Assembly: GCF_963506605.1 (NCBI RefSeq)
Contig: NC_083281.1
Span: 24,862,001 to 24,926,000, forward strand
From: Zootoca vivipara
Taxonomy: Eukaryota
DNA length: 64,000 bases
Reading direction: 5' to 3'
The notes beneath the pieces were generated by a model. The model was not told the origin of the DNA. It ran no database searches and was given only the letters and a program-made list of their open reading frames with translations. Each line of letters begins with the position of its first letter. Position 1 is the first letter of the stretch. The translations under genes and the position numbers were made by a program. This document shows positions 1 to 64,000 of this stretch, one piece after another.

Positions 1-2563
1 AATTAAGGAAATTTGCTTAAGGAAGAGAGGTTAAAAAACGGAAGCCGACCTCCTTCTAATGATGGCTGAAAGAAGCAGTTAAGAAAATACCCGATGCCAA
101 GATAATTCTGGAATTTTTGTGTTATGTATCTTCAAGAACTGTACTGAAATCCCCTTTCGTAGAAGGGCTAAGGGGAGAGTGGGTGATTTATTAAGAGAGG
201 AGAGTCTCTTCCCACCGCTGGAACCAGCAGCCCTGACGGACTCAGCAAGATTTGTGAAAGAAGGAGAGTTGAAATAATGTTGATAAGTTGAGCTGTAAGA
301 ATTACTTACGAAAACTCCCTCCGGAAAAATATAATTTGGAAATAAGTAACTGATTCTTTTTTTAACTTGTGGATATATTGTAACCAGTTTGGGGGGAAAA
401 TGGCGATGGTTGAAGAAATGTAACCCCTTCCTGTGCTCTGGAATAACACTGTGTCCTTGAGAGGAGTACAAAAATGTCAACATGCAGCTGGATTCAAAGA
501 AAAAATTCTGAGACTCTTATGGGAACTTACAATTGGAACCTACAAAGACAATTTACAATTAGGAGAGATGAAACAACTTCTCCAAGGGGACAAGGGACAA
601 AAAATGTCGGATGAAGGGATTAAAGAAGAAATAGATGGAAATCAAGAACTACGTCAACTTTCGTGTCAGGAGGAAGTTTGCCATGAGAAGAAAGAGGGAA
701 AAGTCTCCAATCAAGTGTATCAGAGAAACAGTGCCCCCAATTTTCGGATCAGGAGGAGATTTGCAATGAGAAGAAAGAGGAAAAAGTTTTTGAGCAAGTG
801 TGTCAGAGAAATGGCGCCCCCATAGAAGGGGGAGCACGAATTATGTTTGGACTTCAGAATTCCCATAAGGAACAAAGACTGTGGGAGAAGATCAATTACA
901 TTGAGTGGAACATTCAAATAAGAAAAGAGCAACAGGGAGGGAATGGAAAATCTGGACATGTAAAATATTGCAGAAAGGGAGTGGGGTGAATGGAAAAGGG
1001 TTTCATGTTTAAAGGCTGGTTAAAATGGTTTTGAAACTGGTTTACGGATTTTGTAACTTGCTGAATCAAGAAGGGACGAGTTGTGAACAGGGGGGGGGAG
1101 AGAGCTTAAGTTAGAAAGAAAAGATATAAAATGGAATGTGAAAATAAGATATAGAATTTATAAAATTATGAAAGTTCTTGCAGAAAATTTAGGCAAGGGA
1201 AGAAAAGTAGATTAGTGAAGTAAAGTGGGGGTTTTTAGAATAGAAATGAGATTATTAGTATAGCTATAAAAAAGTGAATTGGAAGGGATAGCTGGGTGCT
1301 TTACCCTCCCCTGCAGGTCATCTCCGTTCTGGGGTCCCTTGGTGGCAGGGGGAGCTGCCGGAGTGGAGGGGACTGGGAGGAGGGGGGGATTCAGCTGGAA
1401 AAGAACCATCTCCTGCTTGTCTTTTGCATCCTGGAGGCTCTCGGTGGCAGGGAGAGTTCTGGAGTGCAGGGGGAAGGAGGGAATGGAATGAGATATATAA
1501 ATATAAAAAGTAATAGATAATTTGAGTAAATAGCTAAATAGATAAGTATAAGTTAATTGAGATTAATATGGTTTGTAAAAAATGAGAACTGAAAAAGTTG
1601 ATTTGGCAAATGAAAATCAATAAGGGGGGGGTCTGGGGAAGCCCAAGGGATAATGTTTAGGAAAAAAGATAAGGTTTAAATTTTTGGTGTTGTGTGTTTT
1701 GTTTTTATTTTTATTTTTATTGTTCTTCTCTTTTTTGTTCTTTTTTTTGTTCTTTTTACCCACCTTTCTCTCTCCTTGTCACCCTGGAGCCTCTTGGTGG
1801 CAGGGGGAGGCTCTGGGGGAAGGGAGGGAGGGGGAATTTAATTATAAAATGAATCACCTTCGATTGTCCACTTTTCAGGGGACTCTCTTGTGGGAGGAGA
1901 GGGCTCTTGGATGGGGGGTAGGAGAAGGTGGAAAATATGTTATGTATGTGTATAATAATAATAATAAATTTTTATTTATACCCCGCCCTCCCCAGTCAAA
2001 AACCAGGCTCAGGGCGGCTGACACCAACAGAACCACAATAAAACATAAAAACAATTAATTAAAATACAGATTAAAATACAGTATTAAAATTTAAAGTGCA
2101 GCCTCATTTCAAGTAGGCCATAAGTGGCTGACACCAACAGAACCACAATAAAACATAAAAACAATTAGTTAAAATACAGATTAAAATACAGTATTAAAAT
2201 TTAAAGTGCAGCCTCGTTTCAAGTAGGCCATAAATCCAAGCCATGAGGGAGAAAAACACAGGGGTCAGGCTGAGTCTAACCCAAAGGCCAGGCGGAACAG
2301 CTCTGTCTTGCAGGCCCTGCGGAAAGATGACAAATCCCGCAGGGCCCTGGTCTCCTGGGAAAGAGTGTTCCACCAGGTTGGGGCCAGTACTGAAAAGGCC
2401 CTGGCTCTAGTAGAGGCCAATCTAGCCATTTTATGACTCGGGATCTCCAGAATATTATTGTTTGTGGACCTTAAGGTCCTCCGCGGGGCATACCAGGAGA
2501 GGCGGTCCCGTAGGTACGAGTTATGTTCTCTTTATTATGCAAAATCAATAAAATTCATAAAAA
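1..2563 (+). mobile_element. Degenerate L1-related element (ORF1-like remnant, no ORF2 visible), interrupted by an L2 fragment
   Basis: A/G-rich coiled-coil/basic ORF remnant at 433-825; GT-rich 3' region at 1620-1750 resembling the L1 3' UTR at 14510-14640; AATAAA plus A run at 2547-2563. Confidence 0.45.
1953..2520 (-). mobile_element. L2 LINE 3' fragment with internal ~110-bp tandem duplication
   Basis: (AAT)n tail followed by TTTATACCCCGCCCT...GGCTCAGGGCGGCT, the squamate L2 terminus. 2015-2122 is repeated at 2126-2232. Confidence 0.7.
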
Positions 2564-4384
2564 AGGAGAATGTAACTCTGCTACGTAAAGGAACTTGCTA
2601 GCACAAGTGAGAAAGGATATTAATAAACAATACCTGTATATCCTCTCCTGCCACCCTGAACATTCACACACACAATCCAAGAAATTGTTTACAAAAAGAA
2701 GCAACTATAACAACCCCATTTGGATTTAGTTTTTATCAGAAATCTGCTGTTTGAGCAGAGCTGTGTTCTGGGGGGAGGGGGGACAGGGGAGAGGAAAACT
2801 TGTAAACAGGATGCAATTTCTGCTCCAATATTTTTACCAACCTACCATGGCCTCTCTCACCACCTGGTGTTTTAGAAGGCCTCATCTATCAGTATGAGAC
2901 CATCTCATCCTCTCTGTCCTTACACAGTTACACCACTGCTTGTAAGTGTGGCAAACAGATAATGACAACAAGGCAATGAGCCTCCATTAGTCTGTCATCT
3001 GAAGGAAATGCACCATGCTAAAGTTCTCCTTAACTTTCCACCACGCAGGAATGAGGCACCTCCCAAATAACCCTGAAGGGCTGTTATGAAATGTTCTCCA
3101 AGGAAGCACTCATTACTTTTATACTTTTTTGATTGCCCCTCTGGACAAGGGGCAATCCATCCATCCATCCATCCATCCATATAACTTATAAATAAAACCC
3201 ACCACTGACTCAACAGATTTATGTCATTGCATCCATTCCTGTGCATCTAGAATTAGACTCTTATGCATTCGTCTTCCACACCCATTAAATTTTTTTGTTA
3301 TTATATTATTAAAAATAAGATATATAAAAGTATGGATTCCCCTCGGAAATGCTAAATCCAGAATAAATGGGGAGAAAATGAGGGCTTGCATTTTCATACA
3401 ATGACATTGTGTTGGCCATCCTCCAACCTCTGCTTAAAAACCTCCCATGAAGGAGAGTCTGTCACCTTCTGAGGGAGTCTGTTCCACTGTTGAACAGCTT
3501 TTGCTGTCAAAAAGTTCTTCCTGATTAGTCAGACTCTCTTTTCTTGTAATTAGATCTCCTTTCCTAGCCACTGGATCAGGAGAAGACAAGCATGCATGTG
3601 GAAGCCCTTTAGATATCTGAAGATGGCTATCATATCTCAGAGTCTGAAAGACCCACAGAGATGGGGCATTCTGCCACAGGGAATTTTATTAGCGCCGGCC
3701 ATTTCTGAACTCTTACAGTGAGTCAAAAGATTTCAGATTAAAATTGTCACTGTTGGCACTCAGAGCATGGGACAAGAAATTCCTTGTGTACTGTAGATGC
3801 TTCTCAGATGGCTTTGCAAATGCAGTTGCTACCTGCCTGCCTGGTCTGCAAGGAGAGGGAGTCGGGTGGCAAAAAGCTCCAGCTCCTAAGGCTGCAGGAA
3901 GCTGGAGGAAAAGCTGGGGGAAGGGAAGGCGAGTCTGTCTGGTAGAAACCCTTGAAGGTAGCAGTGCCGTGCCCCCCTGCATGATGTCCCCCTAAAGCTG
4001 AGGTTGTCAGATAAGACACACGCTTTGCTGTCAGTCTGCAGCATGCACACTTCTTCAGAGACACTGAAGCAGAAGTCACCAGACCTTTATATATAGTGAG
4101 GGGGGGGGTATTACTCAGAAGGGAAGTAACAGAATCATAGAATTGTAGAGTTGGAAAGGACCCCAAGGGTCATCTAGTTCAATCCCTTGAAATCAGTGCC
4201 ATGTGGGGCTTAAGTGCAGAAAACGCGGGAGTTGCTGAAACTGGCACAGAGGCAACTACAGCAGAGGAAAAGGATTAACCATCTCTGATGCTTCAAGTTT
4301 CACGAGTGGTCCTTTGGGACCTTCCCAGGACAGGCAGCATCCCGCTTGGAGCTCCCTCTAGCGGGGAATGAGGCTCTCGCTCTT

Positions 4385-4603
4385 CATTGCAATCTTATAT
4401 CGTCTTCGCGCGTACGTTCGCTTTCTTGTTTGCTTTTTGTAGTGCGACGACCCGGAGGGAGAAGGGAATAAAAGCGAGCGAGAGAAAGAGAGTTGGACGA
4501 AGTTGGAGGAAGAAAAGCGTCAGAGACCAGCAAGCAAAGCCTCCGAAGAGGGAACTGAGCTTTACTGCATAAAAATCGGACAGGCAGCAGGAAAGGAGGT
4601 GAG
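4385..4603 (+). promoter_or_regulatory. Candidate promoter and first exon of the copy A 385-aa IRG (degenerate ISRE)
   Basis: Homolog of 33650-33860; the ISRE position reads ACGTTCGCTTTC (4414-4425); donor GTGAG at 4599. Confidence 0.5.
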
Positions 4604-5383
4604 CATTTCTCCTGGTGCTCTGCTGATTTCCGTGTTTTCTGTTTTTTTCTGAGCGTGTTTAAGTTAAAGGAGACTCTGAGCTCATTGCTAGGCAGGGGGC
4701 GGCAGAATCGTTTATTTTCACTCTTATGAATAATGATGTTGGAGAAGGCTGCCCTTGTTCCCCGCTGCAAAGGGAATAAATAACATGAAAGCTCCAGGGA
4801 GCAAGCAGAGCTGGTGCTACCATATAAGAGTTGTAAGTACTGTAACTGCTCTGAAATCAACGCGGGTCTCCCTTTTCAGCGGTGACGCGTGTTCATTCGA
4901 CTTCCCCTTCTGCAGCTGCTACGAGGCTGCCCTCCTGCTTCTCTCGCCTCCTGCCTCTTTCCCTTTTGGGGGTTTGGCAGAGTGGAGGGGGAAGCTCTTT
5001 GGAAGCAGGCAGCGCCTTAGCTAAGTGATCTGGCATCCCTGCCCCCCCCCCTAGCCACGGACAAATGAGCTCTTTCCGTCTCTCCTCCACCCCCCACCCC
5101 CACACGCATTCAATTCCTCACACACGTCACCTTGTAATGAATTCTTTCACAGAAAATCCAGTATTTAATTTATTATTTCTTAATAAAAGGTTTCAGCAGA
5201 GAAAATGACATTTTGATGTGAGTTGACAGGGTTTTTTTTTTAATGTACCGGTAATTCAGTTGTAAAACAATACACAGATTGTTTTAAACGGAACATGCAA
5301 ACAATATCATACTGATTTGTTCCACAATGATAACTTTCCCGTCTCAGAGCCGGAGGTGTTGGAGATCGTATTCTCTCTCTCTC

Positions 5384-6976
5384 CATGGGCGTAGGCAGGG
5401 GGGGCAGGAGGGGGCAGCTGCCCCCCCCTAGAAGCAAAATAATTAATGTATTTTACAGACCATAACCAGCACTTTTCCCCTCCAAAAACTGAAGTGGAAA
5501 AGGCTTTGCTTTAGCAACAGCAGCTAAGTCTCCGCTTGCTGGGGGGGGGGGACACAGCAGTAACAAAAACACATCAAATAAATAAAGCAAAGTGGCTACC
5601 AGTAGTTAAGCAGTTAAGACAATGGAGCATATATCCCCAGGCAAGTTTGATAGCTGACCATTTCACCCTATTGTTCTTAAGTGGGACTTGTTAATGAGCA
5701 TTCAGGAGCATTAAGAGTTCTATTGGTGATTTAATGAGGGTGCAGACTCAGAGGATTCAATTTGACTAAGGTGGCTCTGCAAGGCTAAAAGGAAGTGAAT
5801 AAGAAAGGGGGGGCTGTAACTTTGACAGACACAGTGATGTTTATAAAAAGCATTGGTGTTCCAGTCTGCCCCTCCTCCTGCATCTGTATACTGTAAATCA
5901 GGGGTGGCCACCTCCCAAGAGACTCTGATCTACTCAGAGTTTAAAACTGGGGGTGATCTACCCCCTTTTGGGGGGTTCAGGTCAAAGCTGTTGAGTTTTT
6001 TTTTTAAGGAAGGGAAGCCCTGTTTTTTTGGGTTTAGGTCAAACTTGTTGAGCTTCTTTGAGGAGGGAGGGAGGCCCATTTTTGTTTAGGGCTTCAGGTC
6101 ATAGTTCAACTTTTTTGAGGGAGGAGGAAAATTTTGGGTGAGCTTTTTTTAGGGGTGCCAGTGACCTACCAGTGATCTACCACAGACATCCAGTGATCTA
6201 CTGGTAGATCACAATCTACCTGTTGGACGTGCCTGCTGTAAATCAAGCAGAGAGAAAGCTGCTTACAAGGCTCCTGTACATGCAGAGTTCCAGCATCACA
6301 GTGTCACCCAGAGGCACCCACAAATATGAGTTATCCCTCTCTCTATTTCTTCCTTCCTTCCCTCCCTCTTCCATCCTTAATAAAATACCGGGGGGGGCAG
6401 ATAAGCCCCACATAGAAAGCCCATCAACATGGGGGGATGACTCTTTCAAATACGGTATTTACCAGTAATTTGGGGTGGCACCTAGGCCTCTAGGAGTTGG
6501 ATGCTATGCCTAGGAGTAGGACAATTCAAGAAAGCAGAATGATGCATATGCTATGGTAATATATCAATAGAATCATAGAATTGTAGTCGGAAGGGACCAC
6601 AAGGGTCATCTAGTCCAACCCCCTGCAATGCAGGATTTTTTCCTAAGGTGGGGCTTGAACCATGGTTGAAATATTATGCTGATATGCAGCAACGCCTCGG
6701 AGCCGTCGTGGCTGCGGCCGTGTCTTGCCTCGCCCTCGCCCGCCCTGCCACCCCCTCTCGCCTGCCTGACCCTCCCGTCCTCTCCAGCCAAGCAGGGTAG
6801 CCGCCAACGCTACCAGCCCCAGAAGCACAAGGTGGCCGCTGCTGCCACCGCCACGATGTCATCAGGCCCGTTGGCCCTTTAGCCCCGCCCACTTTGTGGC
6901 CCCTCCCCTTCTGTGCCTTGGCCCCGCCCCTGAACGACCATGGCTTGCCCCCCCCCTAGTTTTGATCCTGGCTACG

Positions 6977-6982
<6 letters not shown>
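5384..6982. mobile_element. Non-autonomous hAT-type element with ~1.4 kb of internal cargo (copy A insertion)
   Basis: Imperfect TIRs CATGGGCGTAGGCAGG / CCTGGCTACGCCCCTG; flanked by TCTCTCTC on both sides (candidate 8-bp TSD). Confidence 0.8.
5899..6235. mobile_element. hAT MITE nested in the cargo element
   Basis: CAGGGGTGGCCA...TTGGACGTGCCTG with 8-bp TSD CTGTAAAT; counterpart at ~35648-35948. Confidence 0.8.

Positions 6983-7047
<65 letters not shown>
6983..7047. repeat. (TC)n(AC)n microsatellite
   Basis: Directly visible. Confidence 0.95.
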
Positions 7048-7048
<1 letters not shown>

Positions 7049-7781
7049 CCCACAACCCACAGCCCACAGCCCTCAGCCCACCTCCCTTGCCCCCCCACTG
7101 GCGATCCCAGATCTCTCCACTGGTGCACACAGCCTTCACTTCCAGGCTGCTCTTCGTCCGCGTACCCAACACACACCTCCAGAGAGAGAGAAACTTCATT
7201 CATTAGCCCCTCCTGCTCATTTCCCGGCTCTTCCCTCATCTTAGATGCCAGGATCAGAAGGAAAAGAGCTCCCATCCCATTCTCTCCCTCACTCCCTCCC
7301 TGAAGGGAAGATGGGGGGGGGGAGAAACGACCCAACTTCGGGGCAACTTTCCATCCGGATCCTGCTCTGGGCTTCACACACACCCTTATTTGTTTCGAAG
7401 GTTTTTGACCCCCTCACTTTCCTCATGCAACTCCCCCCCCCGCCGCCGCCGCCCTTTCCTCTTTCAGCAACACCAACACGAAATCCCAGGTGATTTTCAG
7501 ACAGGAGTGTGAGGAAAAATATCTCACCCCACCCCCCCCAAAAAAAAAAACTTCGGAGGGGGGGGAAGAGAAAATGGGAAAAAATAATAAAGCTTTGCTG
7601 AGGCGTCAAGAGGCGAGGAATTTGTGTCTGGTCCTCCCACAGGTTGGGGAGAAGGACGGGGAGGCTTTCCCCAATCTGAGAAGAGAAACCATTTCGTTGG
7701 AAAGCTGATAATGTGCAGCTTGGGGGAAGTGGGTGGGGAATTTAGGCACATAAGGCATATATGGTTATTAATTACTTAAAT

Positions 7782-8216
7782 CAGTGGTTTCCAACCAATG
7801 TGCTGTGGCACCTGGGGGGCCTTGATCAGGGATGCTGTGGGCAACACTGGCCTCTGTCCCTCTTTCCTCCCCTCCTTCCTCTGATGCCCTCTCGCATCTC
7901 TGCCCCCCAAAGGCTTGTGCAGCTGTTTGTTGCAGCAGCCCTGGCTACAAGCTCCCCAGGCAAATGGTGCCTATGGGGCTGGCGGGGGGACGGGGACTGG
8001 TTTCCAGGAGCTGAAGCAGGGCCTCAGAGTAAGCAAGTGGGCAAGGGAGTCCAGCCAGCCAGACCACCAGCCCTTGCTGTTGGGAATGGACACACAATTC
8101 CCAGGCCCCTGTGGGGCAATGTGAGGAGGAACCTCTCTTGAGGGCAGGGGTGCCACAGAAAGAAGGTACTTGGTCAAAGGAGCTGTGGACTCAAAATGGT
8201 TGAAAACAAACCTCTG
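7782..8216. mobile_element. hAT MITE (paralog at ~38230-38843)
   Basis: CAGTGGTTTCCAACC...GGTTGAAAACAAACCTCTG with 8-bp TSD ACTTAAAT. Confidence 0.75.
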
Positions 8217-8499
8217 ACTTAAATGACAAGCAGGAGCAGAATTTGCATACATTGTCTAAGGTAGGATGCACTCTTAAAGCACACTTAAATAAAACTGCCT
8301 CAACCCCTCCTTCACTTTGACCAGACCCTCCTCTTCTGCACCTTCAGGCTGGTACCTCTTCCTTGCATCTTTCTAAAAACATGGAAGGTTTAATCATCAA
8401 TGTAATGGGCGCAGCTTCCCTCCCCAAACTAAAAAATAAATAAATAAAAAATCAGGAAGTGCAGCTTCTTAAAATGCTGGGAGTCCCCTTCCTCATGTC

Positions 8500-9076
8500 C
8501 CTCTCTATATTCAGGGCTCTTGGACTCTGCTCCTGTTGAGGACTCTGCCCCAGTTGGGGAACCCACAAGGGAAGAAGTCTCAGAGCCAGGGGATTGGTGG
8601 TGGGAGGAAGATGAGTGGTCAGAGGGAGAAGAGAGAGCAGACTGGGAGGAGGAGGAGATGTCAGAAGCTGAAGAGGCAATGGAGTATAGTGAGCAGGAAG
8701 AGTCTGTGGCAGAGAACAGTCCAGAATCAGAGGCAGAAGTGGAAGAGGGATCAAGAGGAAGAGTAGAGGCAGGTTGCTGAAGAAGCCAGGGAATCTCCCC
8801 CTTGTAGTGTTACCAGTTTCCCTCCCCCCTGGTCTCCCAGAACACGAAGAGGGCAGAGCAATGAGAGACAAGACGAAAGAACCTCAGGTTGCTGGGGAAG
8901 AAGGAGTCTTGAGAGCGGGGAAAGGTGGGGACCTTCAGTCCTCACAAGTGCTTCATTGGGGCAAGAGATCCTGGGAAGAGTTGCTGTGTTCACGCGGCCT
9001 GTTTGGTTTTCTTTGAGTAAAGAGTTAACTTCACTGACAACAGGTGTTTCATTGCTCACAGACTCCAGCTCCTGAC
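8500..9076 (+). mobile_element. Probable solo-LTR-type repeat with GAG/GAA-rich core (related pieces at ~20533-20880, ~30232-30400, ~43181-43518)
   Basis: Recurrent GA-rich repeat; related copies begin TGTCA and this one ends ...CCTGAC. Gives spurious acidic ORFs. Confidence 0.45.
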
Positions 9077-9084
9077 GTCCCATG

Positions 9085-10532
9085 CAGGGCCGGTGCTAGG
9101 GTTTTTTGTGCCCTAGGAGAGATCACCTTCTGGTGCCCCCTCCCCCATTTCCCAGAGTTGTTGACATTTGTTAAGAAAAAATAAAAGTGGAATAAAATAA
9201 ATAAATAATAAAAATAGAAAAAAAATAAAAAGAGAGTTCCTTGGTTGTTGGTGAGGGGAAGGGGTAAAAAGCAGTCTCTTTACCTTGTCAGCTAGCGGCC
9301 TTCCCTGTTTCTGACACGGCCTTCCCCTGCTACCTCTGGAGTCCGATCTCGGCATGCTAGCTGCTGGAGGGGTGGGCCCGACTCGAGCGAAAGAGCAGAG
9401 AGGGCGCCTCCAGGGCTGTCCCTAGGCCCGGGCTGGGTGGCGCAAGGCGCCAGGGCGCCTGGCCATCAGGGGCGCAGAAACTGCACTGAACTCAGCGGAG
9501 GCAGCCCCAGGCTCCCGCTCCCCGCACGAAGCTCTGTAGGCGCGCGTGGGGAGCGCGAGCCTCTGGAGCTTCGCGCAGGGAGCGGGAGCCTGGGGCCGCC
9601 TCCGCTGAACAGCTGAGAGGTGCGGCGAGGTGTGTGGGATGCAAAGGGTTAAGTGCAGTCAAGTCACAACAATCCCTAGATAGTCCACTTGGAGGACTGA
9701 GGAGGAGGACATGACTAAGCCTAATTTCCTCTTCCTTCACATGCTAATTAGATGCGAAAGGCGATAGATAAATTCTGGAGGAAACAGCCATTTCCCTTTC
9801 TTGGACCAGACCTCTTGGACTACACACATCTTAGTGAGTCTCTCTCTCAAGGCCTCCAACCTAGAGAGAGAGATGAGATGGAGTCTCACTTCTTATAAGT
9901 GAACTTCACAATGTATATATTACCTTTTAACTAAGCAAGTCTACCTCTTGAGTGTGCTGTACCTCGAGATGCTTGTAAGTAAACATTTTTTATACTTTTA
10001 AGAGCATTGTGTTGTGTCTTTTCTTTTAAGAGGGATAAAGGGGAAAATACCAGGAAAATACACTTTATTTTAGTGGCTTAAATCAAGCCAGCGCAAACGT
10101 TTTTCTGCTGTGTATTTTGAAAAAAGGGAAAGTTTTTACTCTGCTAAAGTTTGGTGCTTGCTAGCGCAAGCGGGGATAGGATATATTAAACAATATCTCC
10201 TCATCCACATTCCTGAACATTCCCACAAGGTGGCCCCAGGCTCGCGCCTCCAGAACTTTGCGCCAAAATGGAGGGGGTGCCGGCCAGCCTGCCTGCCGCC
10301 CGCTGCCGCCACCCCTCGGTGCTGCCTGGGGCCACCTCCACTGTGCCTCTCAGCTGTTGAGTGGCTTCAGGCCGCTCTCTGGAAGCCACTCAACAGCTGA
10401 GAGGCGCAATGGAGGCGGCCCCAGGCAGCACCGGGGGGGTGGCAGCGGGGGGCGGGCAGGCTGGCCAGTGCCCCCTCCATTTTGGCGCCCTAGGCAGCTG
10501 CCTCGTTCGCCTTAATGGACGCGCCAGCCCTG
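9085..10532. mobile_element. hAT MITE containing a solo LTR
   Basis: TIRs CAGGGCCGGTGC / GCGCCAGCCCTG; 8-bp TSD GTCCCATG (9077-9084, 10533-10540). Confidence 0.85.
9633..10227 (+). mobile_element. Solo LTR
   Basis: TGTGGGA...TCCCACA termini; 5-bp TSD AGGTG; same family as 48677-49218 and 28160-28239. Confidence 0.85.
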
Positions 10533-10763
10533 GTCCCATGACCTTTGGGCACTTTATCCTTGTGCTCACTTCTGAATTACGGAATCTGATGGGATTCATA
10601 CCTTCTACCTATAAAGCTTTGGTGCTTGGCAAATGATAATATTGCAGACGCTGGAAATTTTACAGAGGGCATGCCACTCTCGTTAAATAAATGAATGCCT
10701 CTAGTTAGGCTGGTCGCTTAACATATTCCTGCTTCCTTTCTCTGCAGTGCACCGAGATCCACA

Positions 10764-11921
10764 ATGATGGAAGACTTTGAGGTAGCCATTTCTCAGGGCC
10801 AATTGGCAGATGCTGTGTCGCACGTGCTGGCAAAACCACTGCACTTTTTCAACAGCACTCCACTCAACGTTGCCGTAGTAGGAGAGCCCGGCTCCGGGAA
10901 GTCCTCCTTCATCAATGCCATGTTGGGTCTTCATGCTGATGACCCTCGTGCTGCTGAGACCGGCATACAGATGTCAACATTGCAAGTCAAGGATTACCCA
11001 AACCCGACACTTCCGCAAGTGATCCTTTGGGACCACCCCGGAAAGGGAACACCAACTTTTGGGAAGGACAAATTTGAGAAGAAGGTTGATTTAAATCACT
11101 TTGATTTCTTCGTCATCGTCGGCTCCCAACGCTTCCGCTCCACCCATTCTGACCTGGTCCATGAGATCCAAGATATGGCCAAGAATTTCTACTTTGTGCG
11201 CACCAAAGCAGACCTGGACCTGTCGGCCGCCAAGAGGCAACAGCCATCCAGCTACAATGAAGAGAAGGTCCTCTTGCACATCCAGGAGGACTGCAAAGAG
11301 TGCTTGGTAAGAGAAGGAGTGAGGGACCCACAAGTCTTCATCGTCTCCAACTGGGAAGCCGACCGCTTTGATTTCCCCCTCCTGCAGGAAACGCTGAAGA
11401 ACGATCTCTTGCGGCTGAAGAGGCAAGCCTTTCTGCACCGCTTCCCTAGCATCTGTCTGCCTATCTTAGAGAAAAAGAAAGCCTCTGTGAAGGAGAAGAT
11501 TTGGACCAGCAGGCTTTGTTTGCTGGTCGCTATTGGAAGCCCAGTTCCTTTCCTTCTTCCCATATTTCTGTTTAATAAGTTCCACTCCTGGTGCTTCCTA
11601 GACTTTGGCCTGAACGATCGATCCCTTGCAGCTCTGGCCCAGCGTGTTGGAAAGACAAGCACAGCCCTTAAAGCAGCAATGCAGTCCCTGGGAATGTTCT
11701 CTGCCATTTTATGGGTGCTGCCGGACTTGGTGGGACTCTCAGTGATGGCTTATGAATATCACCGCTGGGAGCATTTCCCCATCTTTGGCTGCCTTCTGTC
11801 CGGAGGGATTTCACTTCTTCGCACCTACTTCATGCTGCAGAAATGCATATCGGGTGCTGCGGATGACACCCAGAGGGTTCTGTCCAAAGCTCTTGAGGCA
11901 GAAGGGAAAAAGTCCATTTAG
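10764..11921 (+). CDS. Divergent immunity-related GTPase (IRG/IIGP family, GKS type), 385 aa, copy A
   Basis: Single long ORF with G1 GEPGSGKSS, G3-like WDHPG, DFFVIVGSQRF, G4 FVRTKAD and G5-like VSNW. A polypyrimidine tract and AG acceptor (ends 10747) lie just before the ATG, as in the single-coding-exon IRG architecture. AATAAA at 12526. Confidence 0.92.
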   Translation: MMEDFEVAISQGQLADAVSHVLAKPLHFFNSTPLNVAVVGEPGSGKSSFINAMLGLHADDPRAAETGIQMSTLQVKDYPNPTLPQVILWDHPGKGTPTFGKDKFEKKVDLNHFDFFVIVGSQRFRSTHSDLVHEIQDMAKNFYFVRTKADLDLSAAKRQQPSSYNEEKVLLHIQEDCKECLVREGVRDPQVFIVSNWEADRFDFPLLQETLKNDLLRLKRQAFLHRFPSICLPILEKKKASVKEKIWTSRLCLLVAIGSPVPFLLPIFLFNKFHSWCFLDFGLNDRSLAALAQRVGKTSTALKAAMQSLGMFSAILWVLPDLVGLSVMAYEYHRWEHFPIFGCLLSGGISLLRTYFMLQKCISGAADDTQRVLSKALEAEGKKSI

Positions 11922-12048
11922 CAGCAAATGGATGCACAGATGTGGCTGCAGGGATAGCAGTTTGCGCAAGCTTCTGTGGACTCTCAAGTCATGTCTTGCC
12001 AACCTAGAATATTATGACTAAGTGCTTGATAGAGCATCTGGAGAATTA

Positions 12049-12440
12049 TGTGAAAGTTTTATTGCCCTAATGAGTGATTTATGGCTCATTAGGGCTTTGC
12101 CAAACTCACGACAGTCCAGCACGCCCTTGGCAAAAAACAACAAAGTACCTTCTCCTGTTGCACAGCAGAAGCTTGTGTGACTTAGTAGCTCATGAATAAA
12201 CTGACGAAGAACAGTTTATTTCTCCTCTACTGGACTTTATTTACAGATAGATACAGACTGACCGGGAGAGTTAGCCAGCATGGCTTTCTCTCTCTTCCGA
12301 GATACATCGAAACTGACTTACAACACACAGAACAAAGAAAGATTCTAGTATGTAGGAACCGTAACATGATCCCTTCCCAGTGATTAGGTGACACAGAGTA
12401 TACAGCTTAACTCCTTAGTGGGTACCTGCTACTCCTCACA
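12049..12440. mobile_element. Solo LTR in the 3' UTR region of the copy A 385-aa IRG
   Basis: TGTGA...TCACA termini; 5-bp TSD AATTA; absent at the homologous site in copy B (~40674). Confidence 0.82.
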
Positions 12441-13887
12441 AATTATACAGGTTTCCATTTTCCACCACCAAAAGATATTTTAAAAAATAATGACCAGATG
12501 ATCAAGTTTTTTATTTTAAAAATTCAATAAATATTAGGCTTCTCATTTTTTTTTAAAAAAAAACCCCTAAGTGAAATAATCCGAATGCCAGCATAATACC
12601 CCTTCAGTTCCTTTTTAAAAATTAGTATCTCTACGTAATGTATAAGAATTAAGACCAATACCAAAAGGAGACTTTGGGACAAATGGACTTTTTACTAGTC
12701 ATAATTCTTTCTGTCCACTAATGAATTGTTCTGTATCTGATTTCAGACTAGAAAAAACTAGTGACGTATTTGAACCTGCTTGCAAGGATGGTCTCAAATT
12801 ATCATTTATGCAGGCTGCAGCATTCACCCTGTGTGTGTGTGTGTGTGTTGCCTATATCACAAGTACCATGCACCATCTATTTCAGAATTTTCTTTCCCTC
12901 ATACACACTCAAACTGAAGGAGGGCATCCAGCTAGACAGGAGCCTCCACATTTGTTAAATAGAAAATTGAGGAAATTTTAATCTGTTTTAGTATTTTAAC
13001 TCTTGCATATCTTAAAGAATGGCTGTAATTGTTTCCTGGTTTTATTGTTTTATCTCTTTGCAAACTGCTTTGAGGTTTTATTAGAATCGAGTGGTGTACA
13101 ATATAAGGCTTCATGAAATAAACTAATTGGTTAAATTAATCTCTTTGCCACTGCCAAGACATCTGTGTTGTAATCAATGCAGCTTTCGCATGGTCACTCT
13201 AAATATTTTAGAAATGTCCAGAAAATCCGGATGCATGGCAGCCCATGTCGATAGACATTTTTGTGTCTGGATTTTCTCCTTTTGAAATATGGCCACCCTA
13301 ACTAATCAGTTTTCCATAAAAAATATTGTGAATTGTCTTGACTCCCCTCCAGGCTGGTGTCTTTTGTGGCTGTTGACACAATAATAATGTATGAGTGGGA
13401 GATTTATACTGGGCCATCCACATACCATTCCACTCTTTATTAAGAGTTTTGCAACACTTCCCCAAGGTCACTCAGTTATTATTGCCATCTGGAAGGTCAC
13501 TCTTGCACTGTAGTGTGACAAAAGTGAGCAACACACACACCCATGAACATTTGTGTAACCAATAAGTTGCAGGGCTTTAGCAGAAAACTATGGAGCCTGT
13601 GCCTATTGCAAACGAAGCAGTAGGACCATCCCAAAACATTTGCTGATGCCCAAATATGAGCTCAGATATGAATGCTCAATAAAAAGGACATCTGGAAGAT
13701 CCTACAGCCTTCCTCAAACTGATGCCTTCCAGGTGTTTTCTACTTCATTCCCCATCATTCCTGGCCATTGGCCATGCTAGCTAGAACTGATGGGTGTTGT
13801 AGTCCAAAACTTCTGAAGCATAACTTCAGAAGCTTTGGGAAGGCTGAGGTGAAATACTACTATACAATGGGATTAGGACAGAACTAA

Positions 13888-14688
13888 TGGGCAAAAGATT
13901 TTGGGCATAATATTGAATTATGGAATGAAACAATGAAATTTACTGCATGTACCACTTTGAAAGAAAATGTAATGAAAATGATGTATAGATGGTATTTAAC
14001 ACCAGTAAAATTAGCCAAAATGTTTAGAATGAGTAGTAAAACATGCTGGAATTGTCAAGAAAAAGATGGAGAATTTTATAATATGTGGTGGACATGCGAG
14101 AAAATCAAAAGATTTTGGGAAACAATATATAATGAGTTGAAAAAGATGTTTAGATATACTTTTCCTCAAAAAACCTGAGGCCTTTCTATTGGGATTAATG
14201 GGAGAGGAAATAGCAAAAAGTGACCAGAGATTATTTATGTATGCCACAACTGCTGCTAGGACTTCAGTAGCCCCAAAATGGAAAGTACAGGAGATACCGA
14301 CGATTGAGGAGTGGCAGACGAAAATGATAGATTATGCAGAATTAGCAAAGTTGACCCAAAGTACCAAGGGGAATGGAGTAAATTCATTGACTATATGGAG
14401 AAGAACTGTAGGAGTTTAAAGACACTTGCGGGACTGAGATAAATCCTACAAACTGAGTTAAAATGTGGGTAAAAATGAACTGCGAGATAAGAGTGATCAA
14501 TAAAGCTGAATGGCGGGCGGGAGGGAAGTCATAGCTCAGCAGAGCGACTGGAAGTGAGATGAGGAGATATAAGAAATAGTGAAATTGTGTTTTGTGTTTG
14601 TTTTTGTTTGTGTGTTGTTTGTTTATTTGGAAAATTGAATAAAAATCTTTTTTAAAAAATTGAATAAAAATCTTTTTTTAAAAAAAGG
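13888..14688 (+). mobile_element. 5'-truncated L1 LINE (ORF2 C-terminal Cys-rich region, 3' UTR, A tail)
   Basis: YRWYLTPVKL...CWNC...MWWTC motif; AATAAA plus A tail; 19-bp TSD GGGATTAGGACAGAACTAA (13869-13887, 14689-14707); empty site in copy B near 42168. Confidence 0.9.
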
Positions 14689-14826
14689 GGGATTAGGACA
14701 GAACTAAACCACCCCTCCCACAATTTACTACTCTATTTGTGGTTGACAATGGGGAGTTTCAACCGTTTGTTTCATTGTGGTGGGTCAAAATGATGCAACC
14801 TGTTTTGGGAGGGAGTAGCATTTCAT

Positions 14827-17800
14827 TTATATTCTCTGCAGCCAAAGATGGAGAAGCTCTATACGGTCAGCAAACACAAGACCTGGAGCTGACTGTAACT
14901 CAGATCATCAGCTTCTTATAGCAAAATTCCAGTTTAAACTGAAGAAAGTAGGAAAAAACACTGGGCCAGTAAGATACAATCTAAATCAAATCCCTTATGA
15001 ATACACAGTGTAAGTGAGGAACAGGTTTAAGGATTTAGATTTGGTGGACAGAATGCCTGAAGAACTATGGATGGAGGCTCGTAACATTATACAGGAGGCA
15101 GCAACGAAAACCATCCCAAGGAAAAAGAAATGCAAGAAAGCAAAATGGCTGTCCAACGAGGCCTTACAAATAGCGGAGGAGAGGAGGCAAGCAAAATGCA
15201 AGGGAAATAGGGAAAGATACAGATTTCCAAAAAATAGCAAGGATAGACAAGAGGGTCTTCTTAAATGAGCAATGCAAAGAAATAGAGGAAAACGATAGAA
15301 TGGGGAAAACCAGAGATCTGTTCAAGAAAATTGGAGATATGAAAGGAAGATTTCGTACAAAGATTACCATAATAAAGGACAAAAGTGGTAAGGACCTAAC
15401 AGAAGCAGAAGACATAAAGAAGAGGTGGCAAGAATACACAGAGGAATTATACCAGAAAGATATGGAGGTCTCGTACACCCCAGGTAGTGTGGTTGTTGAC
15501 CTTGAGCCAGACATCTTGGAGAGTGAAGTCAAATGGGCCTTAGAAAGCACTGCTAATAACAAGGCCAGTGGAAGTGATGATATTCCAGCTGAACTATTTA
15601 AAATTTTAAAAGACGATGCTGTTAAGGTGCTACACCCAATATGTCAGCAAGTTTGGAAAACTCAGCAATGGCCAGAGGATTGGAGAAGATCAGTCTACAT
15701 CCCAATCCCAAAGAAGGGCAGTGCCAAAGAATGCTCCAGCTACCGCACAATTGCGCTGATTTCACACGCTAGCAAGGTTATGCTTAAAATTCTACAAGGC
15801 AGGCTTAGGCAGTAAGTGGACCGAGAACTCCCAGAAGTGCAAGCTGGATTTCGAAAGGGCAGAGGAACCAGAGACCAAATAGCAAACATGCGCTGGATTA
15901 TGGAGAAAGCTAGAGAGTTCCAGAAAAACGTCTACTTCTGCTTCATTGACTATGCAAAAGCCTTTGACTATGTCGACCACAGCAAACTATGGCAAGTTCT
16001 TAAAGAAATGGGAGTGCCTGATCACCTCATCTGTCTCCTGAGAAATCTCTATGTGGGACAAGAAGCTACAGTTAGAACTGGATATGGAACAACTGATTGG
16101 TTCAAAATTGGGAAAGGAGTACGACAAGGTTGTATATTGTCTCCCTGCTTATTTAACTTATATGCAGAATTCATCATGCGAAAGGCTGGACTAGATGAAT
16201 CCCAAGCCGGAATTAAGATTGCCGGAAGAAATATCAACAACCTCAGATATGCAGATGACACAATCTTGATGGCAGAAAGCGAGGAGGAATTAAAGAACCT
16301 TTTAATGAGGGTGAAAGCGGAGAGCGCAAAATATGGTCTGAAGCTCAACATCAAAAAAACCAAGATCATGGCCACTGGTCCCATCACCTCCTGGCAAATA
16401 GAAGGGGAAGAAATGGAGGCAGTGAGAGATTTTACTTTCTTGGGCTCCTTGATCACTGCAGATGGTGACAGCAGTCACGGAATTAAAAGACGCCTGCTTC
16501 TTGGGAGAAAAGCAATGACAAACCTAGACAGCATCTTAAAAAGCAGAGACATCACCTTGCCGACAAAGGTCCGTATAGTTAAAGCTATGGTTTTCCCAGT
16601 AGTGATGTATGGAAGTGAGAGCTGGACCATAAAGAAGGCTGATCGCCGAAGAATTGATGCTTTTGAATTATGGTGCTGGAGGAGACTCTTGAGAGTCCCA
16701 TGGACTGCTAGAAGATCAAACCTATCCATTCTTAAGGAAATCAGCCCTGAGTGCTCACTGGAAGGACTGATCTTGAAGCTAAGGCTCCAATACTTTGGCC
16801 ACCTCATGAGAAGAGAAGAATCCTTGGAAAAGACCCCGATGTTGGGAAAGATTGAGGGCACAAGGAGAAGGGGACGACAGAGGACAAGATGGTTGGACAG
16901 TGTTCTCGAAGCTACGAACATGAGTTTGACCAAACTGCGGGAGGCAGTGGAAGACAGGAGTGCCTGGCATGCTATGGTCCATGGGGTCACGAAGAGTCGG
17001 ACACGACTAAACGACTAAACAACAACAACACACGCTAGCAAGGTTATGCTTAAAATTCTACAAGGCAGGCTTAGGCAGTATGTGGACCGAGAACTCCCAG
17101 AAGTGCAAGCTGGATTTCGAAGGGGCAGAGGAACCAGAGACCAAATAGCAAACATGCGCTGGATTATGGAGAAAGCTAGAGAGTTCCAGAAAAACGTCTA
17201 CTTCTGCTTCATTGACTATGCAAAAGCCTTTGACTGTGTCGACCACAGCAAACTATGGCAAGTTCTTAAAGAAATGGGAGTGCCTGATCACCTCATCTGT
17301 CTCCTGAGAAATCTCTATGTGGGACAAGAAGCTACAGTTAGAACTGGATATGGAACAACTGATTGGTTCAAAATTGGGAAAGGAGTACGACAAGGTTGTA
17401 TATTGTCTCCCTGCTTATTTAACTTATATGCAGAATTCATCATGCGAAAGGCTGGACTAGATGAATCCCAAGCCGGAATTAAGAATGCCGGAAAAAATAT
17501 CAACAACCTCAGATATGCAGATGACACAACCTTGATGGCAGAAAGTGAGGAGGAATTAAAGAACCTTTTAATGAGGGTGAAAGAGGAGAGCGCAAAATAT
17601 GGTCTGAAGCTCAACATCAAAAAAACCAAGATCATGGCCACTGGTCCCATCACCTCCTGGCAAATAGAAGGGGAAGAAATGGAGGCAGTGAGAGATTTTA
17701 CATTCTTCGGCTCCTTGATCACTGCAGATGGTGACAGCAGTCACAAAATTAAAAGGTGCCTGCTTCTTGGGAGAAAAGCAATGACAAAGCTAGACAGCAT

Positions 17801-19560
17801 CTTAAAAAGCAGAGACATCACCTTGCCTACAAAGGTCCGTATAGTTAAAGCTATGGTTTTCCCAGTAGTGATGTATGGAAGTGAGAGCTGGACCATAAAG
17901 AAGGCTGATCGCCGAAGAATTGATGCTTTTGAATTATGGTGCTGGAGGAGACTCTTGAGAGTCCCATGGACTGCAAGAAGATCAAACCTATCCATTCTTA
18001 AGGAAATCAGCCCTGAGTGCTCACTGGAAGGACTGATCTTGAAGCTAAGGCTCCAATACTTTGGCCACCTCATGAGAAGAGAAGAATCCTTGGAAAAGAC
18101 CCCGATGTTGGGAAAGATTGAGGGCACAAGGAGAAGGGGACGACAGAGGACAAGATGGTTGGACAGTGTTCTCGAAGCTACGAACATGAGTTTGACCAAA
18201 CTGCGGGAGGCAGTGGAAGACAGGAGTGCCTGGCATGCTATGGTCCATGGGGTCACGAAGAGTCGGACACGACTAAACGACTAAACAACAACAACACACG
18301 CTAGCAAGGTTATGCTTAAAATTCTACAAGGCAGGCTTAGGCAGTATGTGGACCGAGAACTCCCAGAAGTGCAAGCTGGATTTCGAAGGGGCAGAGGAAC
18401 CAGAGACCAAATAGCAAACATGCGCTGGATTATGGAGAAAGCTAGAGAGTTCCAGAAAAACGTCTACTTCTGCTTCATTGACTATGCAAAAGCCTTTGAC
18501 TGTGTCGACCACAGCAAACTATGGCAAGTTCTTAAAGAAATGGGAGTGCCTGATCACCTCATCTGTCTCCTGAGAAATCTCTATGTGGGACAAGAAGCTA
18601 CAGTTAGAACTGGATATGGAACAACTGATTGGTTCAAAATTGGGAAAGGAGTACGACAAGGTTGTATATTGTCTCCCTGCTTATTTAACTTATATGCAGA
18701 ATTCATCATGCGAAAGGCTGGACTAGATGAATCCCAAGCCGGAATTAAGAATGCCGGAAAAAATATCAACAACCTCAGATATGCAGATGACACAACCTTG
18801 ATGGCAGAAAGTGAGGAGGAATTAAAGAACCTTTTAATGAGGGTGAAAGAGGAGAGCGCAAAATATGGTCTGAAGCTCAACATCAAAAAAACCAAGATCA
18901 TGGCCACTGGTCCCATCACCTCCTGGCAAATAGAAGGGGAAGAAATGGAGGCAGTGAGAGATTTTACATTCTTCGGCTCCTTGATCACTGCAGATGGTGA
19001 CAGCAGTCACAAAATTAAAAGGTGCCTGCTTCTTGGGAGAAAAGCAATGACAAAGCTAGACAGCATCTTAAAAAGCAGAGACATCACCTTGCCTACAAAG
19101 GTCCGTATAGTTAAAGCTATAGTTTTCCCAGTAGTGTTGTATGGAAGTGAGAGTTGGACCATAAAGAAGGCTGATCGCCGAAGAATTGATGCTTTTGAAT
19201 TATGGTGCTGGAGGAGACTCTTGAGAGTCCCATGGACTGCAAGAAAATCAAACCTATCCATTCTTAAGGAAATCAGCCCTGAGTGCTCCCTGGAAGGACA
19301 GATCGTGAAGCTGAGGCTCCAATACTTTGGCCACCTCATGAGAAGAGAAGAATCCTTGGGAAAGACCCTGATGTTGGGAAAGATTGAGGGCACTAGGAGA
19401 AGGGGACGACAGAGGATGAGATGGTTGGACAGTGTTCTCGAAGTTACGAACATGAGTTTGACCAAACTGCGGGAGGCAGTGCAAGACAGGAGTGCCTGGC
19501 GTGCTATGGTCCATGGGGTCACGAAGAGTCGGACACGACTAAACAACTAAACAACAACAA
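14827..19560 (+). mobile_element. 5'-truncated BovB (RTE clade) LINE with its last ~1266 bp in three tandem units
   Basis: RT motifs (FIDYAKAFD, QGCILSP, YADD) in ORFs 15816-17018, 17046-18284 and 18312-19550; endonuclease tail at the 5' end; (CAA)n tails. 10-bp TSD AGCATTTCAT at 14817-14826 and 19561-19570; empty site in copy B near 42297. Confidence 0.95.
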
Positions 19561-20996
19561 AGCATTTCATGTGGCATTCACTCCCTTAACTCTTCAGCCC
19601 TGACCTTCACACAAATTCATTTAGGTCTGGATAGATCTGTCCCATAGATCAATGTTAGCGCTTCCCCCAGCATGAGGAAATTGGAAGGACTGGCTGCTTG
19701 GGCATGGGGGATCCACAAACCCACCCAACTTCTATTTTATCTTCACGGAGGCTTGCTCCATGTTCTGTCACTGGGTGTTGCCATTTTCCTGGCCTAGTCT
19801 AACAGGACCAGCTCTACTATAAGCCAGTGTGAAGCAGCTGCCTCAGACAGCAGACTCTGAGGGTGTGTGTATTGGGCACTCTGGGCAGCTACCAATAAAT
19901 ATAAAAACGTAATAAAACATTGAACATTTTAAAATACCGTAACTTCCTTATACAAGATTGCCTTCATACGGCTCAGGGGTCAGATAACTCCATACCCTCC
20001 AACATTTCTCCAATGAAAATAGAGACATCCTAAGGAAAAGCGGGAGGTTCCAGGATCAAATTAGAAACCAGGGCAGCTTCTCTAAATCAGGAACATGCCT
20101 GGAAAAAAGGGACACTTGGACACTTGCTGTTTTTGCTTCAACAAACCAATATGGCTACCCCTTTGGAAACAGCCTGCCTGAGTCCCCTAAGGTCATTTCC
20201 CTCATTTCAGGAGAGGACAGGGCTCCATTGCCAGTGTTCTGAAGTCATTCAATAGCTGATCCAGTTGCTTTGTGTCCATGGAACGGAGTGAGCGCAGTGC
20301 ACCACGGCGGGGGGCTGGTAAGCTGGGCGCCAGCCTGGCAAGGAGGGTGCCGCGCGGCAAAGCCGTGCGGAAACCAATTGCACCCTGCAAGGGTGGGGCG
20401 GGCAGCGGAGCGATCTCCGCCCCTCAGCACCAGGGCGCGCGATCTGCTCAAGACGGCCCTGGGAGTGAGGGGCAGCGGCCATCGTTGGCTGAGGTGACGG
20501 ACAAGATGGCCGCTTCTTCCTCAGAGAACAGATGTCAGGGATTGTGAATGTGGTGGGGGCAGGGGGCCAGGAGGCTGACCCGGGAGAGGAAGCCACTGAT
20601 TTATGGGGCTGGGAGCCACCCGACAGGCAGCAGCCAGACCAGGAGGAGGAGGAGGAAGAAGAGTTGGGGCAGGATGAGGTGGAGGAAGAAGAAACTGTTC
20701 AGCCAAGGGATGGGCCAGTTGACTCCCCACCTTCCCCTGCTCCGCCATCTCCTAGAACCAGGAGGGGCTTGAAGAGGAATGAGCAGCAGTGGCTTCTGTG
20801 CAGAAGAAGTTGCCCTGTGGGAGCTGCTGTAGGTGTTTCTCTTGCCAATAAAGTGTCAACTACCAGCCATGCATCTCCCTGAGGTGCTGCAGTGGGCCAT
20901 GACCGTTATGTTTCAGTGTGTTTTACTCAAAAAAGCAAAACCACACATGCAAAATCCAAGCTCACAAGATCCCTTGTAGCCCAAATTGTCTGTAGG

Positions 20997-21311
20997 CAGT
21001 GGCGAACGAAGCCGCTCCGGCACCCGGAGTGGCAAACATAACGCACCCCAGGGGCGGGGCGTCACCACGTAGCGTGCATGTGCAGCACCACTACATAGCA
21101 ACGCTGCGCATGCGCGCTACTAGCAGGTTGCCGGCAGCGCTGGCCCGCCCCTCGCTTGCTTGCTCACCCGCTTGGCGCTTTGCCTCAGTCCCGCTTCGGC
21201 TGCGTGCGGAGGGGAGGGGTGGGCCAGGGACGGGCGCGCCGAGTGTCACCCCCCTCCAGAGTGGCACCCGTGGTGGCACGCTCCCATTGCACCCCCCTTG
21301 CTACGCCCCTG
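20997..21311. mobile_element. GC-rich hAT MITE (paralog 43613-43950)
   Basis: CAGTGGCG...CGCCCCTG; 8-bp TSD TCTGTAGG in both copies. Confidence 0.8.
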
Positions 21312-22194
21312 TCTGTAGGCTCTACTATCCTCAGACTGAACGAAGAAGCGAGACTCATGTTTTAAAGAATGCCATAACAAAAAGTTCAAAATGGCCAGTC
21401 CTGAACTTTACGAATCTTGATCTTTTAACTATGTTTTAAAACAATTTCTAGCCCCTGTGGAAACATGTTGGTGCAGGCAACTCTCCCTGGCCATCTAACC
21501 CAGAATGTCTCACTTTGAGAGATGATCCTCTTCCGCAAAGCGAGTGTATACTGCTGCATTAGTGTCAGCAAAGCATTTTTGAAGTAAAAGGGGGGAAGGA
21601 GAGCAGGCAGTGTGACAGCTTTGCTTTGTTCAGAGGGGAAATATAAGCTCGATTTCTACAAAGCAGAAATCCAGTTTCTCATCTCAGTTCCCTTTATGAT
21701 GAAATTTGCCCCCCTACATATCAACACAGAAAATTCAGTGTTCAAGGATGAGTCTTCAGGCACATAGCAAATGCATTTCCTTTACTTGGTGGAACTTAAT
21801 TGAGCACTACAGACAATAAGATAAATGAGGTTAATAACATAAACACAGTATAATATGTTAGCAGTACAAATCTGAAATATTGTTAAGGCTGAGAAACCTT
21901 GACTAAACCTTAAGCAAATCATAATTGCCTGAATCAGCAAGGCTAGAATTGGGCAGGAAGCAAAATATTACATAGGCCAAATGTGAGAGGGAGACGCTCC
22001 AAGGAAGGGATATTTATTCCCAAATTCCCCTTTGAAGGAGGTATTTATTTTCCCTTCCCATCTGAATTATTGAAGAAAAGCAAGACTGCATTCCACAAAA
22101 TCTGCAACTTTATTATTTTTATTATTAATTGAATTTGTATACTGCCGTATACCCAGAGGTTGCATCATGTCTTGTGCCTACCTGGGTGCTCTGC

Positions 22195-23445
22195 CTAGGG
22201 CTCTGGTTCTAGGGCTTTCTTTAGAACCCTTTCAGCATCCTCAGCTAGATTACTGACAAACCTCGACAGCATCAAATAAATGATAGAAAAAGATGCTGCT
22301 ACCAATCTTCCAACTAAAGATAGGAATAATTCTTTTGCAGTATTGATATATTGCAGTATTTTCTTTATCACGAAATCGATGGTAATTTCTTCCATCTGAG
22401 GAGACTTCATCACAGCCTTCAGTTCTTCAACAGGCTTCCTGGCCAATCTGGCCAGCCTAGTTAAGGAGTCACCATCCAACTCAAATATCTTGTAGAAGTC
22501 AACCATGGACCTTTGCAAGAGGGAAGCATCACAAGCCAGAGGATGGTCACAAGCCAGAGGATTGTCTGGAATGGAAGAAGCATTGATGCAAGCAGACACC
22601 AGGGATATTTTCCATATGTGGCTCTTCAGCACAGATTTCTTCTTTTCCGTGACTTCAGGGGAAAACATGGGAAGGCTGAGCAGGAATGCATGTTTCTTCA
22701 GACTGTGCAGATCTTTCTCCAACGTCTCCACCAGTCGTGGGAAGTCATACTTGGCAAGGTCCCAGGAGGAGATCAGAAAGACTTGAGGGATGGTGCTCCT
22801 GAAGCACTTCTTAAGCTGCTTCTTTAAGTCATTCCTCATCTTCTCAAGGACTTCCTCTTCATTGAAGGTATTTGGGTAAGACCTTTCCATGTTGTATAGA
22901 TCTGCATCTACTTTGGTGCGCACAAAATAACACTTCTTCTCCATCTTCTGGATTGCCTGAGCTAGGCCAGTGTCGTTGGATCGGAATCTCTCTGAGCCAA
23001 CAATGATAAAGAAGTCATAGCTGGGGAAATCCACCATCTTAAGGTAACTCTCTGGGGAGAAATCTGGGGATCCAATTCCTGGCAGGTCCCAGAATTTCAC
23101 TTTGGGATAATTAGAATGGGTATAAACCTTTGGATTCAGTGTAGTTTCTGTCACTCCTACAGGGGCAGCACCATCATCTTCTGCCTTCAGGCCTCGGAGA
23201 GCATTGATGAGGGATGATTTCCCAGAGCCTGTCTCTCCAGTGATGGCAATGTTAAGCTCAGTGTTTTCCATCTCCTCCATCTCATCTTTGATCTCAGAAG
23301 CTGCTTCCTTCATTCCACAATCACTGAAAACCTCCATAAACCTCTCATATATATTGATTGCTATATCTATGTTCATGTCTGTATTTTTCAATATAGGCTG
23401 GATAATCTCAGGCAACAATGAAAGTTTTTCTGCAAATGAATTCAT
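22195..23445 (-). CDS. IRG GTPase (interferon-inducible GTPase 5-like), 416 aa, copy A
   Basis: G1 GETGSGKSS, switch I GVTETT, G3 WDLPGIG, G4 RTKVD, G5 ISSW. Acceptor CTTTTTTCTTCTAG immediately precedes G-ATG on the minus strand. Confidence 0.93.
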   Translation of the reverse strand: MNSFAEKLSLLPEIIQPILKNTDMNIDIAINIYERFMEVFSDCGMKEAASEIKDEMEEMENTELNIAITGETGSGKSSLINALRGLKAEDDGAAPVGVTETTLNPKVYTHSNYPKVKFWDLPGIGSPDFSPESYLKMVDFPSYDFFIIVGSERFRSNDTGLAQAIQKMEKKCYFVRTKVDADLYNMERSYPNTFNEEEVLEKMRNDLKKQLKKCFRSTIPQVFLISSWDLAKYDFPRLVETLEKDLHSLKKHAFLLSLPMFSPEVTEKKKSVLKSHIWKISLVSACINASSIPDNPLACDHPLACDASLLQRSMVDFYKIFELDGDSLTRLARLARKPVEELKAVMKSPQMEEITIDFVIKKILQYINTAKELFLSLVGRLVAASFSIIYLMLSRFVSNLAEDAERVLKKALEPEP

Positions 23446-25089
23446 CCTAGAAGAAAAAAGAAGAGCTCAGAAAGGCTTTGTCCATCTTGGGTAGGTTGGC
23501 TGCAGGCTGACTGGAAGATATGCCCTGGGGCTGCACTACTGTGGGGCATAAATCCCTCTTGAAAAGAGCATGCTGTAAGATCTGGACTCCCTCCATGCAG
23601 ACTAAAATAGCATAAATAGGTGAATAAACCATATTTTTTTAAGTCTCTGCTGTGTCTCAATTCTCTAAAGGACCACAGACCCTGGGTGCATGCCAGGAAC
23701 CCCATGGGCTCTTGCCACTGCTCAGCAGACAGAGAGGGGGAGGTTTTCAAACTCTGCTTCAGAAGCATGCCATTTGCACCGCTCAGACTGCTTTTGTCCC
23801 ACTGCCTATTTTAATGAGGCTCACAATGTACCTTTCCACTGATCAGCCATGTTGGAGGGGGAGAAGGGGAGGTTCTAGGTAGTTTGCCTAGTTTCATGGG
23901 CAATCGGGAACAGGGATGGGGGGCTTCAGATAACTGTTAGCTTTTGCTGTCCAGCCTCCTTTTAAGCACTCTCAGATGCTCCCCAGTCAACTCATCAGCA
24001 CAGAAGGGATTTGCAGGCAAAGGAGAATTTGAAACTCCCCAGCCCATGATTCTGATAATAATCTCTCTCCCTACAATGATGCTATTAACCTTAGGGGAAA
24101 GCTTCAGAGCAGCAGGAGATCATACATCATTGGGATCACAAGGCTGCCAGCTGAGCAAGGGGAAAGGAAAGCAGGCTGGGAGAGAAAGACTTTGAAGGAG
24201 TTCTGTTAAGACTTACTTGCTCCCTAAGATCCTTGAGAATCAGTTGTTTGATGATAGGGTAGTTTATCTTCTCACTTCAGCTGGTCACACTCTCTCCTGT
24301 CCTCTCCGGACTTTATGGCAGAGGACTTAGTTCAGAGTTTTACTGAAAAACAAAGCAATTGTCCCAAGTCCCATGGCAACCACAGTGAAAAACATCTAGA
24401 TGGGCAGACCTCAAAAGGAAAAGGCTGTTGAACCTACTTTGTCTTTCTCAGTTAGACTGAGATGCATTCCCATAACAGGAAGCACAGGGTATGTCCACTC
24501 AGTGATGTAACGTGGGGAGGGTCAGGGGGTTGGTTGTATGGGGCACAAAATTTTGAGGGGGCACAATTTGGGCACCAAAATATATACTGTATGACAGAGT
24601 TGAATCCAGGGAAAATGGAAGCCCTGCTAGTCCCACTGGGTGTTTGCAAATATTTTTAGTAAATGCGGAATAGGGACAGAGAAAGATGCAGGGATAGTCA
24701 TGTGGTGTGAGAGCTTCCCAAGAGCTTCTCTCTCCAACGTTTCAACCCAATGGAAAGGAAAAGAGGCAGGCACCAAGAGGAGGAGGAGAAGGGCCGCTTC
24801 CTAGTAGCTAAAGAGGGATATGTCAAATTAACACGCAGCATCGTTTCAGAGGGAGACCCTGGTTGGTTTCAGAGCAGTTACTTAAAGTTCTTATAGTATG
24901 GTAGCACTAGCTCAATAGTGAGGGCATGTTATTTATTCCCTTTGTAGCAGGGAAGGGCACCCTTCTCCAACATTAATAACAGTAATAATAAACAATTCTG
25001 GCTGCTCCACCCCACCCGCCTAGCAAGGAGTCAATCAAGCTCAAAAAGAAACGGAAATCATCATAACCCCAAGAGAAAAGTTCAGCTCC

Positions 25090-25295
25090 TAACCTGCTGC
25101 CAGCCCGATTTTTTACAGTAAACCTCAGTCCACTCCTCGGAGGTTTCGCTAATTCGCTTCCAGGTCTCTTTAACACTTTTCTCCTCCCAACTCTCTTCCT
25201 TTCTCTCTTTTATTCCCTCTACCTCCTGCTCGTCGCACTACAAAAAGCAAAAACGAAAGCAAAGTTGCGAGCAAAAATAATGTAAGATTGCAGGA
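25090..25295 (-). promoter_or_regulatory. Candidate promoter and first exon of the 416-aa IRG
   Basis: Diverged inverted homolog of 4385-4603; AAAACGAAAGC IRF-like site; CAG|GTTAG donor at 25093. Confidence 0.5.
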
Positions 25296-25449
25296 GAGTT
25301 TGAAACTTTCCCTCCCCCTCCCATGAGACTGGTAAACCCCTATTTCCCGATTGCAGCAAATAGCAAACGCAGCATTCCTCACTAAGGGGAGCACGGAGCA
25401 GCTTCTTAATAGATACTTATACATTTCTTTAAAACATTGTACAGAAATG

Positions 25450-27140
25450 TTTAAAATACTCACCAAAGGTTCATGTGCAAAAGCTTAGCAAGACTACCGA
25501 AGCTCACAATTCTCAAAGAATGATGAAAATGCAACAGTTACTTACAAGGTTAAATACAAGGTTCAATCAGTAAATCATTTCAAATCAACCACTCCTTGCA
25601 AGAAGTACAACACCAGCAACTCTTAAAGATATACAACTGTTAATAATCTCATGAATAGGATAAAAGCGTTCCCCACCAAATCCTTGAAATTCCTCGTTTA
25701 TAGAAAGGCACTGAATTCTGCTTGGAGATTTAACCCCACGGGTGCTAATGATCCGAATCTACTGTATGTATCCAGTATGCCTCTTTTTGGTGTAGTTTCC
25801 TTTTCAAAACCTCAGCATTTATTCCAGAGTGTTTGTGCTTATAAATAATAAACCATTTAAAGTCCGTAGCTCTATGGTTTTGCTCAATAAAATGGGACGT
25901 AAGTGGCGCCTCCAAAACTCTATTAAGGATTCAATTTTTATGCTCCAAGATTCTCGCCTTCACCGGTCTAATAGTACTCCCTATGTACCATAATTTACAA
26001 TTGCATTGTAGTGCATACACAACTCCTCGAGAGTTACAATTAGTAAAAGACTCCAACCAGACAGGTTTGCAAGAACCAGGTATTGTGAATTCCTTAATTT
26101 CTTGCGTTAATTCACAGGCGGCACACCTTCCACATTTAAAGTGGCCCCGTATACTGCTCTGGGTCTGGCGCGCATCGGAAATGGCCGTGTGTACCAACAT
26201 ATCTTTAAGATTCCTCGTTCTACGATAGCCTATCTGTGGAATTCTGGCACATCCCGGTAAATCTTTTACCAAATGCCAATGTTTTTTAATGATTCTACTG
26301 ATGGAATAAGCCAAAGGAGTGAAATCAAGTGCATATGTAATCGGCTGGCTTTCCTGTCTTGTATGTTCCTCAAACAGACTGTTTCTAGGTTTATAGAATG
26401 CTCTAGATTGTGCCGATTTGACTATTTTCTGTGGATATCCCCTGGATAGAAAATCTTGTGCCATCTTATTGCTATCTCTGTGGTAGTCATGTGAGAAAGT
26501 AGAGTTTCGTTTAATTCTTAGAAATTGGCCATATGGTAAGTTCTGTTTCAAACTCATCAGGTGATATGACTTATAATGTAAATATGAAGGTTTATCCGTG
26601 GGTTTTTAAAAGGATCTTACAGCTAACTTGTTCACACTATCCCTGAATACGATAGTATCAAGGAAAGTTATTTGTTCTGTGTGAAAATGTGTAGTATATT
26701 TAATGCTAGAGTGTATCGTGTTGCACTACAAAAAAAATCCGGTTATGCTTTCCGGTGATTCAAATATTAAAAACAAATCATCAACGAAGTGTTTGTAAAA
26801 TAGTATTTTTTTCATAAAAAGGGTTGGCCATTGAATTCATCAGATACTCTTCCTCTATCTTTCCCATAAAAAGATTAGCTATGCTAGGGGCACATGCACT
26901 CCCCATAGCCACTCCCTTAGTTTGCAAGAAGAATTCACTATCATTTTTGAAAAAAATATGTTCAAAAATGATGTCAACCAGTTCCATGAGAAAAAACGTA
27001 GGTGGTTGTTGGATTTCTCTAGAGACGAATATGTTTTCCACAATGCTTCGAGCCTCCTCTAAAGGTATATTGGTGTATAGTGATGTTACATCCATGGTAA
27101 CCAAGATTGTATCCTTCCATGACTGTGGTACCAAAAATGA
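25450..27140 (-). mobile_element. Degenerate Penelope-like element (RT plus CxxC linker plus GIY-YIG endonuclease; Neptune-like)
   Basis: VTMDVTSLYTNIP and QTKGVAMGSACAPSIANLFM (26781-27134); LPYGQFLRIKRN, FKCGRCAAC and VVYALQCNCKLWYIGST (25931-26557); frameshifted. Ends approximate. Confidence 0.88.
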
Positions 27141-27306
27141 AACTTCCCTTCTCCATGCACTTTAGTCCTGCTGCAAAATCTCCTCCCCATATCAATTAAA
27201 TCACCTCCCCATTGTTGCATTGATGGGGAAGGGTTCTAAAGCTGTGGGAGTTTGGGGCGTCTTCAAGGAAATACTGTAGTTTATTTTTATGAAAAGTTCT
27301 GACTTG

Positions 27307-27996
27307 TGTGGAGAGGGTAACAACGTTTAGATTTCTAGCCATTGAGTTACAGGAGGATCTGCCCTGGAGTGTTAATACAAGGGGGCTTGTGAAGAAGGCG
27401 CAGCAGAGACTGTATTTTTTGAGAATTTTAAGGAAAAACCATCTTCCACAAAAGCTGCTTGCCTTCTATCACTGTGCCATACAGAGCGTGCTCACGTATG
27501 GTTTATGTGTCTGGTGTGGAAGCTGTGCTTCTCAGGACAGAGCAGGGCTGTGTAGAATTATTAAAACAGCAGAGAGCATCATTGGCTGCTCACTCTCCAC
27601 CTTAGAACAAATCTACACCACCAGGTGTAGCACTAGACATATCAAGAAAAGCACTAGACATATCAAGAGATCCAACGCACTCTGGTCACCATTTCTTTGA
27701 GCTCCTGCCATCGGGACGGAGATATACGGTAGAACAATGCAGGCAAGAACGAGCCATCTCAGGACCAGTTTCTTCTCTAGAGCGATTTTGACATTAAATG
27801 GAAAGCCTGGACTTTGAAGTCATCTTATTTTACTTGTTATTTTGTATTATATTTACTGTTTTTAATTAGGTTTTGTAATTTTGGATTATGTGGAAAGCTT
27901 TATCTGAGTGGACGTAGCAACCAAGTAATTTCGTTGTTCCCGCAAGGGGACAATGACAATAAAGATATCTTATCATATCTTATCTTATCTTATCTT
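27307..27996 (+). mobile_element. Rex1/Babar LINE 3' fragment
   Basis: VERVTTFRFL...KKAQQRLYFLRIL...FYHCAIQSVLTY, followed by AATAAAG and a (TATCT)n tail. Confidence 0.82.
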
Positions 27997-29844
27997 AGAT
28001 GGCAGACTAATGGGGGCTCATTGCCTCATTGCCTCATTGTCATTATCTGCTTGCCACGCGTACAAGCAGTGGTGTAATTGTGTAAGGTCAGAGATGATGG
28101 GATGGTCTCATACTGATAGATGGTTTTAGATAAGGCCTTTTAAAATGCCAGGTGAGGAGTGTGGGGATGTTCAGGAATGTGGATGAGGAAATATTATTAA
28201 ATATATCCTCTCCCAGCTTGTGTTAACAAGCTCCAAACTCAGTGGCGTAGCGTGGGGGGGCTGGGGGCGCTGCCCCGGGCGCAACATCTGGGTGGGCGCG
28301 CTCCCACTCGCAGCTCTCTGCCCCTGCCTGGCTGAAGGGGAACGAGCGGGCGCGGAGAAAACCGGGAGAGGGAGCCGGGGAGAGAAGCGCGAGGTGCCAC
28401 GGCTCCAGCGGAGCGCACACCAGAGAGGGAGGGAGGGAGGCTGATCATTGCGCGCCCGGCTCGATCGCCTCCTCTTCCTCCTGCCTCTGAGCCTCATCAG
28501 GGAGGCTCCGCCGGCCGGAATGGCTCTGCTGCTGCGCCCTACGACCCTCGAGCGGCGCCGTCAGCAAACCGCCCCAGGATCCCTCTGCCACTGGGAGCGG
28601 AAAATCCCACCGTCCCTGCTGCGTATGTGTATGTGTGTACTGTATATAGAGGTCGCCCCAGCACATGGCGTTTCATATCTTTCTGACCATGCTGCTTGCT
28701 GTCTTTCTATCTCAGCAGGAATATCTGTCCCCTAAGGCTCATAACTACCTCCCATAACATTTATATTAACCCCCACCTCTAACCCATGAAGCTTTTATCA
28801 ACTTAAACTCTTAGTTTTCATCTCTTCCTGAGTTTTGTTGATGTGACGTTGAGACTAAAAATTAACTCTGAAACTCATTCTGTATTAGCGTCAACTGGAT
28901 TCTTAATTGTGGATTATGAATGCACCTTGGCTGGAGTGGTTTAAGGAAGATTGAGTTTGTTTTCAAAGTATGTATAGAATACATACAGGCTAGAGAAGCT
29001 GAAACATTGATAAGGACTGGATATGCCCGTGTCTTTTTGAAAGGAGAAACTATTTATACAAAGATCGCTGCGAAGGTCTCAGCATCTCAGAGCCCCCACA
29101 CCACCTTCTTAAAGTTGGAAGCTGGGTGTGCTTATAAAAATGCTTGGAGAGATAAACTGAAACTTTAAAGTTTGGAATAGGTCAGAGAGGTTGAAATATC
29201 AAAAGGACTGCATATGTCTATATTTTGCTGAAAAGAGAAATTATAAGAATCTTCAATTGTTTGCAACTCCTCATAGACATTTCAAGAGAATTGGATGAGT
29301 GAGAACTAACTACTTCCCTGGGAAAATAAGTCAGTACTTACACTTTCTGGACATTCTGTTGTTGTGTGTGTTCTTTTTAATGTAAATATTTGTGTATTTT
29401 GAATGTTAATTGGAAATTTGGATTTTATTTTAAATTGTATACGTGTAATGGGTAACCGGGCTGGAGGGAAAGTACAAAAAGTGGTGTTTCCTGGGAAAGT
29501 GGCCTTGACAAAGTGATAAGGTACTGTTGTAAAACTGACTGTTTTGAGAACCATGGAAGGCAGAGTGAATTGCATTAATTTCACTCAGTCCTGAGTATTC
29601 TGAGTAGTTTAAAACATCACAAGAGGCAAGGTTTGCTTGGAATTGGTGGGACTTTTCTCTGTGTGGAAAGAAGAATTGATTAAAGAGATTAAGGAAATTT
29701 GGGATAATTTAGCAGACAAGATTTGAGCCCAAATGGATGAAAATATTGAAATCGTGTCAGAATCGACTACTAAGATAGCAAGGAAGGGAGGGAAAATTAG
29801 GAAAAATGGATGAGACTAATATGAAAAAAAATTCAGGAGACATG

Positions 29845-30098
29845 GATGGTAGGGGTGGAAACCACAGGATTCAAGTTACAAGAAAGGCAACTCCGAATAA
29901 ATGTCAGGAAGAACTTTCTGGCATTTAATAGCACTTTGACAGTGGAATGGTCTCCCTCAGGAGGTGGTGGACTCCTTCCTTGGAGGCTTTTAAGCAGAGG
30001 TTGGAGGGCCATCTGTCTTAGATGTTTGAGTTGAAATTCCTGCATTGCAGGGGGTTGGACTGGATGACCCTTGGGTGTAGCTTCCAACTCTACAATTT
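29845..30098 (+). mobile_element. CR1 LINE 3' end (other remnants at ~3415-3635, 4130-4190, 6568-6635, 33376-33430)
   Basis: GFKLQERQLRINVRKNF; terminal GGGGTTGGACTGGATGACC...TTCCAACTCTACAATT. Confidence 0.8.
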
Positions 30099-30449
30099 TT
30101 GGCCATTTCCTACAGATCCTTAGGTAGGAAGCTGCCTGTTACTGAGTCCATCCAGCCCAGTAGTCTCTACACTGACCGGCAGCATTGTCTCTCTAGGTTC
30201 TCTCTCAGCCCTACCCAGACATGTTGGTGGGTGTCATGGACTGGCTGGACTCAGAGGACTGGTGGGAGGCACCAGCTGAGGAACCCCCAAGGGAAGAAGG
30301 CTCAGAGCCCAGGGAAGGGTAGCGGATGATGAATGGTCAGAGGGAGAAGAGGGAGCAGACGGGGAGGAGGAAATGTTGGAAGCTGGAGAGGTAACAGGCT
30401 TTTCATTCTTCCAATAATACACCTGTGCTTGAAATATGATTCTCGCCTT

Positions 30450-30972
30450 CAGAATGGATAGGTTTGATCTTCTTGCAGTCCATGGGACTCTCAAGAGTCT
30501 CCTCCAGCACCATAATTCAAAAGCATCAATTCTTTAAGGTCCACCTCTCACTTCCATACATCACTACTGGGAAAACCATAGCTTTAACTATACGGACCTT
30601 TGTCAGCAAGGTGATGTCTCTGCTTTTTAAGATGCTGTCTAGGTTTGTCATTGCTTTTCTCCCAAGAAGCAGGCATCTTTTAATTTCGTGATTGCTGTCA
30701 CCATCTGCAGTGATCATGGAACCCAAGAAAATAAAATCTCACTGCATCCATTTCTTCCCCTTCTATTTTTCAGGAGGTGATGTGGCCAGTGGCCATGATC
30801 TTAGGTGGGTTTTTTTTTAATGAGCTTCAGACCATATTTTGCACTCTCCTCTTTCACCCTCATTAAAAGGTTCTTTAATTCCTCCTCACTTTCTGCTATC
30901 AAAGTTGTGTCATCAGCATATCTGAGGTTGTTGATATTTCTTCCAGCAATCTTAATTCCGGCTTGGGATTCA
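30450..30972 (-). mobile_element. BovB RT internal fragment
   Basis: Reverse-strand match to the BovB unit (INNLRYADD, ITADGDS, KAMVFPVVMYGSE). Confidence 0.9.
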
Positions 30973-32444
30973 AACCTAGCTACCTCCAAATGTCTTGGAC
31001 TAACGGCTCCCATTAGTCCCAGCAAGCTACAAATGTTACTGCAGCACAGTTGGACATTAGGGAATGCTGCTCTGGGCTTCTATGTCAACCACACTTAAAA
31101 GCCTCATAGTCACCTCATTCATGCATGCCAAAGCAAGGAAGATCCATCAACTACTCTGGTGTTCCTACTCTGAAATGTTCTGGCACTGCACTCTCATGCA
31201 TTGACCGACCCACTTCAATATTACTATAAGTTCCTGTAAAATATTGAATGTTTGCATATGTTTCCATTTTTCTAGGAATTTTATAAAGATGAGGAATAAT
31301 CATTTTATAGTTTTTTATCTTGTGGTTAATTTGCAATTGTCTGTAAACATGAAGGGTTAGGGGGCGCAAATTACTTGCCTTGCCCTGGGTGCTGACAACC
31401 CACGCTACGCCACTGTTGAACTCTATAAATGAATTGATTCATTTGGACTTCCATTTATATTGTTGTACTTTATGTGTTGATTATGTGCAAGCGAAATATT
31501 TGATATTGATACTGTGATAAAAAATACAGAAAAGAATTGTTTATGTGAATGTACAGCCAGTTACCTTTTGTGTGTTTGCTGAGCTGAATGTGTTTTACGT
31601 AATGCTAGGTTTGATGTTGTTTTGCAATCTGTCATGACCCAGCACAGTCCAATAAATTATTTACAAGGAGGAGAAACTAGGGCGACCTCATTTAGGTTTT
31701 GTTTTCTCAGAAATCACCTGTTTGAGCAGAGCTGTGTGCTGGTCAAGCGTGGGGGAGAGGAAAACTTGGAAACAGGGTGTAATTTCTGCTCCAAGATCAC
31801 CAAAAGCCGCAACTACATTTGCCTTTCCAAGATTAAGCAGGATAAATACAGTAAATAATCAGCAGCAGAGCATTATAAATGCTCTATTGCTGAGCAGTTC
31901 GTGATTGCACCGGTTTATTATTTTTGGATCATATCTCAGAGTCCGAAAGACCCATAAATGATAGGGGCATTCTGCCATAGGGAACTTTATTAATACCAGC
32001 CATTTCTGAACTCTTACCTCTGAACTCTTTGATACAGTGTATCAAAAGATTTTAAATTAAAATTGCCACTGCTGGCACTCAGAGCATGGGACAAGAAATT
32101 CCTGCTGTAGACGCTTCTCAGATGACTTTGCAGATGCTTCCTGCCTGCCCGGTCTGCACTGAGAGGGAGTCGGAGGATGGGGGTGGCGAAGAGTTCCAGC
32201 TCCCAAGGCTGCAGGAAGCTGGAGGACAAGCTGGAAGGCGAGTCTCTCTGCGTGAGGCTAGAAACACTTGAAGGTAGCAGTGCTGTGCCCCCCTGCATGA
32301 TGTCCGCCTAAGGCTGAGGGTGTCAGATAAGACACAGGCTTTGCTGTCAGTCACTCTGAGGAGAGTTTGGTGTCCTTCATGCCTGCCTGGCTTGCAAAGC
32401 CAGCTTGTCATGCAGGCTCTATATAGCTGCTCTGCACCCTGCAG

Positions 32445-32712
32445 AATGTTAGAATGTTTCTTCCTCATGTTCAATCTTGTACAATTTGAGGGCCTACCCT
32501 CCGGAGCAGAAGAAAACAAGCTTATTCCCTCTTCTGTGTGACAACCCTTGAGATATTGGAAGATGGCTATCGTATCTCCTCTAAATCTCCTCTTTTCCAG
32601 GTTAAGCATATCCAGCTCCTTCAATCGTTCCTCATAAGGCTTGGTTTCCAGACCTTTGATCAACTTCCTCGCCCTCCTCTGTACACTTTCCAGCTTATCA
32701 ATATCCTTCTTC
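32445..32712 (-). mobile_element. CR1 LINE 3' fragment
   Basis: Minus-strand translation [33 protein letters not shown]...[13 protein letters not shown]. Confidence 0.85.
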
Positions 32713-33649
32713 TGAAGGATATGAGGAGCACTGTGTGCATCATGTTTTCTCCCCACCCAAGTGAATGTCTTGCACACCTTCCCAGCTGGGAGCAACTTTC
32801 CAGAGCAGATTTTAGAGGAGATGTGGGGGAGATGAGTAGAAAAGAGGTCAGGGAATTCTGCCCCTTTAATATTTGGGTAGAAGGGGGAATGTCAGCAAGT
32901 ACCGGTATTTCCTTCAGGGTAAGGCAAAATCTCCTGAGAAGTGGGCAAATTTATTATTTTCAGTTTCTCTCAATTTCTCATTTTTCCAATATTTAAGTTC
33001 AGCTCTTCACATCTCCCCATCTGTTGGCTATTTCCTTTTTTTAAAAGTTCCCATGAAAATTCATCAGGACTATTATTTTCCTCAAAAGGCGGTGTACAAA
33101 ATGCAATGGACACAGCTAAAACGAGATCATGAGCTGCAATCGTCCATGCTATGAAGAAATCATGGTGGAACATTGTGTATTTCGCAGGATTTACCTCCTG
33201 CTTAATTGCAATAAAACCTCAAAGCAGTTGAGACGGGCGATAGAACCCTTCCTGCTTCTTTGCGGGCTCTAAAAGATTTCGTGCCTCCCTGAAATTTCTA
33301 CCGTCCTTTGCAAAGACTCCAATATACACTGCAGTACGTACGTAGTAGGAGAGCTGGACTCTGGGAAGTCACAAGATCATAGAATTGTAGAGTTGGAAAG
33401 GACCTCAAGGGTCATCTAGTTCAACCCCTTGAAATCAGTGCCATGTGGGGCTTAAGTGCGGAAAACTCGGGAGTTACTGAGACTGACACAGAGACAACTA
33501 CCGCAGAGGTAAAGGATTAACCATCTCTGATGCTTCAAGTTTCACGAGTGATCCTTTGGGACCTTCCCAGGAAAGGCAGCATCCCTGCTGTCAATCAGGC
33601 TGCTTGGAGCTCCCTCTAGCGGGGAATGAGGCTCTCGCTCTTCGTTACA

Positions 33650-33860
33650 ATCTTATATCGTCTTCGCGCGTACTTTCACTTTCTTCTTTGCTTTTTGTAG
33701 TGCGACGACCCGGAGGGAGAGGGAATAAAAGCGAGCGAGAGAAAGAGAGTTGTACGAAGTTGGAGGAAGAAAAATGTCAGAGACCAGCAAGCAAAGCCTC
33801 CGAAGAGGGAACTGAGCTTTACTGCATAAAAATCGGACAGGCAGCAGGAAAGGAGGTGAG
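33650..33860 (+). promoter_or_regulatory. Candidate promoter and non-coding first exon of the copy B 385-aa IRG
   Basis: Perfect IRF-E/ISRE ACTTTCACTTTC at 33672-33683, CpG-enriched, ending in the donor GAG|GTGAG. Homologous module at 4385-4603 and inverted at 25090-25295. Confidence 0.55.
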
Positions 33861-34304
33861 CATTTCTCCTGGTGCTCTGCTGATTTCCGCGTTTTCTGCT
33901 TTTTTCTGAGTGTGTTTGAGTTAAAGGAGACTCTGAGCTCATTGCTAGGGAGGGGGCGGCAGAATCGTTTATTTTCACTCTTATGAATAATGATGTTGGA
34001 GAAGGCTGCCCTTCTTCCCCGCTGCAAAGGGAATAAATAACATGAAAGCTCCAGGGAGCAAGCAGAGCTGGTGCTAGCATATAAAAGTTGTAAGTACTGT
34101 AAGTGCTCTGAAATCAACGCGGGTCTCCCTTTCCAGCGGTGACGCGTGTTCATTCGACATCCCTTTCTGCAGCTGCTACGAGGCTGCCGCCCTCCTGCTT
34201 CTCTCGCCTCCTGCCTCTTTCCCTTTTGGGGGTTTGGCAGAGTGGAGGGGGAAGCTCTTTGGAAGCAGGCAGAGCCTTACGGTAGCTAAGTGATCTGTTG
34301 CCCC

Positions 34305-34394
34305 CATAGCTGCCAAGTTTTCCCTTTTCTCGCGAGGAAGCCTATTCAGCATAAGGGAAAATCCCTGTAAAAAAGGGATAACTTGGCAGCTATG
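34305..34394. mobile_element. Small MITE with CATAGCTGCCAAG TIRs
   Basis: Perfect TIRs; near-TSD GTTGCCCC/GTCGCCCC; same TIR family as 54253-54504. Confidence 0.8.
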
Positions 34395-35025
34395 GTCGCC
34401 CCTGGCAGAACCGTCCAGATTGCGCCCCCTAGCCACGGACAAATGAGCTCTTCTTTCCGTCTCTCCTCCACCCCCCACACGCATTCAATTCCTCACACAC
34501 GTCACCTTGTAATGAATTCTTTCACAGAAAATCCAGTATTTAATTTATTTTTTCTTAATAAAAGGTTTCAGCAGAGAAAATGACATTTTGATGTGAGTTG
34601 ACAGGTGTGGGTTTTTTTAAAAAATGTACCGGAAATTCAGTTGTTAAACAATACACAGATTGTTTTAAATGGAACATACAAACAATATCATACAGATTTT
34701 TTCCACAATGATAACTTTCTGGTCTCAGAGCCGGAGATGTTGGAGATGTATTCATTCTCTCTCTCTGTCACACACCCACACACCCACACAGCCCATCGCC
34801 CACCTCCCTTGCCCCGCCCCACAGGCGATCCCAGATCTCTCCACTGGTGCACACAGCCTTCACTTCCAGGCTGCTCTTCGTCCGCGTACCCAACACACAC
34901 CTCCAGAGAGAGAGAAACTTCATTCATTAGCCCCTCCTGCTCATTTCCCGGCTCTTCCCTCACCTTAGATGCCAGGATCAGAAGGAAAAGAGCTCCCATC
35001 CCATTCTCTCCATCCCTCCCTGAAA

Positions 35026-37753
35026 CAGGCGCGTACCCAGGATGAAAACTGGGGGGGGGGCAAGGCAAGCCATGGTCGTTCAGGGGTGAGGGGGTGCCAG
35101 GATCAGCCCAAAATCGGGCTACTCCTCCCATGGGCGTAGGCAGGGGGGCAGGAGGGGGCAGCTGCCCCCCCCTAGAAGCAAAAAAATTAATGTATTTTAC
35201 AGACCATAACCAGCACTTTTCCCCTCCAAAAACTGAAGTGGAAAGGGCTTTGCTTTAGCAAGAGCAGCTAAGTCTCTGCTTGCTGGTGGGGGTGGGGACA
35301 CAGCAGTAACAAAAACACATCAAAGAAATAAAGCAAAGTGGCTACCAGTAGTTAAGCAGTTAAGACAATGGAGCATATATCCCCAGGCAAGATTCGATAG
35401 CTGACCATTTCACCCTATTGTTCTTAAGTGGGAGTTGTTAATGAGCATTCAGGAGCATTAAGAGTTCTATTGGCGATTTAATGAGGGTGCAGACTCAGAG
35501 GATTCAATTTGACTAAGGTGGCTCTGCAAGGCTAAAAAGAAGTGAATAAGAAAGGGGGGAGGCTGGAACTTTGATAGACACAGTGATGTTTATAAAAAGC
35601 ATTGGTGTTCCAGTCTGCCCCTCCTCCTGCATCTGTATACTGTAAATCAGGGGTGACCATCTCCCAAGAGACTCTGATCTACTCAGAGTTTAAAACTGGG
35701 GATGATCTACCCCCTTTTGGGGGGTTCAGGTCAAAGCTGTTGAGTTTTTTTTAAAGGAAGAGAAGCTTCTTTTAGGAGGGAGGGAGGCCCATTTTTGTTT
35801 AGGGCTTCAGGTCATAGTTCAACTTTTTTTAGGGAGGAGGAAAATTTTGGGTGAACTTTTTTTAGGGGTGCCAGTGACCTACCAGTGATCTACCACAGAC
35901 ATCCAGTGATCTACTGGTAGATCACAATCTACCTGTTGGACGTGCCTGTTGTAAATCAAGCAGAGAGAAAGCTGCTTACAAGGCTCCTGTACATGCAGAG
36001 TTCCAGCGTCACCCAGAGGCACCCACAAATATGAGTTATCCCTCTCTCTATTTCTTCCTTCCTTCCCTCCCTCTTCCATCCTTAATAAAATACGGGGGGC
36101 AGATAAGCCCCACATAGAAAGCCCATCAACATGGGGGGATGACTCTTTCAAATATGGTATTTACCAGTAATTGGGGGGGGGGGGGAGAGAGGCACCTAGG
36201 CCTCTAGGAGTTGGCTGCTATGCCTAGGAGTAGGACAATTCAAGAAAGCAGAACGATGCATATGGTATGGTAATATATCAATAGAATCGTAGAATTGTAG
36301 TCGGAAGGGACCACAAGGGTCATCTAGTCCAACCCGCTGCAATGCAGGATTTTTTCCTAAGGTGGGGCTTGAACCATGGTTGAAATATTATGCTGATATG
36401 CAGCAACGGCTCAGAGCCGTCGTGGCTGCGGCCATGCCTTGCCCCGCCCTCGCCCGCCCTTCCACCCCCTCTCGCCTGCCCGACCCTCCTGTCCTCTTGC
36501 TGCAGAGTTCCAGCATCACAGCGTCATCCAGAGACACCCACAAATATGAGTTATCTCTCTCTCTATTTCTTCCTTCCTTCCCTCCCTCTTCCATCCTTAA
36601 TAAAATACGGGGGGCAGATAAGCCCCACATAGAAAGCCCATCAACATGGGGGGATGACTCTTTCAAATACGGTATTCACCAGTAATTGGGGGGGGGCACC
36701 TAGGCCTCTAGGAGTGGGATGCTATTCCTAGGAGTAGGACAATTCAAGAAAGCAGAATGATGCATATGCTATGGTAATATATCAATAGAATCATAGAATT
36801 GTAGTCGGAAGGGACCACAAGGGTCATCTAGTCCAACCCCCTGCAATGCAGGTTTTTTTCCTAAGGTGGGGCTTGAACCATCGTTGAAATATTATGCTGA
36901 TATGCAGCAACGCCTCGGAGCCGTCGTGGCTGCGTCCGTGTCTTGCCTCGCCCGCCCTGCCACCCCCTCTCGCCTGCCCGACCCTCCCGTCCTCTCCAGC
37001 CAAGCAGGGTAGCCGCCAACGCTACCAGCCCCAGAAGCACAACGTGGCCGCTGCTGCCGCCACCACAATATCATCAGGCCCGCTGGCCCTTTAGCCCCGC
37101 CCACTTCGTGGCCCCTCCCCTTCCATGCCTTGGCCCCACCCCCGAACGACCATGGCTTGCCCCCCCTAGTTTTGATCCTGGCTACGCCCCTGACTCCTCC
37201 TCCTCCACGACCGGCAGGTGCGAGGGGGCGCCAGGATCACCCCGAAATCGGGCTGCTCCGACCCCCTCCTCCCCCTCCGCAATCGGCAGGGGCGAAGGGG
37301 CGCCAGGATCAGCCCCAAATCGGGCTGTTCCGATCCCCTCCTCCCCCTCCGCGATCGCCGGGACGGGTGGAGGGAAAGCCAGCCAAGCGTTTGGCTGGCT
37401 TTCCCTCCACCCGCCCCACAGCCAGCAAGGGAGAAGGGAGACGTCCCTTCTAGCCAGCTGGCTGTGGGGCAGGTGGAGGGAAAGCCCCAGAGCCTAGCAA
37501 AGCATTTGGCTGGCTTTCCCTCCACCTGCCCCACAGCCAGCGAGAAGGGAGACGTCCTCTAGCCAGCTGGCTGTGGGGCGGGTGGAGGGAAAGCCAGCCA
37601 AACGCTTTGCGCGGCTCTGGGGCTTTCCCTCCACCCGCCCCACAGCCAGCCAGGGAGAAGGGAGACGGCATTGGGGGGGGGGCCGGGCAGCGGGGCAGGC
37701 TGGCCAGTGGCCCTGCTTCTAGGGGGGGCAACTGCCCCCTGCCTACGCCCATG
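35026..37753. mobile_element. Nested hAT elements: outer GC-rich MITE containing the cargo element (35129-37192) in opposite orientation
   Basis: Outer TSD CCCTGAAA/CCCTGAAT (empty site at ~7298 in copy A); inner perfect TSD ACTCCTCC (35121-35128, 37193-37200). Confidence 0.85.
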
Positions 37754-39404
37754 CCCTGAATGGAAGATGGTGGGGAGGGGGGGGAGAGAAACGACCCAAC
37801 TTCGGGGCAACTTTCCATCCGGATCCTGCTCTGCGCTTCACACACACACACACCCTATTTGTTTCGAAAGATTTTTACCCCCTCACTTTCCTCATGCAAC
37901 TCCCCCCCTTTCCTCTCTCAGCAACACAAAATCCCAGGTGATTTCCAGACAGGAGTGTGAAGAAAAATCTTTTACCCCAAAAAGACTTTTTTGGGGGGGG
38001 AGAGAGAGAGAGAGAGAGAGAATGGAAAAAATAATAAAGCTTTGCTGAGGGGTCAAGAGGCGAGGAATTTGTGTCTGGTCAGGTTGGGGAGAAGGACGGG
38101 GGAGGCTGTCCCCAATAAGAGAAGAGAAACCATTTTGTTGGAAAGCTGATAATGTGCAGCTTGGGGGAGGGGGGAAGTGGGTGGGGAATTTAGGCACATA
38201 AGGCATATCTGGTTATTAATTACTTAAATCAGTGGTTTTCAACCAATGTGCCATGGCACCTGGGGTGGCTTGAATGATGGTCAGAGGTGCCATGGGAAAC
38301 ACTGGCCTCTGTCCCTCTTTCCTTCACTCCTTCCTTAGATGCCCTCTCGCATCTCTGGCCCCCAAAGGCTTTTGCAGCTGTTTGTTGCAGCAGCCCTGGC
38401 TATAAGCTCCCCAGGCAAATGGTGCCTCTGGGGCTGGCGGGGGGACGGGACTGGTTTCCAGGAGCTGAAGCAGGGCCTCAGAGTAAGCAAATGGGCAAGG
38501 GAGTCCAGCCAGCCAGACCACCAGCCCTTGCTGTTGGGAATGGACACACAATTCCCAGGCCCCTGTGGGGCAATGTGAGGAGGAACCTCTCTTGAGGGCA
38601 GGGGGGGTGGCAGCTCAGAGACCAGGGGAGGGAGCAGTGGCTGCCCAGAGGACTCTCAATGAGAGGGGAGAAGAGAGGAGGCTGAGGGAATACTTCACAT
38701 GGGGGTGAAAAAGGGTGAGAGGCTGCCAGCTCTGCAGGCAAGGGGTGACATAACTGGGCTCCTGAGCCCCACAGGGGTGCTGCAGAAAGAAGGTACTTGG
38801 TCAAAGGAGCTGTGGACTCAAAAAGGTTGAAAACAAACCTCTGACTTAAATGACCAGCAGGAGCAGAATTTACATACATTCTTAAAGCACACTTAAATAA
38901 AACTGCCTCAACCCCTCCTTCTCTTTGACCAGACCCTCCTCTTCTGCACCTTCAGGCTGGGGTCGCCTCCACTGCGCCTCTCAGCTGTTGAGCGGCTTCA
39001 GGCCGCTCTCCGGCCGCTCTTCGGAAGCCACTCAACAGCTGAGAGGCACAGTGGAGGTGGCCCCAGGCAGCACCGGGGGGTGGTGGGCGGTGGGCAGGCT
39101 GGCCAGCGCCCCCTCCATTTTGGCGCCCTAGGCAGCTGCCTCGTTCGCCTTAATGGGCGTGCCGGCCCTGGTCCCATGACCTTTGGGCACTTTAGCCTTG
39201 CACTCACTTCTGAATTACAGAATCTGATGGGATTCATACCTTCTACCTATAAAGCATTGTTGCTTGGCAAATGATAACAATATTGCCGATGCTGGAAATT
39301 TTACAGAGGGCATGCCACTCTCGTTAAATAAATGAATGCTTCTAGTTAGGCCGGTCGCTTAACATTTTCCTGCTTCCTTTTTCTGCAGTGCACCGAGATC
39401 CACA

Positions 39405-40562
39405 ATGGTTGAAGACTTTGAGGTAGCCGTTTCTCAGGGCCAATTGGCAGATGCTGTGTCGCACGTGCTGGCAAAACCACTGCACTTTTTCAACAGCACT
39501 CCACTCAACGTTGCCGTAGTAGGAGAGCCCGGCTCCGGGAAGTCCTCCTTCATCAATGCCATGTTGGGTCTTCATGCTGATGACCCGCGTGCCGCTGCAA
39601 CCGGCATACAGATGACAACATTGCAAGTCAAGGATTACCCACACCCGACACTTCCACAAGTGATCCTTTGGGACCACCCCGGAAAGGGAACGCCAACTTT
39701 TGGGAAGGACAAATTTGAGAAGAAGGTTGATTTAAATCACTTTGATTTCTTCGTTATCGTCGGCTCCCAGCGCTTCCGTGCCACCCATTCTGACCTGGTC
39801 CATGAGATCCAAGATATGGCCAAGAATTTCTACTTTGTGCGCACCAAAGCAGACCTGGACCTGTCGGCCGCCAAGAGGCAACAGCCATCCAACTACAATG
39901 AAGAGAAGGTCCTCTTGCACATCCAGGAGGACTGCAAAGAGTGCTTAGTAAGAGAAGGAGTGAGGGACCCACAAGTCTTCATCGTCTCCAACTGGGAAGC
40001 CGACCGCTTTGATTTCCCCCTCCTGCAGGAAACGCTGAAGAACGATCTCTTGCGGCTGAAGAGGCAAGCCTTTCTGCACCGCTTCCCTAGCATCTGTCTG
40101 CCTATCTTAGAGAAAAAGAAAGCCTCTGTGAAGGAAAAGATTTGGACCAGCAGGCTTTGTTTGCTGGTCGCTCTTGGAAGCCCAGTTCCTTTCCTTCTTC
40201 CCATATTTCTGTTTAGTAAGTTCCGCTCCTGGTGCTTCCTAGACTTTGGCCTGAACGATCGATCCCTTGCAGCTCTGGCCCAGCGTGTTGGAAAGACAAG
40301 CACAGCCCTTAAAGCAGCAATGCAGTCCCTGGGAATATTCTCTGCCATTTTATGGGTGCTGCCAGACTTGGTGGGACTCTCAGTGATGGCTTATGAATAT
40401 CACCGCTGGGAGCATTTCCCCATCTTTGGCTGCCTTCTGTCCGGAGGGATTTCACTTCTTCGCACCTACTTCATGCTGCAGAAATGCATATCGGGTGCTG
40501 CGGATGACACCCAGAGGGTTCTGTCCAAAGCTCTTGAGGCAGAAGGGAAAAAGTCCATTTAG
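39405..40562 (+). CDS. Divergent IRG GTPase, 385 aa, copy B (paralog of 10764-11921)
   Basis: Same length and motifs; about 11 aa differences from copy A by manual comparison; same acceptor context. Confidence 0.92.
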   Translation: MVEDFEVAVSQGQLADAVSHVLAKPLHFFNSTPLNVAVVGEPGSGKSSFINAMLGLHADDPRAAATGIQMTTLQVKDYPHPTLPQVILWDHPGKGTPTFGKDKFEKKVDLNHFDFFVIVGSQRFRATHSDLVHEIQDMAKNFYFVRTKADLDLSAAKRQQPSNYNEEKVLLHIQEDCKECLVREGVRDPQVFIVSNWEADRFDFPLLQETLKNDLLRLKRQAFLHRFPSICLPILEKKKASVKEKIWTSRLCLLVALGSPVPFLLPIFLFSKFRSWCFLDFGLNDRSLAALAQRVGKTSTALKAAMQSLGIFSAILWVLPDLVGLSVMAYEYHRWEHFPIFGCLLSGGISLLRTYFMLQKCISGAADDTQRVLSKALEAEGKKSI

Positions 40563-41054
40563 CAGCAAACAGCTGCACAGGGGTAGCAGTTTGCGCAAGC
40601 TTCTGTGGACTCTCAAGTCATGTCTTGCAAACCTAGGATATTATGACTAAGTGCTTGATAGAGCATCTGGAGAATTATACAGGTTTCCATTTTTAAAACA
40701 ACCACACCAAAAGACATTTTAAAAAATAATGATCAGATGATCAGGTTTTTTATTTTAAAAATTCAATAAATATTAGGATTCTCAAAAACCCTAAGTGAAA
40801 TAATCCGAATGCCAGCATAATACCCCTTCAGTTCCTTTTTAAAAATTAGTATCTCTACGTACAGTAATGTATAAGAATTAAGACCAATACCAAAAGGAGA
40901 CTTTGGGACAAATGGACTTTTTACTAGTCATAATTCTTTCAGTCCACTAATGAATTGTTCTGTATCTGATGTCAGACTAGAAAAAACTAGCGACGTATTT
41001 GAACCTGCTTGCAAGGATGGTCTCAAATTATCATTTATGCAGGCTGCAGCATTC

Positions 41055-41060
<6 letters not shown>

Positions 41061-41094
<34 letters not shown>

Positions 41095-41097
41095 CGC
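41061..41097. repeat. (TG)n(CG)n alternating purine-pyrimidine tract
   Basis: Directly visible; longer than the copy A counterpart at ~12830. Confidence 0.9.
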
Positions 41098-44083
41098 TGC
41101 CTTTGCTTTTTTCTTTAGGGACAAGAGTTAGCTCTATATCACAAGTACCATGCAACATCTATTTCAGAATTTTCTTTCCCTCATACACACTCAAACTGAA
41201 GGAGGGCATCCAGATAGACAGGAGCCTCCACATTTGTTAAATAGAAAGTCGAGGTAATTTTAATCTCTTTTAGTATTTTAACTCTTGCTTATCTTAAAGC
41301 ACGGCTGTAATTGTTTCCTGGTTTTATTGTTTTATCTCTTTGCAAACCACTTTGAGGTTTTATTAGAATTTAGTGTACAGTATAAGGTTTCATGAAATAA
41401 ACTAATTGGTTAAATGAATCTCCTTGCCACTGCCACTGTTATAATCAACGCAGCTTCCACATGGTCACTCTAAATATTTAAGAAATATCCAGAAAATCCG
41501 GGTGTATGCCAGCCCATGACGATAGCGTAGCTTTTTTTTTGTGTGAGAAAAAACCATACATTTTTGTGTCTGGATTTTCTCCTTTTGAAATATGGCCACC
41601 CTAACTAATCAGCTTTCAGTTTTCCATAAGAAATATTGTGAATTGTCTGGACCCCCCTCCAGGCTGGTGTCTTTTGTGGGTGTTGACACAATAATAATGC
41701 ATGAGTGGGAGAGTTATACTGGGCCATCCACATACCATTCCACTCTTTATTAAGAGTTTTGCAACACTTCCCCAAGGTCACTCAGTTATTATTGCCATCT
41801 GGAAGGTCACTCTTGCTCTGTAATGGGACAAAAGTGAGCAACACACACACCCATGCGTGTTACGAAAAAGCTGCAGGGCTTTATGAGAAAGGTATGGAGC
41901 CCATGCCTATTGCAAACGAAGCAGTATGACCATCCCAAAACATTTGCAGATGCCCCAATATGAGCTCAGATGTGAATGCTCAATAAAAAGGACATCTGGA
42001 AGATCCTACAGCCTTCCTCAAACTGATGCCTTCCAGGTGTTTTCTACTTCATTCCCCATCATTCCTGGCCATTGGCCATGCTAGCTAGAACTGATGGGTG
42101 TTGTAGTCCAAAATTTCTGAAGCATAACTTGCTTTGGGAAGGCTGAGGTGAAATACTAGTATACAATGGGATTAGGCCAGAACTAAACCACCCCACCCAC
42201 AATTTACCCCTCTATTTGTGGTTGACAATGGTGGATGCCAACCGTTTGTTTCATTGTGGTGGGTCAAAACGATGCAACCTGTTTTGGGAGGGAATGACAT
42301 TTCAAGTGGCATTCATTTAGGTCTGTATAGATCAGGCCCGTAGATCAATGTTAGCGCTACCCCCAGCATGATGAATTTGGAAGGACAGGCTGATTGGGCA
42401 AGGAGATTCACAAAGCCACCCAACTTCTGTTTTATCTTCAGGAAGGCTTGCTCAATGTTCTGTCACCGGGAGTTGCCATTTTCCTGGCCTAGTCTAACAG
42501 GACCAGCTCTACTATTAGCCAGTGTGAAGCAGCTGCCTCAGATAGCAGACGCTGAGGGTGTGCATATTGGGGGAAGTTCAGTGGTGGCGGCTATTCCTGA
42601 CCGTTTCTCCGCTAGCCACTCTCCTCTTTTAAGATGCCATGAGACCCTTGGCATACCCTCCAACATTTCTCCGGTGAAAATAGGGACGTCCCATTCCATA
42701 ATGATAATTTTACTATTTATAACCCTACACATTTTACTGGGTTGTCCCAGCCACTCTGGGCAGCTACCAATAAATATAAAAACATAATAAAACATTGAAC
42801 ATTTTAAAATACCGTAACTTCCCTATACAAGATTGTGTTCATACGGCTCAGGGGTCAGATAACTCCATACCCTCCAACATTTCTCCAATGAAAATAGGGA
42901 CATCCTAAGGAAAAGCAGGACATTCCAGGATCAAATCAGAAACCAGGGCAGGAAAATAGAGGCACTTGCTGTTTTTGCTTCAACAAACCAATATGGCTAC
43001 CCCTTTGGAAGCAGCCTGCCTGAGTCCCCTAAGGCCATTTCCCTCATGTGAGGAGAGGACAGGGCTCCACTGCCAGTGTTCTAAAGTCATTCAATGGCTG
43101 ATCCACTTCCTTTTTGTCCATGGAATGGCGTGAGGGGCAGCAGCCATCTTGTCCTTCACCTCAGGCAACAAAACCTCTTGTGTCATTGTGAATGTGGTGG
43201 GGGCAGGAGGCTGACCCGGGAGAGGGAGCCACTGATTTATGGGGCTGGGAGCCACCCGACAGGCAGCAGCCAGACCAGGAGGAGGAGGAAGAAGAAGAGT
43301 TAGGGCAGGATGAGGTGGAGGAAGAAGAAACTGTTCAGGCAAGGGATGGGCCAGTTGACTCCCCACCTTCCCCTGCTCCGCCATCTCCTAGAACCAGGGG
43401 GGGCTTGAAGAGAAATGAGCAGCAGTGGCTTCCGTACAGAAGACGTTGCCCTGTGGGAGCTGCTGTAGGTGTTTCTCTTGCCAATAAAGTGTCAACTACC
43501 AGCCATGCATCTCCCTGACTGTTATGTTTCAGTGTGTTTTACTCAAAGAAGCAAAACCACACATGCAAAATCCAAGCTCACAAGATCCCTTGTAGCCCAA
43601 ATTGTCTGTAGGCAGTGGTGAACGAAGCCGCTCCGGCACTCGGAGTGGCAAACATAACACACCCCAGTGGCGGGGCGTCGCCACGTAGCGACGCTGCGCA
43701 TGCGCGCTACTAGCAGGTTGCCGGCAGCTCTGGACCGCCCCTCGCTTCCGCCCGCAGCCCAAGTGGGATGGGGGCAAAGCGTGCGCTGAGCGGCTTGCTC
43801 ACCCACCCGCTTGGCACTTTGCCTCAGTCCCGCTTGGGCTGCGTGCGGAGGGGAGGGGTGGGCCAGGGACGGGCACGCCGAGTGTCACCCCCCTCCAGGG
43901 TGGCACCCGTGGTGGCGCGCTCCCATCGCACCCCCCCTTCTAAGCCCCTGTCTGTAGGCTCTACTATCCTCAGACTGAATGAAGAAGCAAGACTCATGTT
44001 TTAAAGAATGCCATAACAAAAAGTTCAAAATGGCTGCAAGTCCTTAACTTTATGAATCTTGATCTTTTAACTATGTTTTAAAT

Positions 44084-44218
44084 CAGGCATCCTGAAACTT
44101 CAGCCCTCCAGATGTTTTGGACTACAATTCCCATCATCCCTGACCATTGGTCCTCCTAGCTAGGGATCATGGGAGTTGTAGGCCGAAACATCTGGAGGCT
44201 GCAGTTTGGGGGTGCCTG
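44084..44218. mobile_element. Palindromic ~135-bp hAT (URR1/Charlie-like) MITE, copy B only
   Basis: Long inverted repeat; TSD TTTTAAAT/TTTTAAAA; absent from copy A near 21435. Confidence 0.85.
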
Positions 44219-44591
44219 TTTTAAAACAATTTCTAGCCCCTGTGGAAACATGTTGGTGCAGGCAACTCTCCCTGGCCATCTAACCCAGAATGTCTCACTT
44301 TGAGAGATGATCCTCTTCCGCAAAGCGAGTGTCTTCAGCTGCATTAGTGTCAGCAAAGCATTTTCGAAGTAAAAGGGGGAGAGGAGAGCAGGCAGTGTGA
44401 CAGTTTTGCTTTGTTCAGAGGGGAAATGTAAGCTTGATTTCTACAAAGCAGAAATCCAGTTTCTCATCTCAGATCCCCTTACGTTGAAATTTGCCCCCCT
44501 ACATATCAACACAGAAAATTCAGTGTTCAAGAATGAGTCTTCAGGCACATAGCAAATGCATTTCCTTTACTTGGTGGAACTTAATTGAACA

Positions 44592-45173
44592 CAAGGGCGT
44601 ACCCACCATGGGGCAAGTTAGGGCAGCTGCCCTACTCTAGAAGCAGGGCTGGTGGGCAGAGGCGGAGCACAGCCCGGCGGAGCGCGAGTTCGCCATTCCC
44701 GCCGCGCCGCGCCGCACCCTCCCTCCAGCTCCCCGGCGCGCCCTCAGGCAAGGCCAAGCGCGGCGGGGAACCAGGGAGCGCGGCGCGGTGGGCGGGAACG
44801 CCGAACTCGTGCTCCGCTGGGCTGGGCTCCGCCTCCGCCCACCAGCCCTGCTGTTAGGGAGGGGCACAGCCCGGCGGAGCACGAGTTCGCCGTTCCCGCC
44901 CGCCGCGCTGCGCCCTCCCTCCAGCTCCCCGTCGCGCCCTCTGGCAAGGCCAAGCGCGGCGGGGAACCAGAGAGCGCGGCGCGGCGGGCGGGAACGCTGA
45001 ACTCGCGCTCCGCTGGGCTGGGCTCCGCCTCCGCCCACCAGCCCTGCTTCTAGGGAGGGGCACAGCCCGGCGGAGCGCGAGTTCGCCGTTCCCGCCCACT
45101 TTGTGGCCCCTCCCCTTCCGTGCCTTGGCCCCTCCCCTTGCCCCCCCTAGTTTTGATCCTGGGTATGCCCATG
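44592..45173. mobile_element. GC-rich hAT MITE with internal direct and inverted repeats, copy B only
   Basis: 8-bp TSD ATTGAACA (44584-44591, 45174-45181); empty site near 21799 in copy A. Confidence 0.85.
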
Positions 45174-46123
45174 ATTGAACACTACAGAAAATAAGATAAA
45201 TGAGGTTAATAACATAAACACAGTATAATATGTTAGCAGTACAAATCTGAAATATTGTTAAGGCTGGGAAACCTTGACTAAACCTTAAGCAAATCATAAT
45301 TGCCTGAATCAGCAAGGCTAGAATTGGGCAGGAAGCAAAATATTACATAGGCCAAATGAGAGAGAGAGATGCTCCAAGGAAGGGATATTTATTCCCAAAT
45401 TCTCCTTTGAAGGAGGTGGTTTTTCCCCCTACGCTTTCTGAATTATTGAAGAAAAGCAAGACTGCATTCCACAAAATCTGCAACTTTATTATTATTATTA
45501 TTATTAATTGAATTTATATACCGCCATATACCCAGAGGTCTCAGGGCAGTTCACAGAAAACTTCATGAAAGAAAAAAACTATATGCCCAAAACACCTACA
45601 CTTCAACTTCTACATTAATTTCGATTATTGCCTACTATCATCTAATGAAATAATTATAGCAACATCTAATAAAACTACATCAAAATCAAACAATTCTCTT
45701 TTTTAAAGGCATACCTGGGTAGAAGTTACATAGAGAGGTTTCGATAGGATGTTACATCAATATGACAAATGTGTCTAGTTTTACATATGAGTATATTTTA
45801 AAAGTATCAGTTAAAAATAGCATTCATTGTGGACACGACATGTTTAATGAATCTCTAAGGGTGGGATGACCAATTCAATTCATAAGAGCAGTGGTGTACC
45901 TGCCTGGCACGCTTGTCTCCAAAGGACTTTACAAAATTGAAAGTTGCTTTTTATTTCTACTTTTAAAAGCTTGATTGTGTTGTATTGCCGTAGGCATATC
46001 AGCTATAAGAACTGGCCAAAATGGGTATGAAAAAGGGTGCCAAAGTGGGAACATTTTTGTCATCAGAGCAGCAGCAGTTCCTACTTCACCTTGAGTTGCA
46101 TCATGTCTACCTGGGTGCTCTGC

Positions 46124-47356
46124 CTAGTGCTCTGGTTCTAGGGCTTTCTTTCGAACCCTTTCAGCATCCTCAGCTAGATTATTGATGAAGCTCAACAGCA
46201 TCCAATAAGTGCTGGTAAAAGACACCCCTGCTGCTACCAAGCTTCTAACTAGTTAATGCGGGATTAATGTTCTTGCAGAATCGGTTATTTTCTTTATAAT
46301 GAGATCCCTGGTAATTTCTTCCATCCGAGGAGACTTCATCACGGCCTTCAATTTCTCAACAGGCTTCCTGGCCAATTTGGCCCGCCTAGCCAGGGAGTCA
46401 TCATCCAGCTCAAATCTCTTGCAGAAGGCAACCATGGACCCAAGCAAGAGGGCAACATCACAAGCCACAGGAAGGGCTGGAATGGGAATAGCATTGATGC
46501 CAGCAGACGCCAGGGATATTTTCCATATGTGGCTCTTCAGCACAGATTTCTTCTTTTCCGTGACTTCAGGGGAAAACATGGGAAGGCTGAGCGGGAATGC
46601 ATGTCTCTTTAGGCTGGGCAGATCTTTCTCCAACGTCTCCACCAGTCGGGGGAAGTCATACTTGGCAAGGTCCCAGGAGGAGATCAGAAAGACTTGAGGG
46701 ATGGTGCTCCTGAAGCACTTCTTAAGCTGCTTCTTTAAGTCATTCCTCATCTTCTCAAGGACTTCCTCTTCATTGAAGGTATTTGGGTAAGTCCTTTCCA
46801 TGTTGTCTAGATCTGCATCTACTTTGGAGCGCACAAAATAACACTTCTTCTCCATCTCCTGGATTGCCTGAGCTAGGTCAGTGTGGTTGGATCGGAATTT
46901 CTCTGAGCCAACAATGATAAAGAAGTCATAGCTGGGGAAATCCACCATCTTAAGGTAACTCTCTGGGGAGAAATCTGGGGATCCAATTCCTGGCAGGTTC
47001 CAGAATTTCACTTTGGGGTCGTTAGAATGCGTATAAACCTTTGGATTCAGTGTAGTTTCTGTCACTCCTACAGGGGCAGCACCATCATCTTCTGCCTTCT
47101 TGCCTCGGAGAGCATTGATGAGGGATGATTTCCCAGAGCCCGTCTCTCCAGTGATGGCAATGTCAAGCTCAGTGTTTTCCATCTCCTCCATCTCCTCTTT
47201 CACCTCAGAAGTTGCTTCCTTCATTCCACCATCACTGAAAACCTCCATAAACCTCTCATATATCTTGATTGCTATATCTACGTTCATGTCTGTATTTTTC
47301 AATATAGTCTGGATAATCTCAGTCAACAATGAAAGTTTTTCTGCAAATGAATTTAT
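46124..47356 (-). pseudogene. Disabled or truncated IRG paralog of 22195-23445 (copy B)
   Basis: Start ATG has become ATA (47354-47356), G3 Asp has become Asn (WNLPG), and an in-frame TAA sits at 46253-46255. The ancestral frame continues after it (LVRSLVAAGVSFTSTYWML...KALEPEH*) to 46124. Confidence 0.82.
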
Positions 47357-48398
47357 CCTAGAAGAAAAAGGGAGAGCTCAGACAGGCTTTGTCAATACTA
47401 TTGGCCCTTCTAGCTGGGAAACTCAGTGATGATTTACACTCAGCTCAAATATAAATATTTTCTACTCAGCAAAAAATGTTTGAATTTTTATATTGTGGGT
47501 ATTTCAACAAGGAATTCCTTTTGTGCTCAGTGTTGCTCTTAAATTTACATTCTTCTCAGTGTCCACACAACTGCATCATTATCAAAATGCCATTTTATAT
47601 TTCACCCCCCTTTTAATCCAGACTTTCAATTTCCTTGTTTTTTCTGTTTTTGTTTTTACATATTGAGTTTTGTGTAGAAACTGTAAATTCAGATTAAATG
47701 CCAAGAAAACATTGGAATTTTGATGAGGACATTGTCATGTAGACACTCAAAAACTTCCATGTATAAGTAGAAAGAAGTCCTCTGTAAACTGTGGTGTGGA
47801 AGCTTCCTCCCAGAAGTGGCTCACTCAGTGGGGCTGAGACACAATGCTAGTTTACAGGCACACCTGCTGCTGCTTACCGAGAGGGAGAGGGCAAGGCAGC
47901 AGAGAGGATAGTGTTGCATTCCTGCTCTGGTAGGAGCACTGCATTTGATCGGCTGGTGTGTCTGCACCATGCTGAACTCCCCACCCCTTTGCATCACCTG
48001 GTAAGACACAGGGACACACCGATTGGTAAATGAACAGTGTGGCTACACCCCACAGAATGAAGCACTTCTGCTCTGTTCTGATTTTTCTTAAAAACAAATA
48101 TTTGCTTTGATCCAATCCACTGTGCTCACTTGCGCCCACACTTGAAAGGGTTGCCATAAGGCATATCAGAGCCCAGGATTTCACAAAATACACATATATG
48201 CATACACTTTCATACCTTGCAACTACCATTACACCTAGAGTTCTGCAGCAGTGGCTCAACTGCCAGGACCCCTGGGAAATGCCATTCCCCAGACTCCTAA
48301 TTCTTGTATTTGTCAGGGACCCTGATGCTCAACCCATTGCTGCTGTTGCATTTTTGACATCATGGGAAGCCTACTGCGGACTCTCCCTATTGCCTATA

Positions 48399-48632
48399 CA
48401 GTCAAACCTCGGTTTGTGTCTACCTCGGTGAGCGACTGCTTCGGCGAGTGACCGCCGCGGACCCGGAAGTGTTTACATCCGGGTTCCGCAGCGTCGGATG
48501 CGCAGACGTGATCTGCACAGCTCGCGCATGCACAGAAGCACTCTATGGGCGCTTCGTGCACACACAGAAGCGTGCCTTCGGTGAATGACCGCTCCGCAGA
48601 ACGGATTGTGGTCGCAAACCGAGGTACCACTG
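48399..48632. mobile_element. Tc1/mariner (Tigger-like) MITE
   Basis: TA-CAGT..ACCTCGGTTTG / CAAACCGAGGTACCACTG-TA. Confidence 0.75.
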
Positions 48633-48676
48633 TATAGTATTATAGGACCGGAGGCTGGCTTGAATGATATATTTGG

Positions 48677-49218
48677 AGTGGGAATGTTCAGGGATGTGGA
48701 TGAGGAGATATCATTGAATATATCCTCTCCTAGCTTGTGCTAACAAGCTCCAAACTTAGCATTTCCACAAAGGGTTATTGCGGCCCAGAGTTGCGTATTT
48801 TGTGTATTTTTGAAGTATTTTTCCCTTTATCCCTCTTAAAAGAAAAGACACGACACAATGCTCTTAAAAGTATAAAAGATATTTACTTACAAGCATCTCG
48901 AGATACAGCACACTCAAGAGGTAGACTGGCTTAGGTAAAAAGTGATATATACATGTGAAGTTCACTTATAGGAAGTGAGACTCCATCTCATCTCTCTCTG
49001 GGCTGGAAGCCTAGAGAGAGACTCACTAAGATGTTGCTTCTTAGATGTGTGTAGTCCAAGAGGTCTGGTCCAAGAGAGTGAATTTATCTGCCGCGTTCCC
49101 CAACTCATTTGCATGTGGAGGAACAGGAAACCAAGTTAGTCATGTGTTCCTCCACAGTCCTCCAAGTGGACTCTCTAGGAATTGTTGTGATTTGACTGCA
49201 CCTGTTTCACATCCCACA
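48677..49218 (-). mobile_element. Solo LTR (same family as 9633-10227)
   Basis: Reverse-complement similarity to 9633-10227; 5-bp TSD TTTGG. Confidence 0.82.
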
Positions 49219-49882
49219 TTTGGGTGCCCTCTAAGCCTATGGTTTCATAACTGTAAGATTGGAGTCTGTAGTAGAAGGAACTGCTAAAGTGGTCAAACTA
49301 GTCTGTTCAAGTTCATGGGTCTGCCAAGTCTGTTAGGCATCCATTTGCATGTCTAAAGAGTTGGTCAAGTAAAGATGTATTGCCATAGAAATGACTAGCT
49401 AGTGATGATTCAAGAAGGAAGGGAGAGGTTTTCCCTGCATCCGCTGGCTGGATGCCACATCATTACCATGAGCAAGGCTTTGTCTAGTCTCATCTGGAGC
49501 TGGGAAGACACAGAGACCAGACCTACTCTCTGTGCTGGTACCAAGGATTTGGTTTAGACCCTCACCCTGCAATAAACCTTAGGGAATTAACATCTTTTGA
49601 AGTCTCGCCCCACACAGTTACACATTGGGGTGAAGCCAGTGGACCAGTTAATGTACATAACAGCCAGTCATTGTTCACTTTTGCCTAGTTTCATTGGCAA
49701 TTTTTTTTGGGGGGGGGGCTTCAGATAACTGTTTTTTATTTCCAGCCTCTTTTTATGCACTCTAGCTCTTCCCTAGTCAGCTCAACAGCCCAGAAGGAAG
49801 TTGCAGACAAAGGAGAGTTTGAAACTTCCCCTCCCCATCCCATGATTCTGATGATAATCCTTCTCCTGACAATGCTATTACC

Positions 49883-50092
49883 TACCTTCTTGGTAGCGGC
49901 ACGCGCCCTGTGGAACGCCCTTCCATCAGATGTCAAGGAAATAAGCAGCTATCCTAATTTTAAAAGACATCTGAAGGCAGCCCTGTTTAAGGAAGTTTTT
50001 AATATTTAATGCTTTATTGTTTTAATACTCAATTGGGAGCCACCCAGAGTGGCTAGGGAGACTCAGCCAGATAGGTGGGGTATAAATAATAA

Positions 50093-50135
<43 letters not shown>
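49883..50135 (+). mobile_element. L2 LINE 3' fragment with (TTA)n tail (second copy ~56955-57195)
   Basis: CCCTGTGGAACGCCCTTCCATCAGATGTCAAGG...GGGTATAAATAATAAATTATTATT. Confidence 0.75.
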
Positions 50136-50137
<2 letters not shown>

Positions 50138-50144
50138 CTTAGGG

Positions 50145-50328
50145 CAGTGGTGTCCCAACTTTTTTCATAGAGGGCCAGATTTGATGAAGTGAACGGCCGT
50201 GGGGGCCGGCCAAAGTTGTTGACCTTTTTTTTGTTGAGTTTTTTTTAGCATTTTAACTGCCACAGGGGCCGGATTAGACCTACCAGTGGGCCAGATTAGG
50301 CCCCTGAAATGGACTTTGGGCATGCCTG
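50145..50328. mobile_element. hAT MITE, copy B only
   Basis: TSD CCTTAGGG; empty site near 24089 in copy A. Confidence 0.8.
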
Positions 50329-52371
50329 CCTTAGGGGAAAGCTTCAGAGCAGCAGGAGATCAAACATCATTGGGATCACAAGCCTGCCAACCAAGCAAAG
50401 GGAAAGCAGGCTGGGAGGGAAAGACTTTGAAGGAACTCTGTTAGACTTACTTGCTCCTCAATATCCTTGATAAACAGTTGTTTGATGATAGGGTAGTTTA
50501 TCTTCTCACTTCAGCTGCGCACACTCTCTCCTGTCCTCTCCGGACTTTGTGGCAGAGGACTTAGTTCATAGTTTTACCTAAAAACAAAGCAATTGTCCCA
50601 TGGTAACCACAATGAAAAACCTGTGAATGGGCAGACCTCAGAAGGCTGTTGAACCAACTTTGTCTTTCTGTCAGGCCGAGATGTATCCCGTAATAGGAAA
50701 TGTAGGATAGATCCACACCACACATTTATAGCACATTCAAAACACGTTTAAAGCACATGACTTCCTCCCAAAGGATATTGGGAATGCTAGTTCCTCAAAC
50801 ATAATTTTTTTTAGCACCCTTAAACTACAGGATTCCTTGGGGAAAGCCATGTGCTTTAAATGTATGGGGAATGTGCTTTAAACAGGCAAGTGTAAGAGTG
50901 TGGACAGGGGTGAAAAGCAAAGGTCAAGAGAACTTTTAACAAAGAGTTTCATTTGTTTCTGCAGTGCCTCAAAGCCATCCTTGGCCACAAAGAGTGAGCA
51001 AATCTCTCCTGATTATGGCACATGTCATATGTCTATGTGTACATTATCTCTTTCCTTATGGAAGCTTGGGGAGGGGGCTGACCCTTAGCACATCTGGAGC
51101 TGAGGGAGTACATCATGCAGTTACTTAGGGATTGCTTTTTCTTATGTGGGTGAGTAATAAAGAAACCTTTTGTGAAGTTCCCAGAGTCTCGTAGATGTTG
51201 CCTGGCAAACAGAGCCAAGAGGTGGATTGAAAGCTGAGCAGGTAAGGTCACATCCCCTAAAATCCTCCTGCTACACCACAAAGGAAACTTCTGATTGCCC
51301 CAAGCCAAATGCCAATGGGTTTCTCAGGTAAGAAAACGCCCCCCAACAAATCAGCGTTGCATACCTGCAGGCAGGGACCTGCTTTTTAAAACTTATTCTG
51401 CAATGACACATGATATTAGGTAATTTATAGATGATATATGGTGACGATAAAGGCTCAGGAACCATGCCAGGACCGAGAGGAAATCTTTTGCAACCCAAAG
51501 AGGCGTTTCCACTTAATGTCTTTTGAAAGTTTTATTGCAAGCTAAATATAAGCATTCTAATTTTAGCACCCACCTAGCAACATTTGCAGTGTGGGATCAC
51601 AGGCAAAAATATGCTGTTGCCCATATTTGCTCTTCATAAGGCACACTAGCCAAGCACAACCACTGTGGGGAAATGAAAAATACCTGTTGCTGCTGCCCCT
51701 TCTTACCTCTTTTTCAGAACATCTCTGGAGCGCAAAGGCTGGTCAGCAGTGGAGGTTGAGACAGGTTGCAAATGTCTCCATGGTGTTCTGCAAGGGTATT
51801 CAAGTGCAGGCAAGGGAGAGATAACCTAATCAGTTACGGGAAAATGTTAGGTAACTCAAAGTGAAACAGCAGTTTCTTCAGACCGCCTGTGAAGAAGGCT
51901 TATCTTTCTGTTCAGGCTTTCCCTGGCCCATAAGATTGGACCCTATATATTACAGTACATGTTTGAAACTTTCGAATTTCTGTTTCACTTTCTTTAAGGT
52001 GTTTAGGTTGGCTTTAGGTTGAGTTTTTGTTTAACATTTTCATGTGTTGTTGCTGTTGGCATCCGCCTGTCTCGGGAGGCAATGGAAGAGTGTGCCTTCG
52101 GGGGTGAAGTCAAACTGTTGGAGAGACATGCTTTGTTGCAGCTGAGGCAGGTGAAGGCGTCTGGCTATTGCTGATGCAGGCATACCATGGCGTTTCTCTT
52201 TCTGCAATCCTCCCAGCGGTCGTTCCTCCTCTGGTCACTGCTGTGGATACACAACTTGATTGTCTCAAGGCACTGCAGTCACCTGCAAGGGCAGGGTTAA
52301 TGTTGCCAGCCTTCATATCACGTTTGCATACATGCAGAGTTGTTTTAATGACATATATTAATTAACCTTTT

Positions 52372-52668
52372 GCAGGTGAGCTCCCATTGCTCTGTCCCAG
52401 CTTCTGCCAACCTCACAGTTTTAAAGCATGCCAGTGCAAGTAGATAAATAGGTACCGCTGCGGCAGGAAGGTAAATGGCGTTTCCGTGCACTCTGGTTTC
52501 CGTCACGGTGTTCTGTTGCGCCAGTAGCAGTTTAGTTATGCTGGCCACATGACCCCAGAAAGCTGTCTGTGGACAAATGTTGGCTCCCTCGGCCTGAAAG
52601 TGAGATCAGCGCCACAACCCCAGTCACCTTTGACTGGACTTAACTGTCATGGGGTCCTTTACCTTTAC
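52372..52668 (+). mobile_element. Sauria SINE, 5'-truncated
   Basis: GTAGATAAATAGGTACCGCT...GCTGGCCACATGACC core and ACCTTT-type tail. Confidence 0.85.
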
Positions 52669-52772
52669 GGCTTAAAAATAAGCACTTCCATTTTGATCAC
52701 TGTTTAGCACCTTAAAAGCAGCCAAACTGATGCATTAATTTTATTGGTAGTGAAATAAAATATTCTGCAATA

Positions 52773-52773
<1 letters not shown>

Positions 52774-52842
<69 letters not shown>
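52774..52842. repeat. (AC)n(AG)n microsatellite
   Basis: Directly visible. Confidence 0.95.
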
Positions 52843-52843
<1 letters not shown>

Positions 52844-53538
52844 AATGTGACATACGAACTTTTGCTTACTTTGCATGCATGCATTTTGCACTCCAGCTGA
52901 CTTTCTTCTAAGGTTTTGTGTGGTGCTTTTTTAACCTCACATCTCCCTCCCTCCCCCATCTCTCCATCCTCCCCCCCCCCATCTCTCACAGACATCCTGA
53001 GCCCCCTGAGCGATCTGCAATTGCTTCCAGCAACTTGTTCAACTAGAACTTGATTCATGCCCTGGAACTATGTATGCGATTTGGCTAAGCAGTGAGAGGC
53101 CTTCCCCAAAGCCATGCTGATGCCAGTGTACTGCCAGCTTCAAGGAGCGATCAGTTGCATATGCCTAATTAATTCCACAGAACTCAATGACACCTAGAAC
53201 TCATCCATCAATCATCCAGAGTGAGTGTAGGAATTCCTTTCAGCAAACGTATCATGCTTTGATGGACAACAAATGCCTTCTCTCTCATTTATTGAGAAAT
53301 ATGAGCCTGCTCCTTTTCAGCAAGGACAAAACTATTCTAATTTGACGAGATTTGACCAGCCAAGACTCTTGTCTGACTCTGTTTTAGACCTATGGCAGGA
53401 AACCTACGTAACTGATGCAGTGGCTACTTTTTTATTCTTAATATGTGATTGTACTGTACTGGAATTTCTTGTGTTTAATTGATATTAACTGATATGTTCT
53501 AATGGTTATTTTATAATGAATTTGAAATGGCATGTCTA

Positions 53539-53860
53539 CAGGTGAAACTCGGGAAATTAGAATATCGTCAAAAAGTGCATTTATTTCAGTAACGCAACTT
53601 AAAAGGTGAAACCAATATATGAGATAGATGCATGTCATGCAAAGCAAGATATGTCAAGCTTTTATTTGTTGTAATTGTAATTATTTGTCGTTAGGTGGGT
53701 CAATTATAAAAGGAATGTAATTTATGAAATGCAATAGCGATGTTTATTTTTGTATTATTGTAACTATTTGTTTTATTACTGTGGAATTTCCAAAAGAAAG
53801 CATTTGTAAAAATTAAAAGAAAAATAAAAAATAATAAGTTGCATTATTGAAATAAATTCC
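53539..53860. mobile_element. Tc1-like transposon end fragment
   Basis: TA-CAGGTGAAACTCG...AATTAGAATATCGT terminus, with a partial inverted match near 53838-53858. Confidence 0.5.
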
Positions 53861-54252
53861 ATCTGGCTGTGGAGCAGAGGGGAAGAAGCACAGGAGGGCT
53901 GTTTCACTGCCTCTGCTCAAAGACCAGCTCTGATTGGTCCACCACCATGAGCAGGCCTACTGAACAGTTTCCAGTTCCTTCCCAACTAGTCCTTAAAAGG
54001 ACTTTAAGAACTACTGTAGTGTGCTGGTATGCTTCCTCCACCATCCCCACCCCTTTTCCTTGTGTCTATTTTGGGTTGAAAGCCTGATCATATAAGTTGC
54101 TCTGGGAGCCTTTTTGGCTAGAGTATTGTATACATGTTGTAAATAATAAATAAACAAATAAAAGCAATTGGGGCTTAAGATATCCATGTTGGTCCATAGG
54201 CATAGAGCTACCTAGTCTTCCTAATCTGTTTGCATCACCAATCTCCAGAGGG

Positions 54253-54504
54253 CATAGCTGCCAAGTCTGTCTGGACATGCGTAGAAGCGACTTCCAGTGC
54301 CGCTCTGCCCAATTTCCAGTGTCCAGACATGGGAAGAGCAGCACCCGAAATCGGTTCTGCGCATGTCCAGACATGTGCATAAGAAGCCTCCTGGCAGGTA
54401 GGAAATCGGGAGATTTACGGGATTTTTTTCTATTCGGGATAACAGCAGGAAACGGATTAAAATCCGGGGGTTTCCCGCAAAAAACGGGAGACTTGGCAGC
54501 TATG
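54253..54504. mobile_element. MITE with CATAGCTGCCAAG TIRs
   Basis: TIRs plus near-TSD CCAGAGGG/CCAGGGGG. Confidence 0.8.
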
Positions 54505-54866
54505 CCAGGGGGGTGTTTTCCCAACCACAAAGGTTCCCTGTGAGAAAATGTGGCTCTTGGATTGGAAGTTTCCTAGCAGTACATGGATCAAAAGGAAGCT
54601 ATTCTTCAAAATCAGTGCTTATCAGAATTTTATCAATGCAGTTTCCCCAACTCAAAAATCCTGTTCAAAAATGCATAAGGTATGGCTGAGCGTGCATAAA
54701 AATCCATGAGTTTGTGAAAACAACATACAAAATGCATTTAATTTGGGAGGGGGGACTGTTTGCAAAAATGTGCACATGTTCTGCCTCTCTCATGTACAAC
54801 CAGGGGAAACTGTGAACCAGTCTTTTTAGAAACAAGGAGAGGCAAGCTCCTTTCTTAGCACTGATC

Positions 54867-55784
54867 TCACTCTAGTTGCAGAGGCTTCCTCGCATGTGTT
54901 TGCACGTGGTCCTTGTTCCCATGAAAGAACCGCACGATGCTGGTCCAAGAACCTGAGATCCTGATCCGGTAGTGAATGAGGCCTCCCCGCACGTCGTAGA
55001 TATTGATCTTATTCTCCCCTTCGCCAGAGGCGAAGTTCAGCACCTGCCCACCGCAGTCTACAACCATGTAGGCATTGTCCTGGACACAGAACGGCTCCTT
55101 GGCAAACTCTTCCACGGCAAACTCCAAGCAGTGCCCTAGTTCCTCGGAAAGTACCCCCCAGGAGCGCAAGCTCTGCCTCACTCTCAGCAGGTCTCCGACG
55201 CTCAGTGGCTCCTTGTGATTGGCCAGCCTCGCAAGGTACATTTCGGCCGTCCGCTCCTTGATATCACACTGGATCCGCTTCTTTATGACATATACAGAAA
55301 TCTGGCAGTCCCCCTTGCCGGACCGAAACTCTATGGGGGGTCCATCACACTGGATGACCAGCTGGGCATTTTGCTGCACAGACCAGGGCTCCTGGAGAAA
55401 GGTATCAATGGCCTTGGTGAAACAGGCTTGGAGTATGTAGTTGACGCCATCCAGCCGATCGCGGTGCCTTAGGAGATTCTCAACTGTCAGTGGTTCGTAA
55501 GAGGGCAGTAGGTTAGCCACGTACAACAGGGCATCCTTCATGATACTGAGAACACTGGTGGGCTTCCACAATTGCTTGGTTGTCACGGCAACCTCGTGGT
55601 CCGTGCCCATGGGGGAATAATCCGCTTTGTTCACAGCTAGCCACATCGTGGAGAGGAGAACAGCGAGCGCCACCACGACCGCGACGGTCAGCAGTTTGTT
55701 CATGAATCTCCAGAGCTGAGCTGTAAACCACGGGATGACGATGCTGAGAGACCATTGCAAGACAGTGCTGAGGACAGAGGCCAT
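54867..55784 (-). CDS. Uncharacterised 305-aa protein: N-terminal hydrophobic/TM segments plus two ~95-aa internal repeats
   Basis: Long uninterrupted ORF with GC-rich third positions, a strong Kozak (AAACATGG), and a splice acceptor TCCTTCTTTTTTAAG 5 nt upstream. Clear internal duplication (aa ~97-176 vs ~192-275). Confidence 0.8.
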   Translation of the reverse strand: MASVLSTVLQWSLSIVIPWFTAQLWRFMNKLLTVAVVVALAVLLSTMWLAVNKADYSPMGTDHEVAVTTKQLWKPTSVLSIMKDALLYVANLLPSYEPLTVENLLRHRDRLDGVNYILQACFTKAIDTFLQEPWSVQQNAQLVIQCDGPPIEFRSGKGDCQISVYVIKKRIQCDIKERTAEMYLARLANHKEPLSVGDLLRVRQSLRSWGVLSEELGHCLEFAVEEFAKEPFCVQDNAYMVVDCGGQVLNFASGEGENKINIYDVRGGLIHYRIRISGSWTSIVRFFHGNKDHVQTHARKPLQLE

Positions 55785-55980
55785 GTTTCCTTAAAAAAGA
55801 AGGACATATCATCAGCGCTTGGAGGTGGAATTCATTGATGGTTTTTGTTTCCACAATTTAGGTTAAAGGTTCAGTATCTGGAGAACCACAGGTTCCCCAC
55901 CTCTGGTGCCTAGGACTGCAGCCTTTGTCAACTGATCACCTGGGTGAATCCATTAAGCCATCCATCGATATACAGTAGAG

Positions 55981-56116
55981 CAGGCATCCCCAAACTGCGG
56001 CCCTCCAGATGTTTTGGCCTACAACTCCCATGATCCCTAGCTAACAGGACCAGTGGTCAGGGATGATGGGAATTGTAGTCCAAAACATCTGGAGGGCCGA
56101 AGTTTGGGGATGCCTG
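55981..56116. mobile_element. Palindromic hAT MITE inserted into the TIR of a TcMar MITE (~55973-56323)
   Basis: Perfect TSD CAGTAGAG (55973-55980, 56117-56124). Confidence 0.85.
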
Positions 56117-57479
56117 CAGTAGAGCCTTGGTTCTCGAACGGCTTAGTTGACGAACAAATTGGCTCCCGAACACCGAAAACCCGGAAGTAAGTGTTCCAGT
56201 TTTCGAACACCAAATGTCCAAAGCTCCTGCAGCCAATCGGAACCCACGCCTTGGTTTTCGAACGGTTTCAGGAGTCGAACGGACTTCCGGAACGGATTAA
56301 GTTTGAGAACCAAGGTTCCACTGTGCTAGAAAGGTGCCTTCACAATTAATTGATCAGCAAATCCAAAACAATAGTTTTTAAATTTAAAAATACAGCTGGT
56401 GCCACCCATCATCTTAAAAGAGGCTTTCCCACCTGTGTTTGTGTGAGAGAAAATAAAGAGCATATCGATGTAACGTATGCATGCTTGCATCATCTATTCT
56501 AACTGAAAACTTTGCTGTGCAACTCAACAGATTTTGCAATGGTCCTAAAAAAGGGAGGCATGCAGGCATTGTACAGTATGTCACATTGTATTATGTGTGA
56601 CATTCCTGATCCTTTCTTACAAAAGACAGTGAGGGTGGGATTGCAGCCTCATGTTGTGCACACGCTCACCCGCTAGTGCCACAAAAATTTAGTTTTTCTC
56701 ATTCATGTTCATCTCTAAAATGCTTTCAGTCCAGATTCATTCTAGATCCTGCCATGCACAACAGTGGGCGTGGCTACTTAATTCTTATAGGAAACCCTCC
56801 CTCAGATCAGATAAAACAAGCACTTATTCATGCAGAACCTAGTTAAGCTATGTAACTCCCTCCCACAGGAAGGAAGCGATGCTCACCAACTTAGATGGCT
56901 TTAAAAGCGGATCAGGCAAATTAATTGAGGAGAAGGCTAGCTAGACTGCGGCAGAATGTGAAGGTTACAGGGAACCAGGCAGAGGGCCTTCTCGGTAGTG
57001 GCACCCGCCCTGTGGAACACCCTCCCATCAGATGTCAAGGACTATCTGACTTTTAGAAGACATCTGAAGGTAGCCCTGTTTAGGGAAGTTTTTAATGTCT
57101 AATGCTTTGTTATTTTTTATGTGCTGTAAGCCTCCCAGAGTGGCTGGGGAAACCCAGCCAGATGAGCGAGGTATAAATAAATTAAAAATTGTTATTACAA
57201 TAAGCCAAACTGTTTCCCAGAAGAGAACTGCTCCTGTTGCAGCTTCCGGTTTCTATTTTGCACATGTCCTATCAATAAATCCTCCTCTGGTTCTTGCCAA
57301 ACGAACCACTGCGTCCTTAACGTTATAAACCAGACGATTGCAACCCGGATGAGCAGCAGAGTCACCTGCATTTCTGTGTGGACTGTGATCCTAGAACAAT
57401 AACATCTGGGGAAGAAATAAAAATCTCCTACCGGTACTAAAAATTGCACCTGCCTCCTCTCAGTGACTGAAGTACTTAC

Positions 57480-58750
57480 ATATCGCACGCCGCCGTTTCT
57501 CCGTCCTCCTCTCCTTCAATGAGAACAATCCTACTTTGTTAACTTTTCAGTTTCGGGTTCCTGCAATGCATGTGACTCCACATTGGCGCACGGTGCTGCC
57601 TCTAACGGCGCGCAACGAACAGGTCCTAAAGCCGGTTTCCCCTTACTCGGTTCAGGGGAAATAAAGAAATAAAGCGTTTCAGTGATCTCGCCGATTGTCG
57701 CGATCGTGCCATTTCTCTCCCTTGAAAAATAAAAAATAAATATTTAAAAGCATTTTACCTGCTTAGATTACTGCCTTTATAAATAAATTTATCCGCGCGC
57801 GCCCCCGGCCGCACACTTCGCACGCCTTTTTGTATATACACCACACAGCAAATTTTAATTTTAACCCCCACCCCCACCCTCGCTTAAAAATAATAATAGC
57901 GATTCTGTTGCGGTCCGAACTCATTCCTTCCACCAGGAGGCAGCAAGGAACAATCAGCAGCTTGGAAACCGAAAGTAGATCGTACATGTACAATCAGGGC
58001 GCTTCTGGAGCCGGCGCGCGGGCAAAACAAAACGGCCCCTCGGGAAACCCCCTCAGTGCCCCCCCCCCGACTCCAAACGATCTGCTCCACATTCTCTCCT
58101 AGGTCACTCTGCTGAACGTCTGGATCTCCACGGATTTGCCTTGAAAGGTATGTGGGGTGGATGGGGGCTGGAGAGGAGCTGGGGGCGGCTGGCCAAAGTT
58201 TAGCCAGAGCTGAGTTCAGATCGCGAGCAATTCAGATTACAGGGAAAGGGAGATTTCCCCCAAAGCGGCTGGCTCCGCAAGATCAAGAGATCCCCTTCGC
58301 CCACCCCGCCTCCCGACCGGTGGATCGCTGCGAATCTGCCACTGAGGTCGCGGGAGGACAATCAGAGTCCCGCCTGCAAAAGGACGGGATACAGCGGGAG
58401 GAGTTGGAAGGAAAATGTGGGCCGGCGGCGCACACACTTGACTCGGAAAGCCAGCCTCCCATCCATCTGGATCCCGGGGAAAGCGAAGACCCGGCTCTGG
58501 CACGTTCGTGGACTTTTCAAAGCCTTTTTGTTTCTGCTTTTTCGGAGCGGGGCGAGGGGCGAATGTCGTTTCAGTAGGTGGCCCTTGGCTTAAAATGTTT
58601 GGAAACTGTTGCTGCCTTGGCTTAAAATATTTGGAAACTGTTGCTGCGTTGGAGGTACTTAAGAAGCAGGAAGTGGCTCAGGATACGACGCTGAAAAACA
58701 AGAGCGCAGGACAACAGACGCATTGCTATTAGTCATAGGGAATCTCCAGC
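57480..58750. promoter_or_regulatory. CpG island and candidate bidirectional interferon/NF-kB-responsive promoter
   Basis: Locally high CpG. ISRE GAAACCGAAAGT at 57965-57976; ISRE-like GAAACTGAAAAGT (minus) at 57542-57554; kB-consensus GGGAAACCCC at 58042-58051 and GGGAATCTCC at 58738-58747; minus-strand GTAAGT donor at 57479. Confidence 0.65.
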
Positions 58751-59773
58751 GGCAAGTGCAGTACTGTATATGCTGCCAGGTATTAACTAGGAAGCAAATA
58801 GCTCTCGCCTTCCTGTATGCTTCTGAGAAGCGTCTGCTTAGCCACACTGGAATGCAGGATGGCAGAGTGCATTGGACTTTGGGCCGATGCAGCAGGACTC
58901 TTAATAATAATGATAATAGCAACAGCAACAACTTATTCTATCAGCGCAGAACACTAGCCAAGGAGGACCAAAATTGAGAAGATCCATAATTGGTATAGGA
59001 CTGTAAATTATTTGATGTGTTAATGCGAATGGAAGTCGATAAAATTGCAGCTGCGGTATAAGGGCTTGTTATTCTGACTAGTGTGTATTGGAATTTATAA
59101 GTTTTTGGAGTGCAGAGTTAAAGTAAATCATCAAATCGTCAATTCTAGCACGGGGGGCAACAAAATAATATAATTTGGCATCTGAACAATTGGCATTATT
59201 AATTGGATTATAATTTGGTATGGGCAATGAGGCATTTAATGAGTTATTGTAATTGAAAACTAATAGAAATTATTACCCCCCCAAAAAGAGAAGATCCATA
59301 ATGGAGAAAATCCGGGGGGGGGGATTGTAGCCTTGCGCAAACAAAAATTTTGGCCTTGCTCAGAACGCCATAATTACGAAAGATTACCAAAGTCCACCCC
59401 AGATTCTATTACTATGCTTCAGCATTAGTACGTACTGTGTATTTTGTAAGTGATTATAATGTTCTATAATTTTTTCCCCTTCCTTTCTTTCTAAAAGCAA
59501 ACAAAAACCGAAATGCAATGCTCCCTCTTTTGTGAAATTAGCAGAATCTCACAAGGCAGTCAAAGTGAAATGCTCTCACTGTGTGTGTGTGTATGTGTGT
59601 GTGTGTTTTAAAGGTCAACGTGCTGTATGTGCTAAGGCAAACTGTCAGTGAAATTCCTTCTGATTTGTTTGCAGAGTTATGCAAATAACTTTCTGGTGCA
59701 CTTTTCCCTTATCACAAGAAGTGAATCTTAGTGAGCCACTGCTGGTTCATTGTAGACAATATTAGTATTAATC

Positions 59774-59909
59774 CAGTGATGGCGAAACGTGGCCCTCCAG
59801 CTGTTTTGGGACTACAATTCCCATCATCCCTGACCACTGGTCCTGTTAGCTAGGGGTGATGGGAGTTGTAGTCCCAAAACAGCTGGAGGGCTGAGTTTGG
59901 CCATCACTG
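59774..59909. mobile_element. Palindromic hAT MITE
   Basis: CAGTGATGG...CCATCACTG; TSD TATTAATC. Confidence 0.85.
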
Positions 59910-60141
59910 TATTAATCCAAATCGGCCAATGGTCTCAAGTCGGGAAAAGGCAGCTGTGTGCAGAAGAGGGGGTTGCTAAATAAAGAGCTTTTTTCACCTC
60001 TGGTCCAGCATCTTGTATTTATCGTGGTCAACCACATGCCCATAGTTTTAACTGCACTGCCTGAATCAGTGCTTTCTTTTCTCTGCCCTAAATCTTCCAA
60101 CATGCAGCTTCCTTGGAGTTCACAAATTCGGGGGGGGGGGG

Positions 60142-60179
<38 letters not shown>

Positions 60180-61256
60180 TTTCTCTTGAGTACTTGTTCA
60201 TCTCCAGAGCTCCTTGCGTGAATTAGGCCCCTTAAGTTGGTTCTGAAAACATTTAGCAGGGAAGTAGCAAAAGGAAGTGGTTAGGCTGTGTGGGAATAAA
60301 GCTGAGAGGCTGGGCTGTGAGCAGGTGCCTGCATTTTGAGGATGTGCATTTAAAGCAAAGGAGAAGAGGAGGAGGAACTGAGATGCTTTGAAGAGAGGTA
60401 GTGGCCATTTCTGATGCAATGGTGCAAGGATGAAAAGGAGCTTGCCAGGACCAAGTTGGATAGGGTGAATTGTTGGTTCGCTGTCAGCCAAATACCGTGG
60501 CACTTTTCAGGTGGAGAAAGTCAGGCCTGAAGTAGGGAGAGAGAGAACTCCCCTTGACTAAGACTATAAAGGTGCAAACTAACTGATGCTTTGTTGAGCA
60601 AACACCTGCTGGCCTGGGCCCTAGTCCAAGATGGCTGCCAAGAGACGACGTGAAACAGAGGTTGGCAAGAGCAGCCCCAAAAGGTGTGTTTTCCTTCAAT
60701 GAACTTTCACTACTAGCACACTGGGGTTACAAGATCAAGGAACAGACAAAGAGCGTTTTAGCCACGTTCTTTGAGTATAAACAGTATTTTGTTATTCATA
60801 CCTCGCTGTCTTTCTCTGGGGGAACTTTTTCATTTTTAATCATTGCGTTTTCCTATGGAAACTTAAAGTTCTGCTCATTCTTTATTAATAAGAATAATAA
60901 GAATAATTTGATTTCTCACCTGACCCTTTGCAATAAAGGCCCCGGGGTGGATTGCAACAATTTAAAACACAATGCTAGAAACGGTTTAAAACACCCGGAG
61001 GTGTTGCTTCAGGATGCAAACACTGTTGAACGGGAATGATACAATGAAGGTGTTAGGCGCACACTTGTAGGGAGGGGATTCCACAATTTAGGGGCTACCA
61101 TTTGGGGCCTAAGTCATTTTAGGGCGTTAATCACTAGTGCAAGTGTTTAAATTGGCTACACACCAACAGTTTATGTGATGCGTCTCTTTCACCCTGGGAA
61201 AAATGAAAGTCAAGATTCTAAAGTCAGTTTGAGGGCCAGTGGCCACATTCCTTATA

Positions 61257-61499
61257 CAGTGGTACCTCTACTTACAAATAACTCTACTTACGAATTTTTC
61301 TACTTACAAATGGAGCTCCGTCCGCCATCTTGGATGCGGTTTAGATAGGATTTTTTCTACTTATGAATTTTTAGATAGGGTTGCTTCGACTTTCGAATTT
61401 TTTCTCCCAATGCATTCCTATGGTATTCGACTTACAATTTTTTTCGACTTACAAATGTGTGTTCGGAACGCATTAAATTCGTAAGTAGAGGTACCACTG
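61257..61499. mobile_element. Tc1/mariner (Tigger-like) MITE
   Basis: TA-CAGTGGTACCTCTACTTAC ... GTAAGTAGAGGTACCACTG-TA. Confidence 0.85.
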
Positions 61500-62001
61500 T
61501 ACTCAAGCAAGAGGCATTATCAGAGTTCAATGGCAAAACCCAGAAAAAACATGGAGGTGTAGGGCAGCTGAGGGGTGTGGCCTGAGGAGAGTTCTGAGGG
61601 CCATATAGAGAGGCCCAAGGACCTTTGGTTCCCCACCTGTGGACTAAACAAAAGGGAAGCAGGCTATTGGTTCTTGCTTCAGAGGTCGGAGCCAGGCAGC
61701 TCTAATTTCCCCTATCCTGATAACCTCTCACATAACAAATTTTGGATGGAATAAGGCCCTATTTATAACATAAACATTATTCAAGACAACGTTGGCCCCT
61801 TTTCTCTTTCTCCAAATATCCAGCCCAGAGTTGAGCTGGCTGCATGGCTCTCTAAATGAAAGAAAGGTGCCCTGTCTCATGCTATCTCCTCAGATGATGT
61901 CTCAGATGTGGAACACATTGTCCCACAATAAGTGAAGCCTGTTCAATGTCTCCTTATGTGTTACATTCTCTCCCTTTCCTGCCAGGCCTCGACACGATCC
62001 T

Positions 62002-63240
62002 ATGGCAGTTCAGCCGCCGCCGGATTCTCAAAAGCAAGCCTCTGCATATGCAGAAGAATATGATATCATCACCGAAGAAGACATCGAAGAGATTAGGGAC
62101 GCACTTGAAGGAGGAAGAATGGCAGAAGCAGCATCCAAAATATTGGAAAACCTGCAGGCTTTGGAGAATGCCCAGCTGGACATTGCAGTAACGGGAGAGT
62201 CTGGCGCCGGCAAGTCCTCGTTTGTCAATGCCATTCGAGGCCTAGGGGATGAAGACGAAGGATCTGCCGACACTGGGGTTGTAGAGACCACGATGGTGCC
62301 CACTCCTTATCCACACCCCAAGCACCCCAACGTGACTGTGTGGGATCTGCCCGGAATCGGCACTCCAGATTTCCAGTCCAGCACTTACCTGGAGCAGGTC
62401 AACTTCTCCCGCTATGACTTCTTTATTCTCATTGCCTCAGAACGCTTCAAGTCCAACCATGCCCAGTTGGCGAAGGAAATCCAGCGGCTGGGCAAATGCT
62501 TCTATTTTGTGCGCTCAAAGGTAGACTCAGATCTAGAGGCCACCAAAAAGCGCCGGCCAAAAGCCTACGACGAGGAGGCGATACTGAGGAAGATTCGAGA
62601 GAATTGCAAAGCGTGCCTTCAGGCCGAAGGAGTGGCTGCTCCCCAGGTCTTCCTCCTTTCCAGCTGGGAACTAAACAAGTATGACTTTATACAGCTTGAG
62701 GAGACGCTGGAGAAGGAGCTGCCGAGCCACAAGAGACATGCATTCCTCATGGCCCTGCCAAACATCTCTTTGGCCATCTTGCAGAAGAAGAAAGAGGTCT
62801 TGCAGAAGCAAATCTGGAAGCTGGCTACCGTCTCATGTGGAATAGCAGCTGTGCCCATCCCAGGCCTCTCTGTAGCTTGCGATACAGCTATTCTGGTTAA
62901 GTCTCTTTCGGAATACCGTCAGAACTTTGGCCTAGACGAAGAATCCCTCGGCAAATTAGCTGAGAAAGTTGGCAAGACTGTGGAGGAGCTTAAAGAGGTG
63001 ATCAAGTCACCACTGGCCAAAGAAATCTCCAGGGACCTCGTGGTGAAGATGCTAACCAAAGCCGGTGGAGGAGCGTTGATGCTGGTGGAGTACTTTGCCA
63101 GCACAATCCCTGTATTTGGCTCCGTGACAGCTGGAGGGATATCCTTTGGAACCACCTATTACATGCTTTACAGCTTCCTAAATGAGGTGGCAGGTGATGC
63201 TCATAGTGTCCTCATCAAGGCCTTTGAGTCTGATGTTTGA
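62002..63240 (+). CDS. IRGC: Canonical IRG GTPase, IRGC/interferon-inducible GTPase 5-like, 412 aa
   Basis: G1 GESGAGKSS, TGVVETT, WDLPGIG, RSKVD, LSSW, and C-terminal AAVPIPGLSVACD and AGGISFGTTY motifs. Acceptor TTTCCTGCCAG before the ATG; AATAAA at 63701. Orthology to IRGC is inferred, not tested. Confidence 0.88.
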   Translation: MAVQPPPDSQKQASAYAEEYDIITEEDIEEIRDALEGGRMAEAASKILENLQALENAQLDIAVTGESGAGKSSFVNAIRGLGDEDEGSADTGVVETTMVPTPYPHPKHPNVTVWDLPGIGTPDFQSSTYLEQVNFSRYDFFILIASERFKSNHAQLAKEIQRLGKCFYFVRSKVDSDLEATKKRRPKAYDEEAILRKIRENCKACLQAEGVAAPQVFLLSSWELNKYDFIQLEETLEKELPSHKRHAFLMALPNISLAILQKKKEVLQKQIWKLATVSCGIAAVPIPGLSVACDTAILVKSLSEYRQNFGLDEESLGKLAEKVGKTVEELKEVIKSPLAKEISRDLVVKMLTKAGGGALMLVEYFASTIPVFGSVTAGGISFGTTYYMLYSFLNEVAGDAHSVLIKAFESDV

Positions 63241-64000
63241 AAGAGTTCTTCGGATCTCGTGTAGTGGAACATGATGGGTGCTTAGCTTCCAAATGTATGG
63301 AACGGCACCAAATCAAACAGAGCTCTGTCCTACAGTTCCCGGGGTTCTTTGGGGAAAGCTATGACAGTTAAACTAGAATGAAGCTGGTTGAAACTTGTCG
63401 TGTAGATGTGAGCCATATGCATTTGACTGGAGGCCTTTTTGAATTGGCTTGCTTCCTTTAGTGAAAAACTGGATGGTGAATGTTTAATTTTGTTTTAATG
63501 TTACCCCTCTAATGACTTTATAACTAAAGCCAAGATTGTGCTGTTTTATAGTGAAGCTCCTTGGGCAACGTTCAGGGCTTAACTTAACAAAGAACTGGAA
63601 CACAAATCAGTTCCTTTTTTACTAGTGGTTCAAGCCACAGATTGTGACAACCTGAATCTTTAGGCCTGTCTTGCTTTCCTTTCTTTTTTCCTTTTGGAAT
63701 AATAAAATGTGGCTAATGTAAAGCATCTAGAGTGGACAAGTTCCTTGGTTTGAAGCAGAAGATTTAAAACAAGTGGCATCTTCTCACTCATAAGTAACTC
63801 TGAGCCAGGTCCCATTGTCCTCTAGGAAAAACTTTTATCTGGCCAGCTCCAATCCCATTAGCTATATTGGATCTCCAGGTTAACTTCTAGATTCAATATT
63901 AAAGCAACAGCCCATACTAAGGAGGAAAAAAATAAAGGCTGGGAGAAATTTTAATGGGATGGGGCACACATTTCCCACGAGCCTTTTGGGAGCTGTAGGT

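Follow-up and report, generated by a model that had tools for sequence, protein, structure and literature searches.

A reptile IRG lineage without the switch I glutamate, a candidate nucleotide-binding partner of canonical IRGs

The 64,000-nt stretch of Zootoca vivipara DNA analysed here, referred to as the window, contains five IRG-type ORFs, two of which encode a 385-aa IRG that reads methionine in place of the switch I glutamate and retains a P-loop of the GKS type. In mouse Irga6 this glutamate, Glu106, is essential for activated GTP hydrolysis, as the first-pass annotation of this DNA had stated: no mutant of this residue activates it, E106D, E106Q, E106A and E106N included, and these four still oligomerise (PMC3042988). 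What, then, is an IRG without this residue for? We find that the 385-type gene is an IRG of an old reptile lineage that is neither a canonical effector nor, judged by the features that define them, one of the GMS proteins, and the reading that we favour, by analogy with mouse systems and at a probability of roughly 0.5, is that of a partner of canonical IRGs that is associated with membranes and binds nucleotide but is deficient in its hydrolysis. We found no account of this lineage in the literature searched for reptile IRGs and pseudo-GTPase IRGs, subscription journals lying outside the coverage of that search.

Active-site residues and predicted fold

Copy A occupies 10764-11921 on the plus strand as a single coding exon (Pfam IIGP, PF05049, E 4e-76), and copy B, 97% identical to it, 39405-40562 on the same strand; both are open over their 385 aa, as annotated at first pass. 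The 385-aa protein scores 257 bits against the PF05049 profile, for which the curated cut-off is 24. Convergent to copy A lies a canonical 416-aa IRG (GKS, VGVTETT, DLPG; 22195-23445, minus strand), a candidate partner. The neighbour of copy B is of the same 416-aa type, with a premature stop and WNLPG at G3 (46253-47287, minus strand), and a canonical 412-aa IRG (GKS, TGVVETT, DLPGIG) is found at 62002-63240 on the plus strand. Switch I reads TGIQMST in copy A and TGIQMTT in copy B, against VGVTETT in the 416-aa and 344-aa ORFs and TGVVETT in the 412-aa ORF, letter for letter as first noted.

Along copy A, all on the plus strand, follow the G1 P-loop GEPGSGKSS, which contains the Glu77 equivalent (10881-10907); switch I, with equivalents of Thr102 and Thr108 (10959-10979) and Met70, codon ATG, at the position of Glu106 (10971-10973); the G3 motif DHPGKG, its DxxG intact and Lys at the position of Ile130 (11031-11048); RFRSTH, in which Arg159 is retained and His stands at Asp164 (11130-11147); and the G4 motif TKAD with the guanine-specificity residue Asp186 (11202-11213). 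The register comes from a phmmer alignment to Irga6 (1tq6; query 20-294 against 56-333), in which the numbering of the two proteins differs by 36 throughout a gap-free G domain, so that Met70 corresponds to Glu106, Gln69 to Val105, Asp90 to Asp126, His91 to Leu127, Lys94 to Ile130 and His128 to Asp164; the published mouse IRG alignment gives the identical register. Rules established for Irga6 are here transferred across about 35-40% identity. By this comparison copy A keeps G1, Thr102, Gly103, Thr108, DxxG, Arg159 and the TKAD of G4, and lacks the first 36 residues of Irga6 together with the myristoylation motif, a shortening also seen in several other reptile and fish IRGs. The sequence and the fold are matched best by Irga6, Irgb6 and Irgb10 (E 4e-60 to 1e-49), and the 385-aa protein differs from these GKS effectors in the absence of Glu106, Asp164 and the N-terminal features, and in an uncharged αF-αG tip.

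An AF2 model of the 385-aa protein has a pLDDT of 82, and its nearest solved folds are IRGs throughout (top Foldseek and VIA rows, Z 19-23; Foldseek E 1e-19). The whole-model rmsd to IRG structures is about 19-21 Å, which makes the domain packing of the model unreliable, and confidence is lower at the switch regions, with a pLDDT of 71 over residues 61-70 and under 50 over residues 97-106. Because of this low confidence and the deviating packing, we rely on the ungapped sequence alignment for the register; the AlphaFold model cannot settle the active site.

The αF-αG tip of copy A contains 21 residues without D, E, K or R around a central Pro (11514-11576, plus strand), a candidate membrane-inserting hairpin. 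This stretch matches the region of the membrane-facing helices of Irgb6, the membrane-targeting residues of which are placed in αF and αK (PMC6925386). The tip is without acidic residues in 44 of 49 lineage rows compared with 5 of 193 other rows, and its hydropathy peak exceeds 2.0 in 43 of 48 compared with 13 of 190; an uncharged tip of 19-20 residues is also found in many non-mammalian IRGs, at least 20 residues long in 50 of 193 rows, and non-mammalian IRGs outside the lineage are likewise fairly hydrophobic at this point.

An old lineage with several catalytic lesions

Relatives were collected with two kinds of query, the protein itself and a 28-row alignment. Among the matches listed, the closest named ones are Podarcis proteins (85-91% identity), and the remainder come from geckos, a skink, a girdled lizard, a tegu, a worm lizard, an anguid and iguanians, from snakes, from pleurodire and cryptodire turtles and, via cluster names, from two alligators. 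Turtles and lizards other than lacertids have full-length open relatives at 48-73% identity, alligators have them too, and most species of the lineage are represented by one or two clusters. They form one branch with 100/99 support in a careful LG+G4 tree (22 of 49 chosen rows), with an SH-aLRT of 99 in a quick tree (43 of 88 rows), and with a FastTree support of 1.0 (51 of 254 units, or 56 of 349 once the crocodilian-cluster row is added). Squamates parted from turtles and crocodilians about 280 million years ago. Among the matches listed, in lists of 105, 120 and 150 rows with mostly unnamed representatives, we recognised no member from birds, mammals, amphibians or tuatara. A rodent query returned no GMS protein among the best 120 of 871 matches, and the proteins listed by these searches together included no IRGM sequence.

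Two sequences from these searches carry a GMS-type P-loop of their own. Tuatara P0123 (UniRef A0A8D0LB73) reads GEPGSGMSS, lacks the switch I Glu and DxxG, and groups with canonical turtle IRGs, sister to the 385-aa lineage (99/96); the first unit of Gekko kuhli P0263 reads GESCSGMSS. Such non-mammalian Lys-to-Met P-loops are possibly convergent, each being a single predicted sequence in which errors may occur.

A displaced acidic residue, considered at first pass as a substitute for the missing glutamate, is not found: within six positions after Thr102 an acidic residue occurs in 0 of 31 lizard rows (a set that includes three of the six copies of this genome and some close paralogues), compared with 187 of the 203 rows that fall outside the lineage, and the absence of Glu is thus neither chance nor a register slip. 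Lizards have M, T, A or S at position 106. Here Asp stands in 14 and Glu in one (Pelodiscus) of the 15 turtle rows, all 15 of which lack Thr108, while both alligator rows read TGLVGGQ and WELPG, that is, Gly at 106, Gln for Thr108 and Glu for Asp126. In snakes the canonical switch I and WDLPG are absent from 5/5 rows, and a DADG stands about ten residues further on where the alignment is uncertain; the snake members have also lost Arg159, their ORF is open, and G1 and G4 are retained. Across the lineage the G1 Lys is present in 50 of 51 rows, with Met in none, and Asp186 of G4 in 51 of 51. Four branches carrying four different lesions around a near-fixed G1 and G4 point to released catalysis with a retained nucleotide site, and on these alignments the lineage protein has probably been selected to hold nucleotide and fold and not to hydrolyse.

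Conservation of the altered motifs, which the first-pass annotation had proposed to check in orthologs, holds for the loss of Glu, seen in squamates, turtles and alligators, and fails for Met and DHPG themselves, both of which vary. DHPGKG had been read correctly, with the qualification that the DxxG consensus is unbroken, Asp126 and Gly129 being retained in 31 of 31 lizard rows, and His127 is confined to seven lacertid rows and 14 further lacertid cluster members; DHPG was accordingly dropped as a hallmark of the class. Outside the lineage Glu106 is found in 186 of 203 rows, a set rich in rodents, and in 131 of 179 further IRG units (50%-identity representatives), and its absence from the other 48 shows recurrent and widespread loss of this residue among IRGs. 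The suggestion that this class stands apart by changing switch I instead of G1 therefore does not survive: besides these 48 units, GMS proteins alter both motifs, and mouse Irgb2, Irgb5 and Irgb9 combine GKS with His at 106.

Copies, transcription and selection

A search of the genome gave 36 IRG matches among 46 candidates, 35 of them on contig C6. Six are 385-type copies, all six open, and each is followed after 7-12 kb by a convergent 416-type gene. Three of these six neighbours are broken (L013 by a premature stop, L016 and L017 by absence of the first 81 residues), so a fixed 385/416 pairing is not required. A unit of about 51.7 kb is repeated at 24.70-24.83 Mb of C6 and contains identical or near-identical genes (L004/L005, L016/L017, L024-L026), which represents either very recent duplication or over-expansion of the assembly. 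Other IRG units of this genome also lack Glu106 or have an altered G3, namely L015, L019, L022 (WNLPS), L028 and L030 (WELAL; it forms the first half of a tandem that resembles P0042-P0044). At 15300-19560 on the plus strand, in the interval that separates copy A from its neighbour, stand three head-to-tail 1266-bp copies, 97-99% alike and with long open frames, which we take to be the 3' reverse-transcriptase part of an RTE/BovB-like LINE. A 305-aa ORF at 54867-55784 (minus strand) is hydrophobic at its N-terminus and apparently contains an internal repeat; it gave no match in a Pfam search and no usable match in an Atlas search.

RNA joints place a non-coding exon 1 of copy A at 4467-4598 (plus strand, 5' limit provisional), spliced over a GT..AG intron to 10748, and that of copy B at 33724-33855 (plus strand), spliced to 39389. 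The joint 4598 to 10748 is crossed by raw reads of runs X21 (2) and X22 (7) and by contigs of X1 and X5, and the joint 33855 to 39389 by two reads of X21, eight of X22 and none of X23; the reads at the two copies are largely identical and not independent. Exon 1 carries an in-frame stop ahead of Met1, which makes Met1 the start in the spliced form found and rules out an N-terminal coding exon for that form; the annotation of Podarcis raffonei includes longer isoforms. A single long 3' coding exon behind an untranslated exon, the structure shared with Irga6, Irgb6 and Irgb10, is a trait of the IRG family (PMC1297648).

Coding-region depth, based on about 6% of each RNA run, is low and strand-correct, at about 4 in X21 and 9-29 in X23, and patchy in X22. 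The minus-strand 416-type neighbour is covered at a depth of 11-23 in X23, a run in which both types have strand-correct reads; the type of the truncated copy B neighbour (46253-47287) also has such reads in X23, possibly from other copies. At six diagnostic coding sites the reads match the letters of L002-L005 and not those of copy A, the sampled animals being different from the assembled one. Upstream of exon 1 of copy B, at 33672-33683 on the plus strand, the candidate site ACTTTCACTTTC resembles what we take to be an IRF element, of putative function; its counterpart ACGTTCGCTTTC in copy A (4414-4425, plus strand) is degenerate, and the form ACTTTC[A/G]CTTTC is present in the other five copies, that is, in 5/6 promoters. 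Spliced transcription is demonstrated for B-type copies, and copy A, with its degenerate promoter site and with reads matching other copies, may be weakly expressed.

Exon 1 of copy A is directly preceded by a decayed IRG G-domain piece, switch I to G3 (4200-4345, plus strand), with a corresponding piece at about 33440-33600 (plus strand) before exon 1 of copy B. It best matches the 385-aa lineage (tblastn E to 7e-15; DNA alignment; L031-L042) and extends from G1 to G3 in L040-L042. The promoter block has 25 matches in the IRG array, near several IRG types, and from this distribution it seems that one promoter with its exon 1, which formed next to a dead IRG copy, has spread across the cluster. 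Birth of the IRF-like site from decayed IRG codons is unsupported, as the site lies beyond the alignable part.

Codon maximum likelihood on the five distinct 385-type copies (L005 omitted as identical to L004; tree length 0.17) gives an ω of 0.53 with κ 5.0, and a likelihood-ratio test against ω of 1 gives 2dL 5.69 and p 0.017 with κ on a grid, an estimate that comes from close paralogues of one genome, without population data and with gene conversion possible. The corresponding ω is 0.96 for three intact 416-type copies and 0.93 for four 418-type copies, and neither value differs from 1. NG86 yields pairwise values of 0.14-0.59, pooled 0.39 (p 0.0008); we prefer the likelihood value because NG86 ignores transition bias. 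The 385-type copies are under moderate purifying selection.

Proposed role and alternatives

With G1 and G4 kept and the switch I Glu absent, the 385-aa protein is predicted to bind guanine nucleotide without activated hydrolysis, the loss of the latter being deduced from Irga6 mutagenesis. By analogy it would contact canonical IRGs through the G-domain interface (Glu77, Thr102, Gly103, Thr108 and Arg159, kept in most lizards), would reside on membranes through its uncharged αF-αG tip, and could in this way control where neighbouring canonical IRGs assemble. Its effect on them may be a restraining one of the GMS type: GMS proteins are described as membrane-bound and proposed to be GDIs (PMC2532785). 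Hydrolysis-dead Irga6-K82A is GTP-locked and dominant negative (PMC2532785). His164 and the slower evolution of the 385-type slightly favour such a brake over an activator, and His at 164 is deleterious for GTP-dependent assembly in Irga6 (PMC3042988). The opposite sign is conceivable because the mechanism proposed for Irga6 has Glu106 working in cis and the ribose 3'OH of the partner in trans (PMC3042988), such that a GTP-loaded 385-aa protein could supply its 3'OH and activate a canonical IRG. A GMS-like brake is the simplest form of the model; with its sign reversed, the model becomes that of a trans-activating scaffold.

The tip, His164, slower evolution and position in the array all fit a membrane-resident partner of canonical IRGs. 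His164 (45 of 51 lineage rows) and the tip are nonetheless weak GMS-like traits, because both also occur in other IRGs, His164 in 33 of the 203 rows outside the lineage, one of which is the canonical 412-aa neighbour. Arg159, retained in 42 of 51 lineage rows, and the GKS of G1 speak against the partner reading, as GMS proteins differ in both. Mouse Irgm1, Irgm2 and Irgm3 resemble the lineage in lacking Glu106, in His164 and in a proposed non-effector role at membranes. However, of the triad carried by GMS proteins, E106R, R159Q and D164H (PMC3042988), the lineage shares His164 alone, its position 106 being M, T, A, S, D or G and not Arg, and the regulatory activity of GMS/IRGM proteins would extend to it by analogy. 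One account discusses IRGM for mammals only (PMC2644816).

Precedents exist for a non-catalytic IRG regulator or decoy and for GKS without Glu106. Among 17 aligned mouse GKS proteins, 13 have Glu at 106, Irga2 has Asp, and Irgb2, Irgb5 and Irgb9 have His (PMC3042988). The last three, N-terminal units of tandems, share with the lineage a GKS P-loop and a replaced switch I Glu (TGVVHTT), and differ in their separate origin, a row of their type falling in the mammalian branch, in their expression as tandems, and in an N-myristoylation motif. Quasi-IRGs (IRGQ, zebrafish irgq1-3) combine an IRG fold with an altered nucleotide site; they are polyphyletic and non-catalytic, and are proposed to form regulatory heterodimers and to co-evolve with active IRGs (PMC1297648). 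Their radical motif change (Bekpen 2005) is present in the snake members, which fit this description, and absent in lizards and turtles, where G1, DxxG and G4 are kept and the defect is limited to the catalytic residue.

An IRG-independent, non-catalytic scaffold in the manner of IRGQ or IRGC, with a role in trafficking, autophagy or a particular tissue, is unlikely, though the snake members, which keep ORF, G1 and G4 despite losing most of the IRG-IRG interface, are in its favour. So are the slower evolution relative to neighbouring IRG types and the reads in three RNA runs, and IRGC, which is constitutive, and IRGQ, which lacks GTPase motifs, are precedents (PMC1297648). What tells against it is that the gene sits in the IRG array and duplicates with it, that the IRF-element-like site of 5/6 copies belongs to a promoter block common to other IRG types, and that the interface residues Glu77, Thr102 and Gly103 are present in 31 of 31 lizard rows.

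Less likely again is an active GTPase that has been re-wired in lizards, with Gln105 positioning the water and Lys or Arg at 130 stabilising the transition state in place of Glu106. Position 130, next after DxxG, is the one that we take to correspond to Gln61 in Ras, and both residues, which could be catalytic, are conserved in lizards (Gln105 in 27 of 31 rows, Lys/Arg130 in 29 of 31) and rare outside the lineage, in a setting where Thr102 (31/31), Thr108 (28/31) and DxxG (31/31) are kept. But Gln105 gives way to H, S or G in four lizard rows, Gly131 is replaced by Glu in 13 gecko rows, turtles and alligators have neither residue and show lesions of their own, and snakes have lost the site entirely; Gln at 106 itself gives no rescue in Irga6 (PMC3042988).

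We regard as improbable a decoy for parasite effectors, the other half of the first-pass proposal, modelled on mouse Irgb2-b1, which shields Irga6 from phosphorylation by a parasite kinase complex (PMC3810784). The Irgb2 unit has the same motif state, GKS with His106 (PMC3810784, PMC3042988), and the retained switch I threonines and the growth to six copies would suit this function. Irgb2-b1 is, however, highly polymorphic and under divergent selection (PMC3810784), whereas the 385-type, with an ω of 0.53 in a small sample of five paralogues, evolves most slowly of the three types compared, and over a long span most species have kept it as one or two clusters; the decoy branch is thus weakly disfavoured. 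Decay of functionless duplicates, for which the recent tandem array with identical L004 and L005, three broken neighbours, and the degenerate promoter site and unmatched diagnostic sites of copy A might argue, is largely refuted for the lineage, and highly improbable overall, by full-length open relatives in other lizards, turtles and alligators, ω below 1 and spliced RNA, in line with the first-pass expectation, and is possible for copy A alone.

For the partner of canonical IRGs that we favour, a stronger form can be put forward tentatively: a dedicated regulator of non-avian reptile IRGs, independent of mammalian IRGM, which would have lost Glu, kept the P-loop Lys, acquired an endomembrane hairpin and come to gate effectors. 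Such a regulator would date back at least to the time when squamates parted from turtles and crocodilians, and snakes would represent its end state as a full pseudo-GTPase. Mouse IRG effectors need GMS regulators to spare the cell's own membranes, and GMS proteins are described from mammals only in the literature examined; for the large IRG arrays of reptiles, with 36 matches in this genome, the lineage is a concrete candidate for the source of restraint. Its series of lesions, from Asp in turtles through Met, Thr, Ala or Ser with Lys/Arg130 in lizards and Gly in alligators to loss of G3 in snakes, separates binding from catalysis and allows the Irga6 model of Glu106 in cis and partner 3'OH in trans to be tested cleanly. 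The lineage merits testing for its age, for the gradation of its lesions and because reptile IRG arrays have no regulator described so far; if the proposal is true, an architecture of regulator and effector would be a repeated requirement of IRG systems.

What the first reader, a model, noticed from the sequence alone, without database searches (positions are those of the whole stretch)
54867..55784. Unrecognised membrane-anchored tandem-domain protein embedded in the IRG cluster
Seen: an intact 305-aa single-exon ORF with an acceptor and strong Kozak, and hydrophobic stretches at aa ~1-27 and ~31-51. Two ~95-aa repeats share EPL(T/S)VxxLLRxRxxL...C(F/L)xxA(I/V)xxFxxEPxxVQxNAx(L/M)V(I/V)xCxG...FxSGxGxxxIx(V/I)Y. 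I cannot assign this repeat to any family I know, and it has no transposon motifs. Inference: conserved motifs despite low overall repeat identity indicate a real folded alpha+beta domain under purifying selection. Its position and promoter suggest an undescribed interferon-stimulated cell-autonomous immunity factor, possibly an IRG partner.
Basis: partly seen in the sequence, partly recalled or inferred. Interest (0 to 1): 0.82.

Follow-up and report, generated by a model that had tools for sequence, protein, structure and literature searches.

The report
Undescribed reptile membrane protein, tandem repeats
This is a real, conserved reptile gene for a membrane-anchored protein built from two copies of a roughly 95-residue domain that matches no described family or solved structure; it lies next to an IRGC-like GTPase gene, but its domain probably faces away from the cytosol, so a direct IRG partnership is unlikely and its function is unknown.

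Summary
An intact 305-aa ORF lies on the minus strand at 54867-55784. It has an AG acceptor and a strong Kozak context, one transmembrane helix (aa 31-51), and two repeats that are 38% identical (E 3e-17).

It is a single-copy ortholog group in squamates plus a tortoise. It belongs to a small family of about 95-aa repeats, with 1-19 copies per protein, in squamates, turtles and alligator. Marginal two-repeat relatives occur in an eel and a hemichordate.

The gene sits among IIGP genes, head-to-head with a slow-evolving IRGC-like gene. This linkage recurs in nine squamates, and in Lerista the two genes are two locus tags apart. IRF/ISRE cores lie at a plausible 5' exon.

Flanking charges, glycosylation sequons conserved in a paralog group, and TM-repeats-TM paralogs all point to a type II protein whose repeats face the lumen or cell surface. 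That argues against direct contact with cytosolic IRGs.

The parts
54867..55784 (-). Complete coding sequence, 305 aa plus stop, in a single exon
   Evidence: ORF list. It is 100% identical to a catalogued protein, P0001, and 46-69% identical to reptile orthologs of 300-317 aa.
55695..55784 (-). aa 1-30: poorly conserved amphipathic N-terminal helix ending in basic residues (R26, K30); predicted cytosolic
   Evidence: Mean KD 1.02, helical moment 0.73, 24% identity among orthologs. The N-flank charge is +1 to +3 in almost all orthologs.
55632..55694 (-). aa 31-51: single transmembrane helix (signal anchor)
   Evidence: Mean KD 2.57. The AF2 model shows one continuous helix over aa 2-54.
55506..55631 (-). 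aa 52-93: acidic, disordered stalk (aa 52-77) followed by a helix (aa 75-92) that leads into repeat 1
   Evidence: pLDDT below 50 for aa 52-77. A helix at model residues 5-21 of the domain-only model.
55227..55505 (-). Repeat 1 (aa 94-186): beta(EPL)-alpha-alpha-short alpha-four strands-alpha; Cys at positions a, c and d
   Evidence: Repeat HMM hit, pLDDT above 90, Cys pattern C-CC.
54936..55220 (-). Repeat 2 (aa 189-283): same secondary-structure order; Cys at positions a, b and c
   Evidence: Repeat HMM hit. BLASTP repeat 1 against repeat 2 gives E 3e-17. Cys pattern CCC-.
54870..54935 (-). aa 284-305: conserved C-terminal tail (helix plus short strand) ending in a conserved K-x-LQLE
   Evidence: 66% identity among orthologs. 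Helix at model residues 208-217 and strand at 222-226.
55790..55805 (-). Predicted 3' splice acceptor (polypyrimidine tract plus AG) 5 nt upstream of the ATG
   Evidence: Read directly from the sequence. Not confirmed by RNA.
57474..57479 (-). Consensus GTAAGT donor that could end a short non-coding exon 1. Joined to the acceptor, it puts an in-frame TGA directly upstream of the ATG.
   Evidence: Read directly from the sequence. Inferred only; no RNA evidence.
57543..57560 (-). Three tandem IRF-type hexamers (GAACCC GAAACT GAAAAG), an ISRE-like element about 65-85 nt upstream of the GTAAGT donor. A CCAAT box lies at 57582-57586.
   Evidence: Pattern scans: 17 sites against 7.6 expected, and 15 against 5.05 expected, in the window, with 0 of 100 shuffles reaching either count. 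Sequence read.
57965..57974 (+). Second exact GAAANNGAAA core, on the opposite strand, at the edge of a GC-rich island (about 57800-58600, GC 0.56-0.61)
54727..54732 (-). ATTAAA, a candidate polyadenylation signal about 135 nt downstream of the stop
   Evidence: Read directly from the sequence. Inferred.
60631..63240 (+). Divergently oriented neighbour: an IRGC-like IIGP gene. Upstream coding exon at about 60631-60684; main exon 62002-63240, 412 aa.
   Evidence: PF05049 at 394 bits. 94% identical to Podarcis raffonei 'interferon-inducible GTPase 5-like', and 64-67% identical to amphibian, lungfish and coelacanth proteins. Upstream exon found by tblastn.

Best explanation
The ORF is a functional, single-copy gene shared by squamates and at least one turtle. 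It encodes a type II (N-in, C-out) single-pass membrane protein. From N to C it has a short, variable cytosolic amphipathic helix, one TM helix, a flexible acidic stalk, and a rigid pair of roughly 95-aa alpha/beta repeats with a conserved tail, facing the ER/endosome lumen or the cell surface. The repeat is the unit of a small, previously undescribed domain family, found at 1-19 copies per protein mainly in non-avian reptiles. The most likely role is as an exoplasmic binding module (receptor, ligand or lumenal binder) held on a stalk, stabilised by conserved cysteines that may include an inter-repeat disulfide (C160-C233). Transcription probably starts at a short non-coding exon about 1.7 kb upstream that carries IRF/ISRE-type hexamers, so interferon or IRF control is plausible but unproven. 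Shown: the ORF, the repeats, the conservation, the absence of known relatives, and the linkage to IIGP genes. Inferred: topology, disulfides, exon 1, regulation and the binding role.
For: The gene is real and constrained. Orthologs of 300-317 aa occur in 12+ reptiles. They form a clade with 100/99 support, one copy per species, with the tortoise as sister to the squamates. The repeats and tail are 65-68% identical, against 24% for the N-terminus.

The family is new. There is no Pfam hit at E<=10, and no Pfam domain above threshold in relatives. PDB sequence searches found nothing with the single protein or the profile, and the ESM Atlas gave no hit. An exhaustive HMM search of 1.84 billion representatives gave only 66 hits. 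Three of those are WD40 false positives. Every organism name I could read was a turtle, squamate or alligator, plus one eel and one hemichordate.

Topology. The N-flank of the TM is positive and the C-flank negative or neutral in essentially all orthologs. Paralog group 2 has a 58-103-aa N-terminal tail before its TM. It carries an invariant NGT and a mostly conserved NLT inside the repeat, and has 28 sequons against 10.1 expected after the TM. Paralog group 3 has TM-repeats-TM with positive outer flanks. The orthologs have six invariant Cys. Cys d of one repeat co-occurs with Cys b of the next repeat (59+27 concordant against 20+14 discordant pairs), and both are absent together in group 2.

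Regulation and context. ISRE-like hexamers, a CCAAT box, a GTAAGT donor and an AG acceptor are all present. IIGP genes lie on both sides.
Against: Several family members have no signal peptide or TM. These include turtle proteins of 5-19 repeats that share a conserved start across species. Three representatives begin with MGxC, an N-myristoylation/palmitoylation-like start. If those gene models are right, the domain also works in the cytosol.

The most conserved Cys (position a, 90%) often lacks a partner, so disulfides are not proven.

The window protein has no N-glycosylation sequon. The orthologs have 0 against 12.3 expected, but they are not independent samples.

No model coordinates were available to measure Cys-Cys distances.

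No RNA evidence exists for exon 1, for expression or for induction.

The fold search used a two-repeat query, which lowers Z for small single-domain matches. No AlphaFold DB search was possible.
Confidence: 0.55

Rival explanations
1. The protein is an interferon-induced, cytosol-facing, membrane-anchored adaptor whose tandem domain binds or regulates the neighbouring IRG GTPases on endomembranes or pathogen vacuoles.
For: It lies inside an IIGP cluster, and the linkage to an IIGP gene is conserved in squamates. IRF/ISRE cores are enriched in the window, and two lie just upstream of the gene. Some relatives lack a signal peptide or TM, or begin with MGxC, which would suit a cytosolic, lipid-anchored domain. 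Interferon-inducible mouse IRG genes also have ISRE/GAS promoters, a 5' exon and one long coding exon (PMC1297648).
Against: Charge flanks, the conserved sequons of group 2 and the TM-repeats-TM paralogs all put the repeats on the exoplasmic side. The only cytosolic part would then be aa 1-30, the least conserved segment at 24% identity. The conserved neighbour is IRGC-like, and in mammals that type is not interferon-induced (PMC1297648, PMC9232189). The family is absent, as far as these searches could detect, from mammals, fish and amphibians that have IRG systems. No binding test was run.
Confidence: 0.12
2. A non-immune, tissue-specific (for example testis or germ-line) membrane protein, co-located and possibly co-regulated with the IRGC-like gene. 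Its place in the IRG cluster would then reflect gene order, not immune function.
For: It lies head-to-head with the slow-evolving IRGC-like gene, which is 94% identical to Podarcis and 64-67% identical to amphibian and lobe-finned-fish proteins. That pairing recurs in Lerista two locus tags apart, and on the same scaffold in eight other squamates. Mammalian IRGC is testis-specific and not interferon-inducible (PMC1297648, PMC9232189). The ortholog group is single-copy with short branches, unlike typical fast-evolving immune effectors. Lineage-restricted, Cys-bearing ectodomain proteins are common among reproductive proteins (my own general knowledge, not tested here).
Against: Two exact GAAANNGAAA cores lie at the predicted promoter. 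The other neighbours are ordinary IIGP genes with similar motifs. Nothing is known about IRGC expression in reptiles. The family expands in tandem clusters in turtles, alligator and snakes, a pattern seen in both immune and reproductive gene families.
Confidence: 0.18
3. Not a functional host gene: a chance ORF, a pseudogene, or a transposon- or virus-derived ORF.
For: No RNA evidence was obtained. Reverse-transcriptase ORFs occur elsewhere in the window.
Against: Intact orthologs of the same length occur across squamates and a tortoise, with domain-focused conservation. There is only one copy in the window. It has no transposon or viral Pfam domain, no BFVD fold match and no relative in 2.9 million viral contigs. 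The structure prediction is confident.
Confidence: 0.02

Closest known systems
NCBI 'uncharacterized protein LOC...' orthologs (e.g. Rhineura floridana LOC133370825, Elgaria LOC134408152, Anolis carolinensis LOC103282400, Gopherus evgoodei LOC115643925)
   Same: Same length (300-317 aa), N-terminal TM, two repeats and six invariant Cys; 46-69% identity; one well-supported clade.
   Different: Nothing in kind; they are the same gene in other species. None carries a name, a Pfam domain or a paper.
REDD1/DDIT4 C-terminal domain (PDB 3LQ9), the best-covering structural neighbour
Interferon-induced type II membrane proteins such as BST2/tetherin (analogy from general knowledge)
   Same: Predicted N-in/C-out single-pass topology with a stalked ectodomain. 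ISRE-like elements at the predicted promoter.
   Different: No sequence or fold similarity. No coiled coil and no GPI signal. Induction is untested.
IRG/IIGP GTPases (PF05049) and their membrane-bound regulators (the Irgm type)
   Same: Genomic neighbourhood only, plus the gene layout of a 5' exon and one long coding exon (PMC1297648).
   Different: No G domain and no Pfam hit. The conserved part probably lies on the opposite side of the membrane.

Membership tests
Unnamed reptile 95-aa tandem-repeat family (group-1 orthologs) | Two adjacent repeats carrying EPL...C(F/L)xxA...EPxxVQxNA...FxSGxG | tested here: met
   The repeat HMM finds aa 94-186 and 189-283. The alignment shows invariant columns.
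Unnamed reptile 95-aa tandem-repeat family (group-1 orthologs) | N-terminal TM anchor with a positive N-flank, and the Cys pattern C-CC / CCC- | tested here: met
   the window protein is identical to the 13 other group-1 sequences in both respects.
Unnamed reptile 95-aa tandem-repeat family (group-1 orthologs) | Falls inside the ortholog clade on a tree | tested here: met
   The clade of 15 rows has 100/99 support, and the window protein sits among the squamates. Rows left out: proteins that do not have exactly two adjacent repeats.
IIGP / IRG GTPases (PF05049) | IRG-type G domain | tested here: not met
   No Pfam hit at E<=10, whereas the neighbouring ORFs score 257-394 bits.
Transposon or viral protein | Transposase, RT, integrase or viral structural domain, or relatives on viral contigs | tested here: not met
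   Pfam found none. BFVD Foldseek best E is 0.03. Viral contigs hold no relative. There is a single copy in the window.
REDD1/RTP801 | Sequence match to the RTP801 C-terminal domain, or a significant fold match | tested here: not met
Interferon-stimulated genes | ISRE or GAS element in the proximal promoter | tested here: inconclusive
   ISRE-like hexamers lie at 57543-57560 and 57965-57974, and the motif is enriched in the window. The transcription start is only predicted.
Interferon-stimulated genes | Transcript induced by interferon or infection | not testable with these tools
No paper mentions the orthologs.
Type II membrane glycoproteins | N-in/C-out signal anchor with an exoplasmic, glycosylated or disulfide-bonded domain | tested here: inconclusive
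   The charge rule and the paralog sequons agree with it. Against it, the window protein has no sequon, some relatives lack any anchor, and Cys distances could not be measured.

The most novel reading that the evidence does not exclude
The 95-aa repeat is a new fold and the founding unit of a sauropsid-centred family. The window gene would then be an interferon/IRF-induced type II protein that presents this module on the lumenal face of endosomes or pathogen vacuoles. It would be a lumen-side arm of cell-autonomous immunity, genetically coupled to the cytosolic IRG GTPases. The 5-19-repeat turtle proteins would be expanded relatives.
Probability: 0.1. Interest if true: 0.85.

Novelty: categorically new. 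Interest (0 to 1): 0.52.

Why it matters
If the family is as isolated as these searches suggest, it is a conserved vertebrate domain more than 250 million years old with no name, no structure and no known function. It has expanded to 19 tandem copies in turtles and is anchored to membranes in at least three different ways. Its fixed position beside an IRGC-like GTPase inside an IRG cluster gives a concrete handle: one locus, one promoter with IRF-type sites, and one ectodomain that can be expressed. With that handle one could ask what reptile IRG loci do, a question on which almost nothing is known. The label 'categorically new' applies to the protein family and possibly the fold. It does not apply to any demonstrated mechanism. 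The orthologs are already in public annotation as 'uncharacterized'.

Tried and rejected
Searches that found nothing:
- Pfam on the protein and on 20 relatives: only sub-threshold noise.
- PDB sequence search with the single protein and with a 35-sequence profile.
- ESM Atlas, with the whole protein and with the repeats alone.
- Foldseek against PDB with the full-length model and the domain model, and against BFVD.
- Viral contigs. Alignment A2 was too divergent for pattern design; alignment A1 found no relatives.
- Literature search by six ortholog LOC identifiers. A general IRG-in-reptiles search gave nothing relevant.

Ideas from secondary-structure order: TBP-like and roadblock/longin-like folds were considered. 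No such structure appeared among the listed matches, so both were dropped.

False positives: the WD40 proteins P0071, P0076 and P0077 in the HMM search are strand-repeat false positives.

Lipid-anchored cytosolic domain: the MG/MGxC starts first suggested this. I demoted the idea after finding the conserved sequons and the TM-repeats-TM paralogs. It is kept as counter-evidence.

Second TM at aa 1-27: rejected.

Tools unavailable:
Synteny therefore rests on scaffold lengths and locus tags rather than on DNA.
- Complex prediction was not used. This report does not claim binding, and neighbourhood alone is not reason enough.

Full report
OBSERVATION

The window holds an uninterrupted 305-codon ORF at 54867..55784 on the minus strand. 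Read on that strand, the ATG is preceded by a polypyrimidine run and an AG five bases upstream. It has A at -3 and G at +4, and an in-frame stop three codons upstream.

Residues 31-51 form a strongly hydrophobic segment (mean Kyte-Doolittle 2.57). Residues 1-27 are only moderately hydrophobic (1.02), have a high helical moment, and are the least conserved part of the protein. They form an amphipathic helix, not a second membrane span.

The two halves of the C-terminal region align at 38% identity over 80 residues, E 3e-17. A repeat HMM places the copies at aa 94-186 and 189-283.

IS IT A GENE?

The word-index search returned 15 proteins. One is an exact copy of the window protein, and the rest come from reptiles, where a source name was given. 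They are 46-69% identical, and the full-length ones are 300-317 aa. All named ones are called 'uncharacterized' or 'hypothetical', and none has a Pfam domain.

The alignment has 59 invariant columns, almost all of them in the repeats. Identity to the window protein by region is:
- N-terminus: 24%
- TM: 45%
- Stalk: 46%
- Repeats and C-terminal tail: 65-68%

A maximum-likelihood tree of all family members with exactly two adjacent repeats puts the window protein in a clade of 15 rows with 100/99 support. Each named species contributes one copy, branches are short, and the tortoise Gopherus is sister to the squamates. This is the signature of a single-copy gene under purifying selection since before the squamate-turtle split.

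The window protein's cluster holds 7 near-identical sequences. The neighbouring GTPase is 94% identical to a Podarcis raffonei protein, so the window comes from a lacertid lizard.

THE FAMILY

Pfam gives nothing even at E<=10. The PDB sequence library gives nothing with the protein or with a 35-sequence profile. The ESM Atlas gives nothing.

The protein was still unassigned and the claim rests on absence of relatives, so I ran the exhaustive HMM search. Among 1.84 billion representatives, 66 proteins reach E<=1e-3.
- Three are WD40 false positives.
- Of the 30 I could look up, every organism name was a turtle, a squamate (including snakes) or Alligator.
- The two exceptions are marginal hits: the eel Conger conger and the hemichordate Ptychodera flava. 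Each contains two repeat matches and aligns to the profile at about 94% hhalign probability.
- No bird, mammal or amphibian name appeared. About half the hits could not be looked up.

The repeat occurs once to nineteen times per protein. Examples are Chrysemys with 19 copies, Pelodiscus with 13 and Platysternon with 10. Paralogs sit together on the same contigs in Alligator, Pelodiscus, Gopherus and Thamnophis. No relative carries any other Pfam domain above threshold.

There is no relative on 2.9 million viral contigs, no other copy in the window, and no paper naming the orthologs.

STRUCTURE

The full-length AlphaFold model shows one long N-terminal helix, a disordered segment at aa 52-77, and a confident C-terminal body. 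The body was re-folded alone (aa 72-305) with 35 family sequences and reaches pLDDT 91.5 and pTM 0.78.

Each repeat reads: short strand (EPL), two helices, a one-turn helix (EPxxVQ), four strands, then a helix. A helix precedes repeat 1, and a helix plus a strand follow repeat 2.

None of the fold searches gives a significant match:
- Foldseek against PDB: best E 0.04.
- Foldseek against BFVD: best E 0.03.

There are two caveats. A two-repeat query depresses Z for small single-domain matches, and no AlphaFold DB search was available. 'New fold' is therefore possible but not shown.

TOPOLOGY (INFERRED)

Four lines of evidence put the repeats on the exoplasmic side.

(i) In essentially all group-1 orthologs the 15 residues before the TM carry net positive charge (typically +1 to +3), and the 15 after it carry 0 to -3. 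By the positive-inside rule the N-terminus is cytosolic.

(ii) A squamate paralog group (P0034, 35, 38, 40, 42, 43, 46, 48) has a 58-103-residue N-terminal tail before its TM. Inside the repeat it has an invariant NGT where the window protein has DGP, and NLT/NLS in six of eight where the window protein has PLT. After the TM these proteins carry 28 sequons against 10.1 expected from composition.

(iii) A turtle paralog group (P0021, P0030, P0033) has TM-repeats-TM with positive outer flanks.

(iv) Group 1 has six invariant cysteines. Across 204 repeat instances, the cysteine in the GxCEI strand of one repeat co-occurs with the EPxC cysteine of the next repeat (86 concordant against 34 discordant neighbouring pairs). 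Both are missing together in group 2. This fits an inter-repeat disulfide, C160-C233 in the window protein.

Four points count against this.
- Turtle proteins of 5-19 repeats have a conserved start and no signal peptide or TM.
- Three representatives start with MGxC, which looks like a lipidation site.
- The best-conserved cysteine (90%) often has no partner.

I put the type II, exoplasmic reading at about 60-65%.

GENOMIC SETTING

Five IIGP (PF05049) ORFs lie in the window. The nearest are 46253-47329 (minus strand) and 62002-63240 (plus strand). The latter is divergent from the 305-aa gene. It has an upstream coding exon at about 60631-60684 and belongs to the slow-evolving IRGC-like type. 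It is 94% identical to Podarcis, 79-87% to other squamates, and 64-67% to amphibian, lungfish and coelacanth proteins. Sources name it 'interferon-inducible GTPase 5-like' or 'IRG cinema'.

- In Lerista edwardsae, the IRGC-like protein (lerEdw1_011396) and the ortholog of the 305-aa protein (lerEdw1_011398) lie on the same 642,465-bp contig, two locus tags apart.
- In Rhineura, Elgaria, Hemicordylus, Tiliqua, Paroedura, Eublepharis, Sphaerodactylus and Gekko kuhli, the two proteins map to scaffolds of identical length.

Linkage is thus conserved in squamates. It is not shown for turtles.

In mammals IRGC is the one IRG that lacks interferon response elements. [quoted passage not shown] The conserved neighbour is therefore not by itself an argument for immune function.

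PROMOTER (INFERRED)

Going upstream on the minus strand, these elements occur:
- a consensus GTAAGT donor at 57479-57474, about 1.7 kb upstream of the ATG;
- three tandem IRF-type hexamers (57560-57543), 65-85 nt before the donor;
- a CCAAT box (57586-57582);
- a second exact GAAANNGAAA core on the other strand (57965-57974), at the edge of a GC-rich island.

Splicing that donor to the acceptor at 55790 places a TGA just before the ATG. Exon 1 would therefore be non-coding, as in mouse IRG genes (PMC1297648).

ISRE-like sites are enriched in the window as a whole. With one mismatch there are 17 against 7.6 expected. Exact cores number 15 against 5.05 expected. None of 100 shuffles reaches either count.

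This makes IRF or interferon control plausible.

VERDICT

The functional interpretation is only partly supported. Interferon inducibility is untested. A direct partnership with IRG GTPases is made unlikely by the predicted orientation of the conserved domain and by the nature of the conserved neighbour.

My best reading (0.55) is a type II membrane protein presenting a stalked, cysteine-stabilised pair of novel repeats to the lumen or cell surface as a binding module. The main rivals are a non-immune tissue-specific role linked to IRGC (0.18) and the cytosol-facing IRG adaptor (0.12).

Novelty is high at the level of protein family and possibly fold. The mechanism is unknown. Interest is moderate (0.52).

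Notes on the surrounding IRG cluster agree with what I saw.

Noticed in passing
window 15816-19550 (+): Three head-to-tail ORFs of 400, 412 and 412 aa each carry a reverse-transcriptase (RVT_1) domain, with a period of about 1266 bp. This is a tandem array of an RT fragment rather than a normal retroelement layout.
   Followed up: no
window 10764-11921 (+) and 39405-40562 (+): Two 385-aa IIGP ORFs with the same length and almost the same Pfam span, which suggests a recent segmental duplication within the cluster. Matching ISRE-like sites lie at 7184/34908 and at 20685/43321.
   Followed up: partly
window 55980-56117: A 59-nt inverted repeat, 93% complementary with a 20-nt loop, lies inside the predicted intron of the 305-aa gene. 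It is probably a MITE- or SINE-like hairpin element.
   Followed up: no
window 51977-52202 (-) and 47624-47633 (-): A cluster of exact GAAANNGAAA cores lies on the minus strand upstream of the IIGP ORF 46253-47329. This is a candidate interferon-responsive promoter for that gene.
   Followed up: no
window 60631-60684 (+): A short upstream coding exon (MAAKRRR...) of the IRGC-like gene matches the N-terminal extension of the Podarcis raffonei isoform X1.
   Followed up: partly
P0018 (Platysternon megacephalum TFJ95814.1): This turtle protein is named 'molybdenum cofactor biosynthesis protein MoeA' by its source. It consists of ten copies of the 95-aa repeat and has no MoeA Pfam hit, so the name is probably a misannotation.
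   Followed up: partly
P0016 (Chrysemys picta bellii LOC135974678) and P0017 (Pelodiscus sinensis LOC142825960): These are proteins of 1934 and 1281 aa made of 19 and 13 consecutive repeats, with no TM or signal peptide and almost no N-x-S/T sequons. Either a real soluble repeat array exists in turtles, or tandem genes were fused by the annotation.
   Followed up: partly
group-1 orthologs (P0001-P0014), residues after the TM: There are no N-x-S/T sequons in 12 orthologs against 12.3 expected from composition, while the group-2 paralogs have 28 against 10.1 expected. This could mean selection against glycosylation in one lineage and for it in the other. The sequences are not independent.
   Followed up: partly
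window ~52790-52850: A compound (CT)n(GT)n microsatellite lies between the 305-aa gene and the next IIGP promoter region.
   Followed up: no
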